64,000 nt of DNA from a phage. The notes below the pieces were generated by a model, which did no database searches, was not told the DNA's origin, and saw only the letters and a program-made list of their open reading frames with translations. Positions 1 through 64,000 of the stretch are shown here, piece after piece (the first letter of the stretch is position 1; each line of letters begins with the position of its first letter). The stretch is from the NCBI GenBank assembly GCA_029944565.1, contig GCA_029944565.1_4115.1, one strand, 5' to 3'. Both the position numbers and the translations under genes were made by a program.

Positions 1-25
1 AATCCTCATAAATTTAGACAAAAAA

Positions 26-157
26 TTAGTCTAGAATAAATCTCGACTTGTGTTTTACTTTACCATTTTTCATTTCTTTTTTACGATCCACATGTGTGTG
101 AGGCTTGTTAAACTCATTCATGTGTTTCTGTACGAAATTGTTTACTTTCTTAGCCAT
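26..157 (-). CDS. small basic hypothetical protein (43 aa)
   Basis: ATG with SD ggag ~8 nt upstream; Lys-rich; below ORF-track cutoff. Confidence 0.35.
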   Translation of the reverse strand: MAKKVNNFVQKHMNEFNKPHTHVDRKKEMKNGKVKHKSRFILD

Positions 158-159
158 AC

Positions 160-633
160 TTACTCCAAACTGGGATCTTTAACTGTTAGACTTTCTATGT
201 CACTCGCATAAAGAACTACATTGGATTGATTTTCAGACACTTTAAAGTCGTGATAACTGTCTTTGACGATAAAATTATCTAATATAAACCCTTTACTACA
301 GCACATCATAATTTTATCATCTTTGATTGTGTAGGTGTTTTTCTTTTTACGTACTTCAGATTGTGGCGTAATACTATCGTTATTACGAATAACACAATCA
401 ATATATTGTTCATTTGTACTCATAGGCATACCCATGATAAACGAGTTTTCAGTACTGATTGTTAGTATAAAAACGTTAGTATTTGGGTTGTGAAAAAAAT
501 CATGCATTGTCTTGCTACACAAAAATAGACATTGAATAATGTCCTTCACATTAAACATTATATCATGAACTTTGAATGCGTCCAACTCTAAAATGTCATC
601 AATTTTCCCATTTTCAACAGTTTTAATCTCCAT
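160..633 (-). CDS. hypothetical protein
   Basis: 157-aa ORF in minus-strand gene chain; no family A module seen. Confidence 0.55.
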   Translation of the reverse strand: MEIKTVENGKIDDILELDAFKVHDIMFNVKDIIQCLFLCSKTMHDFFHNPNTNVFILTISTENSFIMGMPMSTNEQYIDCVIRNNDSITPQSEVRKKKNTYTIKDDKIMMCCSKGFILDNFIVKDSYHDFKVSENQSNVVLYASDIESLTVKDPSLE

Positions 634-675
634 GATCTATCCTTGATCTTCTAATGCACTCCATGTGCGTTTTTA

Positions 676-1173
676 TTAAGTCACTGCATTATACTTCTCT
701 ATAGCATTAGTAATATTTAATATAGCTTCAGGAACCATTTCTTTATTGTATTCACGTTTTAAATTTTCCATTTTCTTAATAATTTCCAAGAAAAATGGCA
801 AAATACATGAAGTATCTGTAAAATTACATGAGTACAAAGTACTCATTTGAAATAATTCACCTGAATCAATATTAAGAGATTTGTATTCCTTAACAATGTT
901 TTCGTTTGTATTGAAAATATGAAATACTGTTCCCATGTGATGAAGATATACACCATTCTCATTTTGAATATTGCATGGTGTGATTACAATAGCAGTGTTG
1001 TCAATATTATTTACTATTGATAAACGTAGACTATGTAAACCTAAAATAACAGTACAATCACTTGAACTGCTTTGAATTTGGTCAGCAGTTTGTGTAACAC
1101 TTGTAATATTTTCCCCATCAAGACAACTCTTGATTTTATCAAATGAATTTTTCATTGATTTAGTTAGATACAT
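676..1173 (-). CDS. hypothetical protein, family A paralog (EE[LY]FQ-S module)
   Basis: motif SGELFQMSTLY; tandem minus-strand array. Confidence 0.6.
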   Translation of the reverse strand: MYLTKSMKNSFDKIKSCLDGENITSVTQTADQIQSSSSDCTVILGLHSLRLSIVNNIDNTAIVITPCNIQNENGVYLHHMGTVFHIFNTNENIVKEYKSLNIDSGELFQMSTLYSCNFTDTSCILPFFLEIIKKMENLKREYNKEMVPEAILNITNAIEKYNAVT

Positions 1174-1577
1174 TTATGAACACCTTCGAAATATTTGATT
1201 AATGATTTTATCATATCGCTACTAATGCCATGTAAGTCAACACCTAAACACTCGTATTGAAAAAAATCAATATCCTCTAGTGTGTTTAGATCAATTTCCA
1301 CCTTATCATGGCCCAACGAATTCATAATAACGTTTTTATCATTAATTGTCAAGAAAGTTTTTTTATCTGAACCTAAAAAGATTTTTACATGTTTTTTTGG
1401 CATTACATCATAAGATAAAGATTGTGAACCATAAATGTATATGCCTTCCATTGAACCAATATCTATAAAATATAGACGAATCCCTTTGTGGTATTTTGAC
1501 TCCTTAGTGATCGCCTCTATTAGTTCATCTGTGGTTGTTAACCTTGTTTCTTTCTTCTCTAAATTGCTCAAATGCAT
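1164..1577 (-). CDS. hypothetical protein, family A-like (divergent)
   Basis: motif DIDFFQYECLG; start uncertain (overlaps neighbour). Confidence 0.5.
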   Translation of the reverse strand: MHLSNLEKKETRLTTTDELIEAITKESKYHKGIRLYFIDIGSMEGIYIYGSQSLSYDVMPKKHVKIFLGSDKKTFLTINDKNVIMNSLGHDKVEIDLNTLEDIDFFQYECLGVDLHGISSDMIKSLIKYFEGVHKCI

Positions 1578-1998
1578 AAAATAATACCTTGATCATTTGT
1601 AATGTTTCTGACATTACATCAGCAGAAAATTGAACATCAGTGTATTTTACCATAGTACTTTGAGTAAAGAAAGTAGCTTCAATATCATCAAGGTCAAATG
1701 GTTCATCAAATAAATTAGTACTGAACATATCAGTTTTTTTCTTATAAGTCAACATAAACTTAGCACTGTATCTCAATACAATTTCATCTTTACTTACTAA
1801 AATTCGTGCAATGTTCTGTCTACCCAGTGTTGTAATGTTAACATTAAACGTATTCTTTCGTGCCTCAACAATATCAACGAAATAACCATCACCTTGGTAA
1901 ACGTTATGACGAACTTCTAATCCTTGTTGAACTGTATTGAACAGTGCGTCCTGGATAAAATAATTTGCAGTATCGATGTTTCCTAAAATATCTAACAT
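1525..1998 (-). CDS. hypothetical protein, family A-like (divergent)
   Basis: motif EATFFTQSTMV. Confidence 0.5.
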   Translation of the reverse strand: MLDILGNIDTANYFIQDALFNTVQQGLEVRHNVYQGDGYFVDIVEARKNTFNVNITTLGRQNIARILVSKDEIVLRYSAKFMLTYKKKTDMFSTNLFDEPFDLDDIEATFFTQSTMVKYTDVQFSADVMSETLQMIKVLFYAFEQFREERNKVNNHR

Positions 1999-2528
1999 AA
2001 CTTCTCCTTTATAGCTGTCATATTTAGAAGAAATTCAGTAAGCAATTCCTCCGTAACATGCTCTGTATACCAGAATATCACAATATCTTTTGAAAGTCGT
2101 GTATTCATAAAAATATCTACTAACTCTTTGTAGAACTCTAGTGTTTCGAGATTTGTTAGAATTAACGAGTACTGAAAGAGTAATTCTTCCGTTAGATTAA
2201 ATTCTGGATAAAGTAAATCATTGAACTCATGTGATGCAGTTTGAACTTTAATTTCTTTGAAGTTATTGGTTATACAACCGGAATAAATATTTCTGTGCAA
2301 CTCTCTGTACAACGCAGCATAATCTATGAATTTTGCTTTAGGGTTAAAATCAAGAACACTTTCACCTTTATATGACAATCGGTGGAACGCCGAGAACATA
2401 GTCACTTCCCACGGTTGCTTAATATCTAGCTCAGTAATATCAATATTATTGGACAGAAGAACCGTAAAAATCTCACCAATCTTTAATAGTAACTTAGTAC
2501 GTGCCAGTGCTACCATCGGGTCAGTCAT
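1992..2528 (-). CDS. hypothetical protein, family A paralog
   Basis: motif EELLFQYSLIL. Confidence 0.6.
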   Translation of the reverse strand: MTDPMVALARTKLLLKIGEIFTVLLSNNIDITELDIKQPWEVTMFSAFHRLSYKGESVLDFNPKAKFIDYAALYRELHRNIYSGCITNNFKEIKVQTASHEFNDLLYPEFNLTEELLFQYSLILTNLETLEFYKELVDIFMNTRLSKDIVIFWYTEHVTEELLTEFLLNMTAIKEKLC

Positions 2529-2941
2529 TATACACCTTCATATTCATCAAGAAAATCTTCGATAATCATTTCAGCTTCATCCATATGCATAGCATCAACT
2601 TCAATGATGCGAACTTTAGATGCATCCCAAATCATATAACTAGGAACATTATCAGGCTCGTAGTCATTTTTGTACTGAACAGCATCATAACCTTGAGTAG
2701 TGCAATTCTCAATAAGTGAACGCCACTCATCATCACTGCCTAAATCTTCACACAGAAGCACGTTATCAACATCAACTTCTAAGGTATGCAAGTATACTGT
2801 ACATGCGTCTACTACGTTCAGTGGGCTTCTCAGCTTGCGTAACGCAGCTTCCAAAGCACTGTGTTTACCTCCCATATGAAGACCACCATACGGGATATAA
2901 AAGTTATCAATTTTTACAGTACTCGCATGATACAGTTTCAT
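2528..2941 (-). CDS. hypothetical protein
   Basis: 137-aa ORF; no family A module. Confidence 0.55.
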   Translation of the reverse strand: MKLYHASTVKIDNFYIPYGGLHMGGKHSALEAALRKLRSPLNVVDACTVYLHTLEVDVDNVLLCEDLGSDDEWRSLIENCTTQGYDAVQYKNDYEPDNVPSYMIWDASKVRIIEVDAMHMDEAEMIIEDFLDEYEGV

Positions 2942-2950
2942 ATTTCATTC

Positions 2951-3535
2951 CTATTTCAGTACTTTAGTCAATGCTTTCACAGCGGTTTCGAGTTGAGCAT
3001 AGTCGTTAATTGTAAGGTAATGAATACCATGTGCCTTCATTTCAGCATCTATTTTACTATATAAATCAAACATGTCAAGGATATGATTGTATGCATATGA
3101 AGTATTTGAAACACACAATTCTTGGAACAAACGTTCTTCCAAGTCATTCACAACTTCTCCATGAATATCAAGTACTACACCATCTTTGTAAGTGTAGTAC
3201 TCTTCACTCCACTCTTCAGAAAGTCGGAACAGTAACGGATTCCCGCCGAACACTTCCATGTCATAGGAATTTATCTCACTAAGTAGTGTTTCACCTGGTT
3301 CTGGTGTGAAGTCAAAATATGCGAGTGTTGTACCATCATAGTCCTTGAGTGATATACCAGTATGATTTAAGGTTACTTCACCATAATTATTATTCTTGAA
3401 CTTGATTTTGATATTAATCTCAATGTATTTTATTGTCTCATCATCACTGAAATTGTAATCAACTTTATACTTTTTCCAAAGAAGTTTGATATCTTTGAAG
3501 TACTTTAATTTACTTTCAATTTCTTTAAAGTCCAT
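2951..3535 (-). CDS. hypothetical protein, family A paralog
   Basis: motif EERLFQELCVS. Confidence 0.6.
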   Translation of the reverse strand: MDFKEIESKLKYFKDIKLLWKKYKVDYNFSDDETIKYIEINIKIKFKNNNYGEVTLNHTGISLKDYDGTTLAYFDFTPEPGETLLSEINSYDMEVFGGNPLLFRLSEEWSEEYYTYKDGVVLDIHGEVVNDLEERLFQELCVSNTSYAYNHILDMFDLYSKIDAEMKAHGIHYLTINDYAQLETAVKALTKVLK

Positions 3536-4127
3536 CTGGAACCACCATTTCTTGAATGTGCTTACATTTTATATTTGCCATATTGGTATGTAATATAATG
3601 CTGTGTTTACGCAATGATTTTACTTTGTAGCACTCATTGAGTACCGAAATAATTCCCCATAACTCTTCTACACTAATAGTGATAGGTTCACTTGTACTCA
3701 GTTGCATCAGTGCTGCTTGAACATCATCTTTGTTATTAATAGTGAACTGGATTCCTCTTTTGAGAATTTTAGTTTTTGGATTGTACTCAGCTAATACATC
3801 ACCTTCTGGATAACCCTCATGAAGTAATAATGTTGTTTCAAAATCACCGCAGTTGAAGTTAATTTCATCATAATCAGGTACACAAATGTTCCCTTCCCCG
3901 TACTCATTAGGTTCAGATTCTAGTGTTAAAATACGCTGAGTCTCATTGCTCAGGATGATAGAATCATTCCAGTACTGGGTAGTGAATGCTCTACGTTTCT
4001 TTTGAAAGCACATACTCGACATTGAACCATACTTCTTGTATATGGACTTCTTGAACTCAATAGCAGCAGGAGCCACCTTGATAACTTCACGAATTAAGTC
4101 AATAGCTTCTTGATAACTTTTTCTCAT
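3525..4127 (-). CDS. hypothetical protein (possibly divergent family A)
   Basis: 200-aa ORF; weak VEELWGIISV. Confidence 0.55.
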   Translation of the reverse strand: MRKSYQEAIDLIREVIKVAPAAIEFKKSIYKKYGSMSSMCFQKKRRAFTTQYWNDSIILSNETQRILTLESEPNEYGEGNICVPDYDEINFNCGDFETTLLLHEGYPEGDVLAEYNPKTKILKRGIQFTINNKDDVQAALMQLSTSEPITISVEELWGIISVLNECYKVKSLRKHSIILHTNMANIKCKHIQEMVVPDGL

Positions 4128-4675
4128 TTATCGTATCCATATAAAATATGATCTAGTGTACTTTGTACTTCTTCATGAAAGAATGAAGGGTAAACTTGTA
4201 TCAATTTATCTTTAAGTTCAAGGGAATGGCATAGTTCTAATGTTTTGTAACAATCCTCGTACTGTGCCAGATCATGTAATGTACTTAACTGAAAATGTTG
4301 TTCTTCGGAGTACAATAAATCATAAACCATATTATCGGATAAAAGATTAGATTTGATTGAAGGATCAAGTACTGTCTGGTGGTGACCAACCCAAAAGATA
4401 GCTTTTGAGTTAATGTTATTACAACCCCATCCTTTCCCCATCTTTTGGTGAATAGCAAATACACAGGAATCATACAAATTAATGCTCAGACGTTCTTCGT
4501 CTGCATGGATAGTTACACCATCAATAGATAGTGTATATTTGAAATCCATAGCCCCCTCACTTCGTGCACGAGAACTAAAGACCAGATATCGATGAATTAT
4601 GGTATTGATTTTATCTGTCCATCCATCAACACATTTGGATGCACATAATGTAAAAAGATCATGATTGTAGTTCAT
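4124..4675 (-). CDS. hypothetical protein, family A paralog
   Basis: motif EEQHFQLSTLH. Confidence 0.6.
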   Translation of the reverse strand: MNYNHDLFTLCASKCVDGWTDKINTIIHRYLVFSSRARSEGAMDFKYTLSIDGVTIHADEERLSINLYDSCVFAIHQKMGKGWGCNNINSKAIFWVGHHQTVLDPSIKSNLLSDNMVYDLLYSEEQHFQLSTLHDLAQYEDCYKTLELCHSLELKDKLIQVYPSFFHEEVQSTLDHILYGYDK

Positions 4676-4736
4676 AAAATTCTCCTTTAGGACAATGTAT
4701 CATACAAAAATACCAGAGTCAACCCCTGGTACGAAT

Positions 4737-5318
4737 TTAATCCATCATAAGTGGGATAATTGCCCATATCTTTTTCATAATCATATCTTCAGTAAAAACA
4801 AATGTTTTAGGAGCAGTATATGATATTGACACACCAAATGGAAGTTTGATTGCATCATCAATTATATTATGAATATCAAACCATGTTTTAACATAATCAT
4901 ACGGTGGAAGTTCATGAATTGTACTTAACTGAAAGTAATTCTCTTCACCAAAATCACTATATTCAATTTCACAAATTTTAGTGAATTGATGATTCCATTT
5001 AGATATAATACTATTTTTATTATTGTACATAGTAGTTCTATGCATAAAACCATTTTTGCTAGTATGATTTGATATTACGTTTTCTTCAATGTCAGTATCT
5101 ATTTTAAAATTCATATCAAAGTTGTAGTACGGACTTGACGATTCTTTGAATTTTAAATGTAAATTGCGATTGTTATTAATTTCAATTTCAATACAAAACA
5201 CATCTGAATCAAAACGATTAAACTTGTAATCGTTATCTTCCGGTAGATTCTGTATTTTTTTCATAATACTAAGCATAGGGTGTACTACACTTTTAATAAA
5301 ATCATTTGTTATTTTCAT
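4737..5318 (-). CDS. hypothetical protein, family A paralog
   Basis: motif EENYFQLSTIH. Confidence 0.6.
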   Translation of the reverse strand: MKITNDFIKSVVHPMLSIMKKIQNLPEDNDYKFNRFDSDVFCIEIEINNNRNLHLKFKESSSPYYNFDMNFKIDTDIEENVISNHTSKNGFMHRTTMYNNKNSIISKWNHQFTKICEIEYSDFGEENYFQLSTIHELPPYDYVKTWFDIHNIIDDAIKLPFGVSISYTAPKTFVFTEDMIMKKIWAIIPLMMD

Positions 5319-5811
5319 AGTATTCCTTTAGAACTTTATATGATTCAACAATACTATCTTGTGTATAATTTGAACTATATACAACAGCACTTGTTTTAGT
5401 TGACCATAGATATGACATAAAGGTTATAACACTACTACATGGACTTAATGTATTGTTTTGAAATTCAATTTCTTCAATGTTATCAGTACTGGTATAGATG
5501 AATTGGAAAGTACCCATTGATTTATTGGACAGCGATACTATAGTAGAATCCGTACCAGGACTATACATGAATGTCTCATTACTAATTGAACTATCATTAG
5601 TATATGATGGTTTGGGAATATAAATCAAACGCATGATATCGCGTTCAAGACCTGACTTATTACTTTCCACCAAAGAAATCATATCTATATTTGATATATG
5701 TTCAACACTGACATGGAACTTTTTGTCGAGAATCACATCTCCATGAGAATTTTTATATGAAGACAAAATCTCATACATCTCAACTAATTCGCGTGCATTT
5801 AATAAACTCAT
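5302..5811 (-). CDS. hypothetical protein, family A paralog
   Basis: motif EEIEFQNNTLS. Confidence 0.55.
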   Translation of the reverse strand: MSLLNARELVEMYEILSSYKNSHGDVILDKKFHVSVEHISNIDMISLVESNKSGLERDIMRLIYIPKPSYTNDSSISNETFMYSPGTDSTIVSLSNKSMGTFQFIYTSTDNIEEIEFQNNTLSPCSSVITFMSYLWSTKTSAVVYSSNYTQDSIVESYKVLKEYYENNK

Positions 5812-6236
5812 GTTTTGTCTCTTAATGAAAGAATATCCTTAGTATAAACTGAAACAGAAATATGATTATATTTCATCATTAATTTATACACATAAGAAGC
5901 TAGTACTAAATCGTAAATTAATTTAGTATTATACAGTACTTGGTATTGTAACGCAAGTGAATCAATATCATCTTTACTTTCAATATCCAGAAATGTACCG
6001 AAAAATGTAGTACCGTAGAGATGAAAAGTGGAATTAATGCAATCAATGCATTCATTGTCCAATAGAGTAGATGCTGATGCCCTCGGTGAATCCCAAATAG
6101 TCACTGCGTGTATGCCCTCAACGAACAAATCTATCCATATTTTGTGTCGTTGTCTTTTTTTTGTTTTATAATTTTCTGGATTTGAAAGTGTAGTTTCAAT
6201 TATATCCCATATGTACAAACAATCATCTCTTGTCAT
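5808..6236 (-). CDS. hypothetical protein (divergent family A?)
   Basis: 142-aa ORF, coupled to neighbours. Confidence 0.5.
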   Translation of the reverse strand: MTRDDCLYIWDIIETTLSNPENYKTKKRQRHKIWIDLFVEGIHAVTIWDSPRASASTLLDNECIDCINSTFHLYGTTFFGTFLDIESKDDIDSLALQYQVLYNTKLIYDLVLASYVYKLMMKYNHISVSVYTKDILSLRDKT

Positions 6237-6814
6237 TGTAGCACCTTATCCATTGCTGCATTTAATGCTTTTAAACGATCAACATTCAAAGTATTGAAGA
6301 TGTACGTTCCTAAAATGTGGAAATCGAATTGGTTCTTTTTGTATGTATGATAAATTAAACTACAAAAAACAACAGTACTAAGAACCTCTTCAGGTATAAC
6401 AGTGCTCATCTGGAACAGTTCTTCTTCAACTGTACTTGAATCTGGATTGATAGCTTTTAACACATACTCTTCATCACCGAATAGTACTTTAATATTATAT
6501 AAAACACCAATAGTACTAATATGGAATGGGTGATGTGAAAAACTTCCATCATCCTTAATTTGTATATCGGTTCTAATCTCACACTCTTCATTACTTTTAC
6601 TTTTATTTTTTACAATACAAATATTTCTGGCCCCAGAAATAGTAAGAATACCGTGGTCGTAATATTCATTTGACCAACATTTAGATGAAATTGATACATC
6701 ACGGATGAGATATTGTTTTTCAATTTCTTTCGCACTACCAACAATTGATAGCATTTTTTTACTGATATCATATAATAACTGATGGCGTTCTGTCATATAA
6801 CTATAAGCGTTCAT
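6233..6814 (-). CDS. hypothetical protein, family A paralog
   Basis: motif EEELFQMSTVI. Confidence 0.6.
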   Translation of the reverse strand: MNAYSYMTERHQLLYDISKKMLSIVGSAKEIEKQYLIRDVSISSKCWSNEYYDHGILTISGARNICIVKNKSKSNEECEIRTDIQIKDDGSFSHHPFHISTIGVLYNIKVLFGDEEYVLKAINPDSSTVEEELFQMSTVIPEEVLSTVVFCSLIYHTYKKNQFDFHILGTYIFNTLNVDRLKALNAAMDKVLQ

Positions 6815-7385
6815 ATTTTTCCTTAACAGATTCTATATTTTGAAGTAGTGTATTCAGAACATCAGTCTTGCAATTGATAAAATCATTGTACATAACTAGT
6901 TCACCACAATCAAGAATTTTTGCAGTATCGTAACAAAGCATTAAGTACTCGAATTCTTTGTAATTGTCCAACAAGGATTTCTGGAAAATGAATGCATCTC
7001 GAATATCTTCACTTTGGTCTAATTCTGGTGGAACATCCAACCCAATAAATCCATCATCTTCACTGAAATTAGATTCTACAATTTTATTCATTTTTTCATG
7101 TAATGCATTCGCAAATACCATATTAGAAGAAATAGAACCAATACGTTCACGATTTCTGGATGTGCGAATGTACATAGTAATCGTATCCCATGAACTTTTA
7201 ATTTTTTTAGAAAATTCATAAGTTTTATATACATCCAACTGAACTGATCCAAAACGATGTTTGGATTTGTTTTCAATTTTCAGTCGATAATCATCAAATT
7301 CAACAATTTCTGTAATGTCATGAATCTCTGAAAGTTCTGCAATGTCATGCATGAGTCTCAAAATTTTAGTTCTGATATGGTTCAT
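6801..7385 (-). CDS. hypothetical protein, family A paralog
   Basis: motif DAFIFQKSLLD. Confidence 0.55.
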   Translation of the reverse strand: MNHIRTKILRLMHDIAELSEIHDITEIVEFDDYRLKIENKSKHRFGSVQLDVYKTYEFSKKIKSSWDTITMYIRTSRNRERIGSISSNMVFANALHEKMNKIVESNFSEDDGFIGLDVPPELDQSEDIRDAFIFQKSLLDNYKEFEYLMLCYDTAKILDCGELVMYNDFINCKTDVLNTLLQNIESVKEKYERL

Positions 7386-7960
7386 TGTGCATCCTCGAAT
7401 TTAACAGGTACATGTTCATTAATGAAATTCTTAAGAGCCTGTACTAAATCCTCTAATTCTTTTGTACTGTATTTTAAAATAGTTTTAAAGTGAATCAAAT
7501 CTTTTCTTTCCATGATCTTTGGAATTTTATATGCTAACTCTAAACAGCGTACAGTACTGGCATCATACAAAAGGTTTGCGTTGAACATTAGAACATTGTA
7601 TTCATCAGATGAAATTTTATAATTATATGTATCAATCACTTCATGTGTGTATAAATTCTTATACACAATTTTATTCTCACTGAAGTTTGAGCAAACACAC
7701 AGATGATCGTTGTAAAATGAAGAACGATAATCTTGTTTACGTTGTACATCTGCTATGATTTGTAATACTGTATATTTTTCTTCAGAATCCAACTCAATGT
7801 TAGCATAACTGCTCGCAGTTTCAGATACAAGGATATTGATGTTATATTTCTCATTAACTTTAATGTACTGGCGTGAGCCAGTATCAGGAATGAACTTAAA
7901 ACAATGCTTCAGAAGTAATGTGACTTCTTTAATTAATTCAGTACTCATAGATTCCTCCAA
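7382..7960 (-). CDS. hypothetical protein (divergent family A?)
   Basis: 192-aa ORF; SD ggagg before ATG. Confidence 0.55.
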   Translation of the reverse strand: MEESMSTELIKEVTLLLKHCFKFIPDTGSRQYIKVNEKYNINILVSETASSYANIELDSEEKYTVLQIIADVQRKQDYRSSFYNDHLCVCSNFSENKIVYKNLYTHEVIDTYNYKISSDEYNVLMFNANLLYDASTVRCLELAYKIPKIMERKDLIHFKTILKYSTKELEDLVQALKNFINEHVPVKFEDAQ

Positions 7961-7975
7961 CTCTAGTTAAAATCA

Positions 7976-8003
7976 AGTATAACACACCTGAATGCTCTTG
8001 TAA
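7976..8003 (-). promoter_or_regulatory. sigma70-like promoter (TTACAA-16-TATACT)
   Basis: -35/-10 hexamers read on minus strand upstream of 7382..7960. Confidence 0.4.
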
Positions 8004-8008
8004 AGCCA

Positions 8009-8036
8009 TAAACACAAAAAGACCCATACGGGTCTT
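8009..8036 (-). terminator. rho-independent terminator
   Basis: hairpin agacccatacgggtct followed by U-run on minus strand, right after stop of 8036..8602. Confidence 0.6.
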
Positions 8037-8602
8037 TATTTTGGTAAAACACTGTCAATGTACGCTAGAACCTCATCTCGAAGGTACGTTCCATCTATAG
8101 TTAGGTAATAGTTCATGGGAATATCACTCCCAACCTTCTCATAAATTTTCATACATGATATCACATCTTCATCACAAATGGTACTCAATTGAAAAAGAAC
8201 TTCATCGGTTAACGGTACGATATCATGTTTAGATAGGGGATTTGTATTTTCATTCAACACAATATTAATCAAGTTAGGAGTATTCTTTGACGAAATATAA
8301 CGATGCTTACTACGAATTACCATTCTCGATAGTGAAATACTGGAACTCCATCTTGGATCAACATCTTCATATGATAACGATATTAACATCTCGTGAAAAT
8401 CTTGAAATTTCATTGACGCATAATATGTTTTATCCTCACCGTACATACCAAATGATTTAAATTCAATATCCCCCACTTTGTATGTATCGACATCATTATT
8501 TGAGAACTTTATTAAACTATTAATTAGTCTAATTAGAATATCATCTTTATCCATTCTTAAATAACTCCAAGTGCATGTCGTATAAATCTCTGAAGTCTTC
8601 AT
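8036..8602 (-). CDS. hypothetical protein, family A paralog
   Basis: motif DEVLFQLSTIC; start may be internal Met (~8554). Confidence 0.6.
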   Translation of the reverse strand: MKTSEIYTTCTWSYLRMDKDDILIRLINSLIKFSNNDVDTYKVGDIEFKSFGMYGEDKTYYASMKFQDFHEMLISLSYEDVDPRWSSSISLSRMVIRSKHRYISSKNTPNLINIVLNENTNPLSKHDIVPLTDEVLFQLSTICDEDVISCMKIYEKVGSDIPMNYYLTIDGTYLRDEVLAYIDSVLPK

Positions 8603-9110
8603 AGAAATCTTTTTCTACCAGAATATCCTTTAAACTAGGAAACTCTTCCATAATTTCTTCTATATCCGATTCTATGAAAAACCCTGATGGTTTATCGTAG
8701 TTTTGTAACAGATAACTGAAAGTAATAATGTAAAGAAGTTCATTAGGATTGTGAATTAAACTTAGCTGGAACATAGCTGATTCTAAATCGGATTCAGTAC
8801 TAAGATCAACCCAACGTGAATTTCTATAATCAATTCGTACTTGACTTGTATTTGGATTCCATGTGAAGCAATGTGTACCAATATGACCTATACAACCAAC
8901 CCTTGTACTGTCTCCGGTATCAACACTGATATCAACAAATAGTTCAACACAGATATCGGATGATGTTACACGACCTTTTTTCAGAAATAAATCATTATCC
9001 TTACGAAATTGTTTGGATGAAAGAGTGTCAATGATGCACATCAATGTTTTTGCAAATGCAACACAATGACGAAATTCAAGCCTATGAAATTGGTAATCAT
9101 TGATATTCAT
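8547..9110 (-). CDS. hypothetical protein, family A paralog
   Basis: motif ESAMFQLSLIH. Confidence 0.6.
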   Translation of the reverse strand: MNINDYQFHRLEFRHCVAFAKTLMCIIDTLSSKQFRKDNDLFLKKGRVTSSDICVELFVDISVDTGDSTRVGCIGHIGTHCFTWNPNTSQVRIDYRNSRWVDLSTESDLESAMFQLSLIHNPNELLYIITFSYLLQNYDKPSGFFIESDIEEIMEEFPSLKDILVEKDFYEDFRDLYDMHLELFKNG

Positions 9111-9649
9111 AATTCAACCCCCAATATTTTATCAGCAATTGATATAACCTTATCATTGAATACATTACCAATCTCAATCCTTATATACATAGCAGGTGGA
9201 ATCTTTCCTTGTAGTGAATAATATGTTTGTATACCTAAGTACTCATTATCTGATAATGAAAATTTGATTCTCTCCATATCAATGTCTGTTACTGGTAAAT
9301 CAATCATTTCATAATGGTAGTCAACGTTTTCAGTGTATATTTTATCGAAGTAATTTGAATAATCACTACTAATATAGATGCTATCATCACGAATAATCAC
9401 TTTATAATCAGAAGGTTCAAATTTATCTTTAGAAGAAAAGAATGCATCATCTATCTTCTCTTCTCTTATACCGAATAACATTTTACCATCATATTTTACA
9501 TCAAGAATACTACCTAGTATATTAATGGTACAATGCTCATCAATATTATGACGTAAAGAACGAGTCTTGTATTTTGGGTTAATGAAAATTTTCATTAATT
9601 TTATACAAATGTCAGTAATGCATTTTACATTCTCATTTTCTATGTACAT
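9107..9649 (-). CDS. hypothetical protein (divergent family A?)
   Basis: 180-aa ORF, ATGA-coupled. Confidence 0.5.
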   Translation of the reverse strand: MYIENENVKCITDICIKLMKIFINPKYKTRSLRHNIDEHCTINILGSILDVKYDGKMLFGIREEKIDDAFFSSKDKFEPSDYKVIIRDDSIYISSDYSNYFDKIYTENVDYHYEMIDLPVTDIDMERIKFSLSDNEYLGIQTYYSLQGKIPPAMYIRIEIGNVFNDKVISIADKILGVEL

Positions 9650-10136
9650 TAAAAGCCCTCTTTAATTCTTTTACATTTTTAATGAATACTTTCATTGCAG
9701 AAATCTCAAAAGATAATGTATTAAATTTGCAGTACTTTTTAAAGTACGACATTATGAATAACATTTTGAGTTCTTTTTCTGTATAAATTAAACTGTTTTG
9801 AAAGTAACTTTCTTCGGAAATGTCCGTAAGAAAAGAATAAAATGTATTTTGCTTGTGCACAATTTTAATACTATCAGACCAAGATTTGTATGAAACGTAA
9901 TCAGTACGTGCAAAATCATATAGTGAATTAGATGTATCTGTGTATGTTTCCGAGAACACAATCTTATATATCTTATCTTGAATTCGAGAACATATGTACC
10001 TATGGTCATCTGTCTCACTGATTGCAATGTATCTATGGAGTAAATCTTTATGAGCATTGATGAACTCAAACACTTCTAAACACTCCTTAGCGAACTTCAT
10101 AGTTTCTCTGTACTTTCGGTTCATTAGTCTCTCCAA
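9633..10136 (-). CDS. hypothetical protein, family A paralog
   Basis: motif EESYFQNSLIY. Confidence 0.6.
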   Translation of the reverse strand: MERLMNRKYRETMKFAKECLEVFEFINAHKDLLHRYIAISETDDHRYICSRIQDKIYKIVFSETYTDTSNSLYDFARTDYVSYKSWSDSIKIVHKQNTFYSFLTDISEESYFQNSLIYTEKELKMLFIMSYFKKYCKFNTLSFEISAMKVFIKNVKELKRAFNVHRK

Positions 10137-10537
10137 ACTTTACCAGGGAAGTGTTTTTCGTAGTACTCATCATCACTTAACATATAATCAGGAGTTTCTA
10201 CTTCTATGGTTTTGAAGATTGTTTCTGGAATGTGTGTGACTTTATTGGGTTGTACTTTATGTTCGCGTAAAACCTTCTGTATCGCTCCTAGACGTTGTAA
10301 ATCGATACATGTAGGAAGAACTAAGCTGTACTGGAATAACTCATCAGGGGTCATTATAGACACATCCTTAGCTTGTTTGATTTTATTGTTGGCATCAATG
10401 AATATATCAAATCCATGTACAGCATTATAGCTTACATAGGTTGTTTTATTTTTGTCAATAGGAGCACTTAAACGATATCCATATACCCCGTGTTGATCAA
10501 CAAGACAGCGTTGCATAATTTTAATCATTTCTAACAT
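10124..10537 (-). CDS. hypothetical protein, family A paralog
   Basis: motif PDELFQYSLVL. Confidence 0.6.
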   Translation of the reverse strand: MLEMIKIMQRCLVDQHGVYGYRLSAPIDKNKTTYVSYNAVHGFDIFIDANNKIKQAKDVSIMTPDELFQYSLVLPTCIDLQRLGAIQKVLREHKVQPNKVTHIPETIFKTIEVETPDYMLSDDEYYEKHFPGKVWRD

Positions 10538-10883
10538 AATTTACCTCATATGTATTGTAACACCACGGTTTAACAATATCTATTTGTATATCATTTGCTT
10601 CATGAAAATGTTTAAGTACCTTCTGGTATTCCATTATTTCGTACACATCTTCAGTACTTATAGTGTTCTCCTGAAACAATTCCTCTTCTGATAAAGTACT
10701 ATAATCAGGGATTTTTATTTCTGAATATATATCATTTATCTTTCCATTATTTTGATAAATCTGAATATAAAATTGATTGTACTCTGGAATATAGGTTACA
10801 TAATGGTTGTAGTTGATTACATATCTTGAAACAAAGTATTCAGAACCATCAGTCATGTACTGAATTGTTTTCTTATTTTGCAT
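10521..10883 (-). CDS. hypothetical protein, family A paralog
   Basis: motif EEELFQENTIS. Confidence 0.6.
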   Translation of the reverse strand: MQNKKTIQYMTDGSEYFVSRYVINYNHYVTYIPEYNQFYIQIYQNNGKINDIYSEIKIPDYSTLSEEELFQENTISTEDVYEIMEYQKVLKHFHEANDIQIDIVKPWCYNTYEVNYVRND

Positions 10884-11358
10884 TCAAATAATCCACGCAT
10901 TTATAGTAGACTGCTAAATCTAAAAAGAATCGTTGATTGTATTTGTAATGATTAAGTAGTGCACCATAAAATAACATAGCATTAAGTACTTTTACATCAT
11001 GAATACAAGAACCCTGAAAGTACATTTCCTCTGACATGAAGACTAAATCATTATACGGAACAAATACTGCTTCTCTAAATGTATCAATATTAATCTTCAA
11101 ATCAGACCCAGGGCAATATGAAATGTATTCGGCTTTGTAATGAAAGTCATTATCATCAAAGTACTCCGCGTAGATTTGATTACCTCTACCATTAGTAAAT
11201 GCTAGTCTTCCTTTAGATGAACTGAACTCATCGTATTGAAACATACCACCAAAAGGCATTCCACCAAAAGGCTTAGGACTTCTGAACTCCTTTGCAATGC
11301 GATAGATATTTTCTGTAAATTCTAAAACACCATAGTAATCATATTCTGTAGTAATCAT
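10873..11358 (-). CDS. hypothetical protein, family A paralog
   Basis: motif EEMYFQGSCIH. Confidence 0.6.
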   Translation of the reverse strand: MITTEYDYYGVLEFTENIYRIAKEFRSPKPFGGMPFGGMFQYDEFSSSKGRLAFTNGRGNQIYAEYFDDNDFHYKAEYISYCPGSDLKINIDTFREAVFVPYNDLVFMSEEMYFQGSCIHDVKVLNAMLFYGALLNHYKYNQRFFLDLAVYYKCVDYLNAK

Positions 11359-11831
11359 AAACCATTTTTCTCCAGGTACTCAATAATACAATCGACATTG
11401 TTCAGGTCCAAGTAGAAATGATCACTATCGGAATTTAGTTCATTTTTAAGGGCTGTTAAAATCACTGAACTGAAAACAATCCTCTCTGGATACACAGTAC
11501 TGTACTGGAAGAACTCTTCTTCATTGTTAATTACAATCGTATCAAAGTATTCTCCTATGAGAATACTATTGTAGTATTTGAAATTATCTGAACTTGGAAA
11601 ATGGTATGAAATAAAATCTCCGTTTGGTACAGTATCAAGTACTCTAATACCACAAGATGATTCATCTGAACTATAGAGTAACCCATCCATAAAGGAAAGG
11701 TATCCATTTCGTTTAATAACTTTATTTTTATCAATTAAAAAATCTTCAGTAACATTCGCAAGGAATTTATAAACCCTGATAATGTCTTTTGCTATTTTTT
11801 GTGCATTGGTGAATGTGAGTTCGTTGGACAT
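11355..11831 (-). CDS. hypothetical protein, family A paralog
   Basis: motif EEEFFQYSTVY. Confidence 0.6.
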   Translation of the reverse strand: MSNELTFTNAQKIAKDIIRVYKFLANVTEDFLIDKNKVIKRNGYLSFMDGLLYSSDESSCGIRVLDTVPNGDFISYHFPSSDNFKYYNSILIGEYFDTIVINNEEEFFQYSTVYPERIVFSSVILTALKNELNSDSDHFYLDLNNVDCIIEYLEKNGL

Positions 11832-11890
11832 TGTGTTATAACCCTTTACAATTAATATAAAGGGATTATATCACAAAGAATCGGTGGGTG

Positions 11891-12445
11891 TCAAGAGGGA
11901 TTGCGAAGTTCTACCATTTCTTTCCAAACTAATTGGTAATCTTCTAAGTCCAGATAGAAGTCTTCATTCCAGTGCTCATGAAAGTACTTATACATGAATA
12001 GAACTCCTAAATCGTATGCAGGAAACAATAATGATAGTTGAAAGTAGTATTCCTGATTTAAAACTATATCAATGAACTCTAATGTACGTATGCCACCTTT
12101 CGATGAACGTATCTCAATGTGTGAGGTATCCTTTATACTGTAACACATGAAACCGCCTCTGAATTCTGGATCATATTCACATTCGAACTGCTCACTGTTG
12201 TTATAGAAATCTCTCCCACTTTCTTGATCTTTCGGTCTACGTACTGATACATGAATATTTTTATCACGGTACATTGAACGATTTAGTATTTTCAAACATT
12301 TGAACTTATTTTCTTTAATGAACTTGATAATATCAATTATATCTTGTGCAGTACTGATAGCTGATTCGAATGTATCCAACTTAAGATGATTATATTGTGT
12401 TCCATTGTTCATTTTTTCATCTAACATATAAACCTCATAATTCAT
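11891..12445 (-). CDS. hypothetical protein, family A paralog
   Basis: motif QEYYFQLSLLF. Confidence 0.6.
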   Translation of the reverse strand: MNYEVYMLDEKMNNGTQYNHLKLDTFESAISTAQDIIDIIKFIKENKFKCLKILNRSMYRDKNIHVSVRRPKDQESGRDFYNNSEQFECEYDPEFRGGFMCYSIKDTSHIEIRSSKGGIRTLEFIDIVLNQEYYFQLSLLFPAYDLGVLFMYKYFHEHWNEDFYLDLEDYQLVWKEMVELRNPS

Positions 12446-12770
12446 ACATTTTTGATTTGAACTGCATATGACCTCCTATTTCACATGGATAACAATTCAT
12501 AATTTTGTTCAATAAAATCTGGTATTTTTTAATAACTTCTATATCAATTTTTATATTACTATTAAAAACTAATGATTCTTGAAATAATTCACCCTCGTCA
12601 AGTGAAGTAAAATCATTTATCTTCAACGGTATATTGTTGCATCGCAAGGAGAATGTATTTTCATCACGAATTAAAGTATAGAAATCATTATGTTTTTTAT
12701 TATAATCAAATTTCACAAGTAGTAGTTTAATATGAGTAGCGTACATTACTTTCACTAATTCAGTCTTCAT
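12435..12770 (-). CDS. hypothetical protein, family A paralog
   Basis: motif EGELFQESLVF. Confidence 0.6.
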   Translation of the reverse strand: MKTELVKVMYATHIKLLLVKFDYNKKHNDFYTLIRDENTFSLRCNNIPLKINDFTSLDEGELFQESLVFNSNIKIDIEVIKKYQILLNKIMNCYPCEIGGHMQFKSKMYEL

Positions 12771-13122
12771 AACGGAATAAAATTCTCCTGTACTGCTCCG
12801 GTCCAGTACTCAATCTCTTCACTGGATAATTATCAAAGATTCTTTTCATTTCTTTCTGGATTAAACATAAGAAATCAAAGTTACAATCGTACTTATTATC
12901 CCATACTAAACTTTCTTGGAATAACTCATCCTCTTGCATTAGTGTAGTGTCAATTACATCTTCACGAACATAGCTATATACTTCATAGCTCTTGAAGCCA
13001 TCTTCTGATAATTCTAATTCATATGCAGCCATATCAAACATATCATCATGGTTTGTCTTCAATGATATTAAACAAGTAACTAATTTTTTAGTTGTATAGT
13101 ATGTAATACTTAATGTGTTCAT
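12760..13122 (-). CDS. hypothetical protein, family A paralog
   Basis: motif EDELFQESLVW. Confidence 0.6.
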   Translation of the reverse strand: MNTLSITYYTTKKLVTCLISLKTNHDDMFDMAAYELELSEDGFKSYEVYSYVREDVIDTTLMQEDELFQESLVWDNKYDCNFDFLCLIQKEMKRIFDNYPVKRLSTGPEQYRRILFRYED

Positions 13123-13127
13123 TTGTT

Positions 13128-13730
13128 TTATACCTCAGTATAAAGCTTACAATAGCTTTCATCAAAATCACAAACACTTCTCAAGTACTGACACAGGTCA
13201 TTGAAAATATTTACATTTGATATATATACATTATCAAATTCTGTTCGTTGAAAGAATGTATGCATAGAATTTGTAATATATCGCATTGCATCTTCACGTC
13301 CCATAGTTATATCATTTGTGAACATTGCATCTTCATCAGTACTGATGTGTTCTATTTTAAATGATTTCATAAATGGAATACTCTTTCCTAGGGCATAACC
13401 ATCACCATATGATGCTTCTACTGCACCTTTAGAATAAAGGAATTGATATAAGTCCGAATCACGATTATAAAAAGTACGACATACGGAGGAACATAATTTA
13501 TTATCTATATGAAATAAAAATCTTTTAGCATTTTTGTCTAATACTATTCGCAATGCATCACTCTCTAGAAATATATCACCATCAAGCATAAATGAGAACT
13601 GTACTAATGCTTTTTCTAAATCCGCTCGTTTGTGATAAATCATTTCCTGCATATATATAATATCATTTGCTAATTTCTTAAAAAACAAATGCACATCTGC
13701 ACTACAACATTTATTTGCATTTATTGACAT
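13128..13730 (-). CDS. hypothetical protein (divergent family A?)
   Basis: 200-aa ORF; variant EDAMFTNDITM. Confidence 0.5.
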   Translation of the reverse strand: MSINANKCCSADVHLFFKKLANDIIYMQEMIYHKRADLEKALVQFSFMLDGDIFLESDALRIVLDKNAKRFLFHIDNKLCSSVCRTFYNRDSDLYQFLYSKGAVEASYGDGYALGKSIPFMKSFKIEHISTDEDAMFTNDITMGREDAMRYITNSMHTFFQRTEFDNVYISNVNIFNDLCQYLRSVCDFDESYCKLYTEV

Positions 13731-14281
13731 AATAGTTCCTTATACATATGATGTACTTTACAAATCTCATTATAGTATTTCATATCAATGTCATTTGTAT
13801 TAAAAACGGAAACAGACAATACTGCTAACTTATCAATTAAGTAATTATTATCGGCGTACTCTTTTAACTTATTGAACATATAGATGCATTTTATACTTAA
13901 TTCATCATGCAACACACTGTTCTGAAAAATATTCTCTTCAGTATTAGGAGATAAGTAATCTTCAATTATATACGATAAACTACTATCGCAATCTTTATAG
14001 ATTGAAATTGATGGATGTAATGTGTCATACATTACACTAAACAGATCACCGTCATATGTGGATATTAAACTATTATTGGAAACAGTAGGATGATAATATT
14101 TCAGTACTGAAAACTTTGAACAATCAGTGCAGTAAAAATGATCCATCCCTCGACGACTTTCGTATGAGAATAGTTTACTTGTATATTCAATCCCTTTGGT
14201 GCGACGGATTGTTTCATGCATTTCTGCACATTGCATTAAAATTACCATACGTTCAAACGCAATATCTAAATCATCGTACAT
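13721..14281 (-). CDS. hypothetical protein, family A paralog
   Basis: motif EENIFQNSVLH. Confidence 0.6.
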   Translation of the reverse strand: MYDDLDIAFERMVILMQCAEMHETIRRTKGIEYTSKLFSYESRRGMDHFYCTDCSKFSVLKYYHPTVSNNSLISTYDGDLFSVMYDTLHPSISIYKDCDSSLSYIIEDYLSPNTEENIFQNSVLHDELSIKCIYMFNKLKEYADNNYLIDKLAVLSVSVFNTNDIDMKYYNEICKVHHMYKELLCQ

Positions 14282-14462
14282 AACGGATATCCTTCTTCAG
14301 CGAATTAATATATTCCAAAATAACTTGTTCCTGATATTGGGTTCCCAAGTACATCAGGACTTTCAACTCTTTGAATTCAGTACTATATGAGTCTGTTTGC
14401 ATCATTCTAGTAGAATATATATTGAATAGTTTAGCAATGTCATTTTGGTCTATTATTTTCAT
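14271..14462 (-). CDS. small hypothetical protein, family B paralog
   Basis: motif YLGTQYQEQ; isolated family B member inside family A array. Confidence 0.5.
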   Translation of the reverse strand: MKIIDQNDIAKLFNIYSTRMMQTDSYSTEFKELKVLMYLGTQYQEQVILEYINSLKKDIRYVR

Positions 14463-14661
14463 ATATTCTCTTCTGGATTAGTTCCTGTAAGTGCTGAATA
14501 TAACCCTTCATTGCAACATCCTGTTTGTTAGAGCCAACGAAGAACAAGAGCTTAAAGTCATGGTAATCCATTTTTGGTTTAGTAGTGAACCATATGTCCC
14601 ACACTGCACTCACAGTTCTCATGTATTCAATTCGATTAAATGTTTTTGAATACTTCATCAA
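14440..14661 (-). CDS. small hypothetical protein, family B-like
   Basis: variant FVGSNKQDV. Confidence 0.45.
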   Translation of the reverse strand: MMKYSKTFNRIEYMRTVSAVWDIWFTTKPKMDYHDFKLLFFVGSNKQDVAMKGYIQHLQELIQKRIYENNRPK

Positions 14662-15172
14662 TGTTAATCGCCAATAAGTTAATATACAAATTACTGTTAA
14701 ATGCTATCTGCAATTCCATATAGAACTGAATAATAGCATAGTCAGGGTCAGTACACGATAGTTGAAAACACTGTTCGTCAAATGCATTGTAATTGTACTT
14801 AGGGATGTGAATTTCACGCTTCAAATCAGGTTGACCCCACTTCATCGCATACACACCAATGTTATTGTTCTTTTTCCTTTTCTTAAATGTTAATTGTTGA
14901 ATATTTCCAGCGTTGTCTAGGAAAATAGTATTATTCGACACAGGTGCACCAATAGAAAACAATGATGTATCAATTACGTGTGTCTCACGCACCTCACACT
15001 TCTGGAATGCCCCAGTACCCTGTAATACATAATGAAAATTGTACTTCTCATTAACAACAGTACTAGGATCGATTAAACCAGTACTGCATTTTTTGAGTAC
15101 TGGTACAATGGTGCGAATCTTTTTTGATAAATCTTGTAATGCATCAAAGTCATTGATGTTAACTTTCATCAC
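14636..15172 (-). CDS. hypothetical protein, family A paralog
   Basis: motif DEQCFQLSCTD. Confidence 0.55.
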   Translation of the reverse strand: MMKVNINDFDALQDLSKKIRTIVPVLKKCSTGLIDPSTVVNEKYNFHYVLQGTGAFQKCEVRETHVIDTSLFSIGAPVSNNTIFLDNAGNIQQLTFKKRKKNNNIGVYAMKWGQPDLKREIHIPKYNYNAFDEQCFQLSCTDPDYAIIQFYMELQIAFNSNLYINLLAINIDEVFKNI

Positions 15173-15618
15173 TCGAATGTAGCCTCTTCAGTAGTAACAA
15201 AATTGGTTAGTGTATCCAGTTCAGCAGTGTCAAGATAAAATACATCTAGTACAGATTTCTGATATATTACACTGAATGTGCATAGATTGTCAAGTGTTCC
15301 TTGTTCATAAACAGTACTACCCTGGAAGTACCCTTCTTCAGTACTCAGGGATAAAATATCTGAAATTTTAAAAGATTCTTCAGTTGCATGTCTTTCTATA
15401 TTAACTATATTGCCGTTTCGGTTCAATGAAATATAATCGTATGCTAACTCAATTAGACTATAATTATCCGCATTAGTGTCAAATAAAGCGACAATTTTTC
15501 GTCTCAATCTCTCATCGTGATCATGGTTTTCATCAGCTAAGTATTCAGGATTTTCTTTGAAGAATTTAACGACGCGTAGAATATCATTTGCTTTCTTGAT
15601 TGCACTTTCGTAACTCAT
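15169..15618 (-). CDS. hypothetical protein, family A paralog
   Basis: motif EEGYFQGSTVY. Confidence 0.6.
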   Translation of the reverse strand: MSYESAIKKANDILRVVKFFKENPEYLADENHDHDERLRRKIVALFDTNADNYSLIELAYDYISLNRNGNIVNIERHATEESFKISDILSLSTEEGYFQGSTVYEQGTLDNLCTFSVIYQKSVLDVFYLDTAELDTLTNFVTTEEATFE

Positions 15619-15923
15619 AATAATTCAACCACTCCATCTCTAAAGTACATATAACTACCACCATTGGATACTGTGAATTCTATTGTCCCCAATAATATAT
15701 TATATTTTTTTATTTCACATGTAGTACTTGTAGTGTAAGGCTCACCATCTCCTAAGTACATTGACATATGACATAGAACTTTTCTACCAGCATATTTCTC
15801 TTCAAACGATTGTTCAAAACTATGCATAATTTGATTTAAAGCTGAAATGTAATTAATAAAGTCAGGTATTTCTGTCAATGAATTATAAACCGTACAAAGT
15901 GAATCAAATTCATTTTTAGTCAT
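15615..15923 (-). CDS. hypothetical protein
   Basis: 102-aa ORF; no module. Confidence 0.5.
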   Translation of the reverse strand: MTKNEFDSLCTVYNSLTEIPDFINYISALNQIMHSFEQSFEEKYAGRKVLCHMSMYLGDGEPYTTSTTCEIKKYNILLGTIEFTVSNGGSYMYFRDGVVELL

Positions 15924-16237
15924 TATATTTCTATCTCAATGTAATCCTGTGTGATTAAATAATCCCAATGATACTTCACCTGCTTTTGTAATTCAATTAA
16001 CGTAAAGAAGTTGATCGATTTATCCCATACGAGAGATTCCTGGAAAATAAATGATTCATGTTCATCGTAATAATCACACTCTAAAAAATCAGGTATATAT
16101 TCACTATCGTGAATGTATTCAACAAACGAACTAGCTTGGCATTTCTTTACTACTAGTAATAATGAATTATCATGATCAAACAGATACAATAAACTAATTT
16201 CACCAGGGACGTACTGAACACTGAATAAGTTTTTCAT
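15923..16237 (-). CDS. hypothetical protein, family A paralog
   Basis: motif ESFIFQESLVW. Confidence 0.6.
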   Translation of the reverse strand: MKNLFSVQYVPGEISLLYLFDHDNSLLLVVKKCQASSFVEYIHDSEYIPDFLECDYYDEHESFIFQESLVWDKSINFFTLIELQKQVKYHWDYLITQDYIEIEI

Positions 16238-16686
16238 TCTATACCTTCTGGATCTTTACGAAGTTCTTCGAAATCCAAATAAAATCGAGGACAGTTAACA
16301 CTCTTTAAGTACCACATAATAACTAATGCTTCAAGTACTTCATCATCGTAAACAGTACTGTTTTGGAAGTAATACTCTTCACTATCCCACGGACCTTCCA
16401 GTACTTCATAATTCAAAATTAATGGTTTTTTGCGATTAATAAAACGAATGCTACCATTTTCAACATAACTAATAAATTCTGCATCTCTATTGTATTCAGA
16501 AAACGATATAGGACTATTGGAATTCAACCCAAGAATAACCCTTACACCAACGGAGTTATTATACATTTCATCCTTGTAGTAGTTGCCGTTCTCGGCTTTG
16601 TACACTTCTTTGAACTTTCCTGCCTTTATATCGTCAAAGTATCCATGTAGTTCTTTTGCTTTTTCAAGAGCACTTTGTAATGACAT
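16234..16686 (-). CDS. hypothetical protein, family A paralog (MSLQSALE subgroup)
   Basis: motif EEYYFQNSTVY; N-term MSLQSALEKAK. Confidence 0.6.
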   Translation of the reverse strand: MSLQSALEKAKELHGYFDDIKAGKFKEVYKAENGNYYKDEMYNNSVGVRVILGLNSNSPISFSEYNRDAEFISYVENGSIRFINRKKPLILNYEVLEGPWDSEEYYFQNSTVYDDEVLEALVIMWYLKSVNCPRFYLDFEELRKDPEGIE

Positions 16687-17152
16687 TACCTTCTCCTACA
16701 GTATTCTCTACATATTCATAATCAAAATAGAAACTACTGGAGTCAATACTTTTGAAATACCACATAATTACAATAACATCTAATTCTTCTTCATTGTACA
16801 ACGTACTATTCTGGAAGTAATATTCTTCACTATCCCACGGTCCTTCCAGTACTGAATAAGGAATGATAGTGTCATCAGCATCACTATCTGTGTTGTAGAT
16901 GGTAATATCTTCATTACGGCAATAACTAATGTACTGATTGTACATATGATATTCACAGTTATCACTGTCACCAGTATCAGTGTGCAGTACTAATGTTTCT
17001 GCACATATCTCGGACTCGTCATAATCGTCACGGTCTTTTACAAAAAATTCAGTATCAGATGTTTTATATACACCTGGTACTGAACCTTCCTGTACCATAA
17101 TCATGTACTCATGAATCTTCTTTGCTTCTTTCAATGCACTTTGTAATGACAT
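16664..17152 (-). CDS. hypothetical protein, family A paralog (MSLQSALE subgroup)
   Basis: motif EEYYFQNSTLY. Confidence 0.6.
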   Translation of the reverse strand: MSLQSALKEAKKIHEYMIMVQEGSVPGVYKTSDTEFFVKDRDDYDESEICAETLVLHTDTGDSDNCEYHMYNQYISYCRNEDITIYNTDSDADDTIIPYSVLEGPWDSEEYYFQNSTLYNEEELDVIVIMWYFKSIDSSSFYFDYEYVENTVGEGNVITKCS

Positions 17153-17596
17153 TACAAATCCCCTGTACTTAAATATTCACATGCTCCCCAGTCAAGAAAG
17201 AATGGTTCAAAATTCAATTCCTTAAAGTACCACAACACAACCAAGGAATCAAGAATTTCTTGGTTAAAAATGAGACTCTGTTGGAAGTAATACTCTTCAG
17301 TACCCCACGGGCCATCAAGTACCCCGAAGTCAACAGGTGTATTTGTTGTGTCAAAAGTAATCTTAGTACCTGGAATATATACAAAAAAAATTAGTATATT
17401 GACTACATGAAGAGTACTGTATAGTATTGTCTTTATCCTGTCCCATAAGTAAAATATCATCAGAGTATGTCTTTATACCTGATAGATAATACTCATTACC
17501 AAATGCACTTACTTTATCACCATAGAAACCACTTTTTATGTTATCGTGGAAGTGATGTATTCTGTGTGCTAGTTCAAGTGCACTTGCTAAACTCAT
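17152..17596 (-). pseudogene. family A paralog split by frameshift
   Basis: N-terminal ORF 17363..17596 (MSLASALE...) and C-terminal ORF 17152..17460 (EEYYFQQSLIF) overlap out of frame at A8/T8 run 17383-17390. Confidence 0.5.
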
Positions 17597-18063
17597 ATAT
17601 CCTCTTTAATAACTCGTAGTAGATCCAAGTCCAAATAGAAGCTAGGACAATCTGTATTATTAAAGTACCACAGAATGACAAGCTTGTCAAGTACATCTTC
17701 CTCGTAGATAGTATTCTGCTGGAAGTAGTACTCTTCACTTCCCCAGTCATTATCCAGTACTGAATACGGAAGATGTTTCTCTGCTGCACCAGATATAATG
17801 TCAGAATCTTGTATTAAAATATCAGCATCACGACAGAAGTACATGTAATTATCTTCCAAATTAACATCACACCCATTGAGTGTTGTTTCAGAAGAATCTA
17901 AGTTTTCTTCATACATGTGAATGTACTCACTACTGTCATCGTATCTCATTCGACAATATGATTTACCTTCCTTGAATAGATATCCATTAAGACAATTTGC
18001 TACAATTTCTTTGCTGCATAAATCAATTAACTTCGCAATCTCTAATGCTCTTTCTAAACTCAT
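17593..18063 (-). CDS. hypothetical protein, family A paralog (MSLQSALE subgroup)
   Basis: motif EEYYFQQNTIY. Confidence 0.6.
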   Translation of the reverse strand: MSLERALEIAKLIDLCSKEIVANCLNGYLFKEGKSYCRMRYDDSSEYIHMYEENLDSSETTLNGCDVNLEDNYMYFCRDADILIQDSDIISGAAEKHLPYSVLDNDWGSEEYYFQQNTIYEEDVLDKLVILWYFNNTDCPSFYLDLDLLRVIKEDI

Positions 18064-18064
18064 T

Positions 18065-18556
18065 TCAACCCCTGTTAATACCGTTATCTACAGTTTTCTT
18101 TACGTATTTGTAATCGAAATAGAAGTTCCCAGAACCAATACTTTTAAAGTACCACATAATTATAATAACATCAAGTACTTCATTATCATATACAGTACTT
18201 TGTTGGAAGTAATACTCTTCACTATCCCACGGACCTTCCAGTACTTCACTCGGAATTATAATGTCATTGGAATCGCTGTCAGTACTGTTGATGGTATCTG
18301 TATCATTAATATAGACCATGTACTCATTATGCATATTAATGAAGCATTCATAATCATTAGGGTCGGTATCTAGTATGCACGTTTCTGTATCCAGTACGCA
18401 CGTTTCTGTATCTGAGCAGTCATTATAAAGGAGGTTATCCGGTACATAATATTGAGTACTTGTGTCTTTGAAAACACCGTAAACTGAACCTTCTTTTGCC
18501 ATATTCATGTACTCATGAATCTTCTTTGCTTTTTCCAATGAACTCTGTAATGTCAT
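18065..18556 (-). CDS. hypothetical protein, family A paralog (MSLQSALE subgroup)
   Basis: motif EEYYFQQSTVY. Confidence 0.6.
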   Translation of the reverse strand: MTLQSSLEKAKKIHEYMNMAKEGSVYGVFKDTSTQYYVPDNLLYNDCSDTETCVLDTETCILDTDPNDYECFINMHNEYMVYINDTDTINSTDSDSNDIIIPSEVLEGPWDSEEYYFQQSTVYDNEVLDVIIIMWYFKSIGSGNFYFDYKYVKKTVDNGINRG

Positions 18557-18565
18557 TTTATAATC

Positions 18566-18925
18566 TCATATATTGAAATAATAATTATTCGTTCTTGATG
18601 GGGATGGATTAAATACGTTTTCTTTTTCAAATCTCTTCATTTCATTTTGCAAAGAAACCATTTCTTCAAATGTACAGGAGTACTTATTCTTATCAAACAC
18701 TAATGCAGCCTGAAATAGTTCACCATCGTCCAGTACTGTATAATCTATAAGACTCTCAGATTCATAGTCATAGTCGTCATGTGATACATGAATAAATTTA
18801 AAACAAGAATCTTTGTAATGCATATATAAACTCAACTCATGTTCCGAGTCGCCCTTAATAAGATTACAGCACAAGTCCCATCCTTTAGGTAACTTATAAT
18901 AGTACATAGAATAATCATATGTCAT
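18566..18925 (-). CDS. hypothetical protein, family A paralog
   Basis: motif DGELFQAALVF. Confidence 0.6.
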   Translation of the reverse strand: MTYDYSMYYYKLPKGWDLCCNLIKGDSEHELSLYMHYKDSCFKFIHVSHDDYDYESESLIDYTVLDDGELFQAALVFDKNKYSCTFEEMVSLQNEMKRFEKENVFNPSPSRTNNYYFNI

Positions 18926-19278
18926 TCTTGAATTCCTAAATTGAATTTGTATTCTTGATTAATACTTGCATTGGGTTTATGCAAAGCAGCATACTCTTTC
19001 ATTTCATTTTGTATTGCAATAACTTCTTCAAATGTACACAAGTACTTCTTATCAAATACTAATGATTCTTGGAATAGTTCTGCGGTATCCATTAATGTAT
19101 AGTCCGGCATATCTTGGTGTGGATACTGTAATGAACTGTAATCAATGAATGTAAATTTACCCTGAGTGTAATGAATATACTCATTTGCACTGTGCATTAA
19201 ATCACCTTTGTTTAAATTACAAAAGTACTGATAACTGTGCTTGAAAGTATGTACTGATATTAAAAAATCAAATTCCAT
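18922..19278 (-). CDS. hypothetical protein, family A paralog
   Basis: motif TAELFQESLVF. Confidence 0.6.
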   Translation of the reverse strand: MEFDFLISVHTFKHSYQYFCNLNKGDLMHSANEYIHYTQGKFTFIDYSSLQYPHQDMPDYTLMDTAELFQESLVFDKKYLCTFEEVIAIQNEMKEYAALHKPNASINQEYKFNLGIQE

Positions 19279-19649
19279 CAGTACTCAACCTCTACATAAA
19301 TAGATTCAGGAAACTTAGTCATATAATCTTCTGGATAGTTCTGCATTACTTTGATCATTTCTGCCTGTGTAGCACGGACGTATTCAATTGGTGCTCCTGG
19401 TAAATTCCAGACAGTACTTTCCTGAAAGAATTCCTCTTCTGACAGTACTGTCAGATTTACAAAATCATTACGGTAATTTTTTGAATCATCATATGTGAAG
19501 ATTTTAAAAGACCCATTTTCATATAGTACAAGAACAAAATGGGAGAATTTTTGTAATGCACCACCAAGGCTTTCCACGACCGCATGATTCAGTGTACAGA
19601 TGACCTCTTTTTTCCTCATACCGAATTGAATTCTAATTTCTTTTTTCAT
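19278..19649 (-). CDS. hypothetical protein, family A paralog
   Basis: motif EEEFFQESTVW. Confidence 0.6.
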   Translation of the reverse strand: MKKEIRIQFGMRKKEVICTLNHAVVESLGGALQKFSHFVLVLYENGSFKIFTYDDSKNYRNDFVNLTVLSEEEFFQESTVWNLPGAPIEYVRATQAEMIKVMQNYPEDYMTKFPESIYVEVEY

Positions 19650-19807
19650 AAAATCTCCTTCAGATTAGTACTGAATTTGTACAGAATATTAGAACTGTAT
19701 ACAGCCTCTGTATCTGTATCCATAATCAAATCACCTTTGTTTAAATTACAAAAGTACTGATAACTGTGCTTAAAAGAATGTACTGATATTAAAAAATCAA
19801 ATTCCAT
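19646..19807 (-). pseudogene. truncated duplicate of the N-terminus of 18922..19278
   Basis: ~85-bp direct repeat of 19195-19280 at 19727-19810 gives a 53-aa ORF MEFDFLISVHSFKHSYQYFCNLNKGDL... lacking the module. Confidence 0.45.
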
Positions 19808-20184
19808 CACACTTCCCCTAGATTGAAATGATTACAAAAATCATCTTCACCAGTACTGCACCAGATATCTATACATTCCCTGTGAATACATTTAATTCTA
19901 CGCTGTAATTCAATCATCTCTTCTAATGTACAGATGTACTTCTTATCAAATACTAATGCCGCCTGAAACAGTGCAGCATCATCAAGTACTGTATAGTCCA
20001 ACATCTCGGTTGCTTTACCCCTAAACCCAGTACTAAAATCCATCAAATAAAAGTCAGCATTCCAGTACTTTAAAATCTTGTCCCTAGCGTAGTTTAAATC
20101 ACCCTTGTATAAGTTAGAGTGCGTAACTAACTCACCAGTGTACATCCATGTCCTTGCACAAAATTCATTATATTTTATTTCCAT
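19807..20184 (-). CDS. hypothetical protein, family A paralog
   Basis: motif DAALFQAALVF; start taken at MEIKYNEF by analogy with paralogs, track ORF extends further. Confidence 0.55.
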   Translation of the reverse strand: MEIKYNEFCARTWMYTGELVTHSNLYKGDLNYARDKILKYWNADFYLMDFSTGFRGKATEMLDYTVLDDAALFQAALVFDKKYICTLEEMIELQRRIKCIHRECIDIWCSTGEDDFCNHFNLGEV

Positions 20185-20383
20185 CTTAATCTCTACTATA
20201 ATTAATAAGGTAAACTCCAATATAAGGAGAACGTTCGCCAGCGGGGTATTTTTTGTTTCAAGAAACATGAACTGTACTCTGAAAAACACAATATAAAACT
20301 TTATATTAAACATATACCTTAGCATGTTTTTCAGCGGAAATTTTTTTGACCCCCCCCCTGCGGCCTGTCAAAATGAAACGTCT

Positions 20384-20608
20384 CTATTTATTCAGCCTAG
20401 AAACCTTGATTTCTTCAATCCTTTTCATTGCACAAAGCCTTCGACTCGTCCTCTCGTATATATTCAATACTCGCTGTAATGCATTATCTGTATTATCTGC
20501 AACTGCAATCTGAACCAAATATGTATCCTTCAAAATAGAATCCATCATGAATTCAAAACCTTTCACACTAAAGCAATATGCCACTTCCGGCTCTTCAAAC
20601 GTAATCAT
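20384..20608 (-). CDS. hypothetical protein
   Basis: 74-aa ORF. Confidence 0.45.
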   Translation of the reverse strand: MITFEEPEVAYCFSVKGFEFMMDSILKDTYLVQIAVADNTDNALQRVLNIYERTSRRLCAMKRIEEIKVSRLNK

Positions 20609-20798
20609 AATTCCAATCCCCTATTCCCTCTAACCTTCTAAGATATCTTGCGTAAATTATTTCGAAATATCTGTGCAACGAAATTACGGATTGCTCATAA
20701 TCATCATTCCTGTACATTGTGCATGTCAGAAAATCATTTAACCCAAAATCTAAACTGCACTTGAACTTCTCCTTAGCAACATCTCTAAAATTATTCAT
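20595..20798 (-). CDS. hypothetical protein
   Basis: 67-aa ORF. Confidence 0.45.
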   Translation of the reverse strand: MNNFRDVAKEKFKCSLDFGLNDFLTCTMYRNDDYEQSVISLHRYFEIIYARYLRRLEGIGDWNYDYV

Positions 20799-20980
20799 AA
20801 TATGTCCTCTGTACAGCGTAGGTGTACTGTGAACTCAGCACCACTAATAGGTAATCTATATTGTAAGCACGATTTCCTCGTTGACTAGCACGGCTGGAAT
20901 AAAGAATATTATCCACATATGTATTGAACTGATCTTCAAATAACTCTTTCATCAGCATTATACCATCACATAATCATACA

Positions 20981-21523
20981 TCATACATTAACAACTTTAT
21001 CGATGTAATCTTCTAACATATCAATATATCTGGTATTGGTTCTAACTAAAAGGTATGCAAATCCAGAAAACTCCTGTGTATAATGCTTTACAGCGTACAT
21101 ACAACGAAGCTTATCATTGTCATACATTGTACTGTACTGAAACAAACTCTCGTCTGATAGCTCTAATAACGCTTGGGCTTCACTTCTCGTGAACTTCATA
21201 GGGTCATGTACTGCATCACAAAAACAAACCTGTGTCTCGCTATTGAAACCCTGTGATAGATATATACCTTCACACTCTGAACGCACCGATACTGCATTAT
21301 AACTATGTGTTGCCCCCATCATATCTGAACTCAAAACTAAAATCAACCCATTTTTATTTTTAATCAACAAATCTGACTTAAGGGATTTGATCTCCGTATG
21401 GGAAATATCACCAAATCTTCCTGGGACTTCAAACTTATCAACGTTGTATACAATCTTTTGTACTTGCTCTTTTAAACGCTTAATTGCACTTCTGTCTTTT
21501 TCTAATGTATCTAATAAACTCAT
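20981..21523 (-). CDS. hypothetical protein, family A paralog
   Basis: motif DESLFQYSTMY; start at MSLLDTLEK (internal Met of track ORF). Confidence 0.55.
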   Translation of the reverse strand: MSLLDTLEKDRSAIKRLKEQVQKIVYNVDKFEVPGRFGDISHTEIKSLKSDLLIKNKNGLILVLSSDMMGATHSYNAVSVRSECEGIYLSQGFNSETQVCFCDAVHDPMKFTRSEAQALLELSDESLFQYSTMYDNDKLRCMYAVKHYTQEFSGFAYLLVRTNTRYIDMLEDYIDKVVNV

Positions 21524-21533
21524 TGTACTTTCC

Positions 21534-21878
21534 TTACATATTTGTACCGAACAAAACGGAACTTTGAATGCCATTAATCGACACTTCATGTACATATATA
21601 TTTTGTCTGAACAAAGGAACTAATTGAACTAAACTCGTTTGCATAATAATATGCATATGTACATTGTCATATGCCGTTTCGTATTGGAATCGTGCAGCTT
21701 CATCTTCTATGAAATTCGGAACTTGGACTGGATTCTCAAAATTTGTCCTTGTACTGAACTGTACATCATTGTCCTGTACCTTAATACCATATGAATTATC
21801 ATTGTTATCAACTACATCAAATTCAATTAAACTACCATCTTTACTGACGTTTACTATATAAACCGAAAATCGACTCAT
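21534..21878 (-). CDS. hypothetical protein, family A-like
   Basis: motif EAARFQYETAY. Confidence 0.5.
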   Translation of the reverse strand: MSRFSVYIVNVSKDGSLIEFDVVDNNDNSYGIKVQDNDVQFSTRTNFENPVQVPNFIEDEAARFQYETAYDNVHMHIIMQTSLVQLVPLFRQNIYVHEVSINGIQSSVLFGTNM

Positions 21879-22423
21879 AAACCTATTTCCTCTAAATCTT
21901 TGACAAATGTATCATAATCCGATAATGACAAAAATATGTCTGTACTGATGTTTTGACGTAATGTATTAAACAAATTATGTACCTGTAATAAATCAGGTGC
22001 ATAAATCAGGGATTGCTGGAAATACGATTCTTCTGTATCTAATATATCCCTGCACTCAATTTCACGAACTCGTTGGTATATTGAATTTAATAATACATTT
22101 TCATCTTTGAGCATTGGAAGGTATCGGATGTACATGTGCTCCATCAACTCATCCTGGATTGAACCCCTGAACTGCAACACGTATTCAAAACACATCACTA
22201 CATCTTGTAGGTAATTGGCACTGTAATTATTGCTGTAAACAATCTTATGACTTCTGAACTCATCATCATTTCTGAACCAATTGTCACCTACTTTGGTGTA
22301 CTTATGACTAAGCTTCCCATCCTCCAACGCTCGAATGAACTTCATAATGTTAATTGCAAAATCATATGAATGATGCTTGTGTTGATGCATTTTTACCTCA
22401 ATTCTGTCCGAAAAAATAACCAA
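21875..22423 (-). CDS. hypothetical protein, family A paralog
   Basis: motif EESYFQQSLIY. Confidence 0.6.
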   Translation of the reverse strand: MVIFSDRIEVKMHQHKHHSYDFAINIMKFIRALEDGKLSHKYTKVGDNWFRNDDEFRSHKIVYSNNYSANYLQDVVMCFEYVLQFRGSIQDELMEHMYIRYLPMLKDENVLLNSIYQRVREIECRDILDTEESYFQQSLIYAPDLLQVHNLFNTLRQNISTDIFLSLSDYDTFVKDLEEIGL

Positions 22424-22592
22424 AATGTTTAAAGCAAGAAATCATTACTATGTTCATCACTCTATCATCAAATTCATCTTGTGTTTCTGCACATAATGTT
22501 TCACAGATATTCAAATGTAATAATTCAAGCTGGAAACTGTCGGTGAACCAATCAAACTTACGGTATTTTTGTTTAACATCAACTGTAAGCAT
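22398..22592 (-). CDS. hypothetical protein
   Basis: 64-aa ORF. Confidence 0.4.
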   Translation of the reverse strand: MLTVDVKQKYRKFDWFTDSFQLELLHLNICETLCAETQDEFDDRVMNIVMISCFKHFGYFFGQN

Positions 22593-22593
22593 A

Positions 22594-23217
22594 CTATATA
22601 TCCAACCCTTTTACAACATCTACGAAATGTTCAAACACTTCTTTTGAAAAATAACCACCTTCACAAAAAAGCATACTAAACGGTGGCAGCATGTCCGATA
22701 ACTCTTTAGCTAAATTGATTTCTGCTCTTAACTCTTGAACATCAATGATATCATGTACTAAAGATAATTGAAACATGAATGCATCTACATCTTCATTCAT
22801 TTCTGAATTGTAATATAACTCTTCAGGGAATTTGTCGGTTTCGTAATAATAAAAAACTTTATTGTTGAACACACCACTAATAGGAACATCATTTTCATCT
22901 TTCTTTGAAATGTTTGTTTCCCATGACTCTATATTATTAGGAACAAAAAAATCATAGGCTGATTTTGAACCCTGTACTGAATCCAACTTTATTCCATAAT
23001 ATTCCGTATCCATGTATTTCTGCTGTAATGTAATACCACGTGTACTGACATTCACTTGGAATATATCATCTTTATCTGGAACACTAAATGGAATACATAA
23101 CACTGAATTCTCAGGGTATTTGGCAATGAATGCATCCAGCACTTTATTAAGCACTGGAATGGCAATTTTACTGTACTGCATCAAATCATACATTTTAATT
23201 CTGGTCATATCATTCAC
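22594..23217 (-). CDS. hypothetical protein, family A paralog
   Basis: motif DAFMFQLSLVH. Confidence 0.6.
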   Translation of the reverse strand: MNDMTRIKMYDLMQYSKIAIPVLNKVLDAFIAKYPENSVLCIPFSVPDKDDIFQVNVSTRGITLQQKYMDTEYYGIKLDSVQGSKSAYDFFVPNNIESWETNISKKDENDVPISGVFNNKVFYYYETDKFPEELYYNSEMNEDVDAFMFQLSLVHDIIDVQELRAEINLAKELSDMLPPFSMLFCEGGYFSKEVFEHFVDVVKGLDI

Positions 23218-23749
23218 CTGTGTATGTTTTCACCCTTAGCGATTCAAAATCCCATACATCACTGATTGTACCATTGTGCCTGTAATCATAATATTCTACT
23301 AATACATTATACAATAACTTCAACGATACAAATTCATGATTCCACGGAGCTTTATTCTCATGAACACATTTGGTGATATAAGGTATAATATATAAACTAA
23401 ACAACACTAATGGTGAATGTATACATTGCATTTGAAAATATTCTTCTTCTTTCATACAATGCTCAGGAATAATCAATTCCGTATGTGACCCTAAGCTATA
23501 CGAACCTGCTGTGTATTTTTTCGTATCACATGCGTACCATATTGTACTATCCGAAATAAATGGAATGATACCATTATTGTTTGCAATGTACATCATATGG
23601 TAAGAGCGATTTGTCTTGTTAAATATCTCGATACTTTCGATATTACTACAAATCATGTATTCAAGGCAATCAATGATCTTATCTTTAAATGTACCAATTT
23701 CATTGAATGACATTGCTTTCTGTACTTTTGATACTGTTGTACTGCTCAT
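23210..23749 (-). CDS. hypothetical protein, family A paralog
   Basis: motif EEEYFQMQCIH. Confidence 0.6.
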   Translation of the reverse strand: MSSTTVSKVQKAMSFNEIGTFKDKIIDCLEYMICSNIESIEIFNKTNRSYHMMYIANNNGIIPFISDSTIWYACDTKKYTAGSYSLGSHTELIIPEHCMKEEEYFQMQCIHSPLVLFSLYIIPYITKCVHENKAPWNHEFVSLKLLYNVLVEYYDYRHNGTISDVWDFESLRVKTYTGE

Positions 23750-24288
23750 ATGTTATCCTTAAAAAAATCCAAATACTCTTCATTGAAAGCATATGTATCA
23801 TCTTTTTTGTTATGCACCACATAATCATAAAGAGCTATGAATGCAGGGATTATGATCTTACATGATTTATTATTGTATTTGTGGTACTCCAAATCAACGG
23901 TGTTCAATTTAGCAATAAGCATAGCAACAAAGATATCTTCATGGCGATGTACTGTACTGTACTGAAAATACTCATCCTCTCCAATATCTGGATGATATAA
24001 CGGTATAACCAAATTATTACGAATTGACATCTTATATTTTTGTAATGCAGCTAAATGTATGAACCACAATCTATCTTCATTGAAATATGGAAAAATAATT
24101 TTGTCTGTGCTAATAAAAATTTCTTCATTTCGATTATTTGTCACAAGAGGTGCATACATTTTAATTTTTGCAGATCTAATAATTAAATTAAAAATATAAT
24201 GAATCTTATGAACTGCACTTGATGCATCTTCGTATGTACTTGGGATTATGAAACTCACTATATGTTCTCCTTTAAAATGATTACACAT
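23746..24288 (-). CDS. hypothetical protein, family A paralog
   Basis: motif EDEYFQYSTVH; start at internal Met MCNHFKGEH. Confidence 0.55.
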   Translation of the reverse strand: MCNHFKGEHIVSFIIPSTYEDASSAVHKIHYIFNLIIRSAKIKMYAPLVTNNRNEEIFISTDKIIFPYFNEDRLWFIHLAALQKYKMSIRNNLVIPLYHPDIGEDEYFQYSTVHRHEDIFVAMLIAKLNTVDLEYHKYNNKSCKIIIPAFIALYDYVVHNKKDDTYAFNEEYLDFFKDNI

Positions 24289-24311
24289 GATAACAGCTTT
24301 GCACTTCTTTG

Positions 24312-24352
24312 TCAATACCAAAACGAAAAAAGCCCATATCTTACGATACAGG
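24312..24352 (-). terminator. candidate rho-independent terminator
   Basis: hairpin gccca-N21-tgggc followed by UUUUUUCGUUUU on minus strand, overlapping end of 24341..24847. Confidence 0.35.
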
Positions 24353-24847
24353 CGTGCTGGGCATGTTGATTTGAATTTCATTGTACAAATCATCAATATA
24401 TAGACATGAAAAAAACACACTATCTTGTACTATATTGTTGTGATAAAGCATTTTAAATACTACATAAAAAAATAAATCAATATCATCGTGGACTAAATTC
24501 TGCTGGAACCACCACTCGTCTGTTAAATCTTGTGCATTAAAATCATCAGGAACTTCAATGAACGACATATCACAATCTTCTTTGTACTCAAACCACATGT
24601 CGTCATTCGGATAACGTTCATGCTTCTCTGGGTAACAATTGCTGGGATTAAATGTTAAAATATTAAACCCCGTAGAGCAACGTTCTTTATTTAAAAATGT
24701 ATTATTCCATACCTGATATTTTTCACCAACATCAAGCTCTTCTGTTACTGATTTTATTGCACATAATGTACTGTATATTGTTTCTATCTTGTGAACATAT
24801 TTAAATGCAGCATCTAAGCTGAACTCTAAATCATACATGTACTGCAT
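24341..24847 (-). CDS. hypothetical protein, family A paralog
   Basis: motif DEWWFQQNLVH. Confidence 0.6.
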   Translation of the reverse strand: MQYMYDLEFSLDAAFKYVHKIETIYSTLCAIKSVTEELDVGEKYQVWNNTFLNKERCSTGFNILTFNPSNCYPEKHERYPNDDMWFEYKEDCDMSFIEVPDDFNAQDLTDEWWFQQNLVHDDIDLFFYVVFKMLYHNNIVQDSVFFSCLYIDDLYNEIQINMPSTPVS

Positions 24848-25167
24848 AAAATTACCTCAACTAAAGCAAGGACTGTATTGAATTCCACTATACTTGTAAT
24901 TCCTTGAAGGTACATGTACTTTGCTACTACATATTTCTGTACTAAATTATAATTTTTAAATTCCTCAAAATTGTAATTTAGAACAAAATCTGTACTCAAA
25001 AATAACTTATGCATCTCTAATGCACTTTGATAATACGCGTACAACTCACTGATATCAATACTGGTTAAATTATATTGTTCATATCTATGATACGGGATGG
25101 CTTCAATTTCAATACTATAAAACCATTCTCTTAACTTATTAATATCAAATGTATTATTCAGCTTCAT
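24826..25167 (-). CDS. hypothetical protein
   Basis: 113-aa ORF; no module. Confidence 0.5.
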   Translation of the reverse strand: MKLNNTFDINKLREWFYSIEIEAIPYHRYEQYNLTSIDISELYAYYQSALEMHKLFLSTDFVLNYNFEEFKNYNLVQKYVVAKYMYLQGITSIVEFNTVLALVEVILCSTCMI

Positions 25168-25720
25168 AACTCAATACCTCCATTAAACACTCATACACAC
25201 CATCAATCGCATAAGCACAAAAATTGAAATTAATTTTGTGATTCTTGTGTAATGGACTATTGTGTACTGTACTCATTATGACATTATAAAATAACAAACG
25301 CACTGGTACAAGCATTGAACCTTGGAAAAATTCTTCCTCTGATTTATATGTATTGTACTCTATTGTTTTGTTCGTTTCTTTATCATATGTTACCATTACT
25401 AATGGGGCATTTTTATTATACCATGCGTACTCTAAATCATTCTTTCCAATAACAGCACCAGGTGCGAAATCCAAAAGACCAATAACACTACGGGAATTTG
25501 GGGTATCAGGTGTATTGAATCGTTTATCAAAATGACTCGTGCACGCAATATATGTATTGTACTTCGATGGAATAATACCAATACATTTGTGGAAATGACG
25601 CTTGTGATATTTCTGGGCATTATATAAGGCTGCAACAATACAAGCTAACTTTTGTCCCATAAGGATTGCATTAGCGTAGGTGTACTGAATTTCATTGCTG
25701 GTACGGTACTTCGAGGTCAT
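25154..25720 (-). CDS. hypothetical protein, family A paralog
   Basis: motif EEEFFQGSMLV. Confidence 0.6.
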   Translation of the reverse strand: MTSKYRTSNEIQYTYANAILMGQKLACIVAALYNAQKYHKRHFHKCIGIIPSKYNTYIACTSHFDKRFNTPDTPNSRSVIGLLDFAPGAVIGKNDLEYAWYNKNAPLVMVTYDKETNKTIEYNTYKSEEEFFQGSMLVPVRLLFYNVIMSTVHNSPLHKNHKINFNFCAYAIDGVYECLMEVLSYEAE

Positions 25721-26003
25721 AATATTTCCTTTGCCATATCATGGGCTTAAAATCAATAACAGCTTTCTGTATCTTTTTTAATAATAAGACATCATAACCA
25801 CCCGTGTCAATCACTAATTGCTGTTGGAACAATTCTTCATCGGATAATGTATTGAAATCTACAAAATAATCTGTAACTATCGAATCATTTAAATGTGCCA
25901 TGTACCAACCTGAACTTCTTGAATAAATCAAATTCCACCCATCGTCATCATCTTCTAATTCAACATAAATCATATCTGGGGTATACATCATTTTATACTT
26001 CAT
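25692..26003 (-). CDS. hypothetical protein, family A paralog
   Basis: motif DEELFQQQLVI. Confidence 0.6.
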   Translation of the reverse strand: MKYKMMYTPDMIYVELEDDDDGWNLIYSRSSGWYMAHLNDSIVTDYFVDFNTLSDEELFQQQLVIDTGGYDVLLLKKIQKAVIDFKPMIWQRKYYDLEVPYQQ

Positions 26004-26541
26004 AACTATATCCTTGCATTAATAAATCATAAACTACATGGACTAAATTTAATTGAATATAAAATTTTAAACCTTTAATTAATGGATTCAAATGCATTGT
26101 ACTGAATAACATTAGATACATCATCTCATGCGGTTTTGTGATTAATGATTGTTGGAATACGCCAGCTTCATCATAAGGGTCTATGAACTGAAATTTGTCT
26201 TCATCATAATTTGTATTGGAATGCTGATATATAAAATAATCATCATTGGTATTGTACCACAAATATCCTTCGAATCCTGTACTAACATCTTTGGTCAATG
26301 GGGATGCTGATACTGGATTTGAACTGATTAATGCACCTACATCAACAATCCCCGTTGTATCATATTCGATTTCAACATCAATATCAATGTATTTCCTTGC
26401 GATATCTGCGTTTATGGACAAATATAAACTACCACCTGTCCTCTGACTCAGGATTCCATCTATATGCGATATAGGATGGTTGTTATTGAGGATAAGCATT
26501 ATTGTACTTATCTTGTGTGCTAATAACTCTATCTCATTCAT
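25993..26541 (-). CDS. hypothetical protein, family A paralog
   Basis: motif EAGVFQQSLIT. Confidence 0.6.
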   Translation of the reverse strand: MNEIELLAHKISTIMLILNNNHPISHIDGILSQRTGGSLYLSINADIARKYIDIDVEIEYDTTGIVDVGALISSNPVSASPLTKDVSTGFEGYLWYNTNDDYFIYQHSNTNYDEDKFQFIDPYDEAGVFQQSLITKPHEMMYLMLFSTMHLNPLIKGLKFYIQLNLVHVVYDLLMQGYSYEV

Positions 26542-26741
26542 AATTTACCTATCGATGGATACCTAGGATTTGTAGGATGTAAAATCCTGTCCTGTACTGA
26601 AAGGTGCTCAAATGTAATTAAACTCAAATAATAATCGTAATTATCAATACCACCCTTCAAATGTATATTGTAATACATCTTAATACTATCTAATAATGAA
26701 TCCTGTAATGCATTTAATGTTATCGTATTAATCTTTTGCAT
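26538..26741 (-). CDS. hypothetical protein
   Basis: 67-aa ORF. Confidence 0.4.
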   Translation of the reverse strand: MQKINTITLNALQDSLLDSIKMYYNIHLKGGIDNYDYYLSLITFEHLSVQDRILHPTNPRYPSIGKL

Positions 26742-26889
26742 TAATGTTCTTCTCTTAAAAATCGTTTGATAGCATAATCTAAATAAAATTCATAACACAT
26801 GCTATCTCTGTTCTTTATCCATATTTTGTAATCGGATTTTATATTACGCAACAAATAATTTGTATTAATTGTGTAATAATCTAATCGCC

Positions 26890-27282
26890 CTAATCTTTCC
26901 ATTTAATAGGATACTCCTTTCCTTGTACTATATATGACAAAATCCATCCGTAATGAATAGGATGATTTTTGTCTGAATCAGGAATAAAATATAAAGCTGT
27001 ACTTGGATTATGACTGAATAAATCTTTATTGTCAAATGTAAAATGTGATAATATAATTTTCCTTGCACTTGGACGAATAACATTCTTAACACTGAACTCT
27101 GAACCTTTGTATTTCTCCGATAATTCAAATAATGCATCTGTAATTAAATCACTGATCTCTTGGATTACAAAATTCTGATAAAATGCATTAATCTCTTTTA
27201 ACTCTGTATACAATTCACTTCTGGTATTCAAAAGAAATATTACTTTTTTAAGATCCTGAACTATTTCTGGATTCATATTCAT
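26890..27282 (-). CDS. hypothetical protein
   Basis: 130-aa ORF. Confidence 0.5.
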   Translation of the reverse strand: MNMNPEIVQDLKKVIFLLNTRSELYTELKEINAFYQNFVIQEISDLITDALFELSEKYKGSEFSVKNVIRPSARKIILSHFTFDNKDLFSHNPSTALYFIPDSDKNHPIHYGWILSYIVQGKEYPIKWKD

Positions 27283-27514
27283 TTATCTCATTCTGTAACT
27301 TAAGCATCAAAATTTGCATATTAATTTTTTGTAAAAGGTGCTTGATAAATTTCTGTGCCATTTCTTCTTGTTCTTTTGTACCAAGATAAAATAACAGATT
27401 AAATTCTGATAATCGCAAAGAAAAATCTTCATCACCACCCTTTAAACAAAAATCCCTGTACTTTGTAGCGTACAAATATTGGTTTACCTTTTTATAATAC
27501 CCTGTGTTTTGCAT
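27248..27514 (-). CDS. small hypothetical protein, family B paralog
   Basis: motif YLGTKEQEE. Confidence 0.5.
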   Translation of the reverse strand: MQNTGYYKKVNQYLYATKYRDFCLKGGDEDFSLRLSEFNLLFYLGTKEQEEMAQKFIKHLLQKINMQILMLKLQNEINEYESRNSSGS

Positions 27515-27702
27515 ACTATCTCCGTTCGCAACGAATTTATATAATAATGAACAAATTGTTCTTGTGAACGTGTTCCAAGAAAAATAAACATATCAAACTC
27601 TGTTGTTTTTAAATTCAATGCATCTTTTGTAAAACTCCTGTTGAATTCCCTGTACTTTTGGGTCTTCCATTCTTGATTAATTGTCTTGTATATCGATTTC
27701 AA
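27484..27702 (-). CDS. small hypothetical protein, family B paralog
   Basis: motif FLGTRSQEQ. Confidence 0.5.
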   Translation of the reverse strand: MKSIYKTINQEWKTQKYREFNRSFTKDALNLKTTEFDMFIFLGTRSQEQFVHYYINSLRTEIVCKTQGIIKR

Positions 27703-28003
27703 TGATTCTCCCTGATGTACCTTGTATTAGCTTATCATACATATCGAGCATCACTTTTTGAATACTAATTAGTACTGGCATCGTGCAAATATCAATGTCG
27801 TATATTAAGCTGTACTGGAATAATTCATCTTCCTGCATTTGTACTAAATTAGGTAAAGGATAATTGTCTGCCTCTTCATCCTGGTACTTGAAATGCATAA
27901 CACCATCCTTTTTGTACAAAAGAATGTCAATATCACCTAACTCTTCTGCATAACCAAAAATACATATACTCGATGTTTTTGCTATATTAAATTTCATCTC
28001 CAC
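27677..28003 (-). CDS. hypothetical protein, family A paralog
   Basis: motif EDELFQYSLIY. Confidence 0.6.
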   Translation of the reverse strand: MEMKFNIAKTSSICIFGYAEELGDIDILLYKKDGVMHFKYQDEEADNYPLPNLVQMQEDELFQYSLIYDIDICTMPVLISIQKVMLDMYDKLIQGTSGRIIEIDIQDN

Positions 28004-28239
28004 CTCTCTCCGTCAGCACAAGAGTACTGGTACGTTGTCGTTAGGGTAGGGACCATGTTTGTAATGGGCATGTTGTTAACAATAACCGTAACAGGCATAA
28101 GAATCGTCTCTTCTCTACTCTGTCCTGTCCTTGTGCAATTCATCTTCTGCATTTCATCTGAATCCATGAAATACAATACAAATGGTGCAATCCCAAGAAC
28201 AATACACAAAACGATAAGGAAATTTAAAAAATTTAACAT
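27994..28239 (-). CDS. small membrane protein (predicted)
   Basis: N-terminal hydrophobic stretch LNFLNFLIVLCIVLGIAPFVLYF. Confidence 0.45.
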   Translation of the reverse strand: MLNFLNFLIVLCIVLGIAPFVLYFMDSDEMQKMNCTRTGQSREETILMPVTVIVNNMPITNMVPTLTTTYQYSCADGERWR

Positions 28240-28268
28240 AATTTTTACCCTATGATTAACGTTAGTGT

Positions 28269-28297
28269 ACTATATCAGTAATGAAAAGTACTGTCAA
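28269..28297 (-). promoter_or_regulatory. sigma70-like promoter (TTGACA-17-TATAGT)
   Basis: hexamers on minus strand in the gap upstream of 27994..28239. Confidence 0.45.
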
Positions 28298-28298
28298 G

Positions 28299-28703
28299 CT
28301 AGTATTGCACTGTTCTAATGAAAGTACCTGAACTCATGGATTTAAGCTTATGAACCTCTTCCTGCATACCCTTGATTAACCCTAAAGGTATAGGTACATC
28401 ATGTACTAAGCTGTACTGAAAGTATTCTTCTTCAGATAAAGTACTAACATCTGGAACGCCAATTTTAGTTATATAATCTTGATGTGTTGACCAATAAATT
28501 ATATCTTCAGTACTATTGTACTCCCCATATACTGAACAATATTGATGAATATCTTTCCTGTACCCTTGAGCAATAAAGAACTTATCTACTGCATTACCAG
28601 CATTAATAGAATTCACTTCGATTGTCACAGTACTTGAGCTTGTATAACTCTTAGTATTATCAGTACTTTTAATACTCAACTGTGTGTTCTTCATAATCAC
28701 CAT
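28299..28703 (-). CDS. hypothetical protein, family A paralog
   Basis: motif EEEYFQYSLVH. Confidence 0.6.
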   Translation of the reverse strand: MVIMKNTQLSIKSTDNTKSYTSSSTVTIEVNSINAGNAVDKFFIAQGYRKDIHQYCSVYGEYNSTEDIIYWSTHQDYITKIGVPDVSTLSEEEYFQYSLVHDVPIPLGLIKGMQEEVHKLKSMSSGTFIRTVQY

Positions 28704-29013
28704 TAGGCTCCTGTTTAGATTCTTTCATTAGTACTATCATCTTATGTACTAATGGCATAGGAAACTCTAAATCCCATACTAATGATTCCTGAAAGTATTC
28801 CTCTGGTGATAAAGTACTTAAATCTTTAATATCAACGTGCTTGTATATTTTATTTTCGTAATTAACAAATGATATATATAAATCACTAACATAAGAATCA
28901 TAGGTAATTGTGAATGGCTTACCCTTGTAATCCATTACATCTCTACATAGACTACTTTTGATATATGTATGTTCAAATGATTTATATACCTTGAGTTGTA
29001 TATTAGTTTTCAT
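28669..29013 (-). CDS. hypothetical protein, family A paralog
   Basis: motif PEEYFQESLVW. Confidence 0.6.
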   Translation of the reverse strand: MKTNIQLKVYKSFEHTYIKSSLCRDVMDYKGKPFTITYDSYVSDLYISFVNYENKIYKHVDIKDLSTLSPEEYFQESLVWDLEFPMPLVHKMIVLMKESKQEPNGDYEEHTVEY

Positions 29014-29278
29014 ATTTCTCTTTATTAGCTTGTTTGGTTTTATAGTGAATTAAATCTATTAATGTAATCAAGTACAACGTCAAATAGTACTCTTGTTGAT
29101 CTGTACCTAATGATACAAAGAACTTGTGCTCATAGATTAAAACCTGTTTCTCTTCAAATGGACATTTAATCCTCTGTATAGGCTTAAGTAAATGATAGTA
29201 CTTATTAAATCTATGATACATTTCTAGTTCTGTCAGTACTTTCATATTAAACACATACTCCATTAGCAGTAGCATCAC
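29003..29278 (-). CDS. small hypothetical protein, family B paralog
   Basis: motif SLGTDQQEY. Confidence 0.5.
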   Translation of the reverse strand: MMLLLMEYVFNMKVLTELEMYHRFNKYYHLLKPIQRIKCPFEEKQVLIYEHKFFVSLGTDQQEYYLTLYLITLIDLIHYKTKQANKEKYEN

Positions 29279-29468
29279 GTAAAGCTGTCAAATACTTCTG
29301 TACGGCTTGCTCTTGCTTATTTGTACCTAAAAGTATATACATCCATAATTCACTGTAATGTACATCTTGTGTATAAGGGTCATTGTAACTTTTTGATAAT
29401 ATAGCATCAAATTCAGATGCATAATCCCTTGTGAACTTAAACATATCTTGTTGTGTTATGATTCTCAT
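29247..29468 (-). CDS. small hypothetical protein, family B paralog
   Basis: motif LLGTNKQEQ. Confidence 0.5.
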   Translation of the reverse strand: MRIITQQDMFKFTRDYASEFDAILSKSYNDPYTQDVHYSELWMYILLGTNKQEQAVQKYLTALRDATANGVCV

Positions 29469-29680
29469 AACTTTTCCTGTATAAGCTTCTTAAGTATTTC
29501 TATGTGTGAATTAACAGTTCTTTCTTGATGCTGTGTTCCTAAGAGTGTCAGTACTATCATCTCTGAACGCAAAAGATTTTTTTCAAGTTCACTTATATCA
29601 GTTCTTGAATCAAGTGCCATATATTTGTGATTATTCTTCCTGAATAGTGCCAAGTACTCTTGGTTTGATATTATCTTCAT
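29465..29680 (-). CDS. small hypothetical protein, family B paralog
   Basis: motif LLGTQHQER. Confidence 0.5.
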   Translation of the reverse strand: MKIISNQEYLALFRKNNHKYMALDSRTDISELEKNLLRSEMIVLTLLGTQHQERTVNSHIEILKKLIQEKL

Positions 29681-29892
29681 AGTTTACTTTTAATTTCCAT
29701 TAAAAGTGCTCTAATGTGCTCATTGACAAAACGCTCTTGGGAATCTGTGTCTAGGGTGAGAAGCATTCTTAAATCTGAACCTCTGATGGTATATTCTAAA
29801 TCATTCTTTGATTCTCGCATAAGTTTCTGAAAGGATGAGAAGTGTAATCCCATGAGTTCAATGTATTCTGCTGTTCCTAGTGGTTTTGGCAT
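29677..29892 (-). CDS. small hypothetical protein, family B paralog
   Basis: motif TLDTDSQER. Confidence 0.5.
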   Translation of the reverse strand: MPKPLGTAEYIELMGLHFSSFQKLMRESKNDLEYTIRGSDLRMLLTLDTDSQERFVNEHIRALLMEIKSKL

Positions 29893-30104
29893 TTTAGTTC
29901 AATCGCTCGTTTAAGTGTATTAATATAATCATTAATATCGTATTCTTGATAGTTAGTTCCCAGGGTAGCTAGAACATAGATTTCATTTCTCTTAATAATT
30001 TTATCCATATCTGGTATATCTGATGTGTTAATAACAAACAACTTCAAAAACAATCCATTTATAATTGTTAGGTATTCTTCGTCGGTAATCATTCGCATTT
30101 GCAT
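29877..30104 (-). CDS. small hypothetical protein, family B paralog
   Basis: motif TLGTNYQEY. Confidence 0.5.
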   Translation of the reverse strand: MQMRMITDEEYLTIINGLFLKLFVINTSDIPDMDKIIKRNEIYVLATLGTNYQEYDINDYINTLKRAIELKCQNH

Positions 30105-30310
30105 CTTCTCAGTACTGATTCTTTAAGTTCATTGATGTAGCACTCTACATATTCTTCTTGTAGGTTTGTTCCGATATGTAACAGTACTCTTAAATCTGCT
30201 CTCAGTACTTCTTTATCATCTTCATCTATATCAGACAGTGTTATGTTTAAGAATTTACTTGAACTCTCTATAAGTAATATTACTGAATCACCTTTGCTTA
30301 AAATTTTCAT
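30089..30310 (-). CDS. small hypothetical protein, family B paralog
   Basis: motif HIGTNLQEE. Confidence 0.5.
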   Translation of the reverse strand: MKILSKGDSVILLIESSSKFLNITLSDIDEDDKEVLRADLRVLLHIGTNLQEEYVECYINELKESVLRRCKCE

Positions 30311-30518
30311 AATCTCTTTTTGCTTTCCTCGCCAAAAGGTACATATACGATTCTTCGTATTGTGCTTGGTAGTTTGTGTTTAAGAGTCGAAACAACTTCT
30401 GTTCTGCTAGAACGAGTTGCTTATCTTCATAACAACGATAGCGTATCAACTTTTTGTATTCGATGTTGATTACATCCATTACTATAAGCCCATGTTCATC
30501 ATCTGTCAAGTGTTTCAT
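30288..30518 (-). CDS. small hypothetical protein, family B paralog
   Basis: motif LLNTNYQAQ. Confidence 0.5.
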   Translation of the reverse strand: MKHLTDDEHGLIVMDVINIEYKKLIRYRCYEDKQLVLAEQKLFRLLNTNYQAQYEESYMYLLARKAKRDYENFKQR

Positions 30519-30757
30519 GCATTTTTTCTTTTTCTTATATGTTTAGTTAAAAGGTATATTAGTTTTCTATTGTATTCTTCCTGATAGTTTGTTCCTAATA
30601 GTGCAAGAAGTTTTGCTTCAACTAAAGCTAATTGACGTTCTTCAAATGTGTGTTCCAGTATGTACTTTGGGTTTGATTTTTTAGCGTAAGCACTATTAGT
30701 CTTCATTACAATCTTATGATATTCATTAGCAGTTAGGATTTTTAAATACTTGATCAT
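30515..30757 (-). CDS. small hypothetical protein, family B paralog
   Basis: motif LLGTNYQEE. Confidence 0.5.
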   Translation of the reverse strand: MIKYLKILTANEYHKIVMKTNSAYAKKSNPKYILEHTFEERQLALVEAKLLALLGTNYQEEYNRKLIYLLTKHIRKRKNA

Positions 30758-30977
30758 GTATCTTTTCCTTTATAGAGAATTTAAGATATCGAAGCATACT
30801 TTCAATGTAATACTCTTGTCTGTCAGTGCCAAGAAAGTACATGAGTTGAATGTATAAAACTTCTGCACTCCTTTCCGCTGGAGACTTGTTTGTGTCGTTT
30901 TGAAGTTGATTTGTATGTTTTCTTGATTTAATTAGTCGTTCTTTTAACTCATCGTCTGTTAAGTATTTCATTTGCAT
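30726..30977 (-). CDS. small hypothetical protein, family B paralog
   Basis: motif FLGTDRQEY. Confidence 0.5.
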   Translation of the reverse strand: MQMKYLTDDELKERLIKSRKHTNQLQNDTNKSPAERSAEVLYIQLMYFLGTDRQEYYIESMLRYLKFSIKEKIHDQVFKNPNC

Positions 30978-31203
30978 TTACTTTTTCCTTAATAGTGATT
31001 TTAAGATATCTAATCATACGTGCAACATATTCCTCTTGTCTATCAGTTCCCAGAAGATATGGTAGTGATTGGAATAATACTTCTGCACTCCTTTCTGCTG
31101 GGGTTTGGTTTAGGTCAATTGGACGTTTATTGGTATATCTCTTGGCACGAACTAATCTCTCGACGTATTCATTATAGGTTAAGTATATCATTTCATTTTG
31201 CAT
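30949..31203 (-). CDS. small hypothetical protein, family B paralog
   Basis: motif LLGTDRQEE. Confidence 0.5.
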   Translation of the reverse strand: MQNEMIYLTYNEYVERLVRAKRYTNKRPIDLNQTPAERSAEVLFQSLPYLLGTDRQEEYVARMIRYLKITIKEKVNANEILNRR

Positions 31204-31439
31204 TTAATGTTCCTTACATGAATTGTCTGGATTAAACAATCAATCCAAGTTTGAACATATCTTGTTTGATATTGTGTTCCTAAGAGACTCTGCATTTTAA
31301 ACTCTGTTTCCAGTTCATATCTCTTTTCTATAGAAAAGCTTAAATGACCATATTCCTTTTCGTATCTTTTCAGAGCTTCCCCCATTCTGGCAAAACTTTC
31401 TGCTAAGTCGATTTTATTAATTTTATTCATAGTATTCAT
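31188..31439 (-). CDS. small hypothetical protein, family B paralog
   Basis: motif LLGTQYQTR. Confidence 0.5.
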   Translation of the reverse strand: MNTMNKINKIDLAESFARMGEALKRYEKEYGHLSFSIEKRYELETEFKMQSLLGTQYQTRYVQTWIDCLIQTIHVRNIKCKMK

Positions 31440-31726
31440 CGATCAGTACACCTTAGTGGTTGGGTCATTTGATAAAAGTACAGCTTACCTTTGATTTCCA
31501 GTAGTAACTCCGCGATTAAGCGATTTACTTCTGTATCTTGATAGTTTGTTCCTAAGAATACACCCATCTTTAACTCACGCATCATAATCATTTTCTTACT
31601 GTGTTGAATTTCTGGGTTGTGATAGATTGTATTACGTTTGTGCGTAATTTTTGTCATACGCTCGGTATATTCATCTTTACTTAAATTGATCATTTGCATG
31701 TTCATCAACCTCACATTTATTTTCAA
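31436..31726 (-). CDS. small hypothetical protein, family B paralog
   Basis: motif FLGTNYQDT. Confidence 0.5.
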   Translation of the reverse strand: MKINVRLMNMQMINLSKDEYTERMTKITHKRNTIYHNPEIQHSKKMIMMRELKMGVFLGTNYQDTEVNRLIAELLLEIKGKLYFYQMTQPLRCTDR

Positions 31727-31728
31727 TA

Positions 31729-31995
31729 CTATTCTTTAGTTTGTAGATATAGTTTTCTTCCAATGTATCTCTTAAGTGCGATTATGTATTCATCTACATA
31801 ATACTCCTGATAGTTTGTTCCTATGAATGCACCCACCTTTAACTCAAGTTTCATAATCATCTTATTTCCGTGTTTAATGACTTCTCCGTGATGGATTTCA
31901 TTAAGTCCAGGTGCAATTTTCACCAGGCGTTCTTTATATTTTGCTTGAGATAATTTAATCATTTTCATGTTAATTACCCTTACATTTATTTTCAA
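31729..31995 (-). CDS. small hypothetical protein, family B paralog
   Basis: motif FIGTNYQEY. Confidence 0.5.
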   Translation of the reverse strand: MKINVRVINMKMIKLSQAKYKERLVKIAPGLNEIHHGEVIKHGNKMIMKLELKVGAFIGTNYQEYYVDEYIIALKRYIGRKLYLQTKE

Positions 31996-32200
31996 TACTA
32001 TTCATGAGTTCTATAAGATAGTTTTCTACCTTACCTTCCTGATAGTTAGTCCCTAGGAAGTTGCACAACACGGCTTCTATGATTTTGATTTTCCTGATAT
32101 CAGGCTTCAATCTTTTGTTATTGAATATTTGAATCCTTATATCTCTGGATGCATTTAAACGTTTTTGATATTCATGGTAAGTTAAATGAATCATTTTCAT
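31970..32200 (-). CDS. small hypothetical protein, family B paralog
   Basis: motif FLGTNYQEG. Confidence 0.5.
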   Translation of the reverse strand: MKMIHLTYHEYQKRLNASRDIRIQIFNNKRLKPDIRKIKIIEAVLCNFLGTNYQEGKVENYLIELMNSIENKCKGN

Positions 32201-32415
32201 TTACGTTTAACCTCTCGCTGGAGGGCATCAATTAACATCAGTACAGCATTCTCTTGATAGTTTGTTCCTAAGACTGAAAGCATCTTTATCTCATTTACTA
32301 AAATCAACTTCTTTGAGGGTTCAATAATGTGACTATCATAAACGGCCTTACGTGCTGGATAAGTTTTCGCCAGTATAACATAAAATTCGTCTTTACTTAA
32401 ATTAATCATTTGCAT
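32197..32415 (-). CDS. small hypothetical protein, family B paralog
   Basis: motif VLGTNYQEN. Confidence 0.5.
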   Translation of the reverse strand: MQMINLSKDEFYVILAKTYPARKAVYDSHIIEPSKKLILVNEIKMLSVLGTNYQENAVLMLIDALQREVKRK

Positions 32416-32624
32416 TTACTTTTAACCTCTTTCTGTAGAGCGTCAATCCATAGATCTACATACATTTGTTGATAGTTTGTGCCTAAGAGTGCACCTACAT
32501 AGAGTTCAGTTACTAGTGCGTGCTTAAGGTTAGCTTGGATGCTCTTATCGCTTGATATCATTCTCCTTCTGCTTCCACATGTTTTCAGGAGTCTGATGTA
32601 TTCAAAGCCTTGTAAATTTCTCAT
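32406..32624 (-). CDS. small hypothetical protein, family B paralog
   Basis: motif LLGTNYQQM. Confidence 0.5.
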   Translation of the reverse strand: MRNLQGFEYIRLLKTCGSRRRMISSDKSIQANLKHALVTELYVGALLGTNYQQMYVDLWIDALQKEVKSKCK

Positions 32625-32836
32625 ATTTTGGATACTACCTTGTTACGTAAGGAACTTAATAATACGTCAGTGTAGATGTTTTGATAGTTTGTCCCTACGA
32701 ATACACCCAACTTCATTTCAGCTATTATAACACATTTGTCCTCTTGTGCAATAGATTTGTTTAACACAATACTATACACTTTTGATTTGATAGTTTGTAA
32801 CCTCCAATGATACTGATACTCATTAAGGATTATCAT
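32621..32836 (-). CDS. small hypothetical protein, family B paralog
   Basis: motif FVGTNYQNI. Confidence 0.5.
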   Translation of the reverse strand: MIILNEYQYHWRLQTIKSKVYSIVLNKSIAQEDKCVIIAEMKLGVFVGTNYQNIYTDVLLSSLRNKVVSKI

Positions 32837-33071
32837 TCTCTTTCCTCCAGATTTCGGTTCTCATGTGTTGGCAGTGTGCATCAATATATTGCTCTATCGA
32901 TCTGGCGATTGCTGTTTTATCAGTGCCTGTCATCAGTACAAGCATCTCGGCCTCACAGTGAAGTAAACGCATGATATCATAGGGTAATATTTCAGATACC
33001 GTGTCATAGTGTTTCTGTGCCAGTGTCTGCAATAGTTTACAATACATTTTGTGATTTAGTCTTTGTCGCAT
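32823..33071 (-). CDS. small hypothetical protein, family B-like
   Basis: variant MTGTDKTAI. Confidence 0.45.
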   Translation of the reverse strand: MRQRLNHKMYCKLLQTLAQKHYDTVSEILPYDIMRLLHCEAEMLVLMTGTDKTAIARSIEQYIDAHCQHMRTEIWRKENDNP

Positions 33072-33328
33072 TGTTTATTCCATTCTTTTTTGGCTCTCTG
33101 GGTTTTATATTGGATTTGGTTTCTTAATGATGCCAAGTATCGTTGAATGAACAGATCTTGATAGTTTGTTCCAATGAATTTCATAAGATAAACATCACCG
33201 TTGATAACATCCACTTCAGGTGCACCATGTAATACATTGTTTTTTCTAAGGGTGTTAATAAGAGAGAAGAGGGCAGTTTGATACTCAACTCCTGATAAAG
33301 TCTTCATGTTTTGCGAGCCAATATTCAT
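33056..33328 (-). CDS. small hypothetical protein, family B paralog
   Basis: motif FIGTNYQDL. Confidence 0.5.
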   Translation of the reverse strand: MNIGSQNMKTLSGVEYQTALFSLINTLRKNNVLHGAPEVDVINGDVYLMKFIGTNYQDLFIQRYLASLRNQIQYKTQRAKKEWNKQCDKD

Positions 33329-33548
33329 CTAGTTTATCCTGTATAACATTCATTAATTGATCGACAAATTCTTTGCAAAACTTATCTTGATATTGAGTCC
33401 CCATAAAGTACAGCAACCATAGCTCATTAACTTTAGCTCGCATTTGGTTCCATGTAAGGGTGGGGTCATCGTAGATTACTCTTGCTTCTGGGGTGAGCTT
33501 TCGAATTCTAAGTGAATATTCATCTTGTGTTAAGTATTTCATTTGCAT
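33285..33548 (-). CDS. small hypothetical protein, family B paralog
   Basis: motif FMGTQYQDK. Confidence 0.5.
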   Translation of the reverse strand: MQMKYLTQDEYSLRIRKLTPEARVIYDDPTLTWNQMRAKVNELWLLYFMGTQYQDKFCKEFVDQLMNVIQDKLDEYWLAKHEDFIRS

Positions 33549-33697
33549 TTGTCCATAATGTAATTCTTGAGTGCAACTATGTGTTCATGGATATAAAAAT
33601 TCTGATGAGAAGTTCCAAGAAAGTACAGCATCCATCCCTCACTCTGCTCGACTTCTAGTTTAGTATCGAGTTGGTCAGATATGTTAATGAAAACCAT
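33539..33697 (-). CDS. short family B member (52 aa), possibly truncated
   Basis: motif FLGTSHQNF; below ORF-track cutoff; start shares duplicated 45-bp block with neighbour. Confidence 0.4.
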   Translation of the reverse strand: MVFINISDQLDTKLEVEQSEGWMLYFLGTSHQNFYIHEHIVALKNYIMDKCK

Positions 33698-33954
33698 TAG
33701 TTCTTTTCCTTTCTTTCTATTTGTTTCATAAGAACATTGATATACTCACCCGCAAACCTATTCTGATACTGCGTCCCCATGAATTCCAACATCCATACTT
33801 CAGCAACCTTTTCTTCAATTTCAGTCCATTGTAAGTACATCATAGTGAAGTAAATGGTGTTCTCTTTTTTTCTGGCACTCTTAGCACGGGCCTCGTATTC
33901 AAAGTTATTAATGATGTTCATTACATTTGTCCATAATGTAATTCTTGAGTGCAA
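33697..33954 (-). CDS. small hypothetical protein, family B paralog
   Basis: motif FMGTQYQNR. Confidence 0.5.
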   Translation of the reverse strand: MHSRITLWTNVMNIINNFEYEARAKSARKKENTIYFTMMYLQWTEIEEKVAEVWMLEFMGTQYQNRFAGEYINVLMKQIERKEKN

Positions 33955-34135
33955 CTATGTGTGCAATAACATACTCTTCCTGGAAGTTCGTCCCCAGTAC
34001 AGCCATCATGCGTTTATCGGTGGTGTTTATCCTGTGTTCCCTTACACATAAACCTTCTTTGTGAGGAAGTGTAAAATATTTGTTTATTGCAGCTATGATA
34101 ATTTTATTCTTCTCTATATTACTTAAATGTTTCAT
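33908..34135 (-). CDS. small hypothetical protein, family B paralog
   Basis: motif VLGTNFQEE. Confidence 0.5.
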   Translation of the reverse strand: MKHLSNIEKNKIIIAAINKYFTLPHKEGLCVREHRINTTDKRMMAVLGTNFQEEYVIAHIVALKNYIMDKCNEHH

Positions 34136-34344
34136 AGTTTACTCTTAATGTAGTTCTGAAGTTCAATTAAGTATTTCCCTACATAATACTCCTGAAAGTC
34201 TGTATCCAAAAATGCACCCATAAGTAAATCCTTCTCCATTGCCCTTGATAAGTTAAGGTCTGCATTTGAAAGGTATATAAGTAATATTTCAGTCTGGACA
34301 GAATTAAAACGTTTCTTATATTCTTCAGGTGTTAATATAATCAT
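34132..34344 (-). CDS. small hypothetical protein, family B paralog
   Basis: motif FLDTDFQEY. Confidence 0.5.
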   Translation of the reverse strand: MIILTPEEYKKRFNSVQTEILLIYLSNADLNLSRAMEKDLLMGAFLDTDFQEYYVGKYLIELQNYIKSKL

Positions 34345-34556
34345 AATTTGCTCCTGATGTATTTCTCAAGAGATGACAAATACTTTTCCTCATAATACTC
34401 CTGATAGTCTGTTCCCAAGAATGCACCCAAAAGTATTTCATTTTCCAATACCTCGGCTAAGTTTAAATCAGACGTCTCTTCGTATATTATGAGGATTTCA
34501 AGTTGTCTGGCAGCGATGCGTTCAGTATATTGATATGAGTTTTCTATAATAATCAT
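34341..34556 (-). CDS. small hypothetical protein, family B paralog
   Basis: motif FLGTDYQEY. Confidence 0.5.
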   Translation of the reverse strand: MIIIENSYQYTERIAARQLEILIIYEETSDLNLAEVLENEILLGAFLGTDYQEYYEEKYLSSLEKYIRSKL

Positions 34557-34762
34557 ATTTTACTCTTAATATCTTCTATTAAAAATCGAATCCATTCTTC
34601 AACATAATCTTCCTGATGGTTTGTGTTCAGTACAGCCAACATGCGGATCTCTGCTCTTGCAACTTCAATTTCAGTTTTAGGCAGGTCTTTGCTGATATCC
34701 ACCATTAAGTCCATGTATTTCAAGATAAGACCGTATGATTGGGTTCGTGTTATAGTTTTCAT
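34553..34762 (-). CDS. small hypothetical protein, family B paralog
   Basis: motif VLNTNHQED. Confidence 0.5.
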   Translation of the reverse strand: MKTITRTQSYGLILKYMDLMVDISKDLPKTEIEVARAEIRMLAVLNTNHQEDYVEEWIRFLIEDIKSKI

Positions 34763-34959
34763 TGTTTCCTCGTGGACAATATTTTATTTTTCAATGTATC
34801 CATATATTGCCACACCCATCTACCCTGATAGTTTGTTCCCAATGTAATCAAAAGGTATAACTCCATTCGTTCTACGTGTGTGTCTGTGTTGTAAATCTTT
34901 ACGTAGTTTTTACGTAACAGTGATTGATATTCTTCTTTATTTAAAATACGCATTTTCAT
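34759..34959 (-). CDS. small hypothetical protein, family B paralog
   Basis: motif TLGTNYQGR. Confidence 0.5.
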   Translation of the reverse strand: MKMRILNKEEYQSLLRKNYVKIYNTDTHVERMELYLLITLGTNYQGRWVWQYMDTLKNKILSTRKQ

Positions 34960-35153
34960 AGTTTACTCGTTATATCTTCAATTAAATACCAAATCCAATC
35001 GTTGACATACCTTTCCTGAAAGTTAGTTCCAATGAATAGTGCCATAATTAATTCACGCTTATAGGCAATACCACGGTCATGGGACTTATACATTATCATA
35101 GCCATGTTATTGATAAGTCTTTCGTGGTGCTGTTCTTTAGTTAAAATACGCAT
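34956..35153 (-). CDS. small hypothetical protein, family B paralog (first gene of array)
   Basis: motif FIGTNFQER; start at MRILTKEQ with SD aagggag, track ORF extends 10 codons further. Confidence 0.5.
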   Translation of the reverse strand: MRILTKEQHHERLINNMAMIMYKSHDRGIAYKRELIMALFIGTNFQERYVNDWIWYLIEDITSKL

Positions 35154-35183
35154 AGGGACTCCCTTAAAATTAATATCAATCAT

Positions 35184-35211
35184 ATTTTATACGATTCATA
35201 TAAAAAGTCAA
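35184..35211 (-). promoter_or_regulatory. sigma70-like promoter of the family B array (TTGACT-16-TAAAAT)
   Basis: hexamers on minus strand upstream of 34956..35153. Confidence 0.5.
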
Positions 35212-35402
35212 TAACATTTTATTCGTAATACCCCTTTATCGAAGTCGCTAAGGTTACCCGCCCTTTAGCCCCCTACGCATTTTGCCATAGTCCAATCCCT
35301 TTTATTTCAAAAAAGTCAAGGGATTACCTATGCATTTTTTTAACGCATAATTTTAAAAACGCCTTGACTTTTTTCTGAATCAGTACTAGATCCCTTTACG
35401 CA
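35212..35402. promoter_or_regulatory. repeat-rich upstream region of the family B array
   Basis: four ACGCAT-type repeats (ctacgcatttt, ctatgcatttt, aacgcataatttt, ttacgcattaat), inverted repeat TATGC-N11-GCATA, 8-bp stem aatccctt/aagggatt. Confidence 0.4.
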
Positions 35403-35612
35403 TTAATCCTTCGTTACGCTAACGATTATCTGTGTATCCCCGTAGTCCTGCCATACTTCCACGCCATCGGTCGCCCTGGTTAGTCGTGCTGTCATCTGCT
35501 TAATGGTCTTAGGCTTTAGTGGAACCTGTTGCAGTACTGTACGCATAGCATCATTGACGTTATCATGTACGCCTGCAATAGTGCCTAGGACGCTGTATAC
35601 TGTATAGAACAT
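35403..35612 (-). CDS. hypothetical protein
   Basis: 69-aa ORF; SD aggag 8 nt upstream. Confidence 0.55.
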   Translation of the reverse strand: MFYTVYSVLGTIAGVHDNVNDAMRTVLQQVPLKPKTIKQMTARLTRATDGVEVWQDYGDTQIIVSVTKD

Positions 35613-35624
35613 ATGTATGTACTC

Positions 35625-35657
35625 CTGATATAGTTAAGGCCGCTACAAGGCGGCCTA
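35625..35657 (-). terminator. candidate terminator hairpin
   Basis: ggccgc-tacaag-gcggcc stem-loop followed by U-rich tract on minus strand. Confidence 0.35.
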
Positions 35658-35680
35658 TGATGTTTGGTGATGTGTAACGC

Positions 35681-36082
35681 TTACAGTCCTAAGATAGTGC
35701 GTGCTTCGTTACGTTCCGTACACAGCTGCATGATGTGAGCAAGTAAGTCCTTGCTAATGTATCCGGTGTTCATAGCTTCACGAATAGATACATCATAAGC
35801 ACCGAACCCCGTGCGAACGATACGCACATCATTCAGGTTAGTATTATAGATACCGCCGAGATCAACGGCTTCGAATACTACATCAACAGAATATTCATTG
35901 TTGCCATCGTGGAAGTTTTCCAGTGCAATAGTATTGGATACCGCCCAACGTTTGCAGTTTCCAATGATGCGGCACTGTTCCGGTTGGATAGTACCATTAC
36001 TTACAGCGTACTCCAGTGCATCTTTACCAAAAGTCCGAGCCAGTACTAAAACGTCAGCGAAGGAATTGATTGAGAAGGTCAT
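35681..36082 (-). CDS. hypothetical protein
   Basis: start MTFSINSF with SD aaggag; track ORF extended through leader hairpin. Confidence 0.6.
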   Translation of the reverse strand: MTFSINSFADVLVLARTFGKDALEYAVSNGTIQPEQCRIIGNCKRWAVSNTIALENFHDGNNEYSVDVVFEAVDLGGIYNTNLNDVRIVRTGFGAYDVSIREAMNTGYISKDLLAHIMQLCTERNEARTILGL

Positions 36083-36103
36083 GATAAAACTCCTTAATTT
36101 AGG

Positions 36104-36165
36104 AGGGAGAACCATTTCCCCCTCTCTATGTAAAACATTATACTTGATTCTAAGTACTATGCAAG
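36104..36165 (-). promoter_or_regulatory. early promoter (TTGCAT-16-TATAAT) plus 5' leader hairpin
   Basis: plus-strand cattatac at 36136-36143 and atgcaa at 36159-36164; GC hairpin gggagaaccatttccccctc between TSS and SD. Confidence 0.65.
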
Positions 36166-36171
36166 TACTTT

Positions 36172-36504
36172 TTACATTTTAATACCTGGATTCAGGTAGC
36201 GGTGAGATCCATATTCTGGATCGGTTTCGGTCCAGTACTGTAAATCGATAGTACCTTTCGCGTTAATCTTGTCTACCAGCTTATTCATCTTAGCGTATAC
36301 TACGTCAGCATCGATGCGTTTAAAGCCAGTAGCTTTAGTGAAGTAGTAGTGATTTGCTTCACTATCATTAAGGATATACCGAGCACCGTTTGCAGTCTGT
36401 GCGATAATGATTGAGTATTCTACTTCCCGATCCAGACCGTCGATGAATACAGATGAAACATTGGTACGGATGAAAGCTTTAACGATAGCGATTGAAGTAC
36501 TCAT
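36172..36504 (-). CDS. hypothetical protein
   Basis: 110-aa ORF; SD aggag. Confidence 0.6.
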   Translation of the reverse strand: MSTSIAIVKAFIRTNVSSVFIDGLDREVEYSIIIAQTANGARYILNDSEANHYYFTKATGFKRIDADVVYAKMNKLVDKINAKGTIDLQYWTETDPEYGSHRYLNPGIKM

Positions 36505-36557
36505 TTTGAATCTCCTAACTTTGTGGGCCGTCGCACCATTGCCGCCCTACGAGATAC

Positions 36558-36586
36558 ATTATCGCAGTACTGATATACTTTGTCAA
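36558..36586 (-). promoter_or_regulatory. early promoter (TTGACA-17-GATAAT)
   Basis: hexamers on minus strand upstream of 36172..36504. Confidence 0.6.
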
Positions 36587-36612
36587 TACTTTTTTTATTA
36601 ATAGTTTTAGTT

Positions 36613-36620
36613 CCACCAGC
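36613..36620. other. Chi octamer (CCACCAGC, complement of GCTGGTGG)
   Basis: exact 8-mer in intergenic DNA. Confidence 0.5.
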
Positions 36621-36652
36621 AGATAGTTACTCACCGTTATTAACTATATATT

Positions 36653-36732
36653 TTAGATACACCTATGCACCCTGTGGGCTAGTTTTTGTCTATGCGTATA
36701 TAGTACTAAAGGAGCGGACCGAAGTCAACTCC
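36653..36732 (-). promoter_or_regulatory. conserved intergenic element, copy 1 (promoter TTGACT-17-TACTAT inside UUCG hairpin, then conserved core)
   Basis: core ...tgcaccctgtgggct... at 36653-36681; hairpin ggagcggac-cgaa-gtcaactcc at 36711-36732. Confidence 0.5.
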
Positions 36733-36751
36733 TTTTTTTATTCTTTTTTTG

Positions 36752-36952
36752 TTAGATGATTCTCCAATCATCAACGATCATGGTAAGATACCGAACCAGT
36801 GATTCGAGTGATTCGTGTTCTCGATAGTCTGCCGCTCCACCAGCGGTACAAGTACAGCCGATTAAGCCGTTTTGTAGTTCCTGGATCTTTACGTCGATCT
36901 GGTTGGCTTTAGCTTCTTTCAGTACTTCAACCAGGGCGATAGCGATAGACAT
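36752..36952 (-). CDS. hypothetical protein
   Basis: 66-aa ORF; SD ggag. Confidence 0.55.
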   Translation of the reverse strand: MSIAIALVEVLKEAKANQIDVKIQELQNGLIGCTCTAGGAADYREHESLESLVRYLTMIVDDWRII

Positions 36953-36974
36953 AATGTTTTACTCCAAACTATTG

Positions 36975-37035
36975 GCGGGAGAACTATTCCCCCGCTCTAT
37001 GTAAAACATTATACATTACTGGTTAGTACTGTCAA
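36975..37035 (-). promoter_or_regulatory. early promoter (TTGACA-16-TATAAT) plus leader hairpin
   Basis: perfect hexamers; hairpin gcgggagaactattcccccgc. Confidence 0.7.
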
Positions 37036-37041
37036 ATAGTT

Positions 37042-37299
37042 TTATGAAATATCTTCGATGTAGTCGGCCCATTTCATTTTTTCAGTACTGTCAATGGCTA
37101 CCGGATTATTTGGATCAAACCATTCACCATTCCCGCAATACATACCCACGCCAGCGGTAGTATATCCATCCTGGGCCGTATTCCATGACATTGCACGATA
37201 GATATGGCCTTTAATTGGTGTTAGTACTGGTAACGTTTTATGGTCTTCTACGTAGGCCATAGCTTGAGGATTTACCCGATATTGTGTGAACTGTTCCAT
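37042..37299 (-). CDS. hypothetical protein
   Basis: 85-aa ORF. Confidence 0.55.
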   Translation of the reverse strand: MEQFTQYRVNPQAMAYVEDHKTLPVLTPIKGHIYRAMSWNTAQDGYTTAGVGMYCGNGEWFDPNNPVAIDSTEKMKWADYIEDIS

Positions 37300-37327
37300 T
37301 ATGTTTCCCCTTGTAGTTAGTAAAGTT

Positions 37328-37356
37328 ATTACATCAGTACTATCAAGCTATGTCAA
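37328..37356 (-). promoter_or_regulatory. early promoter (TTGACA-17-TGTAAT)
   Basis: hexamers on minus strand. Confidence 0.45.
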
Positions 37357-37375
37357 TAGTACTGAAATAAAACTT

Positions 37376-37600
37376 TTAGATTAGATTATTGATGCCGTTG
37401 ATGGTAGACTCGCTTTCTTCTTTCTCCCATTGGCGGTAGTACTTCCATGCTTCATGATATGTGGCGATTAGTTCATCTTTTTGATCCTGAGTACATGCCA
37501 GTACTGAATCACGGTGAGCGGTGTTATAGATAGAATCGAATGATTTCTTCTCTTCTGCCAGGTTAGCTACTTCCCGCATCAGTTCATCAAAGTTAGCCAT
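37376..37600 (-). CDS. hypothetical protein
   Basis: 74-aa ORF; SD aaggag. Confidence 0.6.
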   Translation of the reverse strand: MANFDELMREVANLAEEKKSFDSIYNTAHRDSVLACTQDQKDELIATYHEAWKYYRQWEKEESESTINGINNLI

Positions 37601-37618
37601 TTTATTACTCCTTTTAGT

Positions 37619-37675
37619 GGGGGAGGATATCTCCCCCTATGCAAAACATTATACTTTGTTTTAGTTATTATGCAA
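37619..37675 (-). promoter_or_regulatory. early promoter (TTGCAT-16-TATAAT) plus leader hairpin
   Basis: hairpin gggggag-gatat-ctccccc. Confidence 0.65.
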
Positions 37676-37931
37676 GTACTTTTTTCATATAAAGATTATA
37701 TTCTACACCGCCGTAACCTTCTACGATGATATGTTTTGCGTTATCACGTTTGCACATAGTGAAACCGTTGTTGATGTGTTCTGCATTTTCCAGGGCGACA
37801 TCACCGATAGCGGCACATACGGCACTAATAACAGTATTCCGCAAAGTACTGGTATCATTAGCGGTCATAGTAGTTTGCAGTACTACGTTGTCGTATACGT
37901 GTGCATTGATAGTGATTTCGATAGTGTTCAT
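37668..37931 (-). CDS. hypothetical protein
   Basis: 87-aa ORF; SD aggag. Confidence 0.6.
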   Translation of the reverse strand: MNTIEITINAHVYDNVVLQTTMTANDTSTLRNTVISAVCAAIGDVALENAEHINNGFTMCKRDNAKHIIVEGYGGVEYNLYMKKVLA

Positions 37932-37949
37932 GGTGTATCTCCTGGACTG

Positions 37950-38010
37950 GCGGGAGAACTATTCCCCCGCTCTATGTAAAACATTATACGTTAATCTAAC
38001 TACAATGCAA
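37950..38010 (-). promoter_or_regulatory. early promoter (TTGCAT-16-TATAAT) plus leader hairpin
   Basis: same architecture as 36975..37035. Confidence 0.65.
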
Positions 38011-38017
38011 GTACTTT

Positions 38018-38209
38018 TTAAATTTTATTTCCGATATAGTCCGGTCTATTCTTTTCGGTCATACGCTTTGCTAATGTTTGCATATGGCTTATTGCGTTTA
38101 ATGTGTCTTCCTCCAGGGATGAATCAACATAATCAGGATCATTCTTCACCTTGCAATGATTATGATAGCGTAGTACTGCCAGTACTTTTTTAACTTCTTC
38201 TACTGTCAT
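38018..38209 (-). CDS. hypothetical protein
   Basis: 63-aa ORF, ATGA-coupled to upstream gene. Confidence 0.5.
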   Translation of the reverse strand: MTVEEVKKVLAVLRYHNHCKVKNDPDYVDSSLEEDTLNAISHMQTLAKRMTEKNRPDYIGNKI

Positions 38210-38478
38210 AATAAGTACCCCACTTCGTTAGCTTTCAGGTTAGTATCAATCATCAGTGGATTTTTGTAGTTCACAAAACGATTAGTTTTCTCGATAGCGA
38301 ATCCCATATAATCCAGCTTACTAACAGTACATTCATTCTTAAAAACTTCTTTCGCTGCATCGATGGCTGATTGCATGGATAACCGACCATCTAAATTAAT
38401 GTTTCCAAATGATCCACCAGCAGAAGTAGGATTACCGTTCATATCTTTAATGATCATAGTAGCGGAGTAGCTGGACAT
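38206..38478 (-). CDS. hypothetical protein
   Basis: 90-aa ORF. Confidence 0.6.
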   Translation of the reverse strand: MSSYSATMIIKDMNGNPTSAGGSFGNINLDGRLSMQSAIDAAKEVFKNECTVSKLDYMGFAIEKTNRFVNYKNPLMIDTNLKANEVGYLL

Positions 38479-38500
38479 AATTTTGTTTCCTTTTAGTATC

Positions 38501-38559
38501 GGGGAGAACTATTCTCCCCTTGATGTAAACTATTATACAGTACTGATATACTTTGTCAA
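38501..38559 (-). promoter_or_regulatory. early promoter (TTGACA-16-TATAAT) plus leader hairpin
   Basis: hairpin ggggagaa-ctat-tctcccc. Confidence 0.7.
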
Positions 38560-38565
38560 ATACTT

Positions 38566-38973
38566 TTATTCGCCCATATAGATTAAGTTATCATCGCCTA
38601 CATAGGGATCGCAAACGTTGATTTCTTCGCAGTACTTCGTGAATACATCGCCATAGTGACCTAAACCACGATCCCAAAAACCAGTTCCGTGACCTTCGCG
38701 GGTAAGGAACAGATCATGACCAGCTTGCTCATAACCGTAATCAATAAACATACCGCGAACTACTTCCAGATCATTACCGTGTTTCTCAATGAAGCGAGAA
38801 CATGCAATCACCGCCGCTTGACGTGCTTCATCAGATAACTCATAATCTTCCAGGTAATCGCCGTTATCATTATGTACAGTACTGAATTGCATAGCTTCAA
38901 TGTAAGCTACAACCATTGCAGCATGATTTTTATCGTTAGTGATGTTCCGAGCGAGATTAGTAGTAGTAGACAT
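38566..38973 (-). CDS. hypothetical protein
   Basis: 135-aa ORF. Confidence 0.6.
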   Translation of the reverse strand: MSTTTNLARNITNDKNHAAMVVAYIEAMQFSTVHNDNGDYLEDYELSDEARQAAVIACSRFIEKHGNDLEVVRGMFIDYGYEQAGHDLFLTREGHGTGFWDRGLGHYGDVFTKYCEEINVCDPYVGDDNLIYMGE

Positions 38974-38994
38974 GATTTTATTCCTTATTGTATT

Positions 38995-39053
38995 GGGGAG
39001 AACTATTCTCCCCTTGATGTAAACTATTATACAGTACTGATATACTTTGTCAA
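38995..39053 (-). promoter_or_regulatory. early promoter (TTGACA-16-TATAAT) plus leader hairpin
   Basis: near-identical copy of 38501..38559. Confidence 0.7.
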
Positions 39054-39056
39054 TAC

Positions 39057-39278
39057 TTAATTACGTTTAAAATGATATGTGCCTTTATCATCCTGTACGC
39101 CCCACACTGATTTACCATCAACACCAGTGAAACCGGATTGTAATTCAATATGGAAACCATTATTATCAACTACAAAAACTTTTTTATTTTCATCCCGATA
39201 ACATTGATATTCTGAATCAACATTAAAGGCCGCATCATTCAGAAGATTGGAAGCGTAAATGCAAGTCATTGTAGTCAT
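39057..39278 (-). CDS. hypothetical protein
   Basis: start MTTMTCIYAS; track ORF extended through leader hairpin. Confidence 0.55.
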   Translation of the reverse strand: MTTMTCIYASNLLNDAAFNVDSEYQCYRDENKKVFVVDNNGFHIELQSGFTGVDGKSVWGVQDDKGTYHFKRN

Positions 39279-39301
39279 GATTTTATTCCTTATTCTTTGA
39301 G

Positions 39302-39360
39302 GGAGAACCATTTCCCCCTCTCGATATAAAACATTATACTTGATTCTAAGTACAATGCAA
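39302..39360 (-). promoter_or_regulatory. early promoter (TTGCAT-16-TATAAT) plus leader hairpin
   Basis: hexamers and hairpin gggagaaccatttccccctc. Confidence 0.65.
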
Positions 39361-39402
39361 GTACTTTTTTAAAAATAGTTTTCAGTACTGAATACTTATA
39401 TA

Positions 39403-39487
39403 ATAGATACATTTATGCACCCTGTGGGTCAGTGAGCTATCTCTCAATGAATATATAATAGCAAAGGGACTGACCGAAGTCAATCCC
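39403..39487 (-). promoter_or_regulatory. conserved intergenic element, copy 2 (promoter TTGACT-17-TATTAT inside UUCG hairpin, then conserved core)
   Basis: core at 39403-39432; hairpin gggactgac-cgaa-gtcaatccc at 39465-39487. Confidence 0.5.
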
Positions 39488-39501
39488 TTTTTTAATCTTT
39501 T

Positions 39502-40086
39502 TTATCGTGTTATAGTTACGGCTTTTACATCCCGCTTTTTATAGTACTGATTCCAGATATTGCGGGTTAAACCGTAATCAAGTACTTTAATAAGGCCGTT
39601 GCGATCCTGGCCGATATTCTGTTTTCTGATATCTCTTATCGTTAGTGTTGACAGTGTATCATCAACGTGTTGTAGTGCATCAGCAAAGCGGTGCTGGCGT
39701 TCAATTGCATTACGTTTAATATTGTACTTTAATTCGTTGCACGCGTTAACGTGCTTTACACTGCCTTTGCTTGCAGTACTCAACCGATCCATAACGATAA
39801 ACATATTATCAGGATCGCTTAAATGCATATGCACTTTAGCAAAGTACTGTTTCAATTGAGGGCGGTCATAGTCTAAAAAATTCCATACCTTACATTCAGT
39901 TTCATTTTGTTCTACACCCGCATCACAATTGGCGACCTTAATCACTAACCGATCATTTAAAGCGAAAACTATACGGGAAGATCCCGCCCCGATGATCTCC
40001 AGGCCAGCTAACCGACAAGCTGAAAGGATCTCTTTGTTGGTTTCCATTTCTGACAGTGTACGGATGAATTTAGTATAATTACGCAT
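39502..40086 (-). CDS. protein kinase-like protein (putative)
   Basis: glycine-rich loop IGAGSSRIVF then VIKV; catalytic-loop-like NIGQDRNGLIKVLDYG; start MRNYTKF with SD aaggag. Confidence 0.4.
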   Translation of the reverse strand: MRNYTKFIRTLSEMETNKEILSACRLAGLEIIGAGSSRIVFALNDRLVIKVANCDAGVEQNETECKVWNFLDYDRPQLKQYFAKVHMHLSDPDNMFIVMDRLSTASKGSVKHVNACNELKYNIKRNAIERQHRFADALQHVDDTLSTLTIRDIRKQNIGQDRNGLIKVLDYGLTRNIWNQYYKKRDVKAVTITR

Positions 40087-40114
40087 TGCATGTTCTCCTT
40101 GAGTTAATGAAACT

Positions 40115-40143
40115 ATATTACAGTACTTTACTATCAATTGCAA
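40115..40143 (-). promoter_or_regulatory. early promoter (TTGCAA-17-TAATAT)
   Basis: hexamers on minus strand. Confidence 0.5.
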
Positions 40144-40360
40144 CTACTTTTTTAACATTAACGGCGTGGATCACTTCCTTAGTGTTTTTAGTACTGAATA
40201 CTTTCGCCGCTCCTTGTTCGACCGTGATACGATAGCGACCATTAACATCAACCATATTAATAAAGTCCGGCGTGCTGAATGGTGTTGTTTTACATTTCAG
40301 TACTGTTAACAATTCCACCAGCGATGTAGTTTCTTTGATACGTTTTTCTAAAGTAATCAT
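40118..40360 (-). CDS. hypothetical protein
   Basis: 80-aa ORF. Confidence 0.55.
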   Translation of the reverse strand: MITLEKRIKETTSLVELLTVLKCKTTPFSTPDFINMVDVNGRYRITVEQGAAKVFSTKNTKEVIHAVNVKKVVAIDSKVL

Positions 40361-40389
40361 TTTGTTTTTCCCCGTGTTGGTATGTACAT

Positions 40390-40418
40390 ATAGTACTAAA
40401 ACATTTGAGTACTGTCAA
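40390..40418 (-). promoter_or_regulatory. early promoter (TTGACA-17-TACTAT)
   Basis: ~60-bp block duplicated at 40640-40694. Confidence 0.55.
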
Positions 40419-40637
40419 TTAGATAATTGCATATTTCTTTAAAGATAATGCGTCTTGGGTTGGCTGATACTCAATGCCGTTACCGTTATCTACTTTAACT
40501 AATAAACCTTTGTCAATTAGTTTTTTAATAGTCCTTTGGCCTTGTTGAAAATTGGTAAAATGTGAATCATTACGAAAGGTATAACCGTGCTTAACTGCTT
40601 CATCAATAGTTTTCTTTTCGATTTTAGATAATTTCAT
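40419..40637 (-). CDS. hypothetical protein
   Basis: start MKLSKIEKK; track ORF extended upstream. Confidence 0.55.
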   Translation of the reverse strand: MKLSKIEKKTIDEAVKHGYTFRNDSHFTNFQQGQRTIKKLIDKGLLVKVDNGNGIEYQPTQDALSLKKYAII

Positions 40638-40665
40638 TTTGTTTCTCCCGTGTTGGTATGTGTAC

Positions 40666-40694
40666 ATAATACTAAAACAATTGAGTACTGTCAA
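40666..40694 (-). promoter_or_regulatory. early promoter (TTGACA-17-TATTAT)
   Basis: duplicate of 40390..40418 block. Confidence 0.55.
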
Positions 40695-40945
40695 CGTGAT
40701 ATTAGTTTTATTTTCTTATTATATTGTTGGTGTTCATATAGGTTTATCTTTCCTGTGTTCTCAATTACTATTCTGTTGTTAGTGTCTACATCGATTACAC
40801 GCAGTTTTCCGTTGCTTAACTTCCTTGGTAATAGGTTACCATTAATAAACTCATTAGCAAGCTGTACGGCCTTTGTGATGATTCTCTGTGGTGCTTTATA
40901 GTGTACCCGCAAGATATTATCTTTAGATAGTTGTACCTTAATCAT
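40691..40945 (-). CDS. hypothetical protein
   Basis: 84-aa ORF. Confidence 0.55.
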   Translation of the reverse strand: MIKVQLSKDNILRVHYKAPQRIITKAVQLANEFINGNLLPRKLSNGKLRVIDVDTNNRIVIENTGKINLYEHQQYNKKIKLISR

Positions 40946-40959
40946 TTTAGTTTATCCTA

Positions 40960-40986
40960 TAAAAAAGGCGGGAACTGATCCCGCCG
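40960..40986 (-). terminator. rho-independent terminator
   Basis: hairpin ggcggga-actga-tcccgcc followed by UUUUUU on minus strand. Confidence 0.55.
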
Positions 40987-41007
40987 TGTTGTTAGTACTG
41001 CAAGTTA

Positions 41008-41403
41008 TTAGATAACCTGGCGGCGTTTACTGTATACTGTTACACGATTACCCTTACGGTCGTGTCGGATCTCTTTCTGGTTGCGTACCAGTTCACTTGG
41101 ACGCTTAAGGTTTGCCAGGTGATCCGCGTGAGTCCAAGCGGTATGGTTTGTCTGTACTTTGATATCAGAATCAGCGATAAATTCATCTTGTGCGTTAAGT
41201 ACTGCCGCCAGTAAATCCGCTCGTTTTAGTTCTGCTGCTGTTAGTACTGGCTCCGGTGAATTCACGATATCAGAGATTTCTTTGAACTGTACGGCCCAGC
41301 GTTGACCTTTCGGTGCATCTTTGCCCATGTCTTTAAATGCTGCTCCTTCCTCGCGTGCAACAATACGGGCAGCTTCACGGGTAGCGTAGAATTTAGTAAT
41401 CAT
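41008..41403 (-). CDS. hypothetical protein (paralog of 52725..52991)
   Basis: shared YATREAARIAAR, FKDMG, DRKGNRVTVY; start MITKFYATRE. Confidence 0.6.
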   Translation of the reverse strand: MITKFYATREAARIVAREEGAAFKDMGKDAPKGQRWAVQFKEISDIVNSPEPVLTAAELKRADLLAAVLNAQDEFIADSDIKVQTNHTAWTHADHLANLKRPSELVRNQKEIRHDRKGNRVTVYSKRRQVI

Positions 41404-41447
41404 GGTATACATCCTATTAGTTGAGTTAGTACTACAAGTTAGAGTCT

Positions 41448-41476
41448 ATTATAAAGTACTATCTGGGCAATGTCAA
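41448..41476 (-). promoter_or_regulatory. early promoter (TTGACA-17-TATAAT)
   Basis: perfect hexamers. Confidence 0.65.
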
Positions 41477-41498
41477 ATAGTACTTTAAATGGATTCTA

Positions 41499-41822
41499 TT
41501 ACATGTCTTTCTTACGTTTTACATCGTTGTATCGAACTGTTATTTCTTTGTTAATCTCTTTTTCGATGCGGTGAATAACTTTTTCTTTCGGGTTGAAACC
41601 TATAACGGTTTCTTTAATGATCTCCAAGCCCGTGTATTCGCCTTGTGTGCCGTAACCGTATGTAAAGGTTTCATGTCCCAGGTCTTCCCAACGATCACCA
41701 ATTAACGCAGACACGTAGCAAGAGTGGTAAGTATTGCCGTGTGAATCAGTCCACCGATTAACTTTAATGTCAAAGGAGGTTACAATTTTCAGTTCTACTT
41801 TCTGGGCAAGGATCATAGCCAT
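41499..41822 (-). CDS. hypothetical protein (paralog of 48459..48782)
   Basis: shared RWTDSxGNTYHSC, FTYGY, DVKRKKD; start MAMILAQ. Confidence 0.6.
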   Translation of the reverse strand: MAMILAQKVELKIVTSFDIKVNRWTDSHGNTYHSCYVSALIGDRWEDLGHETFTYGYGTQGEYTGLEIIKETVIGFNPKEKVIHRIEKEINKEITVRYNDVKRKKDM

Positions 41823-41844
41823 TTTTATTTCTCTCTCTTTGTTA

Positions 41845-41907
41845 GGAGGGGAACCGTTTCCCCTCACTTGATGTAAACTATTATACAGTACTAAGATACT
41901 TTGTCAA
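41845..41907 (-). promoter_or_regulatory. early promoter (TTGACA-16-TATAAT) plus leader hairpin
   Basis: hairpin gaggggaaccgtttcccctc. Confidence 0.7.
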
Positions 41908-41910
41908 TAC

Positions 41911-42093
41911 TTATTTTTTGGAAAGTTTACGCATTAATTCTACGCTTTCTTGTGAACGTTTTGCTACCTGGCAAGCTGCATGGACAGTAAACATTTTTGT
42001 ATAGTCTGACGGTTTGCCACCGAACCGAGCGGCACGTTCACGGGCACTTGGAACTAATACGATTTCTTTCTTACAGATAGTGCATTTAGCCAT
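41911..42093 (-). CDS. small Cys-containing hypothetical protein
   Basis: 60-aa ORF MAKCTICKK... Confidence 0.5.
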   Translation of the reverse strand: MAKCTICKKEIVLVPSARERAARFGGKPSDYTKMFTVHAACQVAKRSQESVELMRKLSKK

Positions 42094-42113
42094 TTTTATT
42101 TCTCTCTCTTTGT

Positions 42114-42176
42114 TAGGAGGGGAACCATTCCCCCTCTCGATGTAAACTATTATACAGTACTAAGATACTTTGTCAA
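42114..42176 (-). promoter_or_regulatory. early promoter (TTGACA-16-TATAAT) plus leader hairpin
   Basis: near-identical copy of 41845..41907. Confidence 0.7.
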
Positions 42177-42179
42177 TAC

Positions 42180-42455
42180 TTAATTATTGTAAATGTCGTG
42201 AATAGTGATAAAGTTTTTACGACCGTAAACCTGCAAATCAATATCAATGTAGTGCTTATCTAGTACATCCTCGACGCTTAACGCGGTGTCGTGGATATCT
42301 TCGTAGAATTGAGGATCTACAATCTTGCTTAAGTCATCCGGCGTTAACTCATCGTTAAGCCGTTGAACCGCCTGGATATCTGCTTCACGTTTCCAGTCTT
42401 CCAGGTTAGTAGTCAGTACTTGTTCGATTTCGTTAGCTGTCAGTAGAATCCGCAT
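42180..42455 (-). CDS. hypothetical protein
   Basis: 91-aa acidic ORF. Confidence 0.6.
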   Translation of the reverse strand: MRILLTANEIEQVLTTNLEDWKREADIQAVQRLNDELTPDDLSKIVDPQFYEDIHDTALSVEDVLDKHYIDIDLQVYGRKNFITIHDIYNN

Positions 42456-42488
42456 TTTAATGTTTCCTTATCAGTGGTTGATGTAAGT

Positions 42489-42516
42489 ATTATACTCGTT
42501 TACTTTCTATTGTCAA
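42489..42516 (-). promoter_or_regulatory. early promoter (TTGACA-16-TATAAT)
   Basis: proximal of three tandem promoters. Confidence 0.6.
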
Positions 42517-42604
42517 ACTATTTTATCAGGGGAGGTTTTCTTATGTCTTACTCCTGGACTACTTAACGGGGTTACTTGTTTCGTTCCCCGTCCTGATGTA
42601 AAAT

Positions 42605-42632
42605 ATTATACTTGATTCTAAGTACAATGCAA
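42605..42632 (-). promoter_or_regulatory. early promoter (TTGCAT-16-TATAAT)
   Basis: second tandem promoter; 70-nt leader with hairpin acgggg-N14-ccccgt. Confidence 0.55.
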
Positions 42633-42662
42633 GTACTTTTTAAAAATAGTTTTCAGTACTAG

Positions 42663-42670
42663 CCACCAGC
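42663..42670. other. Chi octamer (CCACCAGC)
   Basis: exact 8-mer next to conserved element. Confidence 0.5.
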
Positions 42671-42675
42671 AAACA

Positions 42676-42755
42676 ATAGATACATTTATGCACCCTGTGG
42701 GCTGATTTGTTTCTATGCGTATATAATAGCAAAGGGACTGACCGGAGTCAATCCC
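42676..42755 (-). promoter_or_regulatory. conserved intergenic element, copy 3 (promoter TTGACT-17-TATTAT inside hairpin, then core)
   Basis: core at 42676-42704; hairpin gggactgac-cgga-gtcaatccc. Confidence 0.5.
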
Positions 42756-42769
42756 TTTTTCAATTATTT

Positions 42770-42919
42770 TTAAACTTGTTTCGGGTTGCGATAGGTGATA
42801 GCGTTCGGGTACATTTGTTTAATGTTATTCCATGCCTGGTTAACATTGTAACCACTTGAGCGAATCAGTTGGTTGCTACCGACACCTTGAAACACTACTT
42901 CGAATAAGAATTCTTTCAT
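42770..42919 (-). CDS. small hypothetical protein (~49 aa)
   Basis: ATGA-coupled to upstream small ORF; below ORF-track cutoff. Confidence 0.35.
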   Translation of the reverse strand: MKEFLFEVVFQGVGSNQLIRSSGYNVNQAWNNIKQMYPNAITYRNPKQV

Positions 42920-43092
42920 GCTTTCACCTCGCTATCTTCTTTACCTTTACGCCAGGACATTACTAATTGTTCGCGTTGCCATAAGTCGAGTGATACAAAA
43001 AGTTTTGCGGTATCACTTTTAGGATACTCGCCATTAGTACCTAACCGATAAAACAGATCTTTCAGTACTGATAATTCTACTTGGATCATTTT
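42916..43092 (-). CDS. small hypothetical protein (~58 aa)
   Basis: ATGA-coupled on both sides. Confidence 0.35.
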   Translation of the reverse strand, partial: KMIQVELSVLKDLFYRLGTNGEYPKSDTAKLFVSLDLWQREQLVMSWRKGKEDSEVKA

Positions 43093-43178
43093 ATTACTCC
43101 TGATTGCGTTAATACTTCTACTATTGCATGAATGATCATAAGTACAGCTAAAACAATAATCATCGGATTCATTTGCAT
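43089..43178 (-). CDS. hydrophobic micro-protein (29 aa, MQMNPMIIVLAVLMIIHAIVEVL...)
   Basis: SD aaggag 8 nt upstream; single predicted TM helix. Confidence 0.35.
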
Positions 43179-43195
43179 AAGCTGTACTCCTTATA

Positions 43196-43408
43196 TTAAT
43201 CTTTCAGCCAATGATCTTGAATGAATTTTTCACAGAATCCCTGTTTCATGGATTCTAACAGGCGTTCGCGGTGAGCGTTGGCAAATTGCTCAGTACTATG
43301 CGTTACGCCAGGCTGATAACGTGATACCCCATCCGGTCCGATGTATTGAACATCCCACGGTTTTTCATTAGTATCAGACCATTTACGAACGATTAGTTGA
43401 CCTTGCAT
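43196..43408 (-). CDS. hypothetical protein
   Basis: 70-aa ORF. Confidence 0.6.
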   Translation of the reverse strand: MQGQLIVRKWSDTNEKPWDVQYIGPDGVSRYQPGVTHSTEQFANAHRERLLESMKQGFCEKFIQDHWLKD

Positions 43409-43425
43409 TTTTCTTTCCTCTCAGT

Positions 43426-43485
43426 GGGGAGAATCATTTCTCCCCTTCATGTAACTTATTATACAGTACTAGATTACATTGTCAA
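43426..43485 (-). promoter_or_regulatory. early promoter (TTGACA-16-TATAAT) plus leader hairpin
   Basis: hairpin ggggagaa-tcat-ttctcccc. Confidence 0.7.
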
Positions 43486-43491
43486 TAGTTT

Positions 43492-43815
43492 TTATTCACC
43501 TTGTTTGAATTTAGTTTTCTCCATTGATTCCATGATTGCAACCAATACGCCGTGGATCTCGCTTAACGTGGAATCACTAAAAGCATTAATGAATAGTCGA
43601 TCATTCTCACGAATATTTTTAATGTACTTTTCAGCAGTAGTTGCGAATTCATTCAACGGTAGATCAAATGCTTTATCCCATGATGGATGGCGTAATTGTA
43701 ACAGTACTGGATTATCACGATCACCAGGGGAAAACGTACCAGTGATGAAACATACGCCCGGAATACTTTCGAACTGGCAACGGACTTCCTTTGTGATAGT
43801 AGTATGAATGTACAT
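43492..43815 (-). CDS. hypothetical protein
   Basis: 107-aa ORF. Confidence 0.6.
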   Translation of the reverse strand: MYIHTTITKEVRCQFESIPGVCFITGTFSPGDRDNPVLLQLRHPSWDKAFDLPLNEFATTAEKYIKNIRENDRLFINAFSDSTLSEIHGVLVAIMESMEKTKFKQGE

Positions 43816-43842
43816 TTATTGTTATCCTCTATTAAATTAATA

Positions 43843-44031
43843 TTACAGTTTATGAATCAATTCTTTATCTAAGCGATAGCGTACATTATTAATAGTAACG
43901 GCATTGTTTTTAATGCTACGCTGTACAGGTCCACCAGCAATAACAAACGTTGCTTTATTACCCCGAACAATGATAGCACTTCCAGGATTACCGAAATCAT
44001 CTTGTACTAAAATACTTGATAAGTTTTCCAT
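43843..44031 (-). CDS. hypothetical protein
   Basis: 62-aa ORF. Confidence 0.55.
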   Translation of the reverse strand: MENLSSILVQDDFGNPGSAIIVRGNKATFVIAGGPVQRSIKNNAVTINNVRYRLDKELIHKL

Positions 44032-44050
44032 TTTTTATTTCCTCTTAGTA

Positions 44051-44107
44051 GGGGAAGATGTTTCCCCTTGATGTAAGTATTATAACAGTACTGAAAACTA
44101 AATGCAA
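44051..44107 (-). promoter_or_regulatory. early promoter (TTGCAT-17-TATAAT) plus leader hairpin
   Basis: hairpin ggggaa-gatgt-ttcccc. Confidence 0.6.
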
Positions 44108-44110
44108 GTA

Positions 44111-44467
44111 CTATGATAAAATCATGATAGGATATTCACTATCGATCAGTACCTCGAATCCGAAACCTTCGTACCATTCTTTAAGATTGAAGGCGTTATC
44201 TTCTCCTGTATCGCATTCTAAAATGATACAATCTGAATCATCGGCGGCATCAATAAAGGCATTCATTAATTCGTTACCTTCACCATTGCCCCGACTATCA
44301 GGATCAACATAAAGAGAATCAATAAACGCTACACGGTCATAATCAAGATCCGGTGCAATGATTCCACGTTTAACAAACCAGTACTGCAATTGTGCTACTT
44401 TGCCCTGTACTTGATAGCCAGTGATCTCGCCATTGTCAGTAGTACGCGTGATATGTTGTATTCCCAT
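44111..44467 (-). CDS. GNAT-like N-acetyltransferase (tentative)
   Basis: LYVDPDSRGNGEGNELMNAFIDAA resembles GNAT motif A; by eye only. Confidence 0.3.
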   Translation of the reverse strand: MGIQHITRTTDNGEITGYQVQGKVAQLQYWFVKRGIIAPDLDYDRVAFIDSLYVDPDSRGNGEGNELMNAFIDAADDSDCIILECDTGEDNAFNLKEWYEGFGFEVLIDSEYPIMILS

Positions 44468-44496
44468 GATTTCAATCCTCAGTTAAGATATAAAAT

Positions 44497-44524
44497 ATTA
44501 TACACTATCTTTCAGTACTGTCAA
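44497..44524 (-). promoter_or_regulatory. early promoter (TTGACA-16-TATAAT)
   Basis: perfect hexamers, no leader hairpin. Confidence 0.65.
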
Positions 44525-44530
44525 TACTTT

Positions 44531-44788
44531 TTATCTCATAGATCTATGCCAACAATTACGCGGGGGACGTTTAAAAGTACTATCATGATCCTCCTGGCAA
44601 GTTATGCAGTACTTACATCCCTTAACGGCCTGGCGTCGATTCTCAGGGATTATATCGCCGCAGTCGAGGCAATGTATCAGTGATTCTATTTGTGCGTTAA
44701 TTTGCTTTCTAGCGTGGTTAACGGCGGCCTGAATCACTGCGTTAATCTCGTCTTGTTCGGCCCCATCTTTCGCGAATCCTACAGCCAT
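44531..44788 (-). CDS. TraR/DksA-family C4 zinc-finger protein (putative)
   Basis: CLDCG-N17-CKYCITC spacing (CxxC-N17-CxxC). Confidence 0.5.
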   Translation of the reverse strand: MAVGFAKDGAEQDEINAVIQAAVNHARKQINAQIESLIHCLDCGDIIPENRRQAVKGCKYCITCQEDHDSTFKRPPRNCWHRSMR

Positions 44789-45039
44789 TATTTTAACCTC
44801 ATTATAAAAATACTATAGTACTGTAATGCGACAATAATATTACTTGTTCTTACTTTTTCCAATCCACATGATACCACATATTCATCCCCATATGTGCGAA
44901 ACGATACACCATGAAAATTTTTATACACTTGCACTACTAATCATAACCTTTCGTCTAACCAACTGCATAGAATTATACTACTTTACGCAAATTGATCAAG
45001 TATTGATCAGATCATTTTTTGATCAATATTATACAGTTA

Positions 45040-45115
45040 CATTTGTGCACCCTATGGGTTAGTGACGTTCTCGTCTTGATGTAAGTATTATGCCAGTACT
45101 TGATGATATTGTCAA
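45040..45115 (-). promoter_or_regulatory. orphan promoter (TTGACA-17-CATAAT) with conserved transcribed core, no ORF downstream
   Basis: hexamers at 45087-45115; transcript begins acttacatcaagacgagaacgtcactaacccatagggtgc. Confidence 0.5.
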
Positions 45116-45119
45116 TAGT

Positions 45120-45317
45120 TTATTTTAATTTTTTTCTGTCATTGATTAATGCTTTCAGTACTATACTAATGATTTGCAATGATTCATCAATGACTATAAA
45201 ATTATTCTCTTTCATTAGATGATAGTTACCATTGATTGTATATTCTAAGGAGTACTGTTTACGTTTAATTTTTGATAATGTTTCTATTTGTTTTTGTACT
45301 GATTTCATGCTAATCAT
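45120..45317 (-). CDS. hypothetical protein
   Basis: 65-aa ORF. Confidence 0.5.
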   Translation of the reverse strand: MISMKSVQKQIETLSKIKRKQYSLEYTINGNYHLMKENNFIVIDESLQIISIVLKALINDRKKLK

Positions 45318-45393
45318 TGTTAAACGTCCTGTAACGCATTCTAACGAGATAAACGGTTTAGTACTGGCATTGTATAGGGTAATGAATTAAAGC

Positions 45394-45401
45394 CCACCAG
45401 C
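45394..45401. other. Chi octamer (CCACCAGC)
   Basis: exact 8-mer within hairpin agcccaccagcg... Confidence 0.45.
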
Positions 45402-45422
45402 GTTAACCAGTGGGCTATAATC

Positions 45423-45557
45423 TTACATCTTGCGGATAATCTTAACAGTATCTTTCACCGATTTACCGTCTTGCTGGCATTGCTCGATCATTGCGTATTG
45501 TTCTGCTGTAAGATCCTCGCCAGTTTTTGCCAGTACTGCGTCGATGAATGAATCCAG
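45423..45557 (-). CDS. small hypothetical protein (~44 aa)
   Basis: downstream of promoter 45602..45629; below ORF-track cutoff. Confidence 0.4.
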   Translation of the reverse strand: MDSFIDAVLAKTGEDLTAEQYAMIEQCQQDGKSVKDTVKIIRKM

Positions 45558-45601
45558 TGCGATCATTTTGTTTCTCTCTTAGGTTAAGTTAACTACTGTT
45601 T

Positions 45602-45629
45602 ATAAAACTTATTATACAGTACTATCAAA
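45602..45629 (-). promoter_or_regulatory. early promoter (TTGACA-16-TATAAT)
   Basis: perfect hexamers. Confidence 0.65.
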
Positions 45630-45665
45630 CGTTGTCAATATCTTTAATAGTACTGGTAATATATT

Positions 45666-45845
45666 TTAGCGGTAATCGTCGTATGCTTTATTCACCTGGC
45701 GAATGTAACTTTCAAAGGCTTCGTCTACCGTTTCATACTCCCGAACATAATCACCATAGGAAACTACATACATACCTTTTTGATCTTCAAACGACATGAT
45801 GATAGAATCCAGGCCGATGATTTCAGTTTTTGCGATGATAGCCAT
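45666..45845 (-). CDS. hypothetical protein
   Basis: start MAIIAKTEI with SD aaggaa; track ORF extends upstream. Confidence 0.55.
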   Translation of the reverse strand: MAIIAKTEIIGLDSIIMSFEDQKGMYVVSYGDYVREYETVDEAFESYIRQVNKAYDDYR

Positions 45846-45879
45846 TTTTAATTCCTTAGTAGTGTAGTTGATAAAAGTT

Positions 45880-45908
45880 ATTATGCCAGTACTATCAATC
45901 AGTGTCAA
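45880..45908 (-). promoter_or_regulatory. early promoter (TTGACA-17-CATAAT)
   Basis: same subtype as 45087..45115 and 48826..48854. Confidence 0.55.
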
Positions 45909-45928
45909 TAGTACTGTGATAATATTTT

Positions 45929-46141
45929 TTAGTTAATAATAGTCAGTGTAAAATTGTAATCCCCTGCCTGGTATAGTACTTTATCGCCGAACGTTCCAAC
46001 ACGTTTCATATTGCAATAGATACCCATAACACTTTTTACATCTTTGATATTCCGAACGCCAGTAATATCCTTGTTTAAATGATCGTGATCAGAAAATAAA
46101 ACTTGTTTTGCATTTTTCAGTACAGTGCAGATATTAGCCAT
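45929..46141 (-). CDS. hypothetical protein
   Basis: 70-aa ORF. Confidence 0.6.
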   Translation of the reverse strand: MANICTVLKNAKQVLFSDHDHLNKDITGVRNIKDVKSVMGIYCNMKRVGTFGDKVLYQAGDYNFTLTIIN

Positions 46142-46161
46142 TTTGTTTTCTCTCTGTTAGT

Positions 46162-46221
46162 GGGGAGAATCATTTCTCCCCTTCATGTAACTTATTATAC
46201 AGTACTATAATCTATTGTCAA
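46162..46221 (-). promoter_or_regulatory. early promoter (TTGACA-16-TATAAT) plus leader hairpin
   Basis: hairpin ggggagaa-tcat-ttctcccc. Confidence 0.7.
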
Positions 46222-46235
46222 ACTATTTTTTTATA

Positions 46236-46577
46236 TTATTCGAAATCTTCTGGACCGGACTGATAATCATCTTCACCGTATGCACTTTCTAACTTCTCGC
46301 CAGTGTGATCATCAGTTAGTGAATCATCCTCATAATTCACGTCTACGCCTACAATGTAAAACTGGCTATCGTCTGGATCATTGAAATTAATTTTCTGAAT
46401 GTTTACAATAACTGTATTGATGCCCAGGACACAGCCATCAGCCGTTACAAAGTACTGATAGTTTTCACAACCGCCTGAATTGAAACCGTAATTGATTTCG
46501 GCCCGACCATCATTTAAACGCAGTGCCTGGGCGATGATTTCGTTTTCAAAGTTAGATTGAGCAATTGAGATAGTCAT
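46236..46577 (-). CDS. hypothetical acidic protein
   Basis: 113-aa ORF, Asp/Glu-rich C-terminus. Confidence 0.6.
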   Translation of the reverse strand: MTISIAQSNFENEIIAQALRLNDGRAEINYGFNSGGCENYQYFVTADGCVLGINTVIVNIQKINFNDPDDSQFYIVGVDVNYEDDSLTDDHTGEKLESAYGEDDYQSGPEDFE

Positions 46578-46597
46578 GATTCGTTTCCTTATTACTA

Positions 46598-46656
46598 GGG
46601 GAAACCGTTTCCCCTTTCGATGTAAAACATTATACGCTTATTGAGATAGTTTGCAA
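46598..46656 (-). promoter_or_regulatory. early promoter (TTGCAA-16-TATAAT) plus leader hairpin
   Basis: hairpin ggggaaa-ccg-tttcccc. Confidence 0.65.
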
Positions 46657-46709
46657 GTACTTTTTATCAAATACTTTAAAATAGTTTTCAGTACTCAAAC
46701 ATTATACAA

Positions 46710-46792
46710 TAGATACACTCCTGCACCCTGTGGGCTAGTGAGCTATCTCTCAATGATTATATAATAACAAAATGGCTGACCGAAGTCAACCA
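46710..46792 (-). promoter_or_regulatory. conserved intergenic element, copy 4 (promoter TTGACT-17-TATTAT inside UUCG hairpin, then core)
   Basis: core at 46710-46755; hairpin tggctgac-cgaa-gtcaacca. Confidence 0.5.
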
Positions 46793-46802
46793 CTTTTTTC
46801 AT

Positions 46803-46937
46803 TTATTTTTTAGCTTTAAGTACTGCGGCCTTTCGTGTCATGCCTTGCTTGATGTATTCCTGTACTTTCGCTTTACGTGCTTTAGCTTTATCTGCTTTAG
46901 TTTTAGGAGTACTGTAAACTATACCGTTAGGATTCAT
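46803..46937 (-). CDS. small basic hypothetical protein (44 aa)
   Basis: Lys/Ala-rich; follows stop of upstream micro-ORF directly. Confidence 0.35.
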   Translation of the reverse strand: MNPNGIVYSTPKTKADKAKARKAKVQEYIKQGMTRKAAVLKAKK

Positions 46938-47027
46938 TTAAATCACCATAAAGAATAGATAGGTTACTAACAACGCCGCGATCAATGCACCGACCAGGGC
47001 CGAACTGTAATAAGCTAAGGATCTCAT
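46938..47027 (-). CDS. hydrophobic micro-protein (29 aa, MRSLAYYSSALVGALIAALLV...)
   Basis: ATGA overlap with 47024..47176; single predicted TM helix. Confidence 0.35.
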   Translation of the reverse strand: MRSLAYYSSALVGALIAALLVTYLFFMVI

Positions 47028-47176
47028 TTTTTAGCCTGAAAATAATGTTTAATTTGTGCGGCGGTCAGTGCACAATTACGCAGGAAGTTTTCTGTATAAC
47101 TGCGGCGAGTATTAAAAGAGAATTGACCTTTACCGTTACCGATAGTTACATCCATCCGAGCGTTGTATTGTTTCAT
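47024..47176 (-). CDS. small hypothetical protein (50 aa)
   Basis: start MKQYNARMDV with SD aggag; track ORF extended through leader hairpin. Confidence 0.5.
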   Translation of the reverse strand: MKQYNARMDVTIGNGKGQFSFNTRRSYTENFLRNCALTAAQIKHYFQAKK

Positions 47177-47194
47177 TTTGTATCTCCTGTTATC

Positions 47195-47254
47195 GGGGAG
47201 AATCATTTCTCCCCTTCATGTAAAACATTATACAGTACTAAAAACTAATTGCAA
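47195..47254 (-). promoter_or_regulatory. early promoter (TTGCAA-16-TATAAT) plus leader hairpin
   Basis: hairpin ggggagaa-tcat-ttctcccc. Confidence 0.65.
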
Positions 47255-47257
47255 GTA

Positions 47258-47500
47258 TTATTTTAAACTTTGTGCGACTAATTTCGCACGGTCAATCATA
47301 TACTGCCATTTTTGGATCTCTTCTGGCAGAAAACGATATTCACCAATAACAATAGTGATACACTTTTCAGCTTGGTCAATGTATGTAGTATCAATCTCGA
47401 CTTGAACGGGTACACGTTCGCCGTATTCAGTCCCTGGGATAATGCAATCATTATCATAAGTTACAGTAGTAGTAGTGTCTTTGATTAAAATTGTTTCCAT
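47258..47500 (-). CDS. hypothetical protein
   Basis: 80-aa ORF. Confidence 0.6.
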   Translation of the reverse strand: METILIKDTTTTVTYDNDCIIPGTEYGERVPVQVEIDTTYIDQAEKCITIVIGEYRFLPEEIQKWQYMIDRAKLVAQSLK

Positions 47501-47523
47501 TATACTTTCCTCGTTAGGTGTAA

Positions 47524-47579
47524 GGGGAACGTTTTCCCCTTCATGTAAAACATTATACAGTACTGAAAACTAATTGCAA
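47524..47579 (-). promoter_or_regulatory. early promoter (TTGCAA-16-TATAAT) plus leader hairpin
   Basis: hairpin ggggaa-cgtt-ttcccc. Confidence 0.65.
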
Positions 47580-47779
47580 GTACTTTCCGAAAGTAAATGC
47601 TCATACGCTGCATTAACTACATTTTCAATAACCGACTGTACAGAAAGATCCCCCACGTCCTGGCTATAGTAGAAATTGCTTACAGTGGTGTCATCGTATG
47701 CAAATACTTTACCAGGTACTGCATCAATCACATACATATTAACCTTTAAGATGTCGATCTTATCCTGTACAGTAAGCAT
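47570..47779 (-). CDS. hypothetical protein
   Basis: 69-aa ORF. Confidence 0.5.
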   Translation of the reverse strand: MLTVQDKIDILKVNMYVIDAVPGKVFAYDDTTVSNFYYSQDVGDLSVQSVIENVVNAAYEHLLSESTCN

Positions 47780-47784
47780 ATTAA

Positions 47785-48057
47785 TTAACCTTTTAAGTAC
47801 TGGCTTAAGTAGTCTTTTTGATCTTCGGTGATTGCAGTCATCTTCCCTAGTACTGGATTGATGATATAATCCCCTGTAACGTCCTGTAACGCATTCTCAG
47901 GCGGTTTAACGGCTGGGGTAGCCATAGCCATTGCCTGGACTTGTTCGACGCTGTAACGCTCATAAAGGCGGCATTCTTCCGGTGTTAACATAGCATCAGT
48001 ACGCTTCATCGGTTTAATGATGCTTTCGATCTCATTCAGTACTTGATTAACGTTCAT
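47785..48057 (-). CDS. hypothetical protein
   Basis: 90-aa ORF. Confidence 0.55.
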   Translation of the reverse strand: MNVNQVLNEIESIIKPMKRTDAMLTPEECRLYERYSVEQVQAMAMATPAVKPPENALQDVTGDYIINPVLGKMTAITEDQKDYLSQYLKG

Positions 48058-48108
48058 GGTATAATCCCCAATATAAGCGGCCTAAATCGACCGCTAACGA
48101 TGTTTTGA

Positions 48109-48378
48109 TTAATAGGTGTAAGGTTGACGCTCAAACAATGATTGTACGCTGTACGCCCCGCTAATGGGCTTCGCTGGCAAATCAATTTTATATTGTTCAC
48201 GCTTAAAGATAATAAAACGGCAATTGTTTTTAACATCAAAATTGATTGAACGTTCCAGGAGTTTTCCATCGTGCACAAATACAAGATAACCGCTTGGTAC
48301 TTGTTTTGTAGAACTGGTTGCAACCATAGACCGACGAACATGTGTACCTGCATCGATTAAAGTACTGATATTTTTCAT
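48109..48378 (-). CDS. hypothetical protein
   Basis: 89-aa ORF with SD gagga; preferred over overlapping ORF 48054..48353. Confidence 0.5.
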   Translation of the reverse strand: MKNISTLIDAGTHVRRSMVATSSTKQVPSGYLVFVHDGKLLERSINFDVKNNCRFIIFKREQYKIDLPAKPISGAYSVQSLFERQPYTY

Positions 48379-48458
48379 TTTACTATCCTCTTAAGTTGAT
48401 TTAATTTCTTTCCCCTATGCAGACACTGTATCAAAGTATCTGCATAAAGTAAAGCTAA

Positions 48459-48782
48459 TTAAAGATCTTTTTTACGTTTTACATCCTGTACAGTACAATG
48501 CAACGGGATAGACAAATCATTACACAAACGAGTAAGGGAGGTTTCAACAGTATCAAGCCCGTCTACTGATTCCTTTAAGAGATCAAACGCCGTTTGTTGA
48601 TATGCATCTTCATAGCCATAAGTAAATGATTCAACCGCCAGATCATTCAAACCGTTATCCAGTTCAACGCTTACATGACAAGAATGATAAGTATTGCCAT
48701 ATGAATCAGTCCAACGTTTACCGTCAACATTGATTGCATGGATTGCAGCCAGGGAAACGGTATTGATGATAGTTTTAGCCAT
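48459..48782 (-). CDS. hypothetical protein (paralog of 41499..41822)
   Basis: shared RWTDSYGNTYHSC, FTYGY, DVKRKKD. Confidence 0.6.
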   Translation of the reverse strand: MAKTIINTVSLAAIHAINVDGKRWTDSYGNTYHSCHVSVELDNGLNDLAVESFTYGYEDAYQQTAFDLLKESVDGLDTVETSLTRLCNDLSIPLHCTVQDVKRKKDL

Positions 48783-48825
48783 TTTAGTATTCCTTAAATT
48801 AATATGTGTCGTCTTGATAAAATCT

Positions 48826-48854
48826 ATTATGCCAGTACTATCAAACTATGTCAA
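48826..48854 (-). promoter_or_regulatory. early promoter (TTGACA-17-CATAAT)
   Basis: hexamers on minus strand. Confidence 0.55.
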
Positions 48855-48873
48855 TAGTACTGTGATAATATTT

Positions 48874-49086
48874 TTACTTACTTTCTTTCGCTGCTTTATA
48901 TGTTGCCACTGCCATAACCACATCAGCACGAACAAAGTTTTTAACCGTGTCACTGTAATAATTGATCGCATCATCTATATCTGCGAACGTCCGATACATA
49001 CCGCACCAAGATACTTTATAACCTTCTTTCACTTCTGCCAGTTTAACGATAGTCTTGTTAACTTTGATTTTAGTAATGATAGCCAT
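48874..49086 (-). CDS. hypothetical protein
   Basis: start MAIITKIKV; track ORF extended through leader. Confidence 0.55.
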   Translation of the reverse strand: MAIITKIKVNKTIVKLAEVKEGYKVSWCGMYRTFADIDDAINYYSDTVKNFVRADVVMAVATYKAAKESK

Positions 49087-49105
49087 TTTAGTTTCCTCAT
49101 TATCA

Positions 49106-49164
49106 GGGAGAACCATTTCTCCCCTTGATGTAATGTATTATACTTTATTCGATTTACTTTGCAA
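49106..49164 (-). promoter_or_regulatory. early promoter (TTGCAA-16-TATAAT) plus leader hairpin
   Basis: hairpin gggagaaccatttctcccc. Confidence 0.65.
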
Positions 49165-49173
49165 GTACTTTTT

Positions 49174-49401
49174 TTAATTTAATTCATCCAGGCAAAGGAT
49201 ACGCTCAACGCCCAAATCAGTTAAACTAATCGACGGCACTTGATAGGTTTCAATGTATGCTACACTTGCCCACTGACCGAACTCATTAACGGCCCAGGTA
49301 TTCATTGCATTTTGCAATTCCGCACCTGCCTTGTTAGTAATGACTGCAACTACTTGTTCGTTGCCAGTAGTACCAGATACGCGAGTAATGATAATAGCCA
49401 T
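49174..49401 (-). CDS. hypothetical protein
   Basis: start MAIIITRVSG. Confidence 0.55.
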   Translation of the reverse strand: MAIIITRVSGTTGNEQVVAVITNKAGAELQNAMNTWAVNEFGQWASVAYIETYQVPSISLTDLGVERILCLDELN

Positions 49402-49421
49402 TGTTTTGATTCCTTTGATTT

Positions 49422-49484
49422 GGAAGGAGAACCGTTTCCCCCTCTCGATGTAAAACATTATACGCTAATCTCTTAATCGTGCAA
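49422..49484 (-). promoter_or_regulatory. early promoter (TTGCAC-16-TATAAT) plus leader hairpin
   Basis: hexamers and hairpin ggagaaccgtttcccc. Confidence 0.6.
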
Positions 49485-49549
49485 GTACTTTTTATTACTT
49501 TTTGCAAAATACTTTAAACGCTCTCAATCGCATTCTAACGACCTTAACG

Positions 49550-49557
49550 CCACCAGC
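49550..49557. other. Chi octamer (CCACCAGC)
   Basis: exact 8-mer; partner in opposite orientation at 49612. Confidence 0.5.
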
Positions 49558-49611
49558 TAGGGCGATGTATCAGATAATCAGTTTAATGCGTTAGAATCGA
49601 TTCTAGGCGGT

Positions 49612-49619
49612 GCTGGTGG
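49612..49619. other. Chi octamer (GCTGGTGG)
   Basis: exact 8-mer. Confidence 0.5.
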
Positions 49620-49635
49620 ACTGGAATACTACAGA

Positions 49636-49666
49636 CACAAAAAAGCCCACTGTTTAAGGTGGGCTA
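49636..49666 (-). terminator. rho-independent terminator
   Basis: hairpin agcccac-tgtttaag-gtgggct followed by UUUUUUGUGU on minus strand. Confidence 0.65.
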
Positions 49667-49686
49667 GTGATTCAGTACTTTAATTG

Positions 49687-50169
49687 TTATGCTTCAACTT
49701 TGCGATGAGCTTCGATCCATTCCTCGCGAGTCATACCGCTTTCTTTGATAGCGTCCAGTACTACCGCAATGCAGTTACCGCGTACAGGAATCATATGTTC
49801 TTCCCCGTTATCAAGTACTACAGTAACACGTTCTTGAATCCATTTTTTAGGTTTAGATTCTGGCTTATCTTCACCATACTTAACCGCCAGGGCTTTATGT
49901 GCCATTTCTACAACTACTTCCAGATCCAATCCAGCCACCGCCGCCTGGATACTTTCGATTGTTGCTTGCAGTTCGGCTTCACGGGCTTTTTTCTGTTCTT
50001 CCAGTTCTGCTACCTTTTTGGCTTGCAGTTCTTTAGCTTCACTGTACGCAATGTTAAAATTGTTGCGTACTGCTTTCATGGTATCGTTATCCAGGTCAGC
50101 CAACAATTCAGCAGCAATAACAGTATCGTTTGAAATCAGTGCTTTCAGGAATGATTTTACATTAGCCAT
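49687..50169 (-). CDS. hypothetical protein with central coiled-coil-like segment
   Basis: start MANVKSFLKAL with SD gagga; Ala/Glu/Lys-rich heptad-like middle. Confidence 0.6.
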   Translation of the reverse strand: MANVKSFLKALISNDTVIAAELLADLDNDTMKAVRNNFNIAYSEAKELQAKKVAELEEQKKAREAELQATIESIQAAVAGLDLEVVVEMAHKALAVKYGEDKPESKPKKWIQERVTVVLDNGEEHMIPVRGNCIAVVLDAIKESGMTREEWIEAHRKVEA

Positions 50170-50292
50170 TTTATAAATCCTCAATTAAAGTTTAGTTTAC
50201 GTTTATTAGTGTATCAAAGTTTTATCGACGTGTCCAGTTTTTCGTTCGACTTACTGGCGGTCTACTTAGTGCTCCCCGTCTTGATGTAATAC

Positions 50293-50320
50293 ATTCTACG
50301 CCTTTTTGTGGTAATGTCAA
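50293..50320 (-). promoter_or_regulatory. promoter (TTGACA-16-TAGAAT) with ~110-nt leader
   Basis: leader starts ...catcaagacgg... like other conserved-core transcripts. Confidence 0.5.
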
Positions 50321-50369
50321 CTACTATTTTAAAACTATTTTTAAAGTATGCAGTACTACGATAATACAA

Positions 50370-50401
50370 AAACAAAAAAGCCCACTGTTTAAGGTGGGCT
50401 A
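50370..50401 (-). terminator. rho-independent terminator (identical copy of 49636..49666)
   Basis: same hairpin agcccactgtttaaggtgggct plus U-run. Confidence 0.65.
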
Positions 50402-50417
50402 GTGATTCAGTACTATA

Positions 50418-50717
50418 TTATAAACAGTTAATTACTCCGGTGTGCGTTACTTTCTCAGTATCCATAACCGTGACCGATCCACGCTTAGTACTTACATCGT
50501 AATAAATTGTCGTGCTACCTTTTTCGTCTTCTTCATGGAACGGGCCGCTTTTAAATGCTTCTGGCTGGATCTCTAAATCCTTTAAAACAATCTCGCCAGT
50601 ACTTTCATCTGTCATCGCAACAGTGCACTGAATGAATTTTTCACTACTTACATCTAACGACGCATTAACAGCGAAAGAGGAAACAGATAAAGCCAGGGCG
50701 ATGATTGCAATTTTCAT
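50418..50717 (-). CDS. secreted/periplasmic protein (predicted signal peptide)
   Basis: N-terminus MKIAIIALALSVSSFAVNA with AxA-type cleavage site. Confidence 0.55.
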   Translation of the reverse strand: MKIAIIALALSVSSFAVNASLDVSSEKFIQCTVAMTDESTGEIVLKDLEIQPEAFKSGPFHEEDEKGSTTIYYDVSTKRGSVTVMDTEKVTHTGVINCL

Positions 50718-50728
50718 TTGATTATCCT

Positions 50729-50796
50729 TAGTTACCAGGGGGAACCGCTCCCCCGTGCGATGTAAAATATTGTACAGTACTAAAAACTAATTGCAA
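50729..50796 (-). promoter_or_regulatory. early promoter (TTGCAA-16-TACAAT) plus leader hairpin
   Basis: hairpin ggggga-accgc-tccccc. Confidence 0.6.
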
Positions 50797-50801
50797 GTAC
50801 T

Positions 50802-51038
50802 TTATGATTTTTTATAAAACATTTCGGCAGTAATATTTTTACCCGTTGGTTGTACTTTATCCAGAATTTTTTGATGCCCTGGCCGTCCAAATGAATATGA
50901 TCCGTAAACCGTAAACCAGTAGTTACCCTCAGTGTTTACATGTACAGCACAATAGGGAACGCCCCGCGATTCATCACCAATAAAGTGTGATACCGTTCCC
51001 GTTACATTAGCAGACGTTGATTTGATTTGTTCAAGCAT
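50802..51038 (-). CDS. hypothetical protein
   Basis: 78-aa ORF. Confidence 0.55.
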   Translation of the reverse strand: MLEQIKSTSANVTGTVSHFIGDESRGVPYCAVHVNTEGNYWFTVYGSYSFGRPGHQKILDKVQPTGKNITAEMFYKKS

Positions 51039-51058
51039 TTTCTTATTCCTTAGTTACC

Positions 51059-51114
51059 AGGGGGAACCGCTCCCCCTATGCAAAACATTATACGCGTTTA
51101 AAAACTAATAGCAA
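51059..51114 (-). promoter_or_regulatory. early promoter (TTGCTA-16-TATAAT) plus leader hairpin
   Basis: duplicate of the 50729..50796 block. Confidence 0.6.
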
Positions 51115-51147
51115 GTATTTTAATAAAAAGTATTTGAAAAATAATTG

Positions 51148-51176
51148 TTGACAACTGCATCCAGTACTGGCATAAT
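51148..51176 (+). promoter_or_regulatory. plus-strand promoter (TTGACA-17-CATAAT)
   Basis: hexamers read on plus strand; drives conserved-core transcript. Confidence 0.55.
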
Positions 51177-51182
51177 TACTAC

Positions 51183-51275
51183 ATCAAGACGAAACAGTCA
51201 CTAACCCACCGGGTGCCGAGATCCGTCTATTAAATGATTCAGTACTTAACAATAAAGGGGATCAATCGATCCCCT
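51183..51275 (+). ncRNA. candidate small RNA carrying the conserved promoter-proximal core
   Basis: no ORF; GAC-gaaaca-GTC hairpin then ACTAACCCACCGGGTGC; ends at hairpin ggggatc-aatc-gatcccc. Confidence 0.35.
51248..51275 (-). terminator. candidate rho-independent terminator
   Basis: same hairpin read on minus strand is followed by UUUAUUGUU after stop of 51281..51502. Confidence 0.45.
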
Positions 51276-51280
51276 ATGTA

Positions 51281-51502
51281 TTACTTAGTAAGGTATAAAC
51301 AGAAGTCACCTTTATTTGCTACGCCGCCAGTGTAACGCGATGAATAGTTAGAAACGTCCTGGACTTCTGCTATTACCAGTGTATCATCATTCAATTCGTC
51401 GCAGAAGCAAACGGCTGGATCTTTTACGCCGATCTTGTCGGCATGTTCCCGCATAGATTTAACCAGTGCTTCCAGTTGAGAAAGAGTAGTGATATTAGCC
51501 AT
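51281..51502 (-). CDS. hypothetical protein
   Basis: start MANITTLSQ; track ORF extended through leader. Confidence 0.55.
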   Translation of the reverse strand: MANITTLSQLEALVKSMREHADKIGVKDPAVCFCDELNDDTLVIAEVQDVSNYSSRYTGGVANKGDFCLYLTK

Positions 51503-51521
51503 TGTATTTTCCTCATTACCA

Positions 51522-51580
51522 GGGAGAACCATTTCTCCCCTCTATGTAAACTATTATACAGTACTGAAAACTAATTGCAA
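51522..51580 (-). promoter_or_regulatory. early promoter (TTGCAA-16-TATAAT) plus leader hairpin
   Basis: hairpin gggagaaccatttctcccc. Confidence 0.65.
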
Positions 51581-51586
51581 GTACTT

Positions 51587-51775
51587 TTAATTAAATTCCA
51601 TAAAATCATTCTCAACGTGCACAACAATTTGATTGTTTTTAAAGTCCGCAGCGAACTCGATGCAATCATAAACCGCTTTTTGTGTTACAATGCTATGAGT
51701 ACCAATCGGATTAATAGGGGATTGAATTGTTTCAATCTCGTTCCCTTGCTCATTAACAATTAAAATATTAAACAT
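51587..51775 (-). CDS. hypothetical protein
   Basis: 62-aa ORF; SD aggag. Confidence 0.5.
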   Translation of the reverse strand: MFNILIVNEQGNEIETIQSPINPIGTHSIVTQKAVYDCIEFAADFKNNQIVVHVENDFMEFN

Positions 51776-51813
51776 CGCTGTTACTCCTGGGTAGTGTTAA
51801 CTCGATATAAAGT

Positions 51814-51841
51814 ATTATACGCCTTTATTGCTTAGTGTCCA
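51814..51841 (-). promoter_or_regulatory. early promoter (TGGACA-16-TATAAT)
   Basis: hexamers on minus strand. Confidence 0.5.
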
Positions 51842-52038
51842 GTACTTTTTAAAACATATTCATAAACACTACGCACATCATTGATCATCGCCTGGCGGTT
51901 AGCAGGTAACGCACCAGGATCGCCACTATCCCAGGCATTGATAAAACTCCCCAAATCATGAAAGATTTTATTCTGTAAGCCGATTAACTGCAATTCTTTT
52001 TCTTCAAGCTCTTTGATACGGTCAATTAAAAGACTCAT
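51832..52038 (-). CDS. hypothetical protein
   Basis: start MSLLIDRIKE with RBS ctgaggattatcta identical to next gene. Confidence 0.5.
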   Translation of the reverse strand: MSLLIDRIKELEEKELQLIGLQNKIFHDLGSFINAWDSGDPGALPANRQAMINDVRSVYEYVLKSTGH

Positions 52039-52055
52039 TAGATAATCCTCAGTAC

Positions 52056-52337
52056 TTAATTGTAAGATCCGCAACGGTTACAATAGTGCCCGTCTTCCTC
52101 GTCAACGAATTGACCGACGAAATTATCTACTTTCTCTTTGAGATTCTGATAATTGTTTTCAACTTCCTTTAGACGTTCCTGGTAGTATTCCAGGGCTTGC
52201 ACATACGCCGCCTCAGCCGTTTTCGCTCTTAAGGCTAAATTCATGCCACGCGTTTCATCGTACATCCAAAAGCCATCGGTGCACTCACTGATTGACAATG
52301 ATTTGGTTAACACTTTATAGTCAATTACTTTGCTCAT
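52056..52337 (-). CDS. hypothetical protein
   Basis: start MSKVIDYKV; C-terminal CNRCGSYN. Confidence 0.5.
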   Translation of the reverse strand: MSKVIDYKVLTKSLSISECTDGFWMYDETRGMNLALRAKTAEAAYVQALEYYQERLKEVENNYQNLKEKVDNFVGQFVDEEDGHYCNRCGSYN

Positions 52338-52393
52338 TAGATAATCCTCAGTAAAGGCGGGAACCACACCCGCCATTGATTCAGTACTGAATG

Positions 52394-52633
52394 TTACATT
52401 CCAACCATTGCAGCACGGATCGCCGTAGTGCTATACTTGAATCCGTCCGGTGTTGTAGTAGTACCGTTGGCTTTTAATCTGCGGTACATACATTGGGCCG
52501 CAATATCTTTAGTTTTACATTGTGCGATGCAACTTTGAGCAAGCCGATATAATGACTCACCGTTATTAATCCACAATGAAACATTCCAATGAGTTTTGTT
52601 TTTGTGCCCGTTGTAAGTTTTAGTAGTAGCCAT
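52394..52633 (-). CDS. hypothetical protein (paralog of 53077..53316)
   Basis: shared GHKNKTxWNVSLWINN and TPDGFKYSTTAIRAAMVGM. Confidence 0.6.
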   Translation of the reverse strand: MATTKTYNGHKNKTHWNVSLWINNGESLYRLAQSCIAQCKTKDIAAQCMYRRLKANGTTTTPDGFKYSTTAIRAAMVGM

Positions 52634-52655
52634 TTTTAAATCCTCGTTTAATTGA

Positions 52656-52717
52656 GCGGGAGAACCATTCCCCCGCCTCGATATAAAGTATTATACGCTT
52701 TTAAACTTAGTTTGCAA
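52656..52717 (-). promoter_or_regulatory. early promoter (TTGCAA-16-TATAAT) plus leader hairpin
   Basis: hairpin gcgggagaaccattcccccgc. Confidence 0.65.
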
Positions 52718-52724
52718 GTACTTT

Positions 52725-52991
52725 TTATTCAAGTACTGCGATCTTTTTAATACGGTACACGGTCACGCGGTTGCCCTTTCGGTCGAGCTTTATTTCTACC
52801 ACTCGACGCGATACACTATCAGGACTTTTCAACGCCGCTAACCAGTACTGTAATGATCTGGCGGTACTACGCTTTACAATGGCCCAACGTTTACCACGTT
52901 CCGATTGTACGCCCATATCTTTAAACGTTGCCCCGTCCTGGCGTGCGGCGATCCGAGCTTGTTCACGCGTCGCAAAATACTTAATATTCAT
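52725..52991 (-). CDS. hypothetical protein (paralog of 41008..41403)
   Basis: shared FATREQARIAAR and DRKGNRVTVY; start MNIKYFATRE. Confidence 0.6.
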   Translation of the reverse strand: MNIKYFATREQARIAARQDGATFKDMGVQSERGKRWAIVKRSTARSLQYWLAALKSPDSVSRRVVEIKLDRKGNRVTVYRIKKIAVLE

Positions 52992-53022
52992 GCTGTTGCC
53001 CTTATCGTTGGTGTATGAATAA

Positions 53023-53060
53023 AACACTATTATAAAGTACTATCGCAAAAAATGATAGTA
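53023..53060. promoter_or_regulatory. perfect palindrome AGTACTATC-N9-GATAGTACT next to a -10-like TATAAT
   Basis: 9-bp inverted arms upstream of 52725..52991; candidate operator. Confidence 0.35.
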
Positions 53061-53076
53061 CTTTAAATCTATTCTA

Positions 53077-53316
53077 TTACATTCCAACCATTGCAGCACG
53101 GATCGCCGTAGTACTGTACTTGAATCCGTCCGGCGTTTTATCTTGTCCAGTCTGTTCTAAAAATAGCATCATATGACGGGCCGCATCATTGCGATTAGTG
53201 TTAGCGGCAATAAAGTCCTGGGCCAACCGGTATAATGATTCATCGTTATTAATCCAAAGGCTTACATTCCATTGAGTTTTGTTTTTGTGACCTAAGAACA
53301 TTTTTGATTTAGCCAT
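53077..53316 (-). CDS. hypothetical protein (paralog of 52394..52633)
   Basis: identical C-terminal 19 aa. Confidence 0.6.
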   Translation of the reverse strand: MAKSKMFLGHKNKTQWNVSLWINNDESLYRLAQDFIAANTNRNDAARHMMLFLEQTGQDKTPDGFKYSTTAIRAAMVGM

Positions 53317-53337
53317 TTTTAAATCCTCTTAATTATA

Positions 53338-53396
53338 GTGGGGAACTATTCCCCACCTGATGTAAAACATTATACGCTTTTAAACTTAGTTTGCAA
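53338..53396 (-). promoter_or_regulatory. early promoter (TTGCAA-16-TATAAT) plus leader hairpin
   Basis: hairpin gtgggga-actat-tccccac. Confidence 0.65.
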
Positions 53397-53410
53397 GTAC
53401 TTTTTAAAAC

Positions 53411-53773
53411 TTATTCGTAAATCTTGCCACTGTCAGCCCATACCAGGAAACGAGGCATATTATCCCATGCATCTTGCTTTAAATTTAAACCGTGTAATAC
53501 TTCTGTACTTTCCATTCCTGGTACTGGTTTACTATACACCGCAAATAGTTCACCCATATACTGATAAGCCATCGTTAAATCACTGGCGATCATCTTATGG
53601 ATCATCGCATCAAGCATCACGGTAGCGGCGTATTGTTCACGCTTAAGCGGTAACATTGCAATAAGTTCCCGATAAGCTGAAATGTGAATTTTTACCGTTT
53701 CAGCCGGAAGACCTTTCATCTCTTCACGGAAGTTAACCAGGTTAGCAATAATTTTATTGATTTGAGTCGCCAT
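53411..53773 (-). CDS. hypothetical protein
   Basis: start MATQINKII; track ORF extended through leader. Confidence 0.6.
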   Translation of the reverse strand: MATQINKIIANLVNFREEMKGLPAETVKIHISAYRELIAMLPLKREQYAATVMLDAMIHKMIASDLTMAYQYMGELFAVYSKPVPGMESTEVLHGLNLKQDAWDNMPRFLVWADSGKIYE

Positions 53774-53797
53774 CGTTTTCATCTCTCTTACAGTGTA

Positions 53798-53856
53798 GCG
53801 GGAAGTGTTCCCGCTCTCGATGTAAAACATTATACGCTTTTAAACATAGTTTGCAA
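53798..53856 (-). promoter_or_regulatory. early promoter (TTGCAA-16-TATAAT) plus leader hairpin
   Basis: hairpin agcggga-agtgt-tcccgct. Confidence 0.65.
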
Positions 53857-53886
53857 GTACTTTCTACATGTACTTTTAAAATAGTT

Positions 53887-53975
53887 TTCTTTCTATATAG
53901 GAGTACTATTATTCAGTACTGCAACCATCCAGGGGAACTATCTTTCTATATAGGAGTACTATGATTCAGTACTGA
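53887..53975. repeat. two ~33-bp direct repeats (tctttctatataggagtactatNattcagtactg)
   Basis: copies at ~53889-53920 and ~53942-53975. Confidence 0.6.
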
Positions 53976-54136
53976 ATCAATCCACCAAATCATCCCGATA
54001 CCCCGTAAAACGGCCTCAGACGCATTCTAACGCATTAATACACCTAAGCTATACATTTGCACCATTCCAATCATTCCAGGGCTTTACGGGCCGTTTAAAC
54101 GCGTTAAATTATTTTCAATTATTTTGTTTTTAGCTA

Positions 54137-54164
54137 TTGACTCAGTACTGAAAAAGCGTATAAT
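54137..54164 (+). promoter_or_regulatory. plus-strand promoter (TTGACT-16-TATAAT)
   Basis: hexamers on plus strand; followed by conserved-core transcript. Confidence 0.55.
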
Positions 54165-54351
54165 TACTATATAGACGCGAGAAAGCGGATACCCCAGGGG
54201 GTGGGAAGATCCGTCCAAAATTCAAGATATAAAAAAAGGATAGACTCCCGCACCCTAGCAGGTTAACGCACTTTCTCAGTACTGAATTATAGTACCATAG
54301 TCCGGCCCAGGATGGCAAGCAAATTAATTAAAACTTTTTTCATCCAGGGTA

Positions 54352-54380
54352 TTGCTTTATTTTTCCAGTACTGCTATAAT
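54352..54380 (+). promoter_or_regulatory. plus-strand promoter (TTGCTT-17-TATAAT)
   Basis: followed by GTC-gagaaa-GAC hairpin and CCCACCGGGTGCATAGTTGTATCTA core. Confidence 0.5.
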
Positions 54381-54477
54381 ATTTTTATCAAGTCGAGAAA
54401 GACTCTAGCCCACCGGGTGCATAGTTGTATCTAAAATTCAGTACTAGATTATTTTTTAAAATTATTCATCCAAGCGG

Positions 54478-54506
54478 TTGACATACCAGGCGAAAACGGG
54501 GATAAT
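54478..54506 (+). promoter_or_regulatory. plus-strand promoter (TTGACA-17-GATAAT)
   Basis: hexamers on plus strand, no ORF downstream. Confidence 0.5.
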
Positions 54507-54599
54507 GATTCCAGATTCAGAAAAATCTAACTCCAGATACTGCGGGGAAACCATCCCCACGCGGTAGGGGAACTATTGGAAAAAATAAAATAAAAATTT

Positions 54600-54770
54600 T
54601 GATTTAGCCGTCTATACATCCAGACGTGTAACCATCTAGCCGTTTAGCCGTCCAAACGTCTAGCAGTACAGCCATCTAGAAATCTAGCCATCCAGCCGCC
54701 TAGAGGGATAGCCATCTTTACTTCCAGCCATCTGGAGGTCTAGACATCTCTACGTCTAAATTTAACCTAG
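54600..54770. repeat. iteron-like cluster of short GC-rich repeats (CCATCTAG / CGTCTA / TCTAGC)
   Basis: at least 10 degenerate units with CTAG cores in 170 bp, GC-rich against AT-rich background. Confidence 0.6.
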
Positions 54771-54914
54771 GGTTACTACACCCAAAATCCGTCAGTACTA
54801 TACCATAGATCTATCTTTTGAAAGGGAGTATTCAGTACTGCCATCATAGCCCTCACTATGTTACCCTAGGAGGATGAAGACTATCATGTAGTACTGAATA
54901 CTGTTAGGGGGAAT

Positions 54915-54934
54915 CCACCAGCACAAGCTGGTGG
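54915..54934. other. back-to-back Chi octamers CCACCAGC-acaa-GCTGGTGG
   Basis: perfect 8-bp inverted pair, Chi in both orientations. Confidence 0.55.
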
Positions 54935-55570
54935 CATAATGCTTTAGATTAAAATCAGTACTGACACCATTCTGTTAATATCAGTACTGTTATTACGATT
55001 TTCATATGAGGTTCAAAAAGATGTACCACCACAGGAGGAACTATCTTTTCTGTACTGTCTCACGACAGGAGGTAGAGTAAATGAATTGTTCGCAGCAACT
55101 CATCACCCTATGTAGAACATTATACAGTACTGAATCATAATGTCAATAACTTTCTTTCACCATTCAGTACTGATATTCTTGAGAACTACCCGACTACAAA
55201 CATCATTATATCCCACAAATCATAAACGTCCCAACGTAAATTTCAACTTTCGAAGATCCAACTTTTATTTCATAGGTACTCCAAAATTTTTAGGATCGAG
55301 ATTTAGAATGGAGTACTAACCAACTTTTTGCTGGAGCCTCAAGGGGTAATGGAATTTTACCCCGAAGGGTAAAAGGGTAATTGTAATTAAGGTGAAAGTA
55401 ATAATTCAGTACTAATCATTGCGTGATTACTTTTGATTACATTTGATGTAATTTGCAAAATGGAAAAGGAGCTTGGAAACTACAAAGTACGGCAGACTTC
55501 CTCTGCCTACTTAGTGGCATATCAGTACTGCTACGTTCTTGATTAAACGTGAACATTCCTGTACTCTAGT

Positions 55571-55610
55571 ACTCACTACTGTTCACTACTGTTCACTACT
55601 GATCACTACA
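55571..55610. repeat. four tandem 10-bp repeats (CTCACTACT/GTTCACTACT/GTTCACTACT/GATCACTACA)
   Basis: helical-pitch spacing, followed by ATGATTAC-type repeats at 55619-55670. Confidence 0.65.
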
Positions 55611-55721
55611 GTGATTATAAATGATTACTTAAATGTTTATATATGATTACTTATGACTACCTATGATTACGGGGTTTAGCCTGGGGAGAATCCTAGTGAT
55701 CGCATTTGTCCAGGCTGAATT

Positions 55722-55756
55722 TTAACATATGCAACATATGTTAAAGCCTGTATAAT
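55722..55756 (+). promoter_or_regulatory. perfect palindrome TTAACATATG-caa-CATATGTTAA next to -10 TATAAT
   Basis: 10-bp inverted arms at 55722-55744; TATAAT at 55751-55756 preceded by TG. Confidence 0.45.
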
Positions 55757-55786
55757 GCTTCCACTACGGAGCTTCCCCTAGCTATA

Positions 55787-55978
55787 TTACTTCCTATATA
55801 TAAGCATTAAGATATAGTAGTACTGATTATACTGTACATTCTCTTTAATATTATAAGGGTCTATAGCAATCTCGGTACATCTGTTAAATGCATATCTATT
55901 AAATGCCAGTGGAATTATAGATCTAATCCATACTTGTTCATTTTCTTTTAGTTTACTTATATAGAAGTTTTTATACAT
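55787..55978 (-). CDS. small hypothetical protein, family C paralog
   Basis: ends LMLIYRK; tandem array. Confidence 0.45.
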   Translation of the reverse strand: MYKNFYISKLKENEQVWIRSIIPLAFNRYAFNRCTEIAIDPYNIKENVQYNQYYYILMLIYRK

Positions 55979-55993
55979 AGTATTCTCTATTAA

Positions 55994-56176
55994 TTAATAT
56001 GGTAGTACTAGTGTTAGTACTGAGCACAATTGTTCTTTGTAGTTCTTAGGGTATATAGAATCTTTTATGCACTCATTGAAGTGCCATAGGTATAATCTTG
56101 GGTCGCATTCTTTATATATTCTTACGGGGACGAATGTTAGTTTTCGTATATAGAATTCTTTATGTTCTTTATTCAT
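55994..56176 (-). CDS. small hypothetical protein, family C paralog
   Basis: MNKEHKEFY start. Confidence 0.45.
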   Translation of the reverse strand: MNKEHKEFYIRKLTFVPVRIYKECDPRLYLWHFNECIKDSIYPKNYKEQLCSVLTLVLPY

Positions 56177-56177
56177 A

Positions 56178-56366
56178 TTAGTACCTGAATATAAGTAGGA
56201 TTATGTTATAGTACTGGTTAGTACTGCAATGATTCTCTATACATCGATTAACAGTTATGGAATAGCTATATCTGGCGTAAGCATTATCCAGCGGGATTTT
56301 ACATTGAGCACTTAGAGAAAGTACAGTAGGTAGTGTATTCAAATAGAAGTCTTTGTAATTATTCAT
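56178..56366 (-). CDS. small hypothetical protein, family C paralog
   Basis: ends ILLIFRY. Confidence 0.45.
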   Translation of the reverse strand: MNNYKDFYLNTLPTVLSLSAQCKIPLDNAYARYSYSITVNRCIENHCSTNQYYNIILLIFRY

Positions 56367-56568
56367 ACAGGAATAGTATACCTATGATACCTGAGTACAG
56401 GTTAGTACTGTTACCATCTTCGTTTGCGTTTAAAGTCATTTGAATACAATTATTGTAGCATACTCTGCCGAAAAATGTATTAGTACTTAAAGGTGGAGTA
56501 GTCCTTAGAAACATTTGTTCTGAGGGGCTTATGTATTTGGAGTAGAATTCTTTATGTTCTTTATTCAT
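56359..56568 (-). CDS. small hypothetical protein, family C paralog
   Basis: MNKEHKEFY start. Confidence 0.45.
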   Translation of the reverse strand: MNKEHKEFYSKYISPSEQMFLRTTPPLSTNTFFGRVCYNNCIQMTLNANEDGNSTNLYSGIIGILFLYE

Positions 56569-56573
56569 ATTAG

Positions 56574-56759
56574 TTAGTGTCTGTATATAAGTAATAGTAA
56601 GAATACGTACTGCACATCTTCATCTTTAGTATTGAGTACTGTACGTATTGCGTCATTAAACAAGAATATAGTACTTGGGTCATGAGAATTTAAAGGGGTT
56701 CTGGGTACGGCATGTTTGTAGTTCCCTTTAACAAATTGTGTGTAGTATTCTCTATGCAT
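56574..56759 (-). CDS. small hypothetical protein, family C paralog
   Basis: MHREYY start, ends LLLIYRH. Confidence 0.45.
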   Translation of the reverse strand: MHREYYTQFVKGNYKHAVPRTPLNSHDPSTIFLFNDAIRTVLNTKDEDVQYVFLLLLIYRH

Positions 56760-56760
56760 A

Positions 56761-56946
56761 TTAGTACCTATATATTAGGGCGAGAATGTAGTACAATTCA
56801 TATGGAATGTAATTTGGGGTGATCGCACACTGTGTATGGTAAATGAATTGTTCGGTATTTTTCTTATCCTTGATATCTATTGGGATTTGTGGTATAAGCA
56901 TTTGGGAGTTTAGATCGAGATGGCTTAAGTAGAATTCTTTATGCAT
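56761..56946 (-). CDS. small hypothetical protein, family C paralog
   Basis: MHKEFY start, ends LALIYRY. Confidence 0.45.
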   Translation of the reverse strand: MHKEFYLSHLDLNSQMLIPQIPIDIKDKKNTEQFIYHTQCAITPNYIPYELYYILALIYRY

Positions 56947-56955
56947 ATTGTTCTC

Positions 56956-57144
56956 TTAGAATACGAAAGCTAGGTACAGGGTATGATACAGTACTTGATT
57001 ATAGTTGTAATAATTTATCACGCATTTAGTGCACGTAATGAAGTAGTCTTTTTTGTAGTTTATTTCTATACCGCTAGGTTCATCTTCTAACAGATTACCT
57101 TGAAGGTGCGGAGGTAAATCTTTTATGTAGTATTCTTTATGCAT
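56956..57144 (-). CDS. small hypothetical protein, family C paralog
   Basis: start at internal MHKEYYIKDL of track ORF. Confidence 0.45.
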   Translation of the reverse strand: MHKEYYIKDLPPHLQGNLLEDEPSGIEINYKKDYFITCTKCVINYYNYNQVLYHTLYLAFVF

Positions 57145-57145
57145 G

Positions 57146-57328
57146 TTAGTACCTGAATATAAGTAGGATAGTGTTATATAGCTGGTCATAACTACTACTA
57201 TTTTCTATACTTCGTTCTATGCAGTTATTGAATCCCAGTACTGCCAAATCGTTATCCATAGGGACTTTATATCTGGCGTAGTGTTCAAAAATGCTGGGGA
57301 GAAATTGTGTGTAGTATTCTTTGTGCAT
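57146..57328 (-). CDS. small hypothetical protein, family C paralog
   Basis: MHKEYY start, ends ILLIFRY. Confidence 0.45.
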   Translation of the reverse strand: MHKEYYTQFLPSIFEHYARYKVPMDNDLAVLGFNNCIERSIENSSSYDQLYNTILLIFRY

Positions 57329-57329
57329 A

Positions 57330-57521
57330 TTAGTACCTATATATTAGTAAAAGGATGTGATACAGTACTCGATTATAGTCGTCAATATATATCGAGGATT
57401 TAGTGCACTGAATGAAGTAGTCTTTTTCGTAGTTTTTTTCTATACCCAATGCAACGTTTGGTACAAGGTGTTGGAGATACATTGGGAGTTTCTCTATGTA
57501 GTATTCTTTGTGGTTATTCAT
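57330..57521 (-). CDS. small hypothetical protein, family C paralog
   Basis: MNNHKEYY start, ends LLLIYRY. Confidence 0.45.
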   Translation of the reverse strand: MNNHKEYYIEKLPMYLQHLVPNVALGIEKNYEKDYFIQCTKSSIYIDDYNRVLYHILLLIYRY

Positions 57522-57529
57522 ATTATGTG

Positions 57530-57709
57530 TTATTTCGTGAAAACAAGGGTTAGTACTGCATAGTACAAGTCATACGTATCTTTAGGGTTAATAGCACCTT
57601 TAATACATTCTTTTATTAATTCATTATAGATAATTTTAGTACTGAAGGTATTGGATGTTACTATATCGGAATTAAGGTACGAGAGGTAGAATTCTTTATG
57701 TTTGTGCAT
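57530..57709 (-). CDS. small hypothetical protein, family C paralog (59 aa)
   Basis: MHKHKEFY start; below ORF-track cutoff. Confidence 0.4.
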   Translation of the reverse strand: MHKHKEFYLSYLNSDIVTSNTFSTKIIYNELIKECIKGAINPKDTYDLYYAVLTLVFTK

Positions 57710-57710
57710 A

Positions 57711-57893
57711 TTAGTACCTGAATGTTAGCATTACTACGTAGTACAGCATATATGGATTATCATCGTATATGAGCGTGTACTTAGTACATTGTTGGAACAT
57801 TATTTTTGCGTGATCTTTTATTCCTATTGGTTCTTTTGGTATATGGTGCTGGAGATGCATTGGGAGATGTTCCCTGTAGTATTCTTTATACAT
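57711..57893 (-). CDS. small hypothetical protein, family C paralog
   Basis: start at internal MYKEYYREHL, ends VMLTFRY. Confidence 0.45.
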   Translation of the reverse strand: MYKEYYREHLPMHLQHHIPKEPIGIKDHAKIMFQQCTKYTLIYDDNPYMLYYVVMLTFRY

Positions 57894-58557
57894 AGTTTGT
57901 AATATACGTAATGAGGTGATGCATTTTCTTATTAGTACTGATAAGTTCCTGTACATGTTTTGTCAGATTGTACGCGTTTTTATAGAGTACTGGATTATCG
58001 ATTACAGTACTGTACATGAATAGTTCTTCTTCCTGTAGTTCTTTGTGTTCTAGTTCTTTGAGGAATTGTAGTACTGTATCAGTTTCTTCTGTACGTTGTG
58101 CTTGCCAGAAGTGCATATTCTCGTGTACTTTTTCTGCATCAGTAGAGTATATGCCACCCATTTGGAATTGTGCTGTATTGACATCGTGGGAGGTGTTACA
58201 ATTCCCGAAGAAGTATGTATTCCCGAAGTATAGCATTAAAGTGCACGGGGTATTATCCAACTGCATATTGATGATGAAGGATGCGTTCTTTAGTACCTTT
58301 GTGCTCGTATTAGTACTCAATACTTTTAAATCAGTATTATAGATATTCATATAATGAACAGCTATATTATTTTTCTTCATGTACAATTCAAGGTTCTTTG
58401 ATACGTTAACTCCATTTGTACTGGATTTTTCCTTTTTATTTCGTTTCTTTAGTACATTCGGGTGATACGTATATGCAGATGTAACTGATTCTGCCTGAAT
58501 ACTATTGAGGTACTTAAAGTGCTTAAGGTATTGTTTGCTGTGTGCATTAAGTTTCAT
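57886..58557 (-). CDS. hypothetical protein with family A module, embedded in family C array
   Basis: 223 aa; C-terminal LQEEELFMYSTVIDNPVLY. Confidence 0.6.
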   Translation of the reverse strand: MKLNAHSKQYLKHFKYLNSIQAESVTSAYTYHPNVLKKRNKKEKSSTNGVNVSKNLELYMKKNNIAVHYMNIYNTDLKVLSTNTSTKVLKNASFIINMQLDNTPCTLMLYFGNTYFFGNCNTSHDVNTAQFQMGGIYSTDAEKVHENMHFWQAQRTEETDTVLQFLKELEHKELQEEELFMYSTVIDNPVLYKNAYNLTKHVQELISTNKKMHHLITYITNYV

Positions 58558-58567
58558 TTGGTTTCCT

Positions 58568-58747
58568 TTATATAGATGCCAGGGCGAGGATTTCCCTGTA
58601 GGGATTATCTTGTGTTAGTACAGCATAAATGCAGTTATTGAGATTAATATTTTTAGTACTTTTTGTTCCTAGTTTGTAGTACTTCACGAAGGTGTCGTAC
58701 ATGAAACGGTCTTTTATGGTTATACGTTCTCTATAGAATTGTTGCAT
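58568..58747 (-). CDS. small hypothetical protein, family C-like (59 aa)
   Basis: MQQFYRERI start; below ORF-track cutoff. Confidence 0.35.
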   Translation of the reverse strand: MQQFYRERITIKDRFMYDTFVKYYKLGTKSTKNINLNNCIYAVLTQDNPYREILALASI

Positions 58748-58755
58748 AGTATTCC

Positions 58756-58938
58756 TTATATAGAGATTAGTTTCATTACTTCTCTGTATGTGTACTTTTC
58801 GTTTTGTGCATCTCTTGTGACGACATATAGGAAGGTGTGTTTATCTTTTTTGTTCCCGCAATTGTAGAAAATATTGAACTTATTGAAGTTGAATCTTTCG
58901 GCGTGTTGTAGTTTAGTTAAATAGAATTCTATGTTCAT
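58756..58938 (-). CDS. small hypothetical protein, family C-like
   Basis: 60-aa ORF ending MKLISI. Confidence 0.4.
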   Translation of the reverse strand: MNIEFYLTKLQHAERFNFNKFNIFYNCGNKKDKHTFLYVVTRDAQNEKYTYREVMKLISI

Positions 58939-58946
58939 TTTCTTCC

Positions 58947-59132
58947 TTACATTTCAATAAGTTTCAGTACTGCTCGGTACGTGTACTTAGTTGTCAGTGC
59001 TTCTTTAATAGAAATACAGAAGTAATGTTGTTTGTCTCTTATACTGCCGCGTTTGTAGTACCACACATGGGAGTTGTGACTGTACTTGTCTCTGTCGGAT
59101 AGTTGTTGGTAGTAGTAGCTTATATGATTCAT
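58947..59132 (-). CDS. small hypothetical protein, family C-like
   Basis: 61-aa ORF ending LKLIEM. Confidence 0.4.
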   Translation of the reverse strand: MNHISYYYQQLSDRDKYSHNSHVWYYKRGSIRDKQHYFCISIKEALTTKYTYRAVLKLIEM

Positions 59133-59341
59133 TATAATGTAATTAGCCTTACTATATTAAAGTACTCGGTCCCTGGTGTACCTTGTAGTATATTACGCAC
59201 GACATTTTTTTGGTGCTGGATGATTGCTGAAGGTGCGGTTCTTTTTAGTTTTTTTAAAGTACTGAATTCTTGTTTAAGTATGAACTGTACATCTTTAGGG
59301 AGAATATCTATGTAGTACTGATGAATGTTTGTAGTTTTCAT
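59132..59341 (-). CDS. small hypothetical protein, family C paralog
   Basis: QYYIDILP start region, ends VRLITL. Confidence 0.45.
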   Translation of the reverse strand: MKTTNIHQYYIDILPKDVQFILKQEFSTLKKLKRTAPSAIIQHQKNVVRNILQGTPGTEYFNIVRLITL

Positions 59342-59351
59342 ATAGCACCTT

Positions 59352-59546
59352 TTAGAACTTAAAGATGAGGTTCAGGATAGAGCGGTACTTAGTTTCAGGG
59401 AACTGATGTTCTATTGCATAACGTGTCGCCATCCTGAAATCGTAATTGTAATATAGATTATCCTTTCTCATAGGTGGTGCTAAAGAGAATGATAGCTGGT
59501 CTTGCTTGTGTAGTTTACTACCATAGAAATCTTTATGATTATTCAT
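59352..59546 (-). CDS. small hypothetical protein, family C paralog
   Basis: MNNHKDFY start, ends LNLIFKF. Confidence 0.45.
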   Translation of the reverse strand: MNNHKDFYGSKLHKQDQLSFSLAPPMRKDNLYYNYDFRMATRYAIEHQFPETKYRSILNLIFKF

Positions 59547-59748
59547 AGAAGTAGATTAGTCCTATTAAACCTGAGTACATAATATTTTTGTTATTGCATT
59601 CGATTGCTTCTAGAGTACTACGTATACAATTATTAAAGCAATCTCTACCGAAGTGAGTATTGGTACTTACAGGTGATACACTCCTTAGAAACAATTGTTC
59701 TTCGTTGCTAAGGTATTTGGTGTAGAATTCTTTATGTTCAGTATTCAT
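59539..59748 (-). CDS. small hypothetical protein, family C paralog
   Basis: MNTEHKEFY start. Confidence 0.45.
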   Translation of the reverse strand: MNTEHKEFYTKYLSNEEQLFLRSVSPVSTNTHFGRDCFNNCIRSTLEAIECNNKNIMYSGLIGLIYFYE

Positions 59749-59749
59749 A

Positions 59750-59953
59750 TTAGTACTCGATTAAAAGGGCAAGGATATAATAGTATTGCATACTTTCTGC
59801 CCCTTGTAAAGCATTTCTTATGATATTACTCCTGTACGAGTTCAGGAGTTTAGGACAACGTTTGTAGTGTATAAAAGTATTTTGTGTATACAGTAGGCTT
59901 TCTCGTAGACCTTTTGTTGGTAGTGCATCGATGTAGTACTGTTCAATGTTCAT
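59750..59953 (-). CDS. small hypothetical protein, family C paralog
   Basis: MNIEQYYIDALP start, ends LALLIEY. Confidence 0.45.
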   Translation of the reverse strand: MNIEQYYIDALPTKGLRESLLYTQNTFIHYKRCPKLLNSYRSNIIRNALQGAESMQYYYILALLIEY

Positions 59954-60177
59954 ATAGATAGCAGTACTAAGATTTTTGATAATTGTTTATTGCTATCCCC
60001 GCAGATGTTGCTGTGTAAAATACTCACAATGAGGGTATCAATTGCATTGTTCATCATAAGGGTGCATCCTGGACTATTATAATTTTTTAGCTCAATTAGC
60101 CACGAACTATCCGAGAGAAATTCCCCGTACTCTAGTTCATTTAGAGTATTGAGGTAGTACTTAAGAGTATTTGTCAT
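59950..60177 (-). CDS. small hypothetical protein (first gene of family C operon)
   Basis: 75-aa ORF with SD aaggag. Confidence 0.45.
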   Translation of the reverse strand: MTNTLKYYLNTLNELEYGEFLSDSSWLIELKNYNSPGCTLMMNNAIDTLIVSILHSNICGDSNKQLSKILVLLSI

Positions 60178-60202
60178 GTGTAGTTCTCCTTATATTCCTT
60201 CT

Positions 60203-60231
60203 ATAGTACACCAGTACTGAAAGGATGTCAA
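60203..60231 (-). promoter_or_regulatory. promoter of family C array (TTGACA-17-TACTAT)
   Basis: hexamers on minus strand upstream of 59950..60177. Confidence 0.55.
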
Positions 60232-60249
60232 GGGTTTTCTTTATGGGGT

Positions 60250-60279
60250 AAATATGATATAATGAATAAGGAGGGAAAT
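60250..60279 (+). promoter_or_regulatory. -10-only promoter-like element and RBS for first RCC1-like gene
   Basis: TGATATAAT then aaggaggg; box aaatatagtataatgaataaggagg repeats before each family D gene. Confidence 0.4.
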
Positions 60280-61428
60280 ATGTTACCTTTTGTTAGAATG
60301 ATTAAGTACGGGAATATTGCCCCTGGTGATGATGGACGTTTTAAAATATATTCCAGTGATTCCATGTATCTTCATGATACTTATACTGATAAGTTGTATG
60401 CATCTTCTGCGACGAATTGGGGTACTGGAACAGGTGTTTCGTCGAGTAAATTTATTCTTAGTGCGGAGAATGTTAAACGAGTTCTATTGGAAAATAACAG
60501 TAGTGATTGTCAATTGTATGAAGAGAAAGGTACTGGAAAAGTTTTTATCACTGGTAACACGAAGGCATTCACTGGTGTAACTGATAGAAAAACTTTGTGG
60601 ACGGAATGTACTACGTGGATAACATCAGGTGGTATTAATGTTTCTGATATAAAATACATGAGTAGTTTTAATGATATGAAGGTAAATTTGATAACAAACG
60701 ATGGTACATTGTATTGTTGTGGAGCTAACAATAACTCTAACCTATCATCATTTGGTGATGGTACAAACATTAATTCTTTTAACACATTCAAAAGGGTAGA
60801 TACTATAACTTCGGTTAAAAAGGCAGTTGGTAACATATACCTAAAAGAAGATAATACTTTATGGGGTTGTGGTTTTAACTATTACTATCAGTTAGGTACA
60901 GGTAATCAAACTTCTATTACTGGGGTGACGATGATTGCTTCGGATGTTATAGATTTTGATGTAAGTTATCAGAGTACATTTTTTATTAAATCAGATAATA
61001 ATTTGTACGCATGTGGTAAACAGTTCGGTGCACAATACGGGAACGAATTTGGCACAGGTGGTACTTCTTCATCTACAGATATACAATACAAAACTCCAAC
61101 ATTATTGAGTCCAGGAGTTTATAGTTTATATACTTGTGTTGGTAACATGGCGTCACATATAGTTAAAGGTGATGAAGTACTTTATGCATCTGGAAGCAAC
61201 TCGTCTGGTCAATTAGGTGTTGGTAATAATATTAATCAGTACTCTTATACCCCTTCATATACTTCGTTTAATACTTCGTGTAATTTGGTACGCACCCCAT
61301 CTGGTTCACTTATACTTACTGACACTTCGAAGTTATATTATTGTGGGGCTTCAATTGTAGTAATGGGAGGTATTGCTGGACAGAACGTTCTTAATTATAC
61401 CGAAGTCGATATGTCATTTTTGCAGTGA
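60280..61428 (+). CDS. RCC1-like repeat (beta-propeller) protein, family D copy 1
   Basis: repeated Gx(N)xxGQLGxG units (LWGCGFNYYYQLGTGN, LYASGSNSSGQLGVGN); start MLPFVRM after SD. Confidence 0.55.
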   Translation: MLPFVRMIKYGNIAPGDDGRFKIYSSDSMYLHDTYTDKLYASSATNWGTGTGVSSSKFILSAENVKRVLLENNSSDCQLYEEKGTGKVFITGNTKAFTGVTDRKTLWTECTTWITSGGINVSDIKYMSSFNDMKVNLITNDGTLYCCGANNNSNLSSFGDGTNINSFNTFKRVDTITSVKKAVGNIYLKEDNTLWGCGFNYYYQLGTGNQTSITGVTMIASDVIDFDVSYQSTFFIKSDNNLYACGKQFGAQYGNEFGTGGTSSSTDIQYKTPTLLSPGVYSLYTCVGNMASHIVKGDEVLYASGSNSSGQLGVGNNINQYSYTPSYTSFNTSCNLVRTPSGSLILTDTSKLYYCGASIVVMGGIAGQNVLNYTEVDMSFLQ

Positions 61429-61435
61429 TTTGATA

Positions 61436-61466
61436 TGCCAGTACTTGATGCTGGCTTTTCTTTTTT
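61436..61466 (+). terminator. rho-independent terminator
   Basis: hairpin gccag-N9-ctggc followed by T-run. Confidence 0.6.
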
Positions 61467-61501
61467 GTATTAAATATAGTATAATGAATAAGGAGGGATT
61501 T

Positions 61502-62611
61502 ATGTTACCTTTTGGAAGAATGGTTAAGTACGGAAATATTGTACCTGGTCCTAAAAATATAATTAAAGTTGGTGCTTCTACACAAGGTCAATTCTTATTG
61601 ACTGATTCACATGATTTATATTACATAGGTAGAAATCAAGGTGGTGAATCTGGAAATGGTAATACCAACACGGTATCTTCATGGATATTAGTAAGTGCAG
61701 ATGTTTCTAATTTTTTCGTGGGTGATCGTACACTTGTTATTATTAAAAATGATAATACGATATGGACATCAGGTCAAACGTACTGGTTCTCATCTTCTAC
61801 AACTACTTCTTACAGTACTGTATTAGTTGAAAGGACTAGTTGGTTTACCACGGCTATACCAGTAAGTGAGATTGCTAATATTGTATGTACAAATGGTTTA
61901 ATATTTGTACTTAGCACTAATTCAGTACTCTATGGTGCAGGAGATAATGGATATCGTGGTTCTTTGGGTATTGGTTCATCATCAATTTATACATTAACTC
62001 AATGTGCTACGAACGTTCGTAAAGTAATGACCAATGCGAATGATAGTATGTATCTTACATTAGATAATAAGCTATATAGTTCTGGATGGAATAGTAGTGG
62101 GCAGCATGGTACGGGGAACCAAACACAAATTAACACTTGGGGATTGCGTAGTTCTGGTGTAATCGATGCAGCCATTGGTGGTAATGCATTAAATTACTAT
62201 AATGGTACATCATATTTCGTATGTGGTCAAACTCCAAACTTTCTTAGTTCAGGTACGACTACATTCCGTGCAGTTCCTGTAAGTACTTTGCCTAATAGTT
62301 CTCCGTTGTTTATGACGAATTCACCTGCATTAAATACTGCTACACAAATGGTAATTACTAGTACATATCAAAAGGGTGTTGGGGCGAACCGTGGTTTGGG
62401 ATTAAACAATTCTCAAACTGGTGCTATATATAGTGCTACCAATTTACAATTACCCGTTGAAGTTAGTGAGATTAGGGATGTTCTTTTTAGTGATGGTTTG
62501 ACATCGATATTAACCAAAAATGGAGATGTGTATAGTACTGGATCGTATTACGCCATTCCAGGTGCAATCGAGGATGTTGCAGTCTTTACTAAAATTGATT
62601 TACCAAAATAA
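61502..62611 (+). CDS. RCC1-like repeat protein, family D copy 2
   Basis: motifs LYGAGDNGYRGSLGIG and LYSSGWNSSGQHGTGN; start MLPFGRM. Confidence 0.55.
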   Translation: MLPFGRMVKYGNIVPGPKNIIKVGASTQGQFLLTDSHDLYYIGRNQGGESGNGNTNTVSSWILVSADVSNFFVGDRTLVIIKNDNTIWTSGQTYWFSSSTTTSYSTVLVERTSWFTTAIPVSEIANIVCTNGLIFVLSTNSVLYGAGDNGYRGSLGIGSSSIYTLTQCATNVRKVMTNANDSMYLTLDNKLYSSGWNSSGQHGTGNQTQINTWGLRSSGVIDAAIGGNALNYYNGTSYFVCGQTPNFLSSGTTTFRAVPVSTLPNSSPLFMTNSPALNTATQMVITSTYQKGVGANRGLGLNNSQTGAIYSATNLQLPVEVSEIRDVLFSDGLTSILTKNGDVYSTGSYYAIPGAIEDVAVFTKIDLPK

Positions 62612-62615
62612 CATA

Positions 62616-62647
62616 ATGCCAGTGCTTGATACTGGCATTCTTATTTG
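62616..62647 (+). terminator. rho-independent terminator
   Basis: hairpin atgccagt-gcttgat-actggcat followed by T-rich tract. Confidence 0.6.
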
Positions 62648-62681
62648 TATTAAATATAGTATAATGAATAAGGAGGGAAAT

Positions 62682-63830
62682 ATGTTACCTTTTGGAAGAA
62701 TGATTAAGTACGGAAATATTGCACCTAACCCGCCTGATCCTAGTACACGTTTTAAAATATATTCCGGCGGTAGTGCTATGTATTTTCATGATACATACAC
62801 GAAAAATTTGTATGCATCAGCGGCAGTCAGTCAGGGTACTGGAACTGGTGTAGCGTCGAGTAAATTTATTCTTAGTGCGACTAATGTTAAAAGAGTCCTT
62901 TTGGAAAATAACAGTAGTGGTTGTCAATTATATGAAGAAGACGGTACTGGAAAAGTGTTTATAACTGGAAGTCCGAGTGCGTTTTCTGGTTCAGGTGCAT
63001 ATTATAACACGTGGACAGATTGTACTTCATGGATAACATCCAGTGGTATTAATGTTTCTGATATAAAATACATGAGTAGTTACAGTGATCTTAAAGTGAA
63101 TTTGATAACAACTGATGGTACTTTATATTGCTGCGGAACAAACAGCACATCAACCAGATCATCTTTTGGTAATGGCACAAATACAAATTCATTTAACGCC
63201 TTTGTTAAGATTGAAGCCATATCATCGGTAAAAAAAGCTGTTGGTAACATATACCTAAAAGAAGATAATACATTATGGGGTTGTGGTATTAACACTTACT
63301 ATCAGTTAGGGACAGGCAATCAAACTGCTAGTACTGGTGTTGTTAGAATACAGACTAATGTTATAGATGTCGATGTAAGTTATCAGAGTACATTTTTTAT
63401 TAAAGATGATAATAAATTGTACGCTTGTGGTACACAATATGGAGTATCATATGGTAATGAATTCGGCACAGGCACAACACTTAAGCAATACACAACACCA
63501 ACTTTATTGAATTCGGATGTACAGAATATATACTGTTGTGTTGGTAATATGGCTTCACATATTCTCAGATTTGGGACTACAATATTTGCATCTGGGGTTA
63601 ACACTGGTGGGCAATTGGGTGTTGGTAATCTTACAAATCAGTTCTATTATACCAAGTCTTATGAAAATTTTAATAGTTCTTACAGTTTAGTACTGAATAA
63701 CATCGGTAGTTTGATTCTCACAGATGAAGGGAAGTTATTTTATACTGGTTTTTCCAATCTAGTAATGGGTGGAAGTTCTGGGCAGTACACTACAAGATAT
63801 ACCGAAGTTGATATGTCATTTATACAATGA
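62682..63830 (+). CDS. RCC1-like repeat protein, family D copy 3
   Basis: close paralog of copy 1 (LWGCGINTYYQLGTGN, IFASGVNTGGQLGVGN). Confidence 0.55.
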   Translation: MLPFGRMIKYGNIAPNPPDPSTRFKIYSGGSAMYFHDTYTKNLYASAAVSQGTGTGVASSKFILSATNVKRVLLENNSSGCQLYEEDGTGKVFITGSPSAFSGSGAYYNTWTDCTSWITSSGINVSDIKYMSSYSDLKVNLITTDGTLYCCGTNSTSTRSSFGNGTNTNSFNAFVKIEAISSVKKAVGNIYLKEDNTLWGCGINTYYQLGTGNQTASTGVVRIQTNVIDVDVSYQSTFFIKDDNKLYACGTQYGVSYGNEFGTGTTLKQYTTPTLLNSDVQNIYCCVGNMASHILRFGTTIFASGVNTGGQLGVGNLTNQFYYTKSYENFNSSYSLVLNNIGSLILTDEGKLFYTGFSNLVMGGSSGQYTTRYTEVDMSFIQ

Positions 63831-63833
63831 ATT

Positions 63834-63866
63834 AAAGCCAGTACTTGATACTGGCTTTTATTTTTT
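63834..63866 (+). terminator. rho-independent terminator
   Basis: hairpin aaagccagta-cttga-tactggcttt followed by T-run. Confidence 0.65.
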
Positions 63867-63900
63867 GATTAAATATAGTATAATGAATAAAGGAGGAATT

Positions 63901-64000
63901 ATGTTACCTTTTACAAGAATGGTTAAGTACGGGAATAAAGTCATTCCATATGTTCCCAATTTTACTAAATTAGTCACCCCAGCAGTTGGTTATTCATTTA
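63901..64000 (+). CDS. RCC1-like repeat protein, family D copy 4 (3' truncated by window)
   Basis: same promoter/RBS box and N-terminus MLPFTRMVKYGN. Confidence 0.5.
   Translation, partial: MLPFTRMVKYGNKVIPYVPNFTKLVTPAVGYSF

Follow-up and report, generated by a model that had tools for sequence, protein, structure and literature searches.

A tandem array of predicted metboxes, a putative super-operator for the host methionine repressor MetJ, in the terminal repeat of a jumbo coliphage

A gene-free hub close to the genome end of a jumbo coliphage carries a tandem array of 8-bp units that we read as a putative 'super-operator' for MetJ, the methionine repressor of its host, with approximately 19 tandem metboxes placed inside the direct terminal repeat; judging from the DNA sequence, we give this reading a probability of about 0.65. 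Host MetJ with its corepressor S-adenosylmethionine is the most economical ligand, and we are fairly confident in predicting that it binds the array. We are much less confident in any one selected consequence of that binding than in MetJ as the ligand. The window, that is, the whole 64,000-nucleotide stretch analysed here, belongs to an Asteriusvirus (121Q/PBECO4-like) with a 350-kb genome, and its hub is 90–98% identical to those of the Asteriusvirus coliphages 121Q, PBECO4, G17 and phAPEC6.

The array is organized as 20 degenerate octamers that follow one another without gaps from 54603 to 54762, with zero indels over 160 bp and the consensus TCTAGCCR in register from 54603. Its lag-8 autocorrelation is 0.51 versus 0.25 (z = 7.6 against shuffles), the highest lag-8 signal within the 64-kb window, and its autocorrelation peaks are confined to lags of 8, 16, 24, 32 and 40 (0.51–0.62, over a background of approximately 0.2). 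A repeat search returned 12 overlapping copies with a start-to-start spacing of exactly 8. An earlier note on this DNA, made from the letters and a list of open reading frames, had described a GC-rich, CTAG-dense cluster in AT-rich DNA within a 1.9-kb non-coding hub, and this description is borne out: GC content is 0.468 in the array stretch versus 0.345 in the window; CTAG occurs seven times in 171 bp, against approximately 0.6 expected from local composition and a window mean of 1.28 per kb; and the gene-free gap spans 53831–55786 (1,956 bp), with no CDS in the 121Q and G17 annotations. The five strings quoted there also lie where they had been placed (54630, 54670, 54605, 54656 and 54736). 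The 'degenerate 8–11-bp units' into which they had been grouped give way, however, to a strict 8-bp period. All six frames through the stretch contain stop codons, and a coding repeat was rejected on these stops and on the period of 8.

The metbox is the 8-bp site of the Escherichia coli methionine repressor MetJ, with the consensus AGACGTCT; one MetJ homodimer binds each metbox, and functional sites need at least two adjacent boxes (PMC3228920). Several MetJ dimers occupy adjacent metboxes, with S-adenosylmethionine (SAM) as corepressor, and solved MetJ structures exist. Shifted by three bases, the array units read AGCCGTCT, AGACGTGT, AAACGTCT, AGCCATCT and AGACATCT. We scored them with the symmetrised half-metbox bit matrix and the rule of Augustus & Spicer, under which a box has at least 3.145 bits and a whole site at least 12.58 bits (PMC3228920). 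In the register from 54606 there are 19 contiguous boxes, 16 of which pass, for a total of approximately 116 bits, whereas the seven remaining registers score between −118 and −482 (Table 1). Applied strictly, the rule divides the array into runs of 7, 4 and 4 boxes. Outside the array, the 64-kb window contains one 2-box site, and shuffled sequences reached at most 3 boxes. The same rule recovered the positive controls, the metJ/metB and metF operators of E. coli K-12, at 4 boxes each (31 and 25 bits), and the 6–8 bits of individual array boxes are similar to the scores of natural ones. At least two boxes follow one another at a period of exactly 8, with no spacers or indels, and the six of seven array CTAGs that share one phase are box junctions, as in tandem metboxes.

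Table 1 Positions of the array and neighbouring features in the window.
Feature	Position	Strand	Basis or remark
19 contiguous 8-bp metbox-like units	54606–54757		16/19 boxes ≥ 3.145 bits, total ~116 bits
Array runs passing the published rule	54606–54661 (7 boxes), 54670–54701 (4), 54710–54717 (1), 54726–54757 (4)		
Weak units keeping phase in the array	starts 54662, 54702, 54718		three units
Sigma-70-type promoter P_out, TTGACA-17-GATAAT	54478–54506	+	11/12 matches
Conserved leader between P_out and array: GGGG/CCCC hairpin (54542–54562), then GCGGTAGGGGAACTATTGG (54561–54579)	54542–54579	+	alignment
A/T-rich tract directly before the first box	54580–54605		
GC-rich hairpin CCACCAGC-ACAA-GCTGGTGG	54915–54934		terminator annotated at the homologous G17 site
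Consensus sigma-70 promoter, inward from the genome end, TTGACA-16-TATAAT	55119–55146	−	12/12 matches
Direct terminal repeat, one copy (~20.3 kb), array near its right edge	35250–55511		record starts, boundary mapping, GC step at 35 kb
Short repeats around the physical terminus: TGATTAC ×5, TCACTACTGT ×3.7	55424–55670	+	candidate terminase recognition

Beyond the scores, the base preferences of the phage boxes follow those of natural operators. The base-frequency matrix of the phage boxes correlates with the natural matrix at r = 0.90–0.98 in 14 arrays and at 0.97 when these are pooled, whereas shifted registers give r ≤ 0.25. Secondary preferences are shared as well, with A over G at position 1, G over A or T at position 2, A over C at position 3 and C over T at position 4. 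The observed r of 0.965 was attained by 8 of 200,000 trials in which the assignment of bases to frequencies was randomised within each column and the best of the eight registers was kept. Two departures from the natural pattern were seen. Phage boxes are polar, in that 26% of half-sites have C at position 3 (AGCC, on one strand) versus 10% in natural boxes, and T at position 5 is commoner in them than in natural operators.

Comparison with related records places the array within a terminal repeat. The hub matches approximately 610–1,080 bp from base 1 of the records deposited with terminal repeats, and in vB_Ec-M-J the match falls within a feature labelled 'Direct Terminal Repeats 1-21525'. 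Three independent records, vB_Ec-M-J, fEgEco12 and BF17, share their first base (AGTAGGCAGAGG), which is the reverse complement of window position 55511, and the other repeat boundary maps to approximately 35,250, where GC content steps from 0.33 to 0.41. As the boundaries map to these two positions, the window holds one copy of the terminal repeat, with the right edge of the array (54757) lying 754 bp from the physical end, between 55511 and 55512. Other repeats flank the cut itself, namely five copies of TGATTAC within 250 bp and the TCACTACTGT units, and these terminus-straddling repeats resemble the DRD repeats across the end of the T5 terminal repeat. The packaging site suggested earlier for the cluster is thus right as to neighbourhood, since the array is near the packaging end, but the repeats that straddle the terminus are better terminase candidates than the array.

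Just beyond the terminal repeat begins a minus-strand series of approximately 16 tandem paralogous ORFs of 59–81 amino acids (MHKEYY...LLIYRY; 55787–60177). Inward of the hub, after a 139-amino-acid ORF, the first genes encode two paralogous 79-amino-acid DUF7249 proteins (53077–53316 and 52394–52633, minus strand). A domain search of the 10 neighbouring ORFs found DUF7249 and DUF1033 only, with no domain of the DNA-binding, Rep or Par kind. Downstream of the array there is neither a met gene nor any ORF, and searches of the window for Rfam families and for tRNA or tmRNA genes returned no match.

Every Asteriusvirus examined has the array, and homologous arrays of 12–28 boxes occupy the same place in three jumbo-phage genera, their lengths differing by multiples of 8 bp. 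Those of Mimasvirus (CBB and XbC2) and Eneladusvirus (BF and the Erwinia pEa phages) lie at the same distance from base 1; CBB, BF, pEa12 and XbC2 have a homologous first base (TATCYKTTCCTGAAGTC), and the array-to-boundary distance is approximately 680–850 bp in CBB, BF, the Erwinia phages and XbC2, whose ends were identified by PhageTerm as long T5-type terminal repeats. GAP32 and Yersinia fHe-Yen9-04 also carry the array, in records that begin elsewhere than the homologous terminus. In BLAST, the match to other genera, at a nucleotide identity of approximately 70–75% for the array, begins at the GCGGTAGGGGAACTATTGG element of the leader (query position 120), which is recognisable in CBB. The CBB and BF arrays contain many identical units in the same order and align without gaps over most units; the proteins of the first inward gene are only 41% identical between these two phages. 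Across six Asteriusvirus genomes, arrays of 12–24 boxes differ in length by −16, −48 and +40 bp, all multiples of 8, and blocks of 16–40 bp are duplicated in the arrays of close relatives.

Arrays of this type extend beyond jumbo phages. A BLAST search with the array of Aeromonas phage AhSzq-1 matched 96 phage records, reaching T5-like Demerecviridae of Vibrio, Aeromonas and Providencia, with pVp-1 and JSF10/12 among the matches. Pontus has 15 boxes, AhSzq-1 has 28 (all of them passing), KIT04 has 12 and PR1 has 9, with a mean of 9.9 bits per box; the T7-like Ermolevavirus phages PGT2 and phiKT have 9. In PR1, Pontus, AhSzq-1 and PGT2, which are independent lineages of the jumbo phages, the arrays are close to terminal-repeat boundaries. 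The PR1 array (9620–9691) lies approximately 770 bp from the boundary of an annotated repeat, 1–10461, and occurs a second time approximately 770 bp from the right end; its boxes are found in both orientations. In PGT2, copies at 38–109 and again at 151–222 bp from the right end place the array near both ends of the record. The first 800 bp of Pontus (1–800) contain, in order, approximately eight T5-type DRD repeats (GGATTTGCACC), the 15-box array and three DnaA boxes (TTATCCACA), so that this hub combines predicted sites for two host proteins. T5 is absent among the AhSzq-1 matches, and the part of its terminal-repeat boundary that we examined contains no octamer array; the injection-stop region of T5 type can therefore do without this element.

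Larger sequence collections give a more mixed picture. A pattern scan of IMG/VR, in which approximately 20 of 120 matches were true metbox arrays and the others unrelated 4- and 8-bp repeats, showed arrays at both ends of PGT2 and PR1. Uncultured phage contigs of 35–54 kb in this collection end in perfect octamer repeats such as AGCCTTCC, AGCCATCC and AGCCCTCC, in some cases on either side; this means either that phages with terminal repeats commonly have octamer arrays at their ends, or that assemblies break at such repeats. In GTDB, octamer repeats with the units AGCCGTCC, AGCCATTC (GAATGGCT) and GAACGGCT occur, among the matches listed, in Gemmatimonadales, Streptomyces, Burkholderiales, Bacteroidota and others. 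Many of the bacteria among these listed matches are without MetJ, and the octamers are mostly perfect and recent-looking. The GTDB scan is uninformative on host restriction and serves as a caution: octamer arrays can arise for other reasons, because similar units are found in MetJ-less bacteria, and octamers of other sequence on the ends of many uncultured phage contigs.

The hosts of the phages that carry arrays are, with one exception, drawn from bacteria in which MetJ is expected. MetJ is limited to Enterobacterales, Pasteurellales, Vibrionales, Aeromonadales and Alteromonadales, and the listed hosts fall in three of these five orders; the exception is XbC2, which carries the array and was reported on Xanthomonas, a genus without MetJ. 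The closest relatives of the window phage all infect E. coli or Salmonella, and Enterobacterales have MetJ. No phage-encoded MetJ homologue was found by tblastn in 50,697 phage records, in which the three matches are bacterial sequences filed as phage. For the broadest form of our proposal we see even odds: that at least three unrelated lineages of virulent phages (Rak2-like jumbo myoviruses, T5-like siphoviruses and a T7-like podovirus genus) carry giant MetJ operators in their terminal repeats, by which a host repressor would become a structural or regulatory part of the chromosome end, either as a SAM-gated block to terminus-proximal transcription, entry or packaging or as a MetJ decoy.

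In a rival reading, a phage-encoded protein would coat the octamers for genome-end recognition, packaging or end protection, with the likeness to metboxes being convergent; a small ribbon-helix-helix protein, the terminase small subunit or a virion protein would be candidates. Such a binder would fit the constant position of the array near the terminal-repeat boundary, from the window and its jumbo relatives to PR1 and PGT2, as well as the octamers of other sequence that end many IMG/VR contigs. It would also fit the AGCC polarity on one strand, which is unexpected for a symmetric dimer, and the report of XbC2 on a MetJ-less host. However, the motif is shared by Demerecviridae, Autographiviridae and unassigned jumbo genera, among which we found no candidate binder in common, and no DNA-binding domain was detected in the 10 neighbouring ORFs. 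Repeats of another kind flank the terminus and are better positioned for a terminase, and agreement this close with the MetJ matrix has a chance probability of approximately 4 in 100,000. We regard a phage-encoded binder as unlikely. It is because of the box polarity, the octamer repeats of MetJ-less bacteria and the XbC2 exception that we reserve some probability for this explanation, or for a role at the level of RNA, alongside MetJ as the predicted ligand.

The array is bracketed by convergent promoters and overlaps neither, as P_out points into it and the promoter at 55146–55119 points inward. From an inferred start near 54513, P_out is directed through the array to the genome end, with the first box approximately 92 nt downstream of that start. 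Its hexamers are invariant in six Asteriusvirus genomes, in which the spacer has diverged, and CBB has an equivalent outward promoter approximately 90 bp from its array. The GC-rich hairpin beyond the array may end the P_out transcript. A terminator-like hairpin (54989–54956) likewise follows the inward promoter before the array is reached. Unlike natural met operators, the array overlaps no promoter −35 or −10 element.

This arrangement invites an explanation in which the array works as RNA. The P_out transcript, non-coding and approximately 430 nt long, would use its 19 repeats to bind or sequester an RNA-binding factor or a small RNA, or would form an R-loop in the A/T tract and so prime replication, as in a T4-type origin. 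The conserved leader and the P_out hexamers, invariant despite the diverged spacer, are consistent with such a role, as are the equivalent promoter in CBB, the lack of an ORF downstream of the array, the position of the A/T tract between leader and array, a cumulative GC skew minimum near 56 kb and the polarity of the boxes, which is compatible with a strand-specific function. Against it, Rfam gave no match, and the predicted fold of the transcript (z = −3.3 overall) has nothing distinctive in its array part. PR1 has boxes in both orientations, and the palindromic preferences of the units suit a double-stranded DNA site of a symmetric dimer. The flip in GC skew coincides with the small-gene family of unusual composition at 55787–60177, where the skew changes sign although the genes stay on the minus strand; the minimum may reflect the odd composition of this family and not an origin. 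An RNA-level role appears to us distinctly unlikely.

Further elements accompany the promoters of this region. The palindrome CAGTACTG occurs 54 times in the window against 0.8 expected (for example, at 54143, 54366, 55125, 38538, 39032, 47558 and 51559), often filling the spacer just upstream of the −10 element in strong sigma-70-like promoters (TTGACA...CAGTACTG-TATAAT), with some copies within coding regions. It contains AGTACT and may serve as a promoter element or be recognised by a regulator or modification enzyme of the phage. Two further strong outward promoters (54137–54215 and 54340–54425) are each followed by a similar segment, GAGAAAG...CTAGCCCACCGGGTGC, which is kept in CBB (approximately 950–1,020) and has no Rfam match; these segments are possible small non-coding RNAs. 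Copies of the motif GGGGAACTAT(T/C) lie at 53340, 53931, 54567 and 55038, in 5′ leaders and beside the array, and one of them, with a promoter on one side and a start codon on the other, makes the hairpin GTGGGGAACTATTCCCCAC.

For this iteron-like cluster, the earlier note had also suggested a replication origin or a partition-like protein array, which we assessed as a classical iteron origin and a plasmid-like centromere. Dense direct repeats in a gene-free hub beside an A/T-rich tract do recall such elements, and contiguous arrays of 7–8-bp units are bound by the ribbon-helix-helix centromere binders omega (pSM19035) and ParG (TP228). However, the period is 8 bp and not the helically phased 17–22 bp of iterons, there are no DnaA boxes in the hub, and of the features of an origin only the A/T tract is present. 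The nearby initiator or ParB gene that the note proposed to look for is not found in the domain search of the 10 neighbouring ORFs, which contain no Rep, ParA, ParB or ribbon-helix-helix gene. Moreover, the element sits in the terminal repeat of virulent phages, and T5 origins map elsewhere. Both forms of this proposal are very improbable. What very probably survives of it, on our prediction, is the broader idea of a protein-binding array in a non-coding control hub; the motif matches the operator of host MetJ, which it had not considered. A functionless minisatellite generated by neutral slippage, which would suit the variable copy number among close relatives, the duplicated 16–40-bp blocks and the octamer repeats that are common in bacterial genomes (GTDB, among the matches listed), is hardly credible given units that have diversified while keeping perfect phase, a box order kept between genera that share just 41% identity in the adjacent protein, and base preferences that track the MetJ matrix.

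If MetJ is the ligand, MetJ–SAM dimers would bind after DNA entry, one per box and cooperatively, coating approximately 150 bp, and they should hold the near-consensus run more tightly than they hold natural 4-box operators. The resulting nucleoprotein block would have the conserved outward promoter on one side and the genome end on the other, and for this reason could be a roadblock or insulator, dependent on SAM, to transcription near the terminus. As the phage replicates, the approximately 19 boxes per genome unit would come to exceed the operator boxes of the host, and the array could serve as a sink, pulling MetJ away from the met and metK operators of the host and raising the supply of methionine and SAM. 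Metboxes are present at metK in 119 of 122 enterobacterial species, and relatives of the window phage encode several SAM-dependent methyltransferases.

Which of these consequences has been selected can be graded only tentatively. A MetJ sink is a plausible candidate, although we would not bet on it; a roadblock or insulator is somewhat doubtful, and an accessory role in packaging or entry is improbable. A dose-type function such as a sink fits the array because it has 12–28 boxes versus 4, because its copy number varies by whole boxes and because each virion genome would contain two copies, given its place in the terminal repeat. A local function fits because a conserved promoter lies 92 bp upstream and because the array keeps its place near the repeat boundary in three lineages. 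The two are compatible and not exclusive.

In the literature on metboxes or MetJ in phages, we found no report of such arrays; they go unmentioned both in the paper on the CBB genome and in the analysis of T5-like repeat regions by Davison, in which PR1 is included. The operator type is known; its length, context and likely use are probably unprecedented. If MetJ coats the arrays, these phages exploit a metabolic sensor of the host through DNA sites alone, in a way that is invisible to gene-centred annotation. This would be a new class of phage–host interaction, a cis-acting repressor sink or sensor instead of a protein effector, and would link phage development to the SAM and methionine state of the host; SAM also fuels restriction-modification, other defences and phage methyltransferases. 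The array would further be a candidate for one repeat module in the hubs that edge long terminal repeats, including the presumed T5 injection-stop region. It would also offer a natural, very long cooperative MetJ filament for biophysics and a marker for termini in jumbo-phage assemblies.

The closest known counterparts are the metF and metJ/metB operators of E. coli and Salmonella, which share with the array the immediate 8-bp tandem, the AGACGTCT consensus and the CTAG junctions. The phage arrays differ from the 4-box control operators in having 12–28 boxes and in being polar and AGCC-rich, and from met operators in general in that the array lies in the terminal repeat of a virulent phage with no cognate regulated gene evident. 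In architecture, the nearest likeness is the T5 injection-stop region (Repeat Region 3, at the inner end of the left terminal repeat), which, like the hub of the window, is a gene-free collection of repeats edging a long terminal repeat of early genes. The T5 hub has host-protein sites in the form of paired DnaA boxes; the window hub is without them, and Pontus has DnaA boxes beside its array. The Pontus array, between DRD repeats and DnaA boxes, occupies the slot of the T5 DRC/DRE repeats, where the injection-stop signal is thought to lie; T5 differs in having no octamer array in this region.

Arrays of similar geometry are known from plasmids: the omega heptads of pSM19035 and the ParG tetramer boxes of TP228 parH are contiguous 7–8-bp repeats on which one dimer of the MetJ/Arc superfamily binds each unit and a protein filament forms. 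These plasmid arrays differ in that they adjoin the genes for their binder and for a partition ATPase, none of which is present among the 10 neighbouring ORFs of the window. In T7, the SRL and SRR arrays of short repeats flank the terminal repeat of a non-permuted genome. They resemble the array described here in adjoining a terminal repeat, and differ in consisting of irregularly spaced heptamers of unrelated sequence. Finally, CtrA sites in alphaproteobacterial phages (PMC9437464) and DnaA boxes in T5 are, like the predicted metboxes, phage-borne sites for a regulator that is encoded by the host and not by the phage; those sites are single or few and lie at phage promoters, whereas the array is a long tandem at the genome end.

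Follow-up and report, generated by a model that had tools for sequence, protein, structure and literature searches.

Phased repeats and hairpins outside a terminal-repeat boundary of an Asteriusvirus jumbo coliphage: candidate elements for end formation

Phage T7 has a terminal repeat of 160 bp, and its left-end junction combines an array of CCTAAAG units with a 13-bp period (positions 175–341) and, at position 405, the promoter phiOL. Chung, Nardone and Hinkle reportedly invoked, in 1990, a palindrome or hairpin near this junction in the duplication of the repeat. Phage T5 has a long terminal repeat that carries genes read early by the host polymerase (the pre-early region). Its Repeat Region 3, an untranslated block of about 1.2 kb composed of direct repeats and palindromes, extends 270 bp past the end of the repeat; its DnaA boxes are paired, a nick has been mapped there, and the region has been discussed as a signal that stops DNA injection. 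Short repeats are also a feature of the sites at which other phage genomes are cut. The P1 pac site has TGATCA/G hexamers, four on one side and three on the other, lambda cosB has its R sites, and SPP1 pac comprises pacL and pacR. In all three, repeats of one orientation flank or adjoin a defined cut, and binding by the small terminase has been demonstrated.

The DNA analyzed here is a 64-kb stretch (the window) of an Asteriusvirus jumbo coliphage of the 121Q/PBECO4/G17 group, whose host is E. coli. An initial annotation singled out a repeat block at 55571–55760 and likened it to an operator-controlled promoter beside an iteron block; the decisive context, absent from that annotation, is a terminal-repeat boundary at 55511/55512. 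The 1.7 kb around the block is 90–95% identical to Asteriusvirus jumbo coliphages (121Q, G17, PBECO4 and others), and the block lies in a geneless stretch of 1.35 kb (about 54434–55787) flanked by small minus-strand genes. In the G17 record the direct terminal repeat measures 20,668 bp, the length also given by PhageTerm for Sharanji; in alignment, G17 position 1 falls on window position 35251 and its last base on 55511. CRJP21, E9.1, vB_Ec-M-J, BF17, ELP-22 and fEgEco12 start or end at a base shared with G17, the first five with the terminus ...CCTCTGCCTACT/ (here and below, a slash within a sequence marks the boundary). In all, seven independently deposited GenBank records end at the base aligning to 55511, and in two of them, G17 and fEgEco12, the start aligns to 35251 as well. 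PhageTerm and restriction digests confirm the ends of fEgEco12; we set aside the 8.3-kb repeat published for UE-S1, which the fEgEco12 paper questions. From homology with the ends of these relatives we infer that the right boundary of the repeat lies at 55511/55512 and that the repeat spans 35251–55511 (20,261 bp), present in the window as a single copy because the assembly collapsed it. Since the ends of G17 and its relatives align to 55511, the repeat block begins 60 bp beyond the physical genome end and, on this placement, lies 60–250 bp outside the right boundary of a direct terminal repeat of about 20.3 kb. Genome papers on these phages give the length of the repeat and nothing else about it.

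Set beside the described systems, the locus resembles T7 in its exact, non-permuted terminal repeat, in an array of short repeats outside it, and in a candidate outward promoter that has no gene. The two differ in repeat length (about 20 kb rather than 160 bp) and in array period (10, 20 or 60 bp rather than 13), and they share no sequence similarity; T7 has arrays at both ends, whereas the phage of the window has them at one boundary only. The T7 promoter serves the phage polymerase, whereas the box in the window is sigma-70-like, not of the phage single-subunit-polymerase type, and CTGTATAAT is also found in host-type early promoters. Likeness to T5 lies in the long terminal repeat with its host-polymerase early genes, and in a repeat family found on both sides of the repeat end (DRD in T5, with six copies inside and three outside; TGATTAC in the window). 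The untranslated block of the window, too, lies mostly within the repeat and overruns its end by 275 bp. However, the sequences are unrelated, and neither paired DnaA boxes nor the other hallmarks of the T5 region were seen here. Like the P1, lambda and SPP1 sites, the boundary is accompanied by short repeats of one orientation, here three plus five copies of TGAYTAY; those genomes have cohesive ends or are permuted by headful packaging, whereas this phage has exact 20-kb repeats and its units are candidate binding sites. Iteron-type origins offer a further parallel in their helical-pitch direct repeats beside AT-rich DNA and a promoter, but their units measure about 17–22 bp, in contrast to the unconserved 10-bp unit seen here.

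Read outward, the two boundaries of the repeat are ACT/TAGTGGC and ACCT/TAGCGAC. At the right boundary TAGTGGC occupies 55512–55518 on the plus strand, its first base being the first base outside the repeat; TAGCGAC lies just outside the left boundary at 35244–35250 on the minus strand (bottom strand ...ACCT/TAGCGAC). The pattern CTTAGYGRC occurs twice in the 64-kb window, once per boundary and on opposite strands, where chance would give about one copy in 128 kb. These counts are suggestive of a common cut motif; the likeness of the two sites is short, and its chance probability, with offsets and orientation allowed for, is an estimated 0.01–0.02 or thereabouts. The T5 boundary lacks this TAG motif. 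The left boundary (35190–35550) is a short intergenic gap, with a TTGACT..TAAAAT promoter for an outward gene on its outer side; inside the repeat it has four copies of ACGCAT (35275, 35343, 35398 and 35541) and an inverted repeat, AAAAAAGTCAAGG / CCTTGACTTTTTT, at 35309 / 35362. Tandem repeat arrays are absent from the left boundary, unlike the right, and the outward motif is present there.

A blastn search of a phage collection with 55380–55800 returned only Asteriusviruses, and we reached other genera through annotated repeat boundaries, those of Klebsiella phage fENko-Kae01 having been placed by PhageTerm and those of Pectobacterium phage CBB by read depth. Read outward, they are GATA/TAGCGGAAGG and GCCT/TAGCCAC in fENko-Kae01 (Kae01), and GATA/TAGCGGAAGG and CGCT/TAGCGAG in CBB. 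TAG(Y)(S)(R) is found on the outer side of all six boundaries in the three genera, a count to be read with the shortness of the motif and the homology of same-side boundaries across genera in mind. Exact-pattern scans of IMG/VR matched 121Q only with a 26-mer from the right boundary and nothing with a 20-mer from the left; scans with two 15-mers gave mostly chance matches, which we filtered by AGTACT density. GATA/TAGCGG recurs in four further IMG/VR lineages (L057, L211, L217 and L203), so that TAGCGG stands at the equivalent position in these four as well as in Kae01 and CBB. AGTACT-type motifs lie just outside the cut in the four IMG/VR lineages, three of which have tandem arrays.

An inverted repeat, AAGTA-C-GGCAGA cttcc TCTGCC-TACTT, abuts the right boundary (55485–55512), with the presumptive cut at its base. 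As single-stranded DNA it folds with −8.3 kcal/mol (z = −3.15), and analogous inverted repeats adjoin the cut in Kae01, L057, L217 and L203. Farther inside the repeat, GGTACTCC-N27-GGAGTACT (55275–55317) is 95–100% identical among Asteriusviruses and has homologs in Kae01 and CBB. A plus-strand ORF of 59 aa at 55140–55319 has been called by automatic annotation of some relatives (for example SHEFM2K, with JNE01 and E9.1 as probable cases) and is unannotated in G17 and 121Q; it is probably not a gene, because it overlaps this inverted repeat conserved across genera.

What borders the junction segment differs between lineages. Small inward-facing genes come next in Asteriusviruses; Kae01, CBB and L203 have a promoter (GGGTAAATA..TATAAT) there and then a large gene facing outward. 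The corresponding promoter of the window stands near 60290, with 4.4 kb of paralogous 60-aa minus-strand genes intervening. Because its neighbors differ in this way, the segment travels with the boundary and not with the adjacent genes. The minus strand of 55787–60177 holds 20 small genes, 13 of them in one family of about 60 aa (MNKEHKEFY...LIYRY); the array is missing from this position in Kae01, CBB and L203. Farther right, an element of about 115 bp is repeated between large plus-strand paralogous genes (G17_00070-74) at 61433–61551, 62594–62726 and 63833–63937, and it matches three intergenic sites annotated as terminators in G17.

Conservation changes abruptly just outside the boundary. 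Among 13 Asteriusvirus genomes identity is 98–99% up to 55519 and collapses directly after; it recovers over 55631–55727, which holds the ATGAYTAC units and the AGCCTGG/CCAGGCT pair, and falls again over the palindrome and the −10 box. The stretch at 55520–55612 is hypervariable, with an identity of 0.50–0.78 and up to 130 inserted alignment columns, next to 0.98–0.99 directly inside the repeat. It contains AGTACT-type motifs (CAGTACTG at 55523, TGTACT at 55560, AGTACT at 55568 and three copies of ACTACT) and the 10-bp tandem repeats, which are present where the initial annotation put them. TRF reported 3.7 copies of TCACTACTGT on the plus strand at 55573–55609 (score 67, 96% matches), among the top three arrays in the 64 kb; the unit differs by one base from TCAGTACTGT, a genome-wide motif (family D2). 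This array is confined to the window, 121Q (2.7 copies) and a few others. In the Asteriusvirus alignment it is absent from G17, PBECO4, fEgEco12 and slurp01, and G17 and PBECO4 have TCAGTACTGA and other sequence at its site. Being missing in such close relatives, it cannot be essential as such.

Other arrays occur at the same place. That of slurp01 is a perfect 60-bp repeat in 3.3 copies (L019, 1342–1537, 100% identity); L057 has 3.3 copies of the 10-bp unit AGTACTGAAG and L217 3.6 copies of the 10-bp unit GTAGCTTACC, and a 354-kb IMG/VR contig (L211) carries a very clean array of a 20-bp unit in 8.3 copies (7199–7364). Tandem arrays are found 20–60 bp outside the cut in at least five lineages, with units unrelated in sequence, and in 6/6 arrays (window, 121Q, L057, L217, L211 and slurp01) the period is a multiple of 10 bp. 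Each 60-bp unit of slurp01 and each 20-bp unit of L211 contains AGTACT.

The second repeat type of the initial annotation was likewise recovered, as ATGAYTAC units at 55621, 55643, 55653 and 55663, with GTGATTAT at 55611 as an addition. They make up an outer TGAYTAY group on the plus strand (55611–55671; copies at 55612, 55622, 55644, 55654 and 55664), all in one orientation and spaced by 10 or 22 bp, whose core at 55631–55671 is conserved in the 13 genomes. An inner group, GTGATTACTT TTGATTACAT TTGATGTAAT, lies on the same strand at 55423–55452, in 10-bp phase and 60–88 bp inside the cut, and is nearly invariant across the 13 genomes. TGATTAC copies are thus tightly clustered on both sides of the cut: the window holds 11 copies (7.65 expected), five of them within 240 bp.

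Two hairpin-forming elements lie beyond the outer group. We confirmed the inverted repeat AGCCTGG (55678–55684) / CCAGGCT (55710–55716), with 25 nt between its arms; as an element it covers 55676–55719, encloses GAATCCTAGTGATCGC and is conserved among Asteriusviruses. Its counterparts in Kae01, L217 and L203 (ACAGGTGT..ACACCTGT), and likewise those in CBB and L211, enclose GAATCCTTTCGATA. Beyond the position of the tandem arrays, then, all lineages have an inverted repeat around a GAATCC(T)..GAT core, and several have CCTGTATAAT. The adjacent palindrome is present too, with arms of 11 bp where 10 had been reported (TTTAACATATG-caa-CATATGTTAAA, 55721–55745). No other perfect hairpin of the window is as long; taken alone it exceeds chance by little, as the window has three different hairpins with arms of 10 bp or more where 1.3 are expected. 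Together with an outer CAGGC/GCCTG pair it makes up a composite hairpin (55711–55750), and the CCAGGCT arm can pair either within this structure or with AGCCTGG.

The composite hairpin exists in four versions: TTAACATATG-caa-CATATGTTAA, TTAACAATT-cttct-AATTGTTAA, TTAACATCT-ttacg-AGATGTTAA and CAGGC(T)GAATT-ttaac-AATTCGCCTG, the last in the 121Q group. Each is a hairpin closed by CAGGC..GCCTG; three change symmetrically, and the fourth keeps only the hairpin. Across the alignment 95% of cells are paired and three pairs have changed on both sides, a pairing score reached by 2/500 shuffles; the fold of the composite hairpin has z = −3.06. Because the 121Q type retains the hairpin without TTAACA..TGTTAA half-sites, a structure is favored over a protein site. 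As an intrinsic terminator the palindrome was rejected, its stem being AT-rich and followed by no T-run on either strand. An Rfam scan of 53800–56200 gave no family at threshold; the best match, to the miRNA family MIR393, scored 20.3 bits where 60 are required (E = 0.37) and is attributable to chance. The TATAAT at 55751–55756 on the plus strand points away from the terminal repeat and lies six bp past the palindrome, as the initial annotation had it; the TG preceding it (55749–55750) abuts the box and does not make a canonical TGnTATAAT.

AGTACT is the commonest hexamer of the window, with 259 copies where dinucleotide composition predicts about 19, and CAGTACTG has 54 copies where 0.76 are expected. 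AGTACT sites occur across the window (for example at 450, 3970, 38538, 54366 and 55523) and in all three reading frames (62/43/65), with a density of 7.7/kb in non-coding DNA versus 3.2/kb elsewhere; they are nearly absent from 20–28 kb and 32–36 kb, and they are also dense at the Kae01 and CBB boundaries. The literature searched holds no mention of AGTACT or CAGTACTG in these phages and no transcript mapping for an Asteriusvirus. The motif also marks a set of about 13 strong and nearly identical predicted sigma-70 early promoters, TTGACA-N8-(C/T)AGTACTG-TATAAT, on the minus strand between 37021 and 55146 (for example at 38545, 39039, 41893, 47565, 51566 and 55132). The rightmost, TTGACA-N8-CAGTACTG-TATAAT, occupies 55119–55146 inside the repeat, and all strong sigma-70 promoters of the window fall inside the terminal repeat. 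Most are followed, about 10 nt later, by a GC-rich hairpin (GGGGAGAA..TTCTCCCC); the G17 annotation names these hairpins terminators, yet they stand after the promoter and have no T-run. At 54603–54762, downstream of the minus-strand promoter at 55132, twenty 8-bp units (TCTAGCCG, TCCAGACG and the like) stand head to tail, with GTTACTACACCCAAAAT after them. CBB has a homologous array of 8-bp period followed by GTACACCCAAAAT. A period of 8 bp matches neither a whole number of codons nor the helical pitch.

We tentatively favor the view that the repeat block is the unique-side half of a terminal-repeat junction and that its elements act in cis in end formation and packaging. By analogy with the described systems this is the most likely explanation, held with somewhat less than even confidence because the role of the analogous arrays is itself putative in T7 and T5. 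It takes its footing from what was observed: where the block lies relative to mapped ends, how conservation runs across it, arrays that recur between lineages and hairpins that are conserved; a further step, that phased repeats and hairpins guide an end-forming nuclease and the copying of the repeat, would extend the same analogy. The right boundary would then be the site at which virion ends are cut in replicating concatemers, by a nuclease (the terminase or a partner) acting beside the outward-reading ...CT/TAGYGRC. Inversion of the motif between the two boundaries would fit two opposite cuts or nicks followed by repeat copying, as proposed for T7. Specificity and DNA geometry might come from short repeats that lie in helical phase to either side of the cut: the TGATTAC groups, one at −60 to −88 bp and one at +100 to +160 bp, and also the AGTACT-type cluster, which in this lineage would have given rise to the 10-bp array by amplification. 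Three hairpins, one abutting the cut and two conserved ones 165–240 bp outside it, would be further elements, and the outward TATAAT may be the counterpart of T7 phiOL, a junction promoter without a gene of its own.

Several other explanations bear on the same elements. The 10-bp array may have no function at all, being a slippage or recombination by-product of a break hot spot beside the cut, so that only its conserved neighbors matter. We doubt this but give it real weight: the stretch is hypervariable, array presence and copy number differ among genomes that are 90–95% identical, and units are unrelated between lineages. Yet arrays recur at one place in at least five lineages, most units hold an AGTACT-type motif, and slippage alone is disfavored because the six periods (10, 10, 10, 10, 20 and 60) are all multiples of 10 bp. 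Transcriptional control, in the form of an outward sigma-70 promoter (TGTATAAT) with the palindrome as its operator and the AGTACT-type repeats as sites for a phage regulator, is on balance unlikely, as is its corollary that the same regulator shuts off the early promoters with CAGTACTG in their spacers. The operator-controlled promoter of the initial annotation finds some backing in recurrence. CCTGTATAAT follows a palindrome in the window, L057 and L217, and CCTGTGTATAAT does so in Kae01, there upstream of an outward gene; the palindrome would span about −43 to −20 of the candidate promoter, and its symmetric changes are also expected from co-evolution with a dimeric binder. The occurrence of CAGTACTG in about 13 early-promoter spacers points the same way. 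The promoter itself fares less well: a consensus scan made no call at 55751–55756 (−10 6/6, best −35 3/6), and TATAAT is kept in 6/13 Asteriusviruses and lost in seven (TCCAAT in two, absent or replaced in five), with CMSTMSU, in a separate alignment outside the 13, also having TCCAAT. No plus-strand ORF lies downstream, a transcript would be antisense to real genes, and the 121Q-type palindrome is without TTAACA..TGTTAA half-sites. The junction segment is at the same time the region upstream of the outward genes in Kae01 and CBB, which a purely transcriptional role fits too; such a role is plausible and does not exclude the junction reading.

The iteron or origin claim of the initial annotation did not survive, and we consider a replication origin, in which phased repeats would act like iterons beside AT-rich DNA and a promoter for priming, improbable. 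TAAATGTTTATATAT and a −10 box do adjoin direct repeats in 10-bp phase, the cumulative GC skew is lowest at about 55.8 kb, and transcription diverges at this site in Kae01 and CBB. However, the 10-bp repeats are not conserved among close relatives, 54434–55800 contains neither DnaA boxes nor IHF sites, and the neighboring genes are 60-aa paralogs, with no initiator gene nearby. The skew flip can be accounted for otherwise: it coincides with the first gene of the paralogous family, whose coding-strand GC3 skew is −0.34, the genes to its left lack a replication-type third-position skew, and codon-position analysis attributes the flip to the odd composition of this one family. GATC (Dam) sites near the junction are not notable. 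An RNA element, whether a terminator or 3' structure for the leftward operon of small genes or a small RNA, would suit conserved hairpins placed just downstream of the last minus-strand gene, and a single U.G to C-G change in the AGCCTGG inverted repeat fits a plus-strand RNA. We think this very improbable, with a U-run after neither hairpin on either strand and the element retained in Kae01, CBB and L203 without upstream leftward genes. We give almost no credence to a DNA-entry signal, in which complex untranslated DNA at the inner end of the repeat would pause genome entry as at the T5 injection stop, with all host-polymerase early genes carried in the repeat. The confinement of the strong sigma-70 promoters to the repeat and the dimensions of the untranslated block (1.35 kb reaching 275 bp past the repeat, against 1.2 kb and 270 bp in T5) speak for it, but the junction DNA lacks the paired DnaA boxes by which the T5 region is defined, the repeat block is outside the terminal repeat whereas the T5 stop point is inside, and two-step entry is unreported for these phages.

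Returning to end formation, we speculate that Rak2-like jumbo phages share an end-forming module composed of a TAGYG nuclease, a fold-back hairpin and an array bound by an AGTACT protein, a proposal that in its entirety we judge quite unlikely. The nuclease would cut 5' of the outward TAGYG at both boundaries of the repeat of about 20 kb. The cut would coincide with the base of the hairpin, so that the 3' end it creates could fold on itself and serve as primer for repeat copying, and the array would be a fast-evolving set of sites, in helical phase, for an AGTACT-recognizing protein. If true, one DNA-binding protein would link early-gene shut-off, genome organization and end formation.

The repeat of about 20 kb is known from published work on these phages; the literature searched contains no description of its boundary elements, of the TAG motif common to the boundaries or of the phased arrays that recur there. 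Many Rak2-like genomes have been deposited in arbitrary permutations, and annotators gain a candidate signature, ..GATA/TAGCGG.. or ..ACT/TAGTGG.., for their true ends. The analysis yields a base-precise predicted cut site with a motif common to both ends and to several genera, and it defines flanking elements, of which some are conserved and others turn over yet retain periods in multiples of 10 bp. The junction would offer a compact substrate for packaging and cleavage assays in a phage that can be cultured on E. coli. More broadly, it bears on how phages with long exact repeats, such as T5, SPO1 and many jumbo phages, may recognize and duplicate their ends.

Follow-up and report, generated by a model that had tools for sequence, protein, structure and literature searches.

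Tandem genes for RCC1-like proteins of the phrog_4219 family occur in Asteriusvirus and Rak2-like jumbo phages (121Q_234-248, PBECO4, phAPEC6 gp001-010 and GAP32 gp001), with at least 13 of them in JP4. The array has been treated in papers and carries the database annotation "regulator of chromosome condensation," so the gene family itself is nothing new. The Vequintavirinae phage W70, which belongs to a different lineage of about 140 kb, also has three tandem RCC1-like proteins of phrog_4219 and about 40 kDa (W70_237-239), all of which were detected in virions with 141-233 spectra. Two systems of phage T4 are relevant as well. Its late promoters (TATAAATA; gp55/gp33/gp45) are -10-only elements without a -35, with a TAAATA core at a fixed distance upstream. 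Its internal-protein locus encodes virion-associated proteins that are otherwise dissimilar, a short N-terminal peptide being all that they have in common, and it undergoes rapid turnover.

The window analyzed here is a stretch of 64,000 nucleotides of phage DNA (contig GCA_029944565.1_4115.1). By its sequence, the window comes from a jumbo myophage of E. coli of the Asteriusvirus type (121Q, PBECO4, phAPEC6, JP4), and the segment 60250-64000 forms the 5' end of its tandem array of RCC1-like (phrog_4219) genes. Megablast matched 37 Asteriusvirus-type genomes, in which the annotation is again that of a chromosome condensation regulator. The genes are the same as in the Asteriusvirus and Rak2-like relatives, as are the tandem array, the cassette and the location beside the early and terminal-repeat region; the difference lies only in which cassettes combine and in their order. 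We propose, with a probability of about 0.6, that the array encodes late-expressed minor virion proteins that are recruited through a shared N-terminal tag, and that its cassettes are shuffled by recombination at conserved junctions.

A sequence-only reading of this DNA had counted four tandem genes of about 380-410 residues. The tandem RCC1-like array is indeed present, but only three genes are complete, and the fourth is cut at the window end. Properly read, the genes start at the ATG codons 3' of the Shine-Dalgarno sequences, which give the lengths listed in Table 1; the range of 380-410 residues fits over-extended ORFs of 388, 412 and 436 residues. An upstream in-frame ATG (MNKEGN...) was rejected as a start, since an extra A in some cassettes shifts it out of frame: the ATG within the box is in frame in some cassettes only, and a box that reads GAATAAAGGAGG breaks the frame. 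An Rfam scan of 59500-64000 with E values up to 0.1 gave no match.

Table 1. Coordinates of genes, control cassettes and predicted terminators in the window
Feature	Position	Strand	Description
Cassette 1 control	60249..60279	+	TAAATA 60249-60254; TGATATAAT, extended -10-like, 60255-60263; AAGGAGG 60268-60274; 5-nt spacer
g1	60280..61428	+	382-aa predicted seven-bladed RCC1-like propeller, phrog_4219; disordered N-terminal tag MLPFVRMIKYGNIAPG
g1 intrinsic terminator (predicted)	61437..61467	+	Hairpin GCCAGTACTTGATGCTGGC (61437-61455), then TTTTCTTTTTTG
Cassette 2 control	61471..61501	+	TAAATA 61471-61476; TATAAT 61480-61485; AAGGAGG 61490-61496
g2	61502..62611	+	369-aa predicted RCC1-like propeller
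g2 intrinsic terminator (predicted)	62615..62647	+	AATGCCAGTGCTTGATACTGGCATT (hairpin 62615-62639), then CTTATTTG
Cassette 3 control	62651..62681	+	TAAATA 62651-62656; TATAAT 62660-62665; AAGGAGG 62670-62676
g3	62682..63830	+	382-aa predicted RCC1-like propeller; 68% identical to g1
g3 intrinsic terminator (predicted)	63834..63866	+	AAAGCCAGTACTTGATACTGGCTTT (hairpin 63834-63858), then TATTTTTTG
Cassette 4 control	63870..63900	+	TAAATA 63870-63875; TATAAT 63879-63884; AAGGAGG 63890-63896; one A more than other boxes
g4	63901..64000	+	First 33 codons only (MLPFTRMVKYGNKVIP...), cut by window end; JP4 orthologue of 395 aa

The prediction of RCC1 repeats and a propeller fold, made earlier from the letters, was borne out by Pfam repeat models scoring above their cut-offs and by the agreement of AlphaFold with Foldseek. 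For g1, RCC1_2 (PF13540) scored 42.8 bits (cut-off 22) and RCC1 (PF00415) 37.7 bits (cut-off 21.7). RCC1_2 matched g2 with 32.8 bits and g3 with 43.7 bits, and g3 was also matched by RCC1 (25.4 bits). The full-domain model PF25390 (WD40_RLD) reached only 59.6-78.1 bits for the three genes, far under its cut-off of 150 bits. By these scores and the predicted fold, g1-g3 are divergent RCC1-like members, caught by the repeat models and the fold and missed by the full-domain model. Of the expected repeat signature, the RCC1 repeats themselves are present, but no more than two or three of the seven blades keep the canonical GQLGxG. The phrog_4219 profile aligned over the full length (residues 1 to ~380), with E values of 1e-112, 3e-109 and 2e-103 for the three genes.

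The AlphaFold models of g1 (pLDDT 92.4, pTM 0.88; residues 1-16 below 50) and g2 (pLDDT 81.9, pTM 0.83; N-terminal tail of low confidence) indicate that each complete ORF is one seven-bladed RCC1-like propeller behind an N-terminal peptide of about 16 residues that AlphaFold leaves unfolded. When the g1 model was submitted to Foldseek, it matched UVR8 (4dnu; E = 5e-19, TM 0.73 over 386 columns). UVR8 and HERC2 gave TM scores of 0.67-0.74, RPGR and RCC1 gave 0.58-0.66, and the probability was 1.0. These eukaryotic RCC1-like domains (UVR8, HERC2 RLD, RPGR, RCC1) are likewise seven-bladed propellers of about 370 residues with RCC1 repeat signatures; the phage proteins differ from them in their low identity (14-18%), in the extra N-terminal tag and in being without a Ran or chromatin context. 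A sequence search found no solved phage RCC1-like protein. An RCC1-like propeller is also contained in T7-type tail-fibre proteins of the Pseudomonas phages Littlefix and PollyC, and this propeller matches the g1 model structurally with a TMq of 0.59. There it is fused to a large fibre N-terminal domain, whereas the propellers in the window stand alone behind the 16-residue tag.

Each unit of the array has the order TAAATA-TAG-TATAAT, Shine-Dalgarno sequence AAGGAGG, 5 nt, ATG, ORF and a hairpin with a T-run. The box AAATATAGTATAATGAATAAGGAGG is present in four copies on the + strand (60250, 61472, 62652 and 63871, with 2, 0, 0 and 3 mismatches), where none is expected from 100 shuffles. One copy precedes each of the four starts, as had been noted before, and the reported lack of a -35 was also confirmed: in none of the four copies does any hexamer placed 15-19 bp from TATAAT agree with TTGACA at more than 3/6 positions. 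A TGn extended -10 is found in the first copy only. A sigma-70 promoter would need a TTGACA-like hexamer 16-18 bp upstream of a TATAAT-like -10; the -10 of the cassettes is perfect, and no cassette TATAAT was among the matches of a scan with the sigma-70 consensus. A sigma-70-like match in one cassette, CTGGCA-17-TATAGT, was rejected as a general promoter because its -35 is a terminator arm that matches at only 3/6 positions in the other copies.

At the other end of the unit, the previously described hairpin GCCAGTAC...GTACTGGC with a T-run was recovered 3' of each complete gene. The three predicted terminators lie 3-8 nt past the stop codons and have stems of 7-11 bp and a T-rich tail. Folding of 55-nt segments ending 30 nt before the ATG gave hairpin energies of -10 to -17 kcal/mol each. 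Among the copies, the extension of the stem shows G-U wobbles and compensatory changes, and the wobbles are possible only in RNA of the + strand. Cassette 1 belongs to the first gene of the array and so has no terminator upstream.

The missing -35 had been taken as a hint of a late mode of transcription. Late expression is probably right, but for a different reason: the box contains TAAATA, a T4-like late core, and this element rather than TATAAT is probably the relevant one. No other hexamer is avoided as strongly in the window as TAAATA (25 observed versus 78 expected); for the sense strand of the early region alone, the counts are 8 observed versus 74 expected. In the array, four of five sense-strand copies lie in cassettes; a further TAAATA lies within g2 at 62331. 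When cassettes are compared across genera, the invariant element is (G/T)TAAATA and not TATAAT, which is conserved only in Asteriusvirus and Munch-type phages. In phAPEC6, nnTAAATA is found upstream of the ATG of eight structural-region genes (seven of unknown or structural function and the EndoVII packaging nuclease), mostly at 30-36 nt (16-58 nt overall), compared with a shorter gap of 25-26 nt in the cassettes. The annotation of the phAPEC6 protein gp237c names it a late-transcription sigma factor. ATAAATA late promoters were predicted in the CBB paper for this group of phages, and CBB was reported to lack homologues of gp33 and gp45; neither promoters nor RCC1 are covered in the papers on RaK2, UE-S1 and Sharanji.

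As a candidate late promoter, the cassette resembles that of T4 in its -35-less design and in the fixed distance of the TAAATA core from the gene; in addition, the genus has a gene for a gp55-like sigma factor, and the motif is avoided elsewhere in the genome. Unlike T4, it reads ATTAAATA or GGTAAATA, which match TATAAATA at 6/8 positions. Each gene would form a separate late transcription unit, with a start site and timing deduced from sequence. Transcription would depend on the gp55-like sigma factor of the phage and start from a late promoter of the T4 type that lacks a -35 and has its TAAATA core 25-26 nt 5' of the ATG, translation would begin from a near-perfect Shine-Dalgarno sequence, and the unit would be closed by the intrinsic terminator.

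TATAAT could instead be a -35-independent or UP-element-assisted -10 that is read by host sigma-70 or a phage sigma-70-like factor, in which case the genes would be early or middle and not late. The hexamer is perfect in all four copies and fully conserved within the genus, as a real -10 could be, and it is preceded by a T-rich tract and, in the first copy, by the TGn extension. A sigma-70-like factor is encoded by Rak2-like phages, and the early-gene region adjoins the array. We nevertheless consider this assignment improbable, because the -35 is absent and three of the four copies have no TG extension, because a start 7 nt 3' of TATAAT would place the Shine-Dalgarno sequence at the extreme 5' end of the mRNA, and because the homologous GAP32 and BF cassettes keep TAAATA and not TATAAT. 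The presence of the products in virions also argues against early or middle expression. If TAAATA is the late promoter core, its strong avoidance would provide a simple genome-wide marker of late promoters in this phage group.

A disordered tag, M[LI]PFx[RIQK]xxxY[GA]N, stands at the start of every paralogue. The N-terminal peptide of about 16 residues is the sole part that is conserved among paralogues otherwise 26% identical; g2, for example, has 26% identity to g1 overall and the same residue at 14/16 of the first positions. The tag was found in 27/27 paralogues examined from the window, JP4 and phAPEC6, including four genes without the promoter and terminator cassette, and in 39/39 genes from a set of eight phages that spans several genera (the window phage, JP4, GAP32, BF, fHe-Yen9-04, XbC2, Munch and Kaldavass). 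It is also present in 7/7 genes of the CBB_548-554 cluster and on about 60 ORFs of IMG/VR jumbo contigs. In related jumbo phages the same tag heads Kelch propellers, ConA/LamG-like proteins and other beta-rich proteins. IMG/VR pattern matches on small or giant-virus contigs (L013, L018, L020, L024, L028, L037) fell on short or unrelated ORFs and were set aside as chance matches. No useful relatives of L037 and L022 turned up in the phage collection, so the demonstrated range of the tag is the Rak2-like jumbo phages. A comparison of the tag profile with PDB sequences gave nothing meaningful (best E = 0.65), and a literature search for "MLPF" and "phage" returned nothing relevant and no description of the tag, which seems undescribed so far.

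Within Asteriusvirus, the synonymous sites of codons 2-12 of the tag are nearly invariant (TTA 27/27, CCT 27/27, AGA 26/27), which implies that part of the conservation within a genome is concerted evolution. It is conceivable on these grounds that the N terminus has no function of its own and hitchhikes on gene conversion of the promoter and Shine-Dalgarno junction. This is very doubtful, since the four paralogues that have no terminator and promoter cassette retain the tag, since the peptide persists in other genera, where it is encoded by other codons (CCA or CCC, ATA) in tightly packed operons without cassettes, and since unrelated domain families have it in common. With somewhat less than even confidence, we suggest that the motif of about 12 residues is a general virion-incorporation signal of Rak2-like jumbo phages, acting by docking or encapsidation, so that one common particle site takes a large and rapidly shuffled set of stand-alone binding modules (RCC1 and Kelch propellers, ConA/LamG lectin folds). 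In function it would then parallel the T4 capsid targeting sequence with its internal proteins, or it would represent an adhesin system of the plug-in kind. A loading signal of this kind would explain the diversification of particle-associated binding proteins in jumbo phages and offer a route to display or package foreign proteins in them. The shared tag also gives a concrete handle on the role of 10-16 stand-alone propellers in a jumbo phage.

Many tagged proteins of related jumbo phages have been detected in virions by mass spectrometry. Published data for phAPEC6 include gp003, 005, 006, 007, 009 and 010 with 1-4 peptides per protein, and virion mass spectrometry of JP4 gave three proteins with single peptides; the mass-spectrometric support is thin and covers no exact orthologue of g1-g3, that of g2 being unannotated in phAPEC6. 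CBB_548, 549, 551, 552 and 553 were detected in virions, the RCC1-like GAP_001 of GAP32 was reported as a structural protein identified by mass spectrometry, and the tagged GAP32_002 is annotated as "virion structural protein." The proteins may thus be low-copy virion components brought in by the common tag, with the propeller as a variable ligand-binding module for host or environment binding. The propeller would most likely be exposed, given that bacterial homologues bear T9SS, dockerin or Listeria-Bacteroides repeat domains and that RCC1-like propellers occur in T7-type tail fibres. A receptor-binding or host-interaction role is a guess.

The same virion data could be explained if the tagged proteins were internal head proteins, belonging to an inner body or ejected, with a tag that acts like the T4 capsid targeting sequence and an array that serves as a counter-defence arsenal like the T4 internal-protein locus. 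The T4 internal proteins are also a diverse set with only that short N-terminal sequence in common. Low virion abundance and quick cassette turnover would fit, and in the phAPEC6 paper an inner body was seen and the authors proposed the RCC1-like proteins as candidate components. We regard an internal location as rather unlikely. The jumbo-phage tag is unrelated in sequence to the T4 signal, which ends at a prohead-protease site and is cut off on maturation, and it has no conserved Glu or recognizable prohead-protease site, position 9 being K, E, D, S, T, Q, N or G. The cargo differs as well, with propellers and lectin folds in the jumbo phages and small basic proteins in T4; the array proteins are acidic to neutral (pI 5.3-6.7). 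Furthermore, RCC1, Kelch and ConA/LamG are domain types characteristic of extracellular binding modules, as are the related bacterial proteins.

The database names "regulator of chromosome condensation" and "DNA condensation protein" imply that the proteins condense or organize phage or host DNA, a view that comes only from annotation and from speculation in the phAPEC6 paper. It is extremely improbable. The name was taken over from eukaryotic RCC1, a Ran guanine-nucleotide exchange factor and chromatin binder that has a Ran-binding face with a beta-wedge, basic chromatin-binding elements and Ran as a partner. Bacteria are without Ran, and there is none in E. coli or its phages. The phage proteins are not basic, their identity to RCC1 is 14-17% and limited to the repeat scaffold, and Kelch and lectin-fold domains are found under the same tag and at the same locus. 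The "DNA condensation" label therefore has no support, and the RCC1 name is uninformative on function here.

For the minor virion proteins proposed here, the near-identical junctions of about 120 nt, which comprise terminator, promoter, Shine-Dalgarno sequence and tag codons, would serve as recombination sites, and recombination at these sites would allow cassettes to be gained, lost and reshuffled between strains. Individual genes have close counterparts in different phages: g1 shares 98.7% identity with a JP4 gene, g2 is the same as in phage UB (100%) and nearly the same as in phAPEC6 (99.5%), and g3 has 99.2% identity to a 121Q gene that occupies another place in the 121Q array. Gene order varies among the window, JP4, 121Q and phAPEC6. 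The order g1-g2-g3-g4 of the window corresponds to g1-g2-g4 in JP4, and 121Q has three other cassettes between g2 and g3. The fEgEco12 paper counts the RCC1-like genes with those that diverge most from strain to strain within a species.

The 25-nt box described by the sequence-only reading occurs four times on the + strand of the window, where none is expected by chance. When the sequence is read directly, every copy has the same layout: TAAATA, 3 nt, TATAAT, GAATA, AAGGAGG, 5 nt and ATG. Tandem genes that each carry their own box and Shine-Dalgarno sequence are thereby borne out. That reading counted four genes; three (g1, g2 and g3) are complete, and the fourth (g4) is present as a 5' part cut at the window end. 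At the place of the terminator that it put after each gene, all three complete genes have a putative one, a hairpin followed by a T-rich tail. A second ATG lies inside the box (ATGAATAAGGAGG). It is in frame in some cassettes only, and in related cassettes with GAATAAAGGAGG it is out of frame, so the true starts are those listed for g1-g4 in the table. The in-frame ATG leads ORF callers to over-extend the genes (MNKEGN-MLPF... and longer), and such over-extended starts are present both in the ORF calls of the window and in the protein database behind the proteomics of the related phage JP4.

Coordinates of the array and of related features (positions in the window unless a genome is named)
Feature	Position	Strand	Remark
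25-nt box	60250, 61472, 62652, 63871	+	
g1	60280-61428	+	382 aa
g2	61502-62611	+	369 aa
g3	62682-63830	+	382 aa
g4	from 63901	+	first 33 codons
In-frame ATG of ATGAATAAGGAGG	60262, 61484, 62664	+	
Hairpins GCCAGTAC-loop-GTACTGGC, then T-rich tails	3-8 nt past stop codons of g1, g2, g3		
TAAATA outside the cassettes	62331-62336	sense	inside g2
TAAATA of the early region	719, 1013, 2026, 13213, 20390, 24693, 24803, 34943	sense	
Tandem paralogous genes	55787-60177	minus	60-81 aa
Region with few ORFs	~53900-55800		
10-nt tandem repeats	55424-55670		
TTGACA-16-TATAAT	55146 to 55119	minus	perfect
Intact tagged paralogues	phAPEC6 (MK817115) 2434-3540, 6063-7253, 7325-8059		without annotation
Tagged non-RCC1 proteins (Kelch, Laminin_G_3-like, phrog_6011)	CBB 2661-7929; GAP32 523-1155; Serratia BF 622-1287		

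The products had been proposed to be RCC1-like beta-propellers, and both the Pfam scan and fold prediction agree. Scores for Pfam RCC1 and RCC1_2 are over their cut-offs, with the full-domain model PF25390 below its own, and the g1, g2 and g3 proteins (3/3) match phrog_4219, the phage "regulator of chromosome condensation" family, end to end. The AlphaFold models of g1 and g2 have a pLDDT of 92.4 and 81.9 and a pTM of 0.88 and 0.83, respectively. A Foldseek search with the g1 model retrieved UVR8 and the RLDs of HERC2 (TM 0.67-0.74) as well as RPGR and RCC1 (TM 0.58-0.66), and among viral models homologues from Rak2-like phages. An RCC1-like propeller structurally similar to the g1 model is also contained in T7-type tail-fibre proteins of Pseudomonas phages.

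Using megablast, positions 60200-64000 match the genomes of 37 jumbo coliphages and Salmonella phages that belong to the 121Q/PBECO4/phAPEC6/JP4 type (Asteriusvirus). The matched genes are annotated as "regulator of chromosome condensation" or "DNA condensation protein". The array proteins are acidic to neutral (pI 5.3-6.7), which lends no support to the latter label; a role in DNA condensation is very unlikely. The g2 protein is 100% identical to that of phage UB, and identity is 98.7% between g1 and JP4 and 99.2% between g3 and 121Q. An exact match to g1 (P0001) is filed under Escherichia coli as a hypothetical protein; the 349,686-bp contig that carries it is a complete lytic jumbo-phage genome inside a bacterial assembly. 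In JP4 the same divergent junction as in the window is followed by a tandem run of at least 13 such genes, and the 119-nt junction cassette is present in 36 genomes, mostly at 8-16 copies per genome. The paper on phage CBB names 121Q_234-248 and the PBECO4 copies of the RCC1-like genes, and that on phAPEC6 counts 11 RCC1-like proteins (PMC7247149). The array was therefore already known as a gene family, and the feature is annotated.

The content of the array differs between relatives. The order g1-g2-g3-g4 of the window corresponds to g1-g2-g4 in JP4, and in 121Q the orthologues of g2 and g3 are separated by three other cassettes. In phAPEC6 an orthologue of g2 is present, and the nearest protein to g1 and g3 is a 51-52% relative only. 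According to the fEgEco12 paper, the RCC1-like genes are among those that diverge most when strains of a single species are compared. Judged by sequence, the near-identical junctions of about 120 nt would be obvious crossover sites.

The g1 and g2 proteins share 26% identity overall, yet 14 of their first 16 residues are alike. In both AlphaFold models approximately this segment is unfolded or of low confidence (g1 residues 1-16, pLDDT <50; g2 residues 4-13). A start of the form MLPFxR[MI]x[KN][YF][GA]N was found in 27/27 paralogues examined from the window, JP4 and phAPEC6, including four without the terminator and promoter cassette, and M[LI]PFx[RIQK][ILM]xxYGN in all 39 array genes from eight phages of several genera. 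Behind this N-terminal tag there are, besides RCC1, Kelch propellers, Laminin_G_3/ConA-like domains, phrog_6011 ("virion structural protein"), a Gly-rich domain and families without a Pfam match. In CBB, seven of seven genes (CBB_548-554) adjoining the terminal repeat are tagged, and the tagged non-RCC1 genes of CBB, GAP32 and BF, related jumbo phages, occupy the equivalent locus beside the terminal repeat. When IMG/VR was scanned with a degenerate nucleotide version of the tag, about 60 ORFs were retrieved, nearly all on contigs of 348-378 kb. Synonymous sites in the tag codons hardly vary within a single genome, a sign of concerted evolution of the junction. In other genera the same residues are encoded by different codons, indicating that the peptide itself is under selection. 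We found no description of the tag, which is a useful lead.

Tagged or RCC1-like proteins have been detected in virions by mass spectrometry, in relatives rather than for the exact orthologues of g1-g3. In phAPEC6 gp003, 005, 006, 007, 009 and 010, all tagged and RCC1-like, were identified with 1-4 peptides each (PMC7247149). Three further paralogues, including a 99.5% orthologue of g2, are unannotated in the phAPEC6 record and were thus undetectable in its virion proteomics. For GAP32, mass spectrometry reportedly identified the RCC1-like GAP_001 as a structural protein, and the tagged GAP32_002 is annotated "virion structural protein". CBB virions contained 548, 549, 551, 552 and 553 at 9.5-50.7% coverage (PMC5259590). 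Three tagged proteins of JP4 were detected, at least two of them with single peptides (PMC12648861). Virions of W70 (Vequintavirinae) contained three phrog_4219 proteins encoded in tandem, with 141-233 spectra (PMC11370258).

In the best reading, the array encodes variable propellers that would be expressed late and enter the virion at low copy, each recruited to the particle by the common flexible tag, with cassettes reshuffled at the conserved junctions. The main rival is an internal location as in T4, whose diverse internal proteins have only a capsid targeting sequence in common (PMC3012670); the tagged proteins likewise are diverse bodies sharing one short sequence, and phAPEC6 has an inner body without assigned components. 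The lack of a recognisable protease site in the tag weakens this rival. Three things favour a binding role on the outside: the kinds of domain involved, the domains for secretion or anchoring in bacterial relatives, and the RCC1-like propellers in tail-fibre proteins. The observation made in the sequence-only reading is thus confirmed, and its interpretation, possibly late transcription of receptor-binding or host-interaction factors, is partly supported.

The absence of a -35 element holds: 15-19 bp upstream of TATAAT, the best TTGACA-like hexamer matches at most 3/6 positions in all four copies. A TGn extension is present in the first copy only. The cassette contains two -10-like hexamers, and we think that TAAATA, as the core of a T4-type late promoter, is the relevant one. 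If transcription began about 6 nt past TAAATA, the Shine-Dalgarno sequence would lie in a leader of about 20 nt. Use of TATAAT as a sigma-70-type promoter is unlikely; a start past it would place the Shine-Dalgarno sequence at the extreme 5' end of the mRNA. Across the homologous intergenic region of Munch, GAP32 and BF the invariant part is (G/T)TAAATA, and TATAAT is kept in Asteriusvirus and Munch only. In the structural-gene region of phAPEC6, nnTAAATA precedes the ATG of eight genes that lie behind an intergenic gap; one encodes the EndoVII packaging nuclease, and the other seven are structural or of unknown function. Over 49 kb of phAPEC6, 9 of 20 + strand TAAATA lie 16-58 nt, mostly 30-36, upstream of an annotated + strand start. 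Among the genes of the genus is one for a sigma factor with a late-transcription annotation, and ATAAATA late promoters were predicted for this phage group in the CBB paper.

TAAATA/TATTTA is the most under-represented hexamer of the window (25 observed, 78 expected). The early region (60 kb) has 8 sense-strand copies of TAAATA where 74 are expected, and none of TATAAATA; TATAAT is not avoided there (92 versus 68). This depletion fits selection against stray late promoters; we found no description of it, and it is a useful lead. On the sense strand of the array, four of five TAAATA are in cassettes, each 25-26 nt before the ATG. The lone exception, inside g2, may have arisen by chance or may serve as an internal late promoter. 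In Eneladusvirus and Kaldavass these genes form tightly packed operons, with gaps of 10 nt, so a separate promoter and terminator for every gene is a trait of the Asteriusvirus/Munch type.

Directly upstream of the array, at least 13 (about 20 by eye) short paralogous genes run head to tail, their products starting M..KE[FY]Y and ending L[IL][IFY]RY. GTAC is 3.1-fold over-represented in the whole window, as in phAPEC6 and GAP32 (AGTACT 259 versus 19 expected; CAGTAC/GTACTG about 150 versus 13). Such words are scattered inside and outside coding sequence without being part of a longer consensus, and the array terminator stems are composed of a GTAC-type word. GC skew changes sign near 56 kb. 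A direct terminal repeat of about 21 kb is reported for the genus, and mapping to JP4 suggests that the ORF-poor region lies near its boundary. The JP4 record has a tandem 20.1-kb duplication that begins at about the equivalent position.
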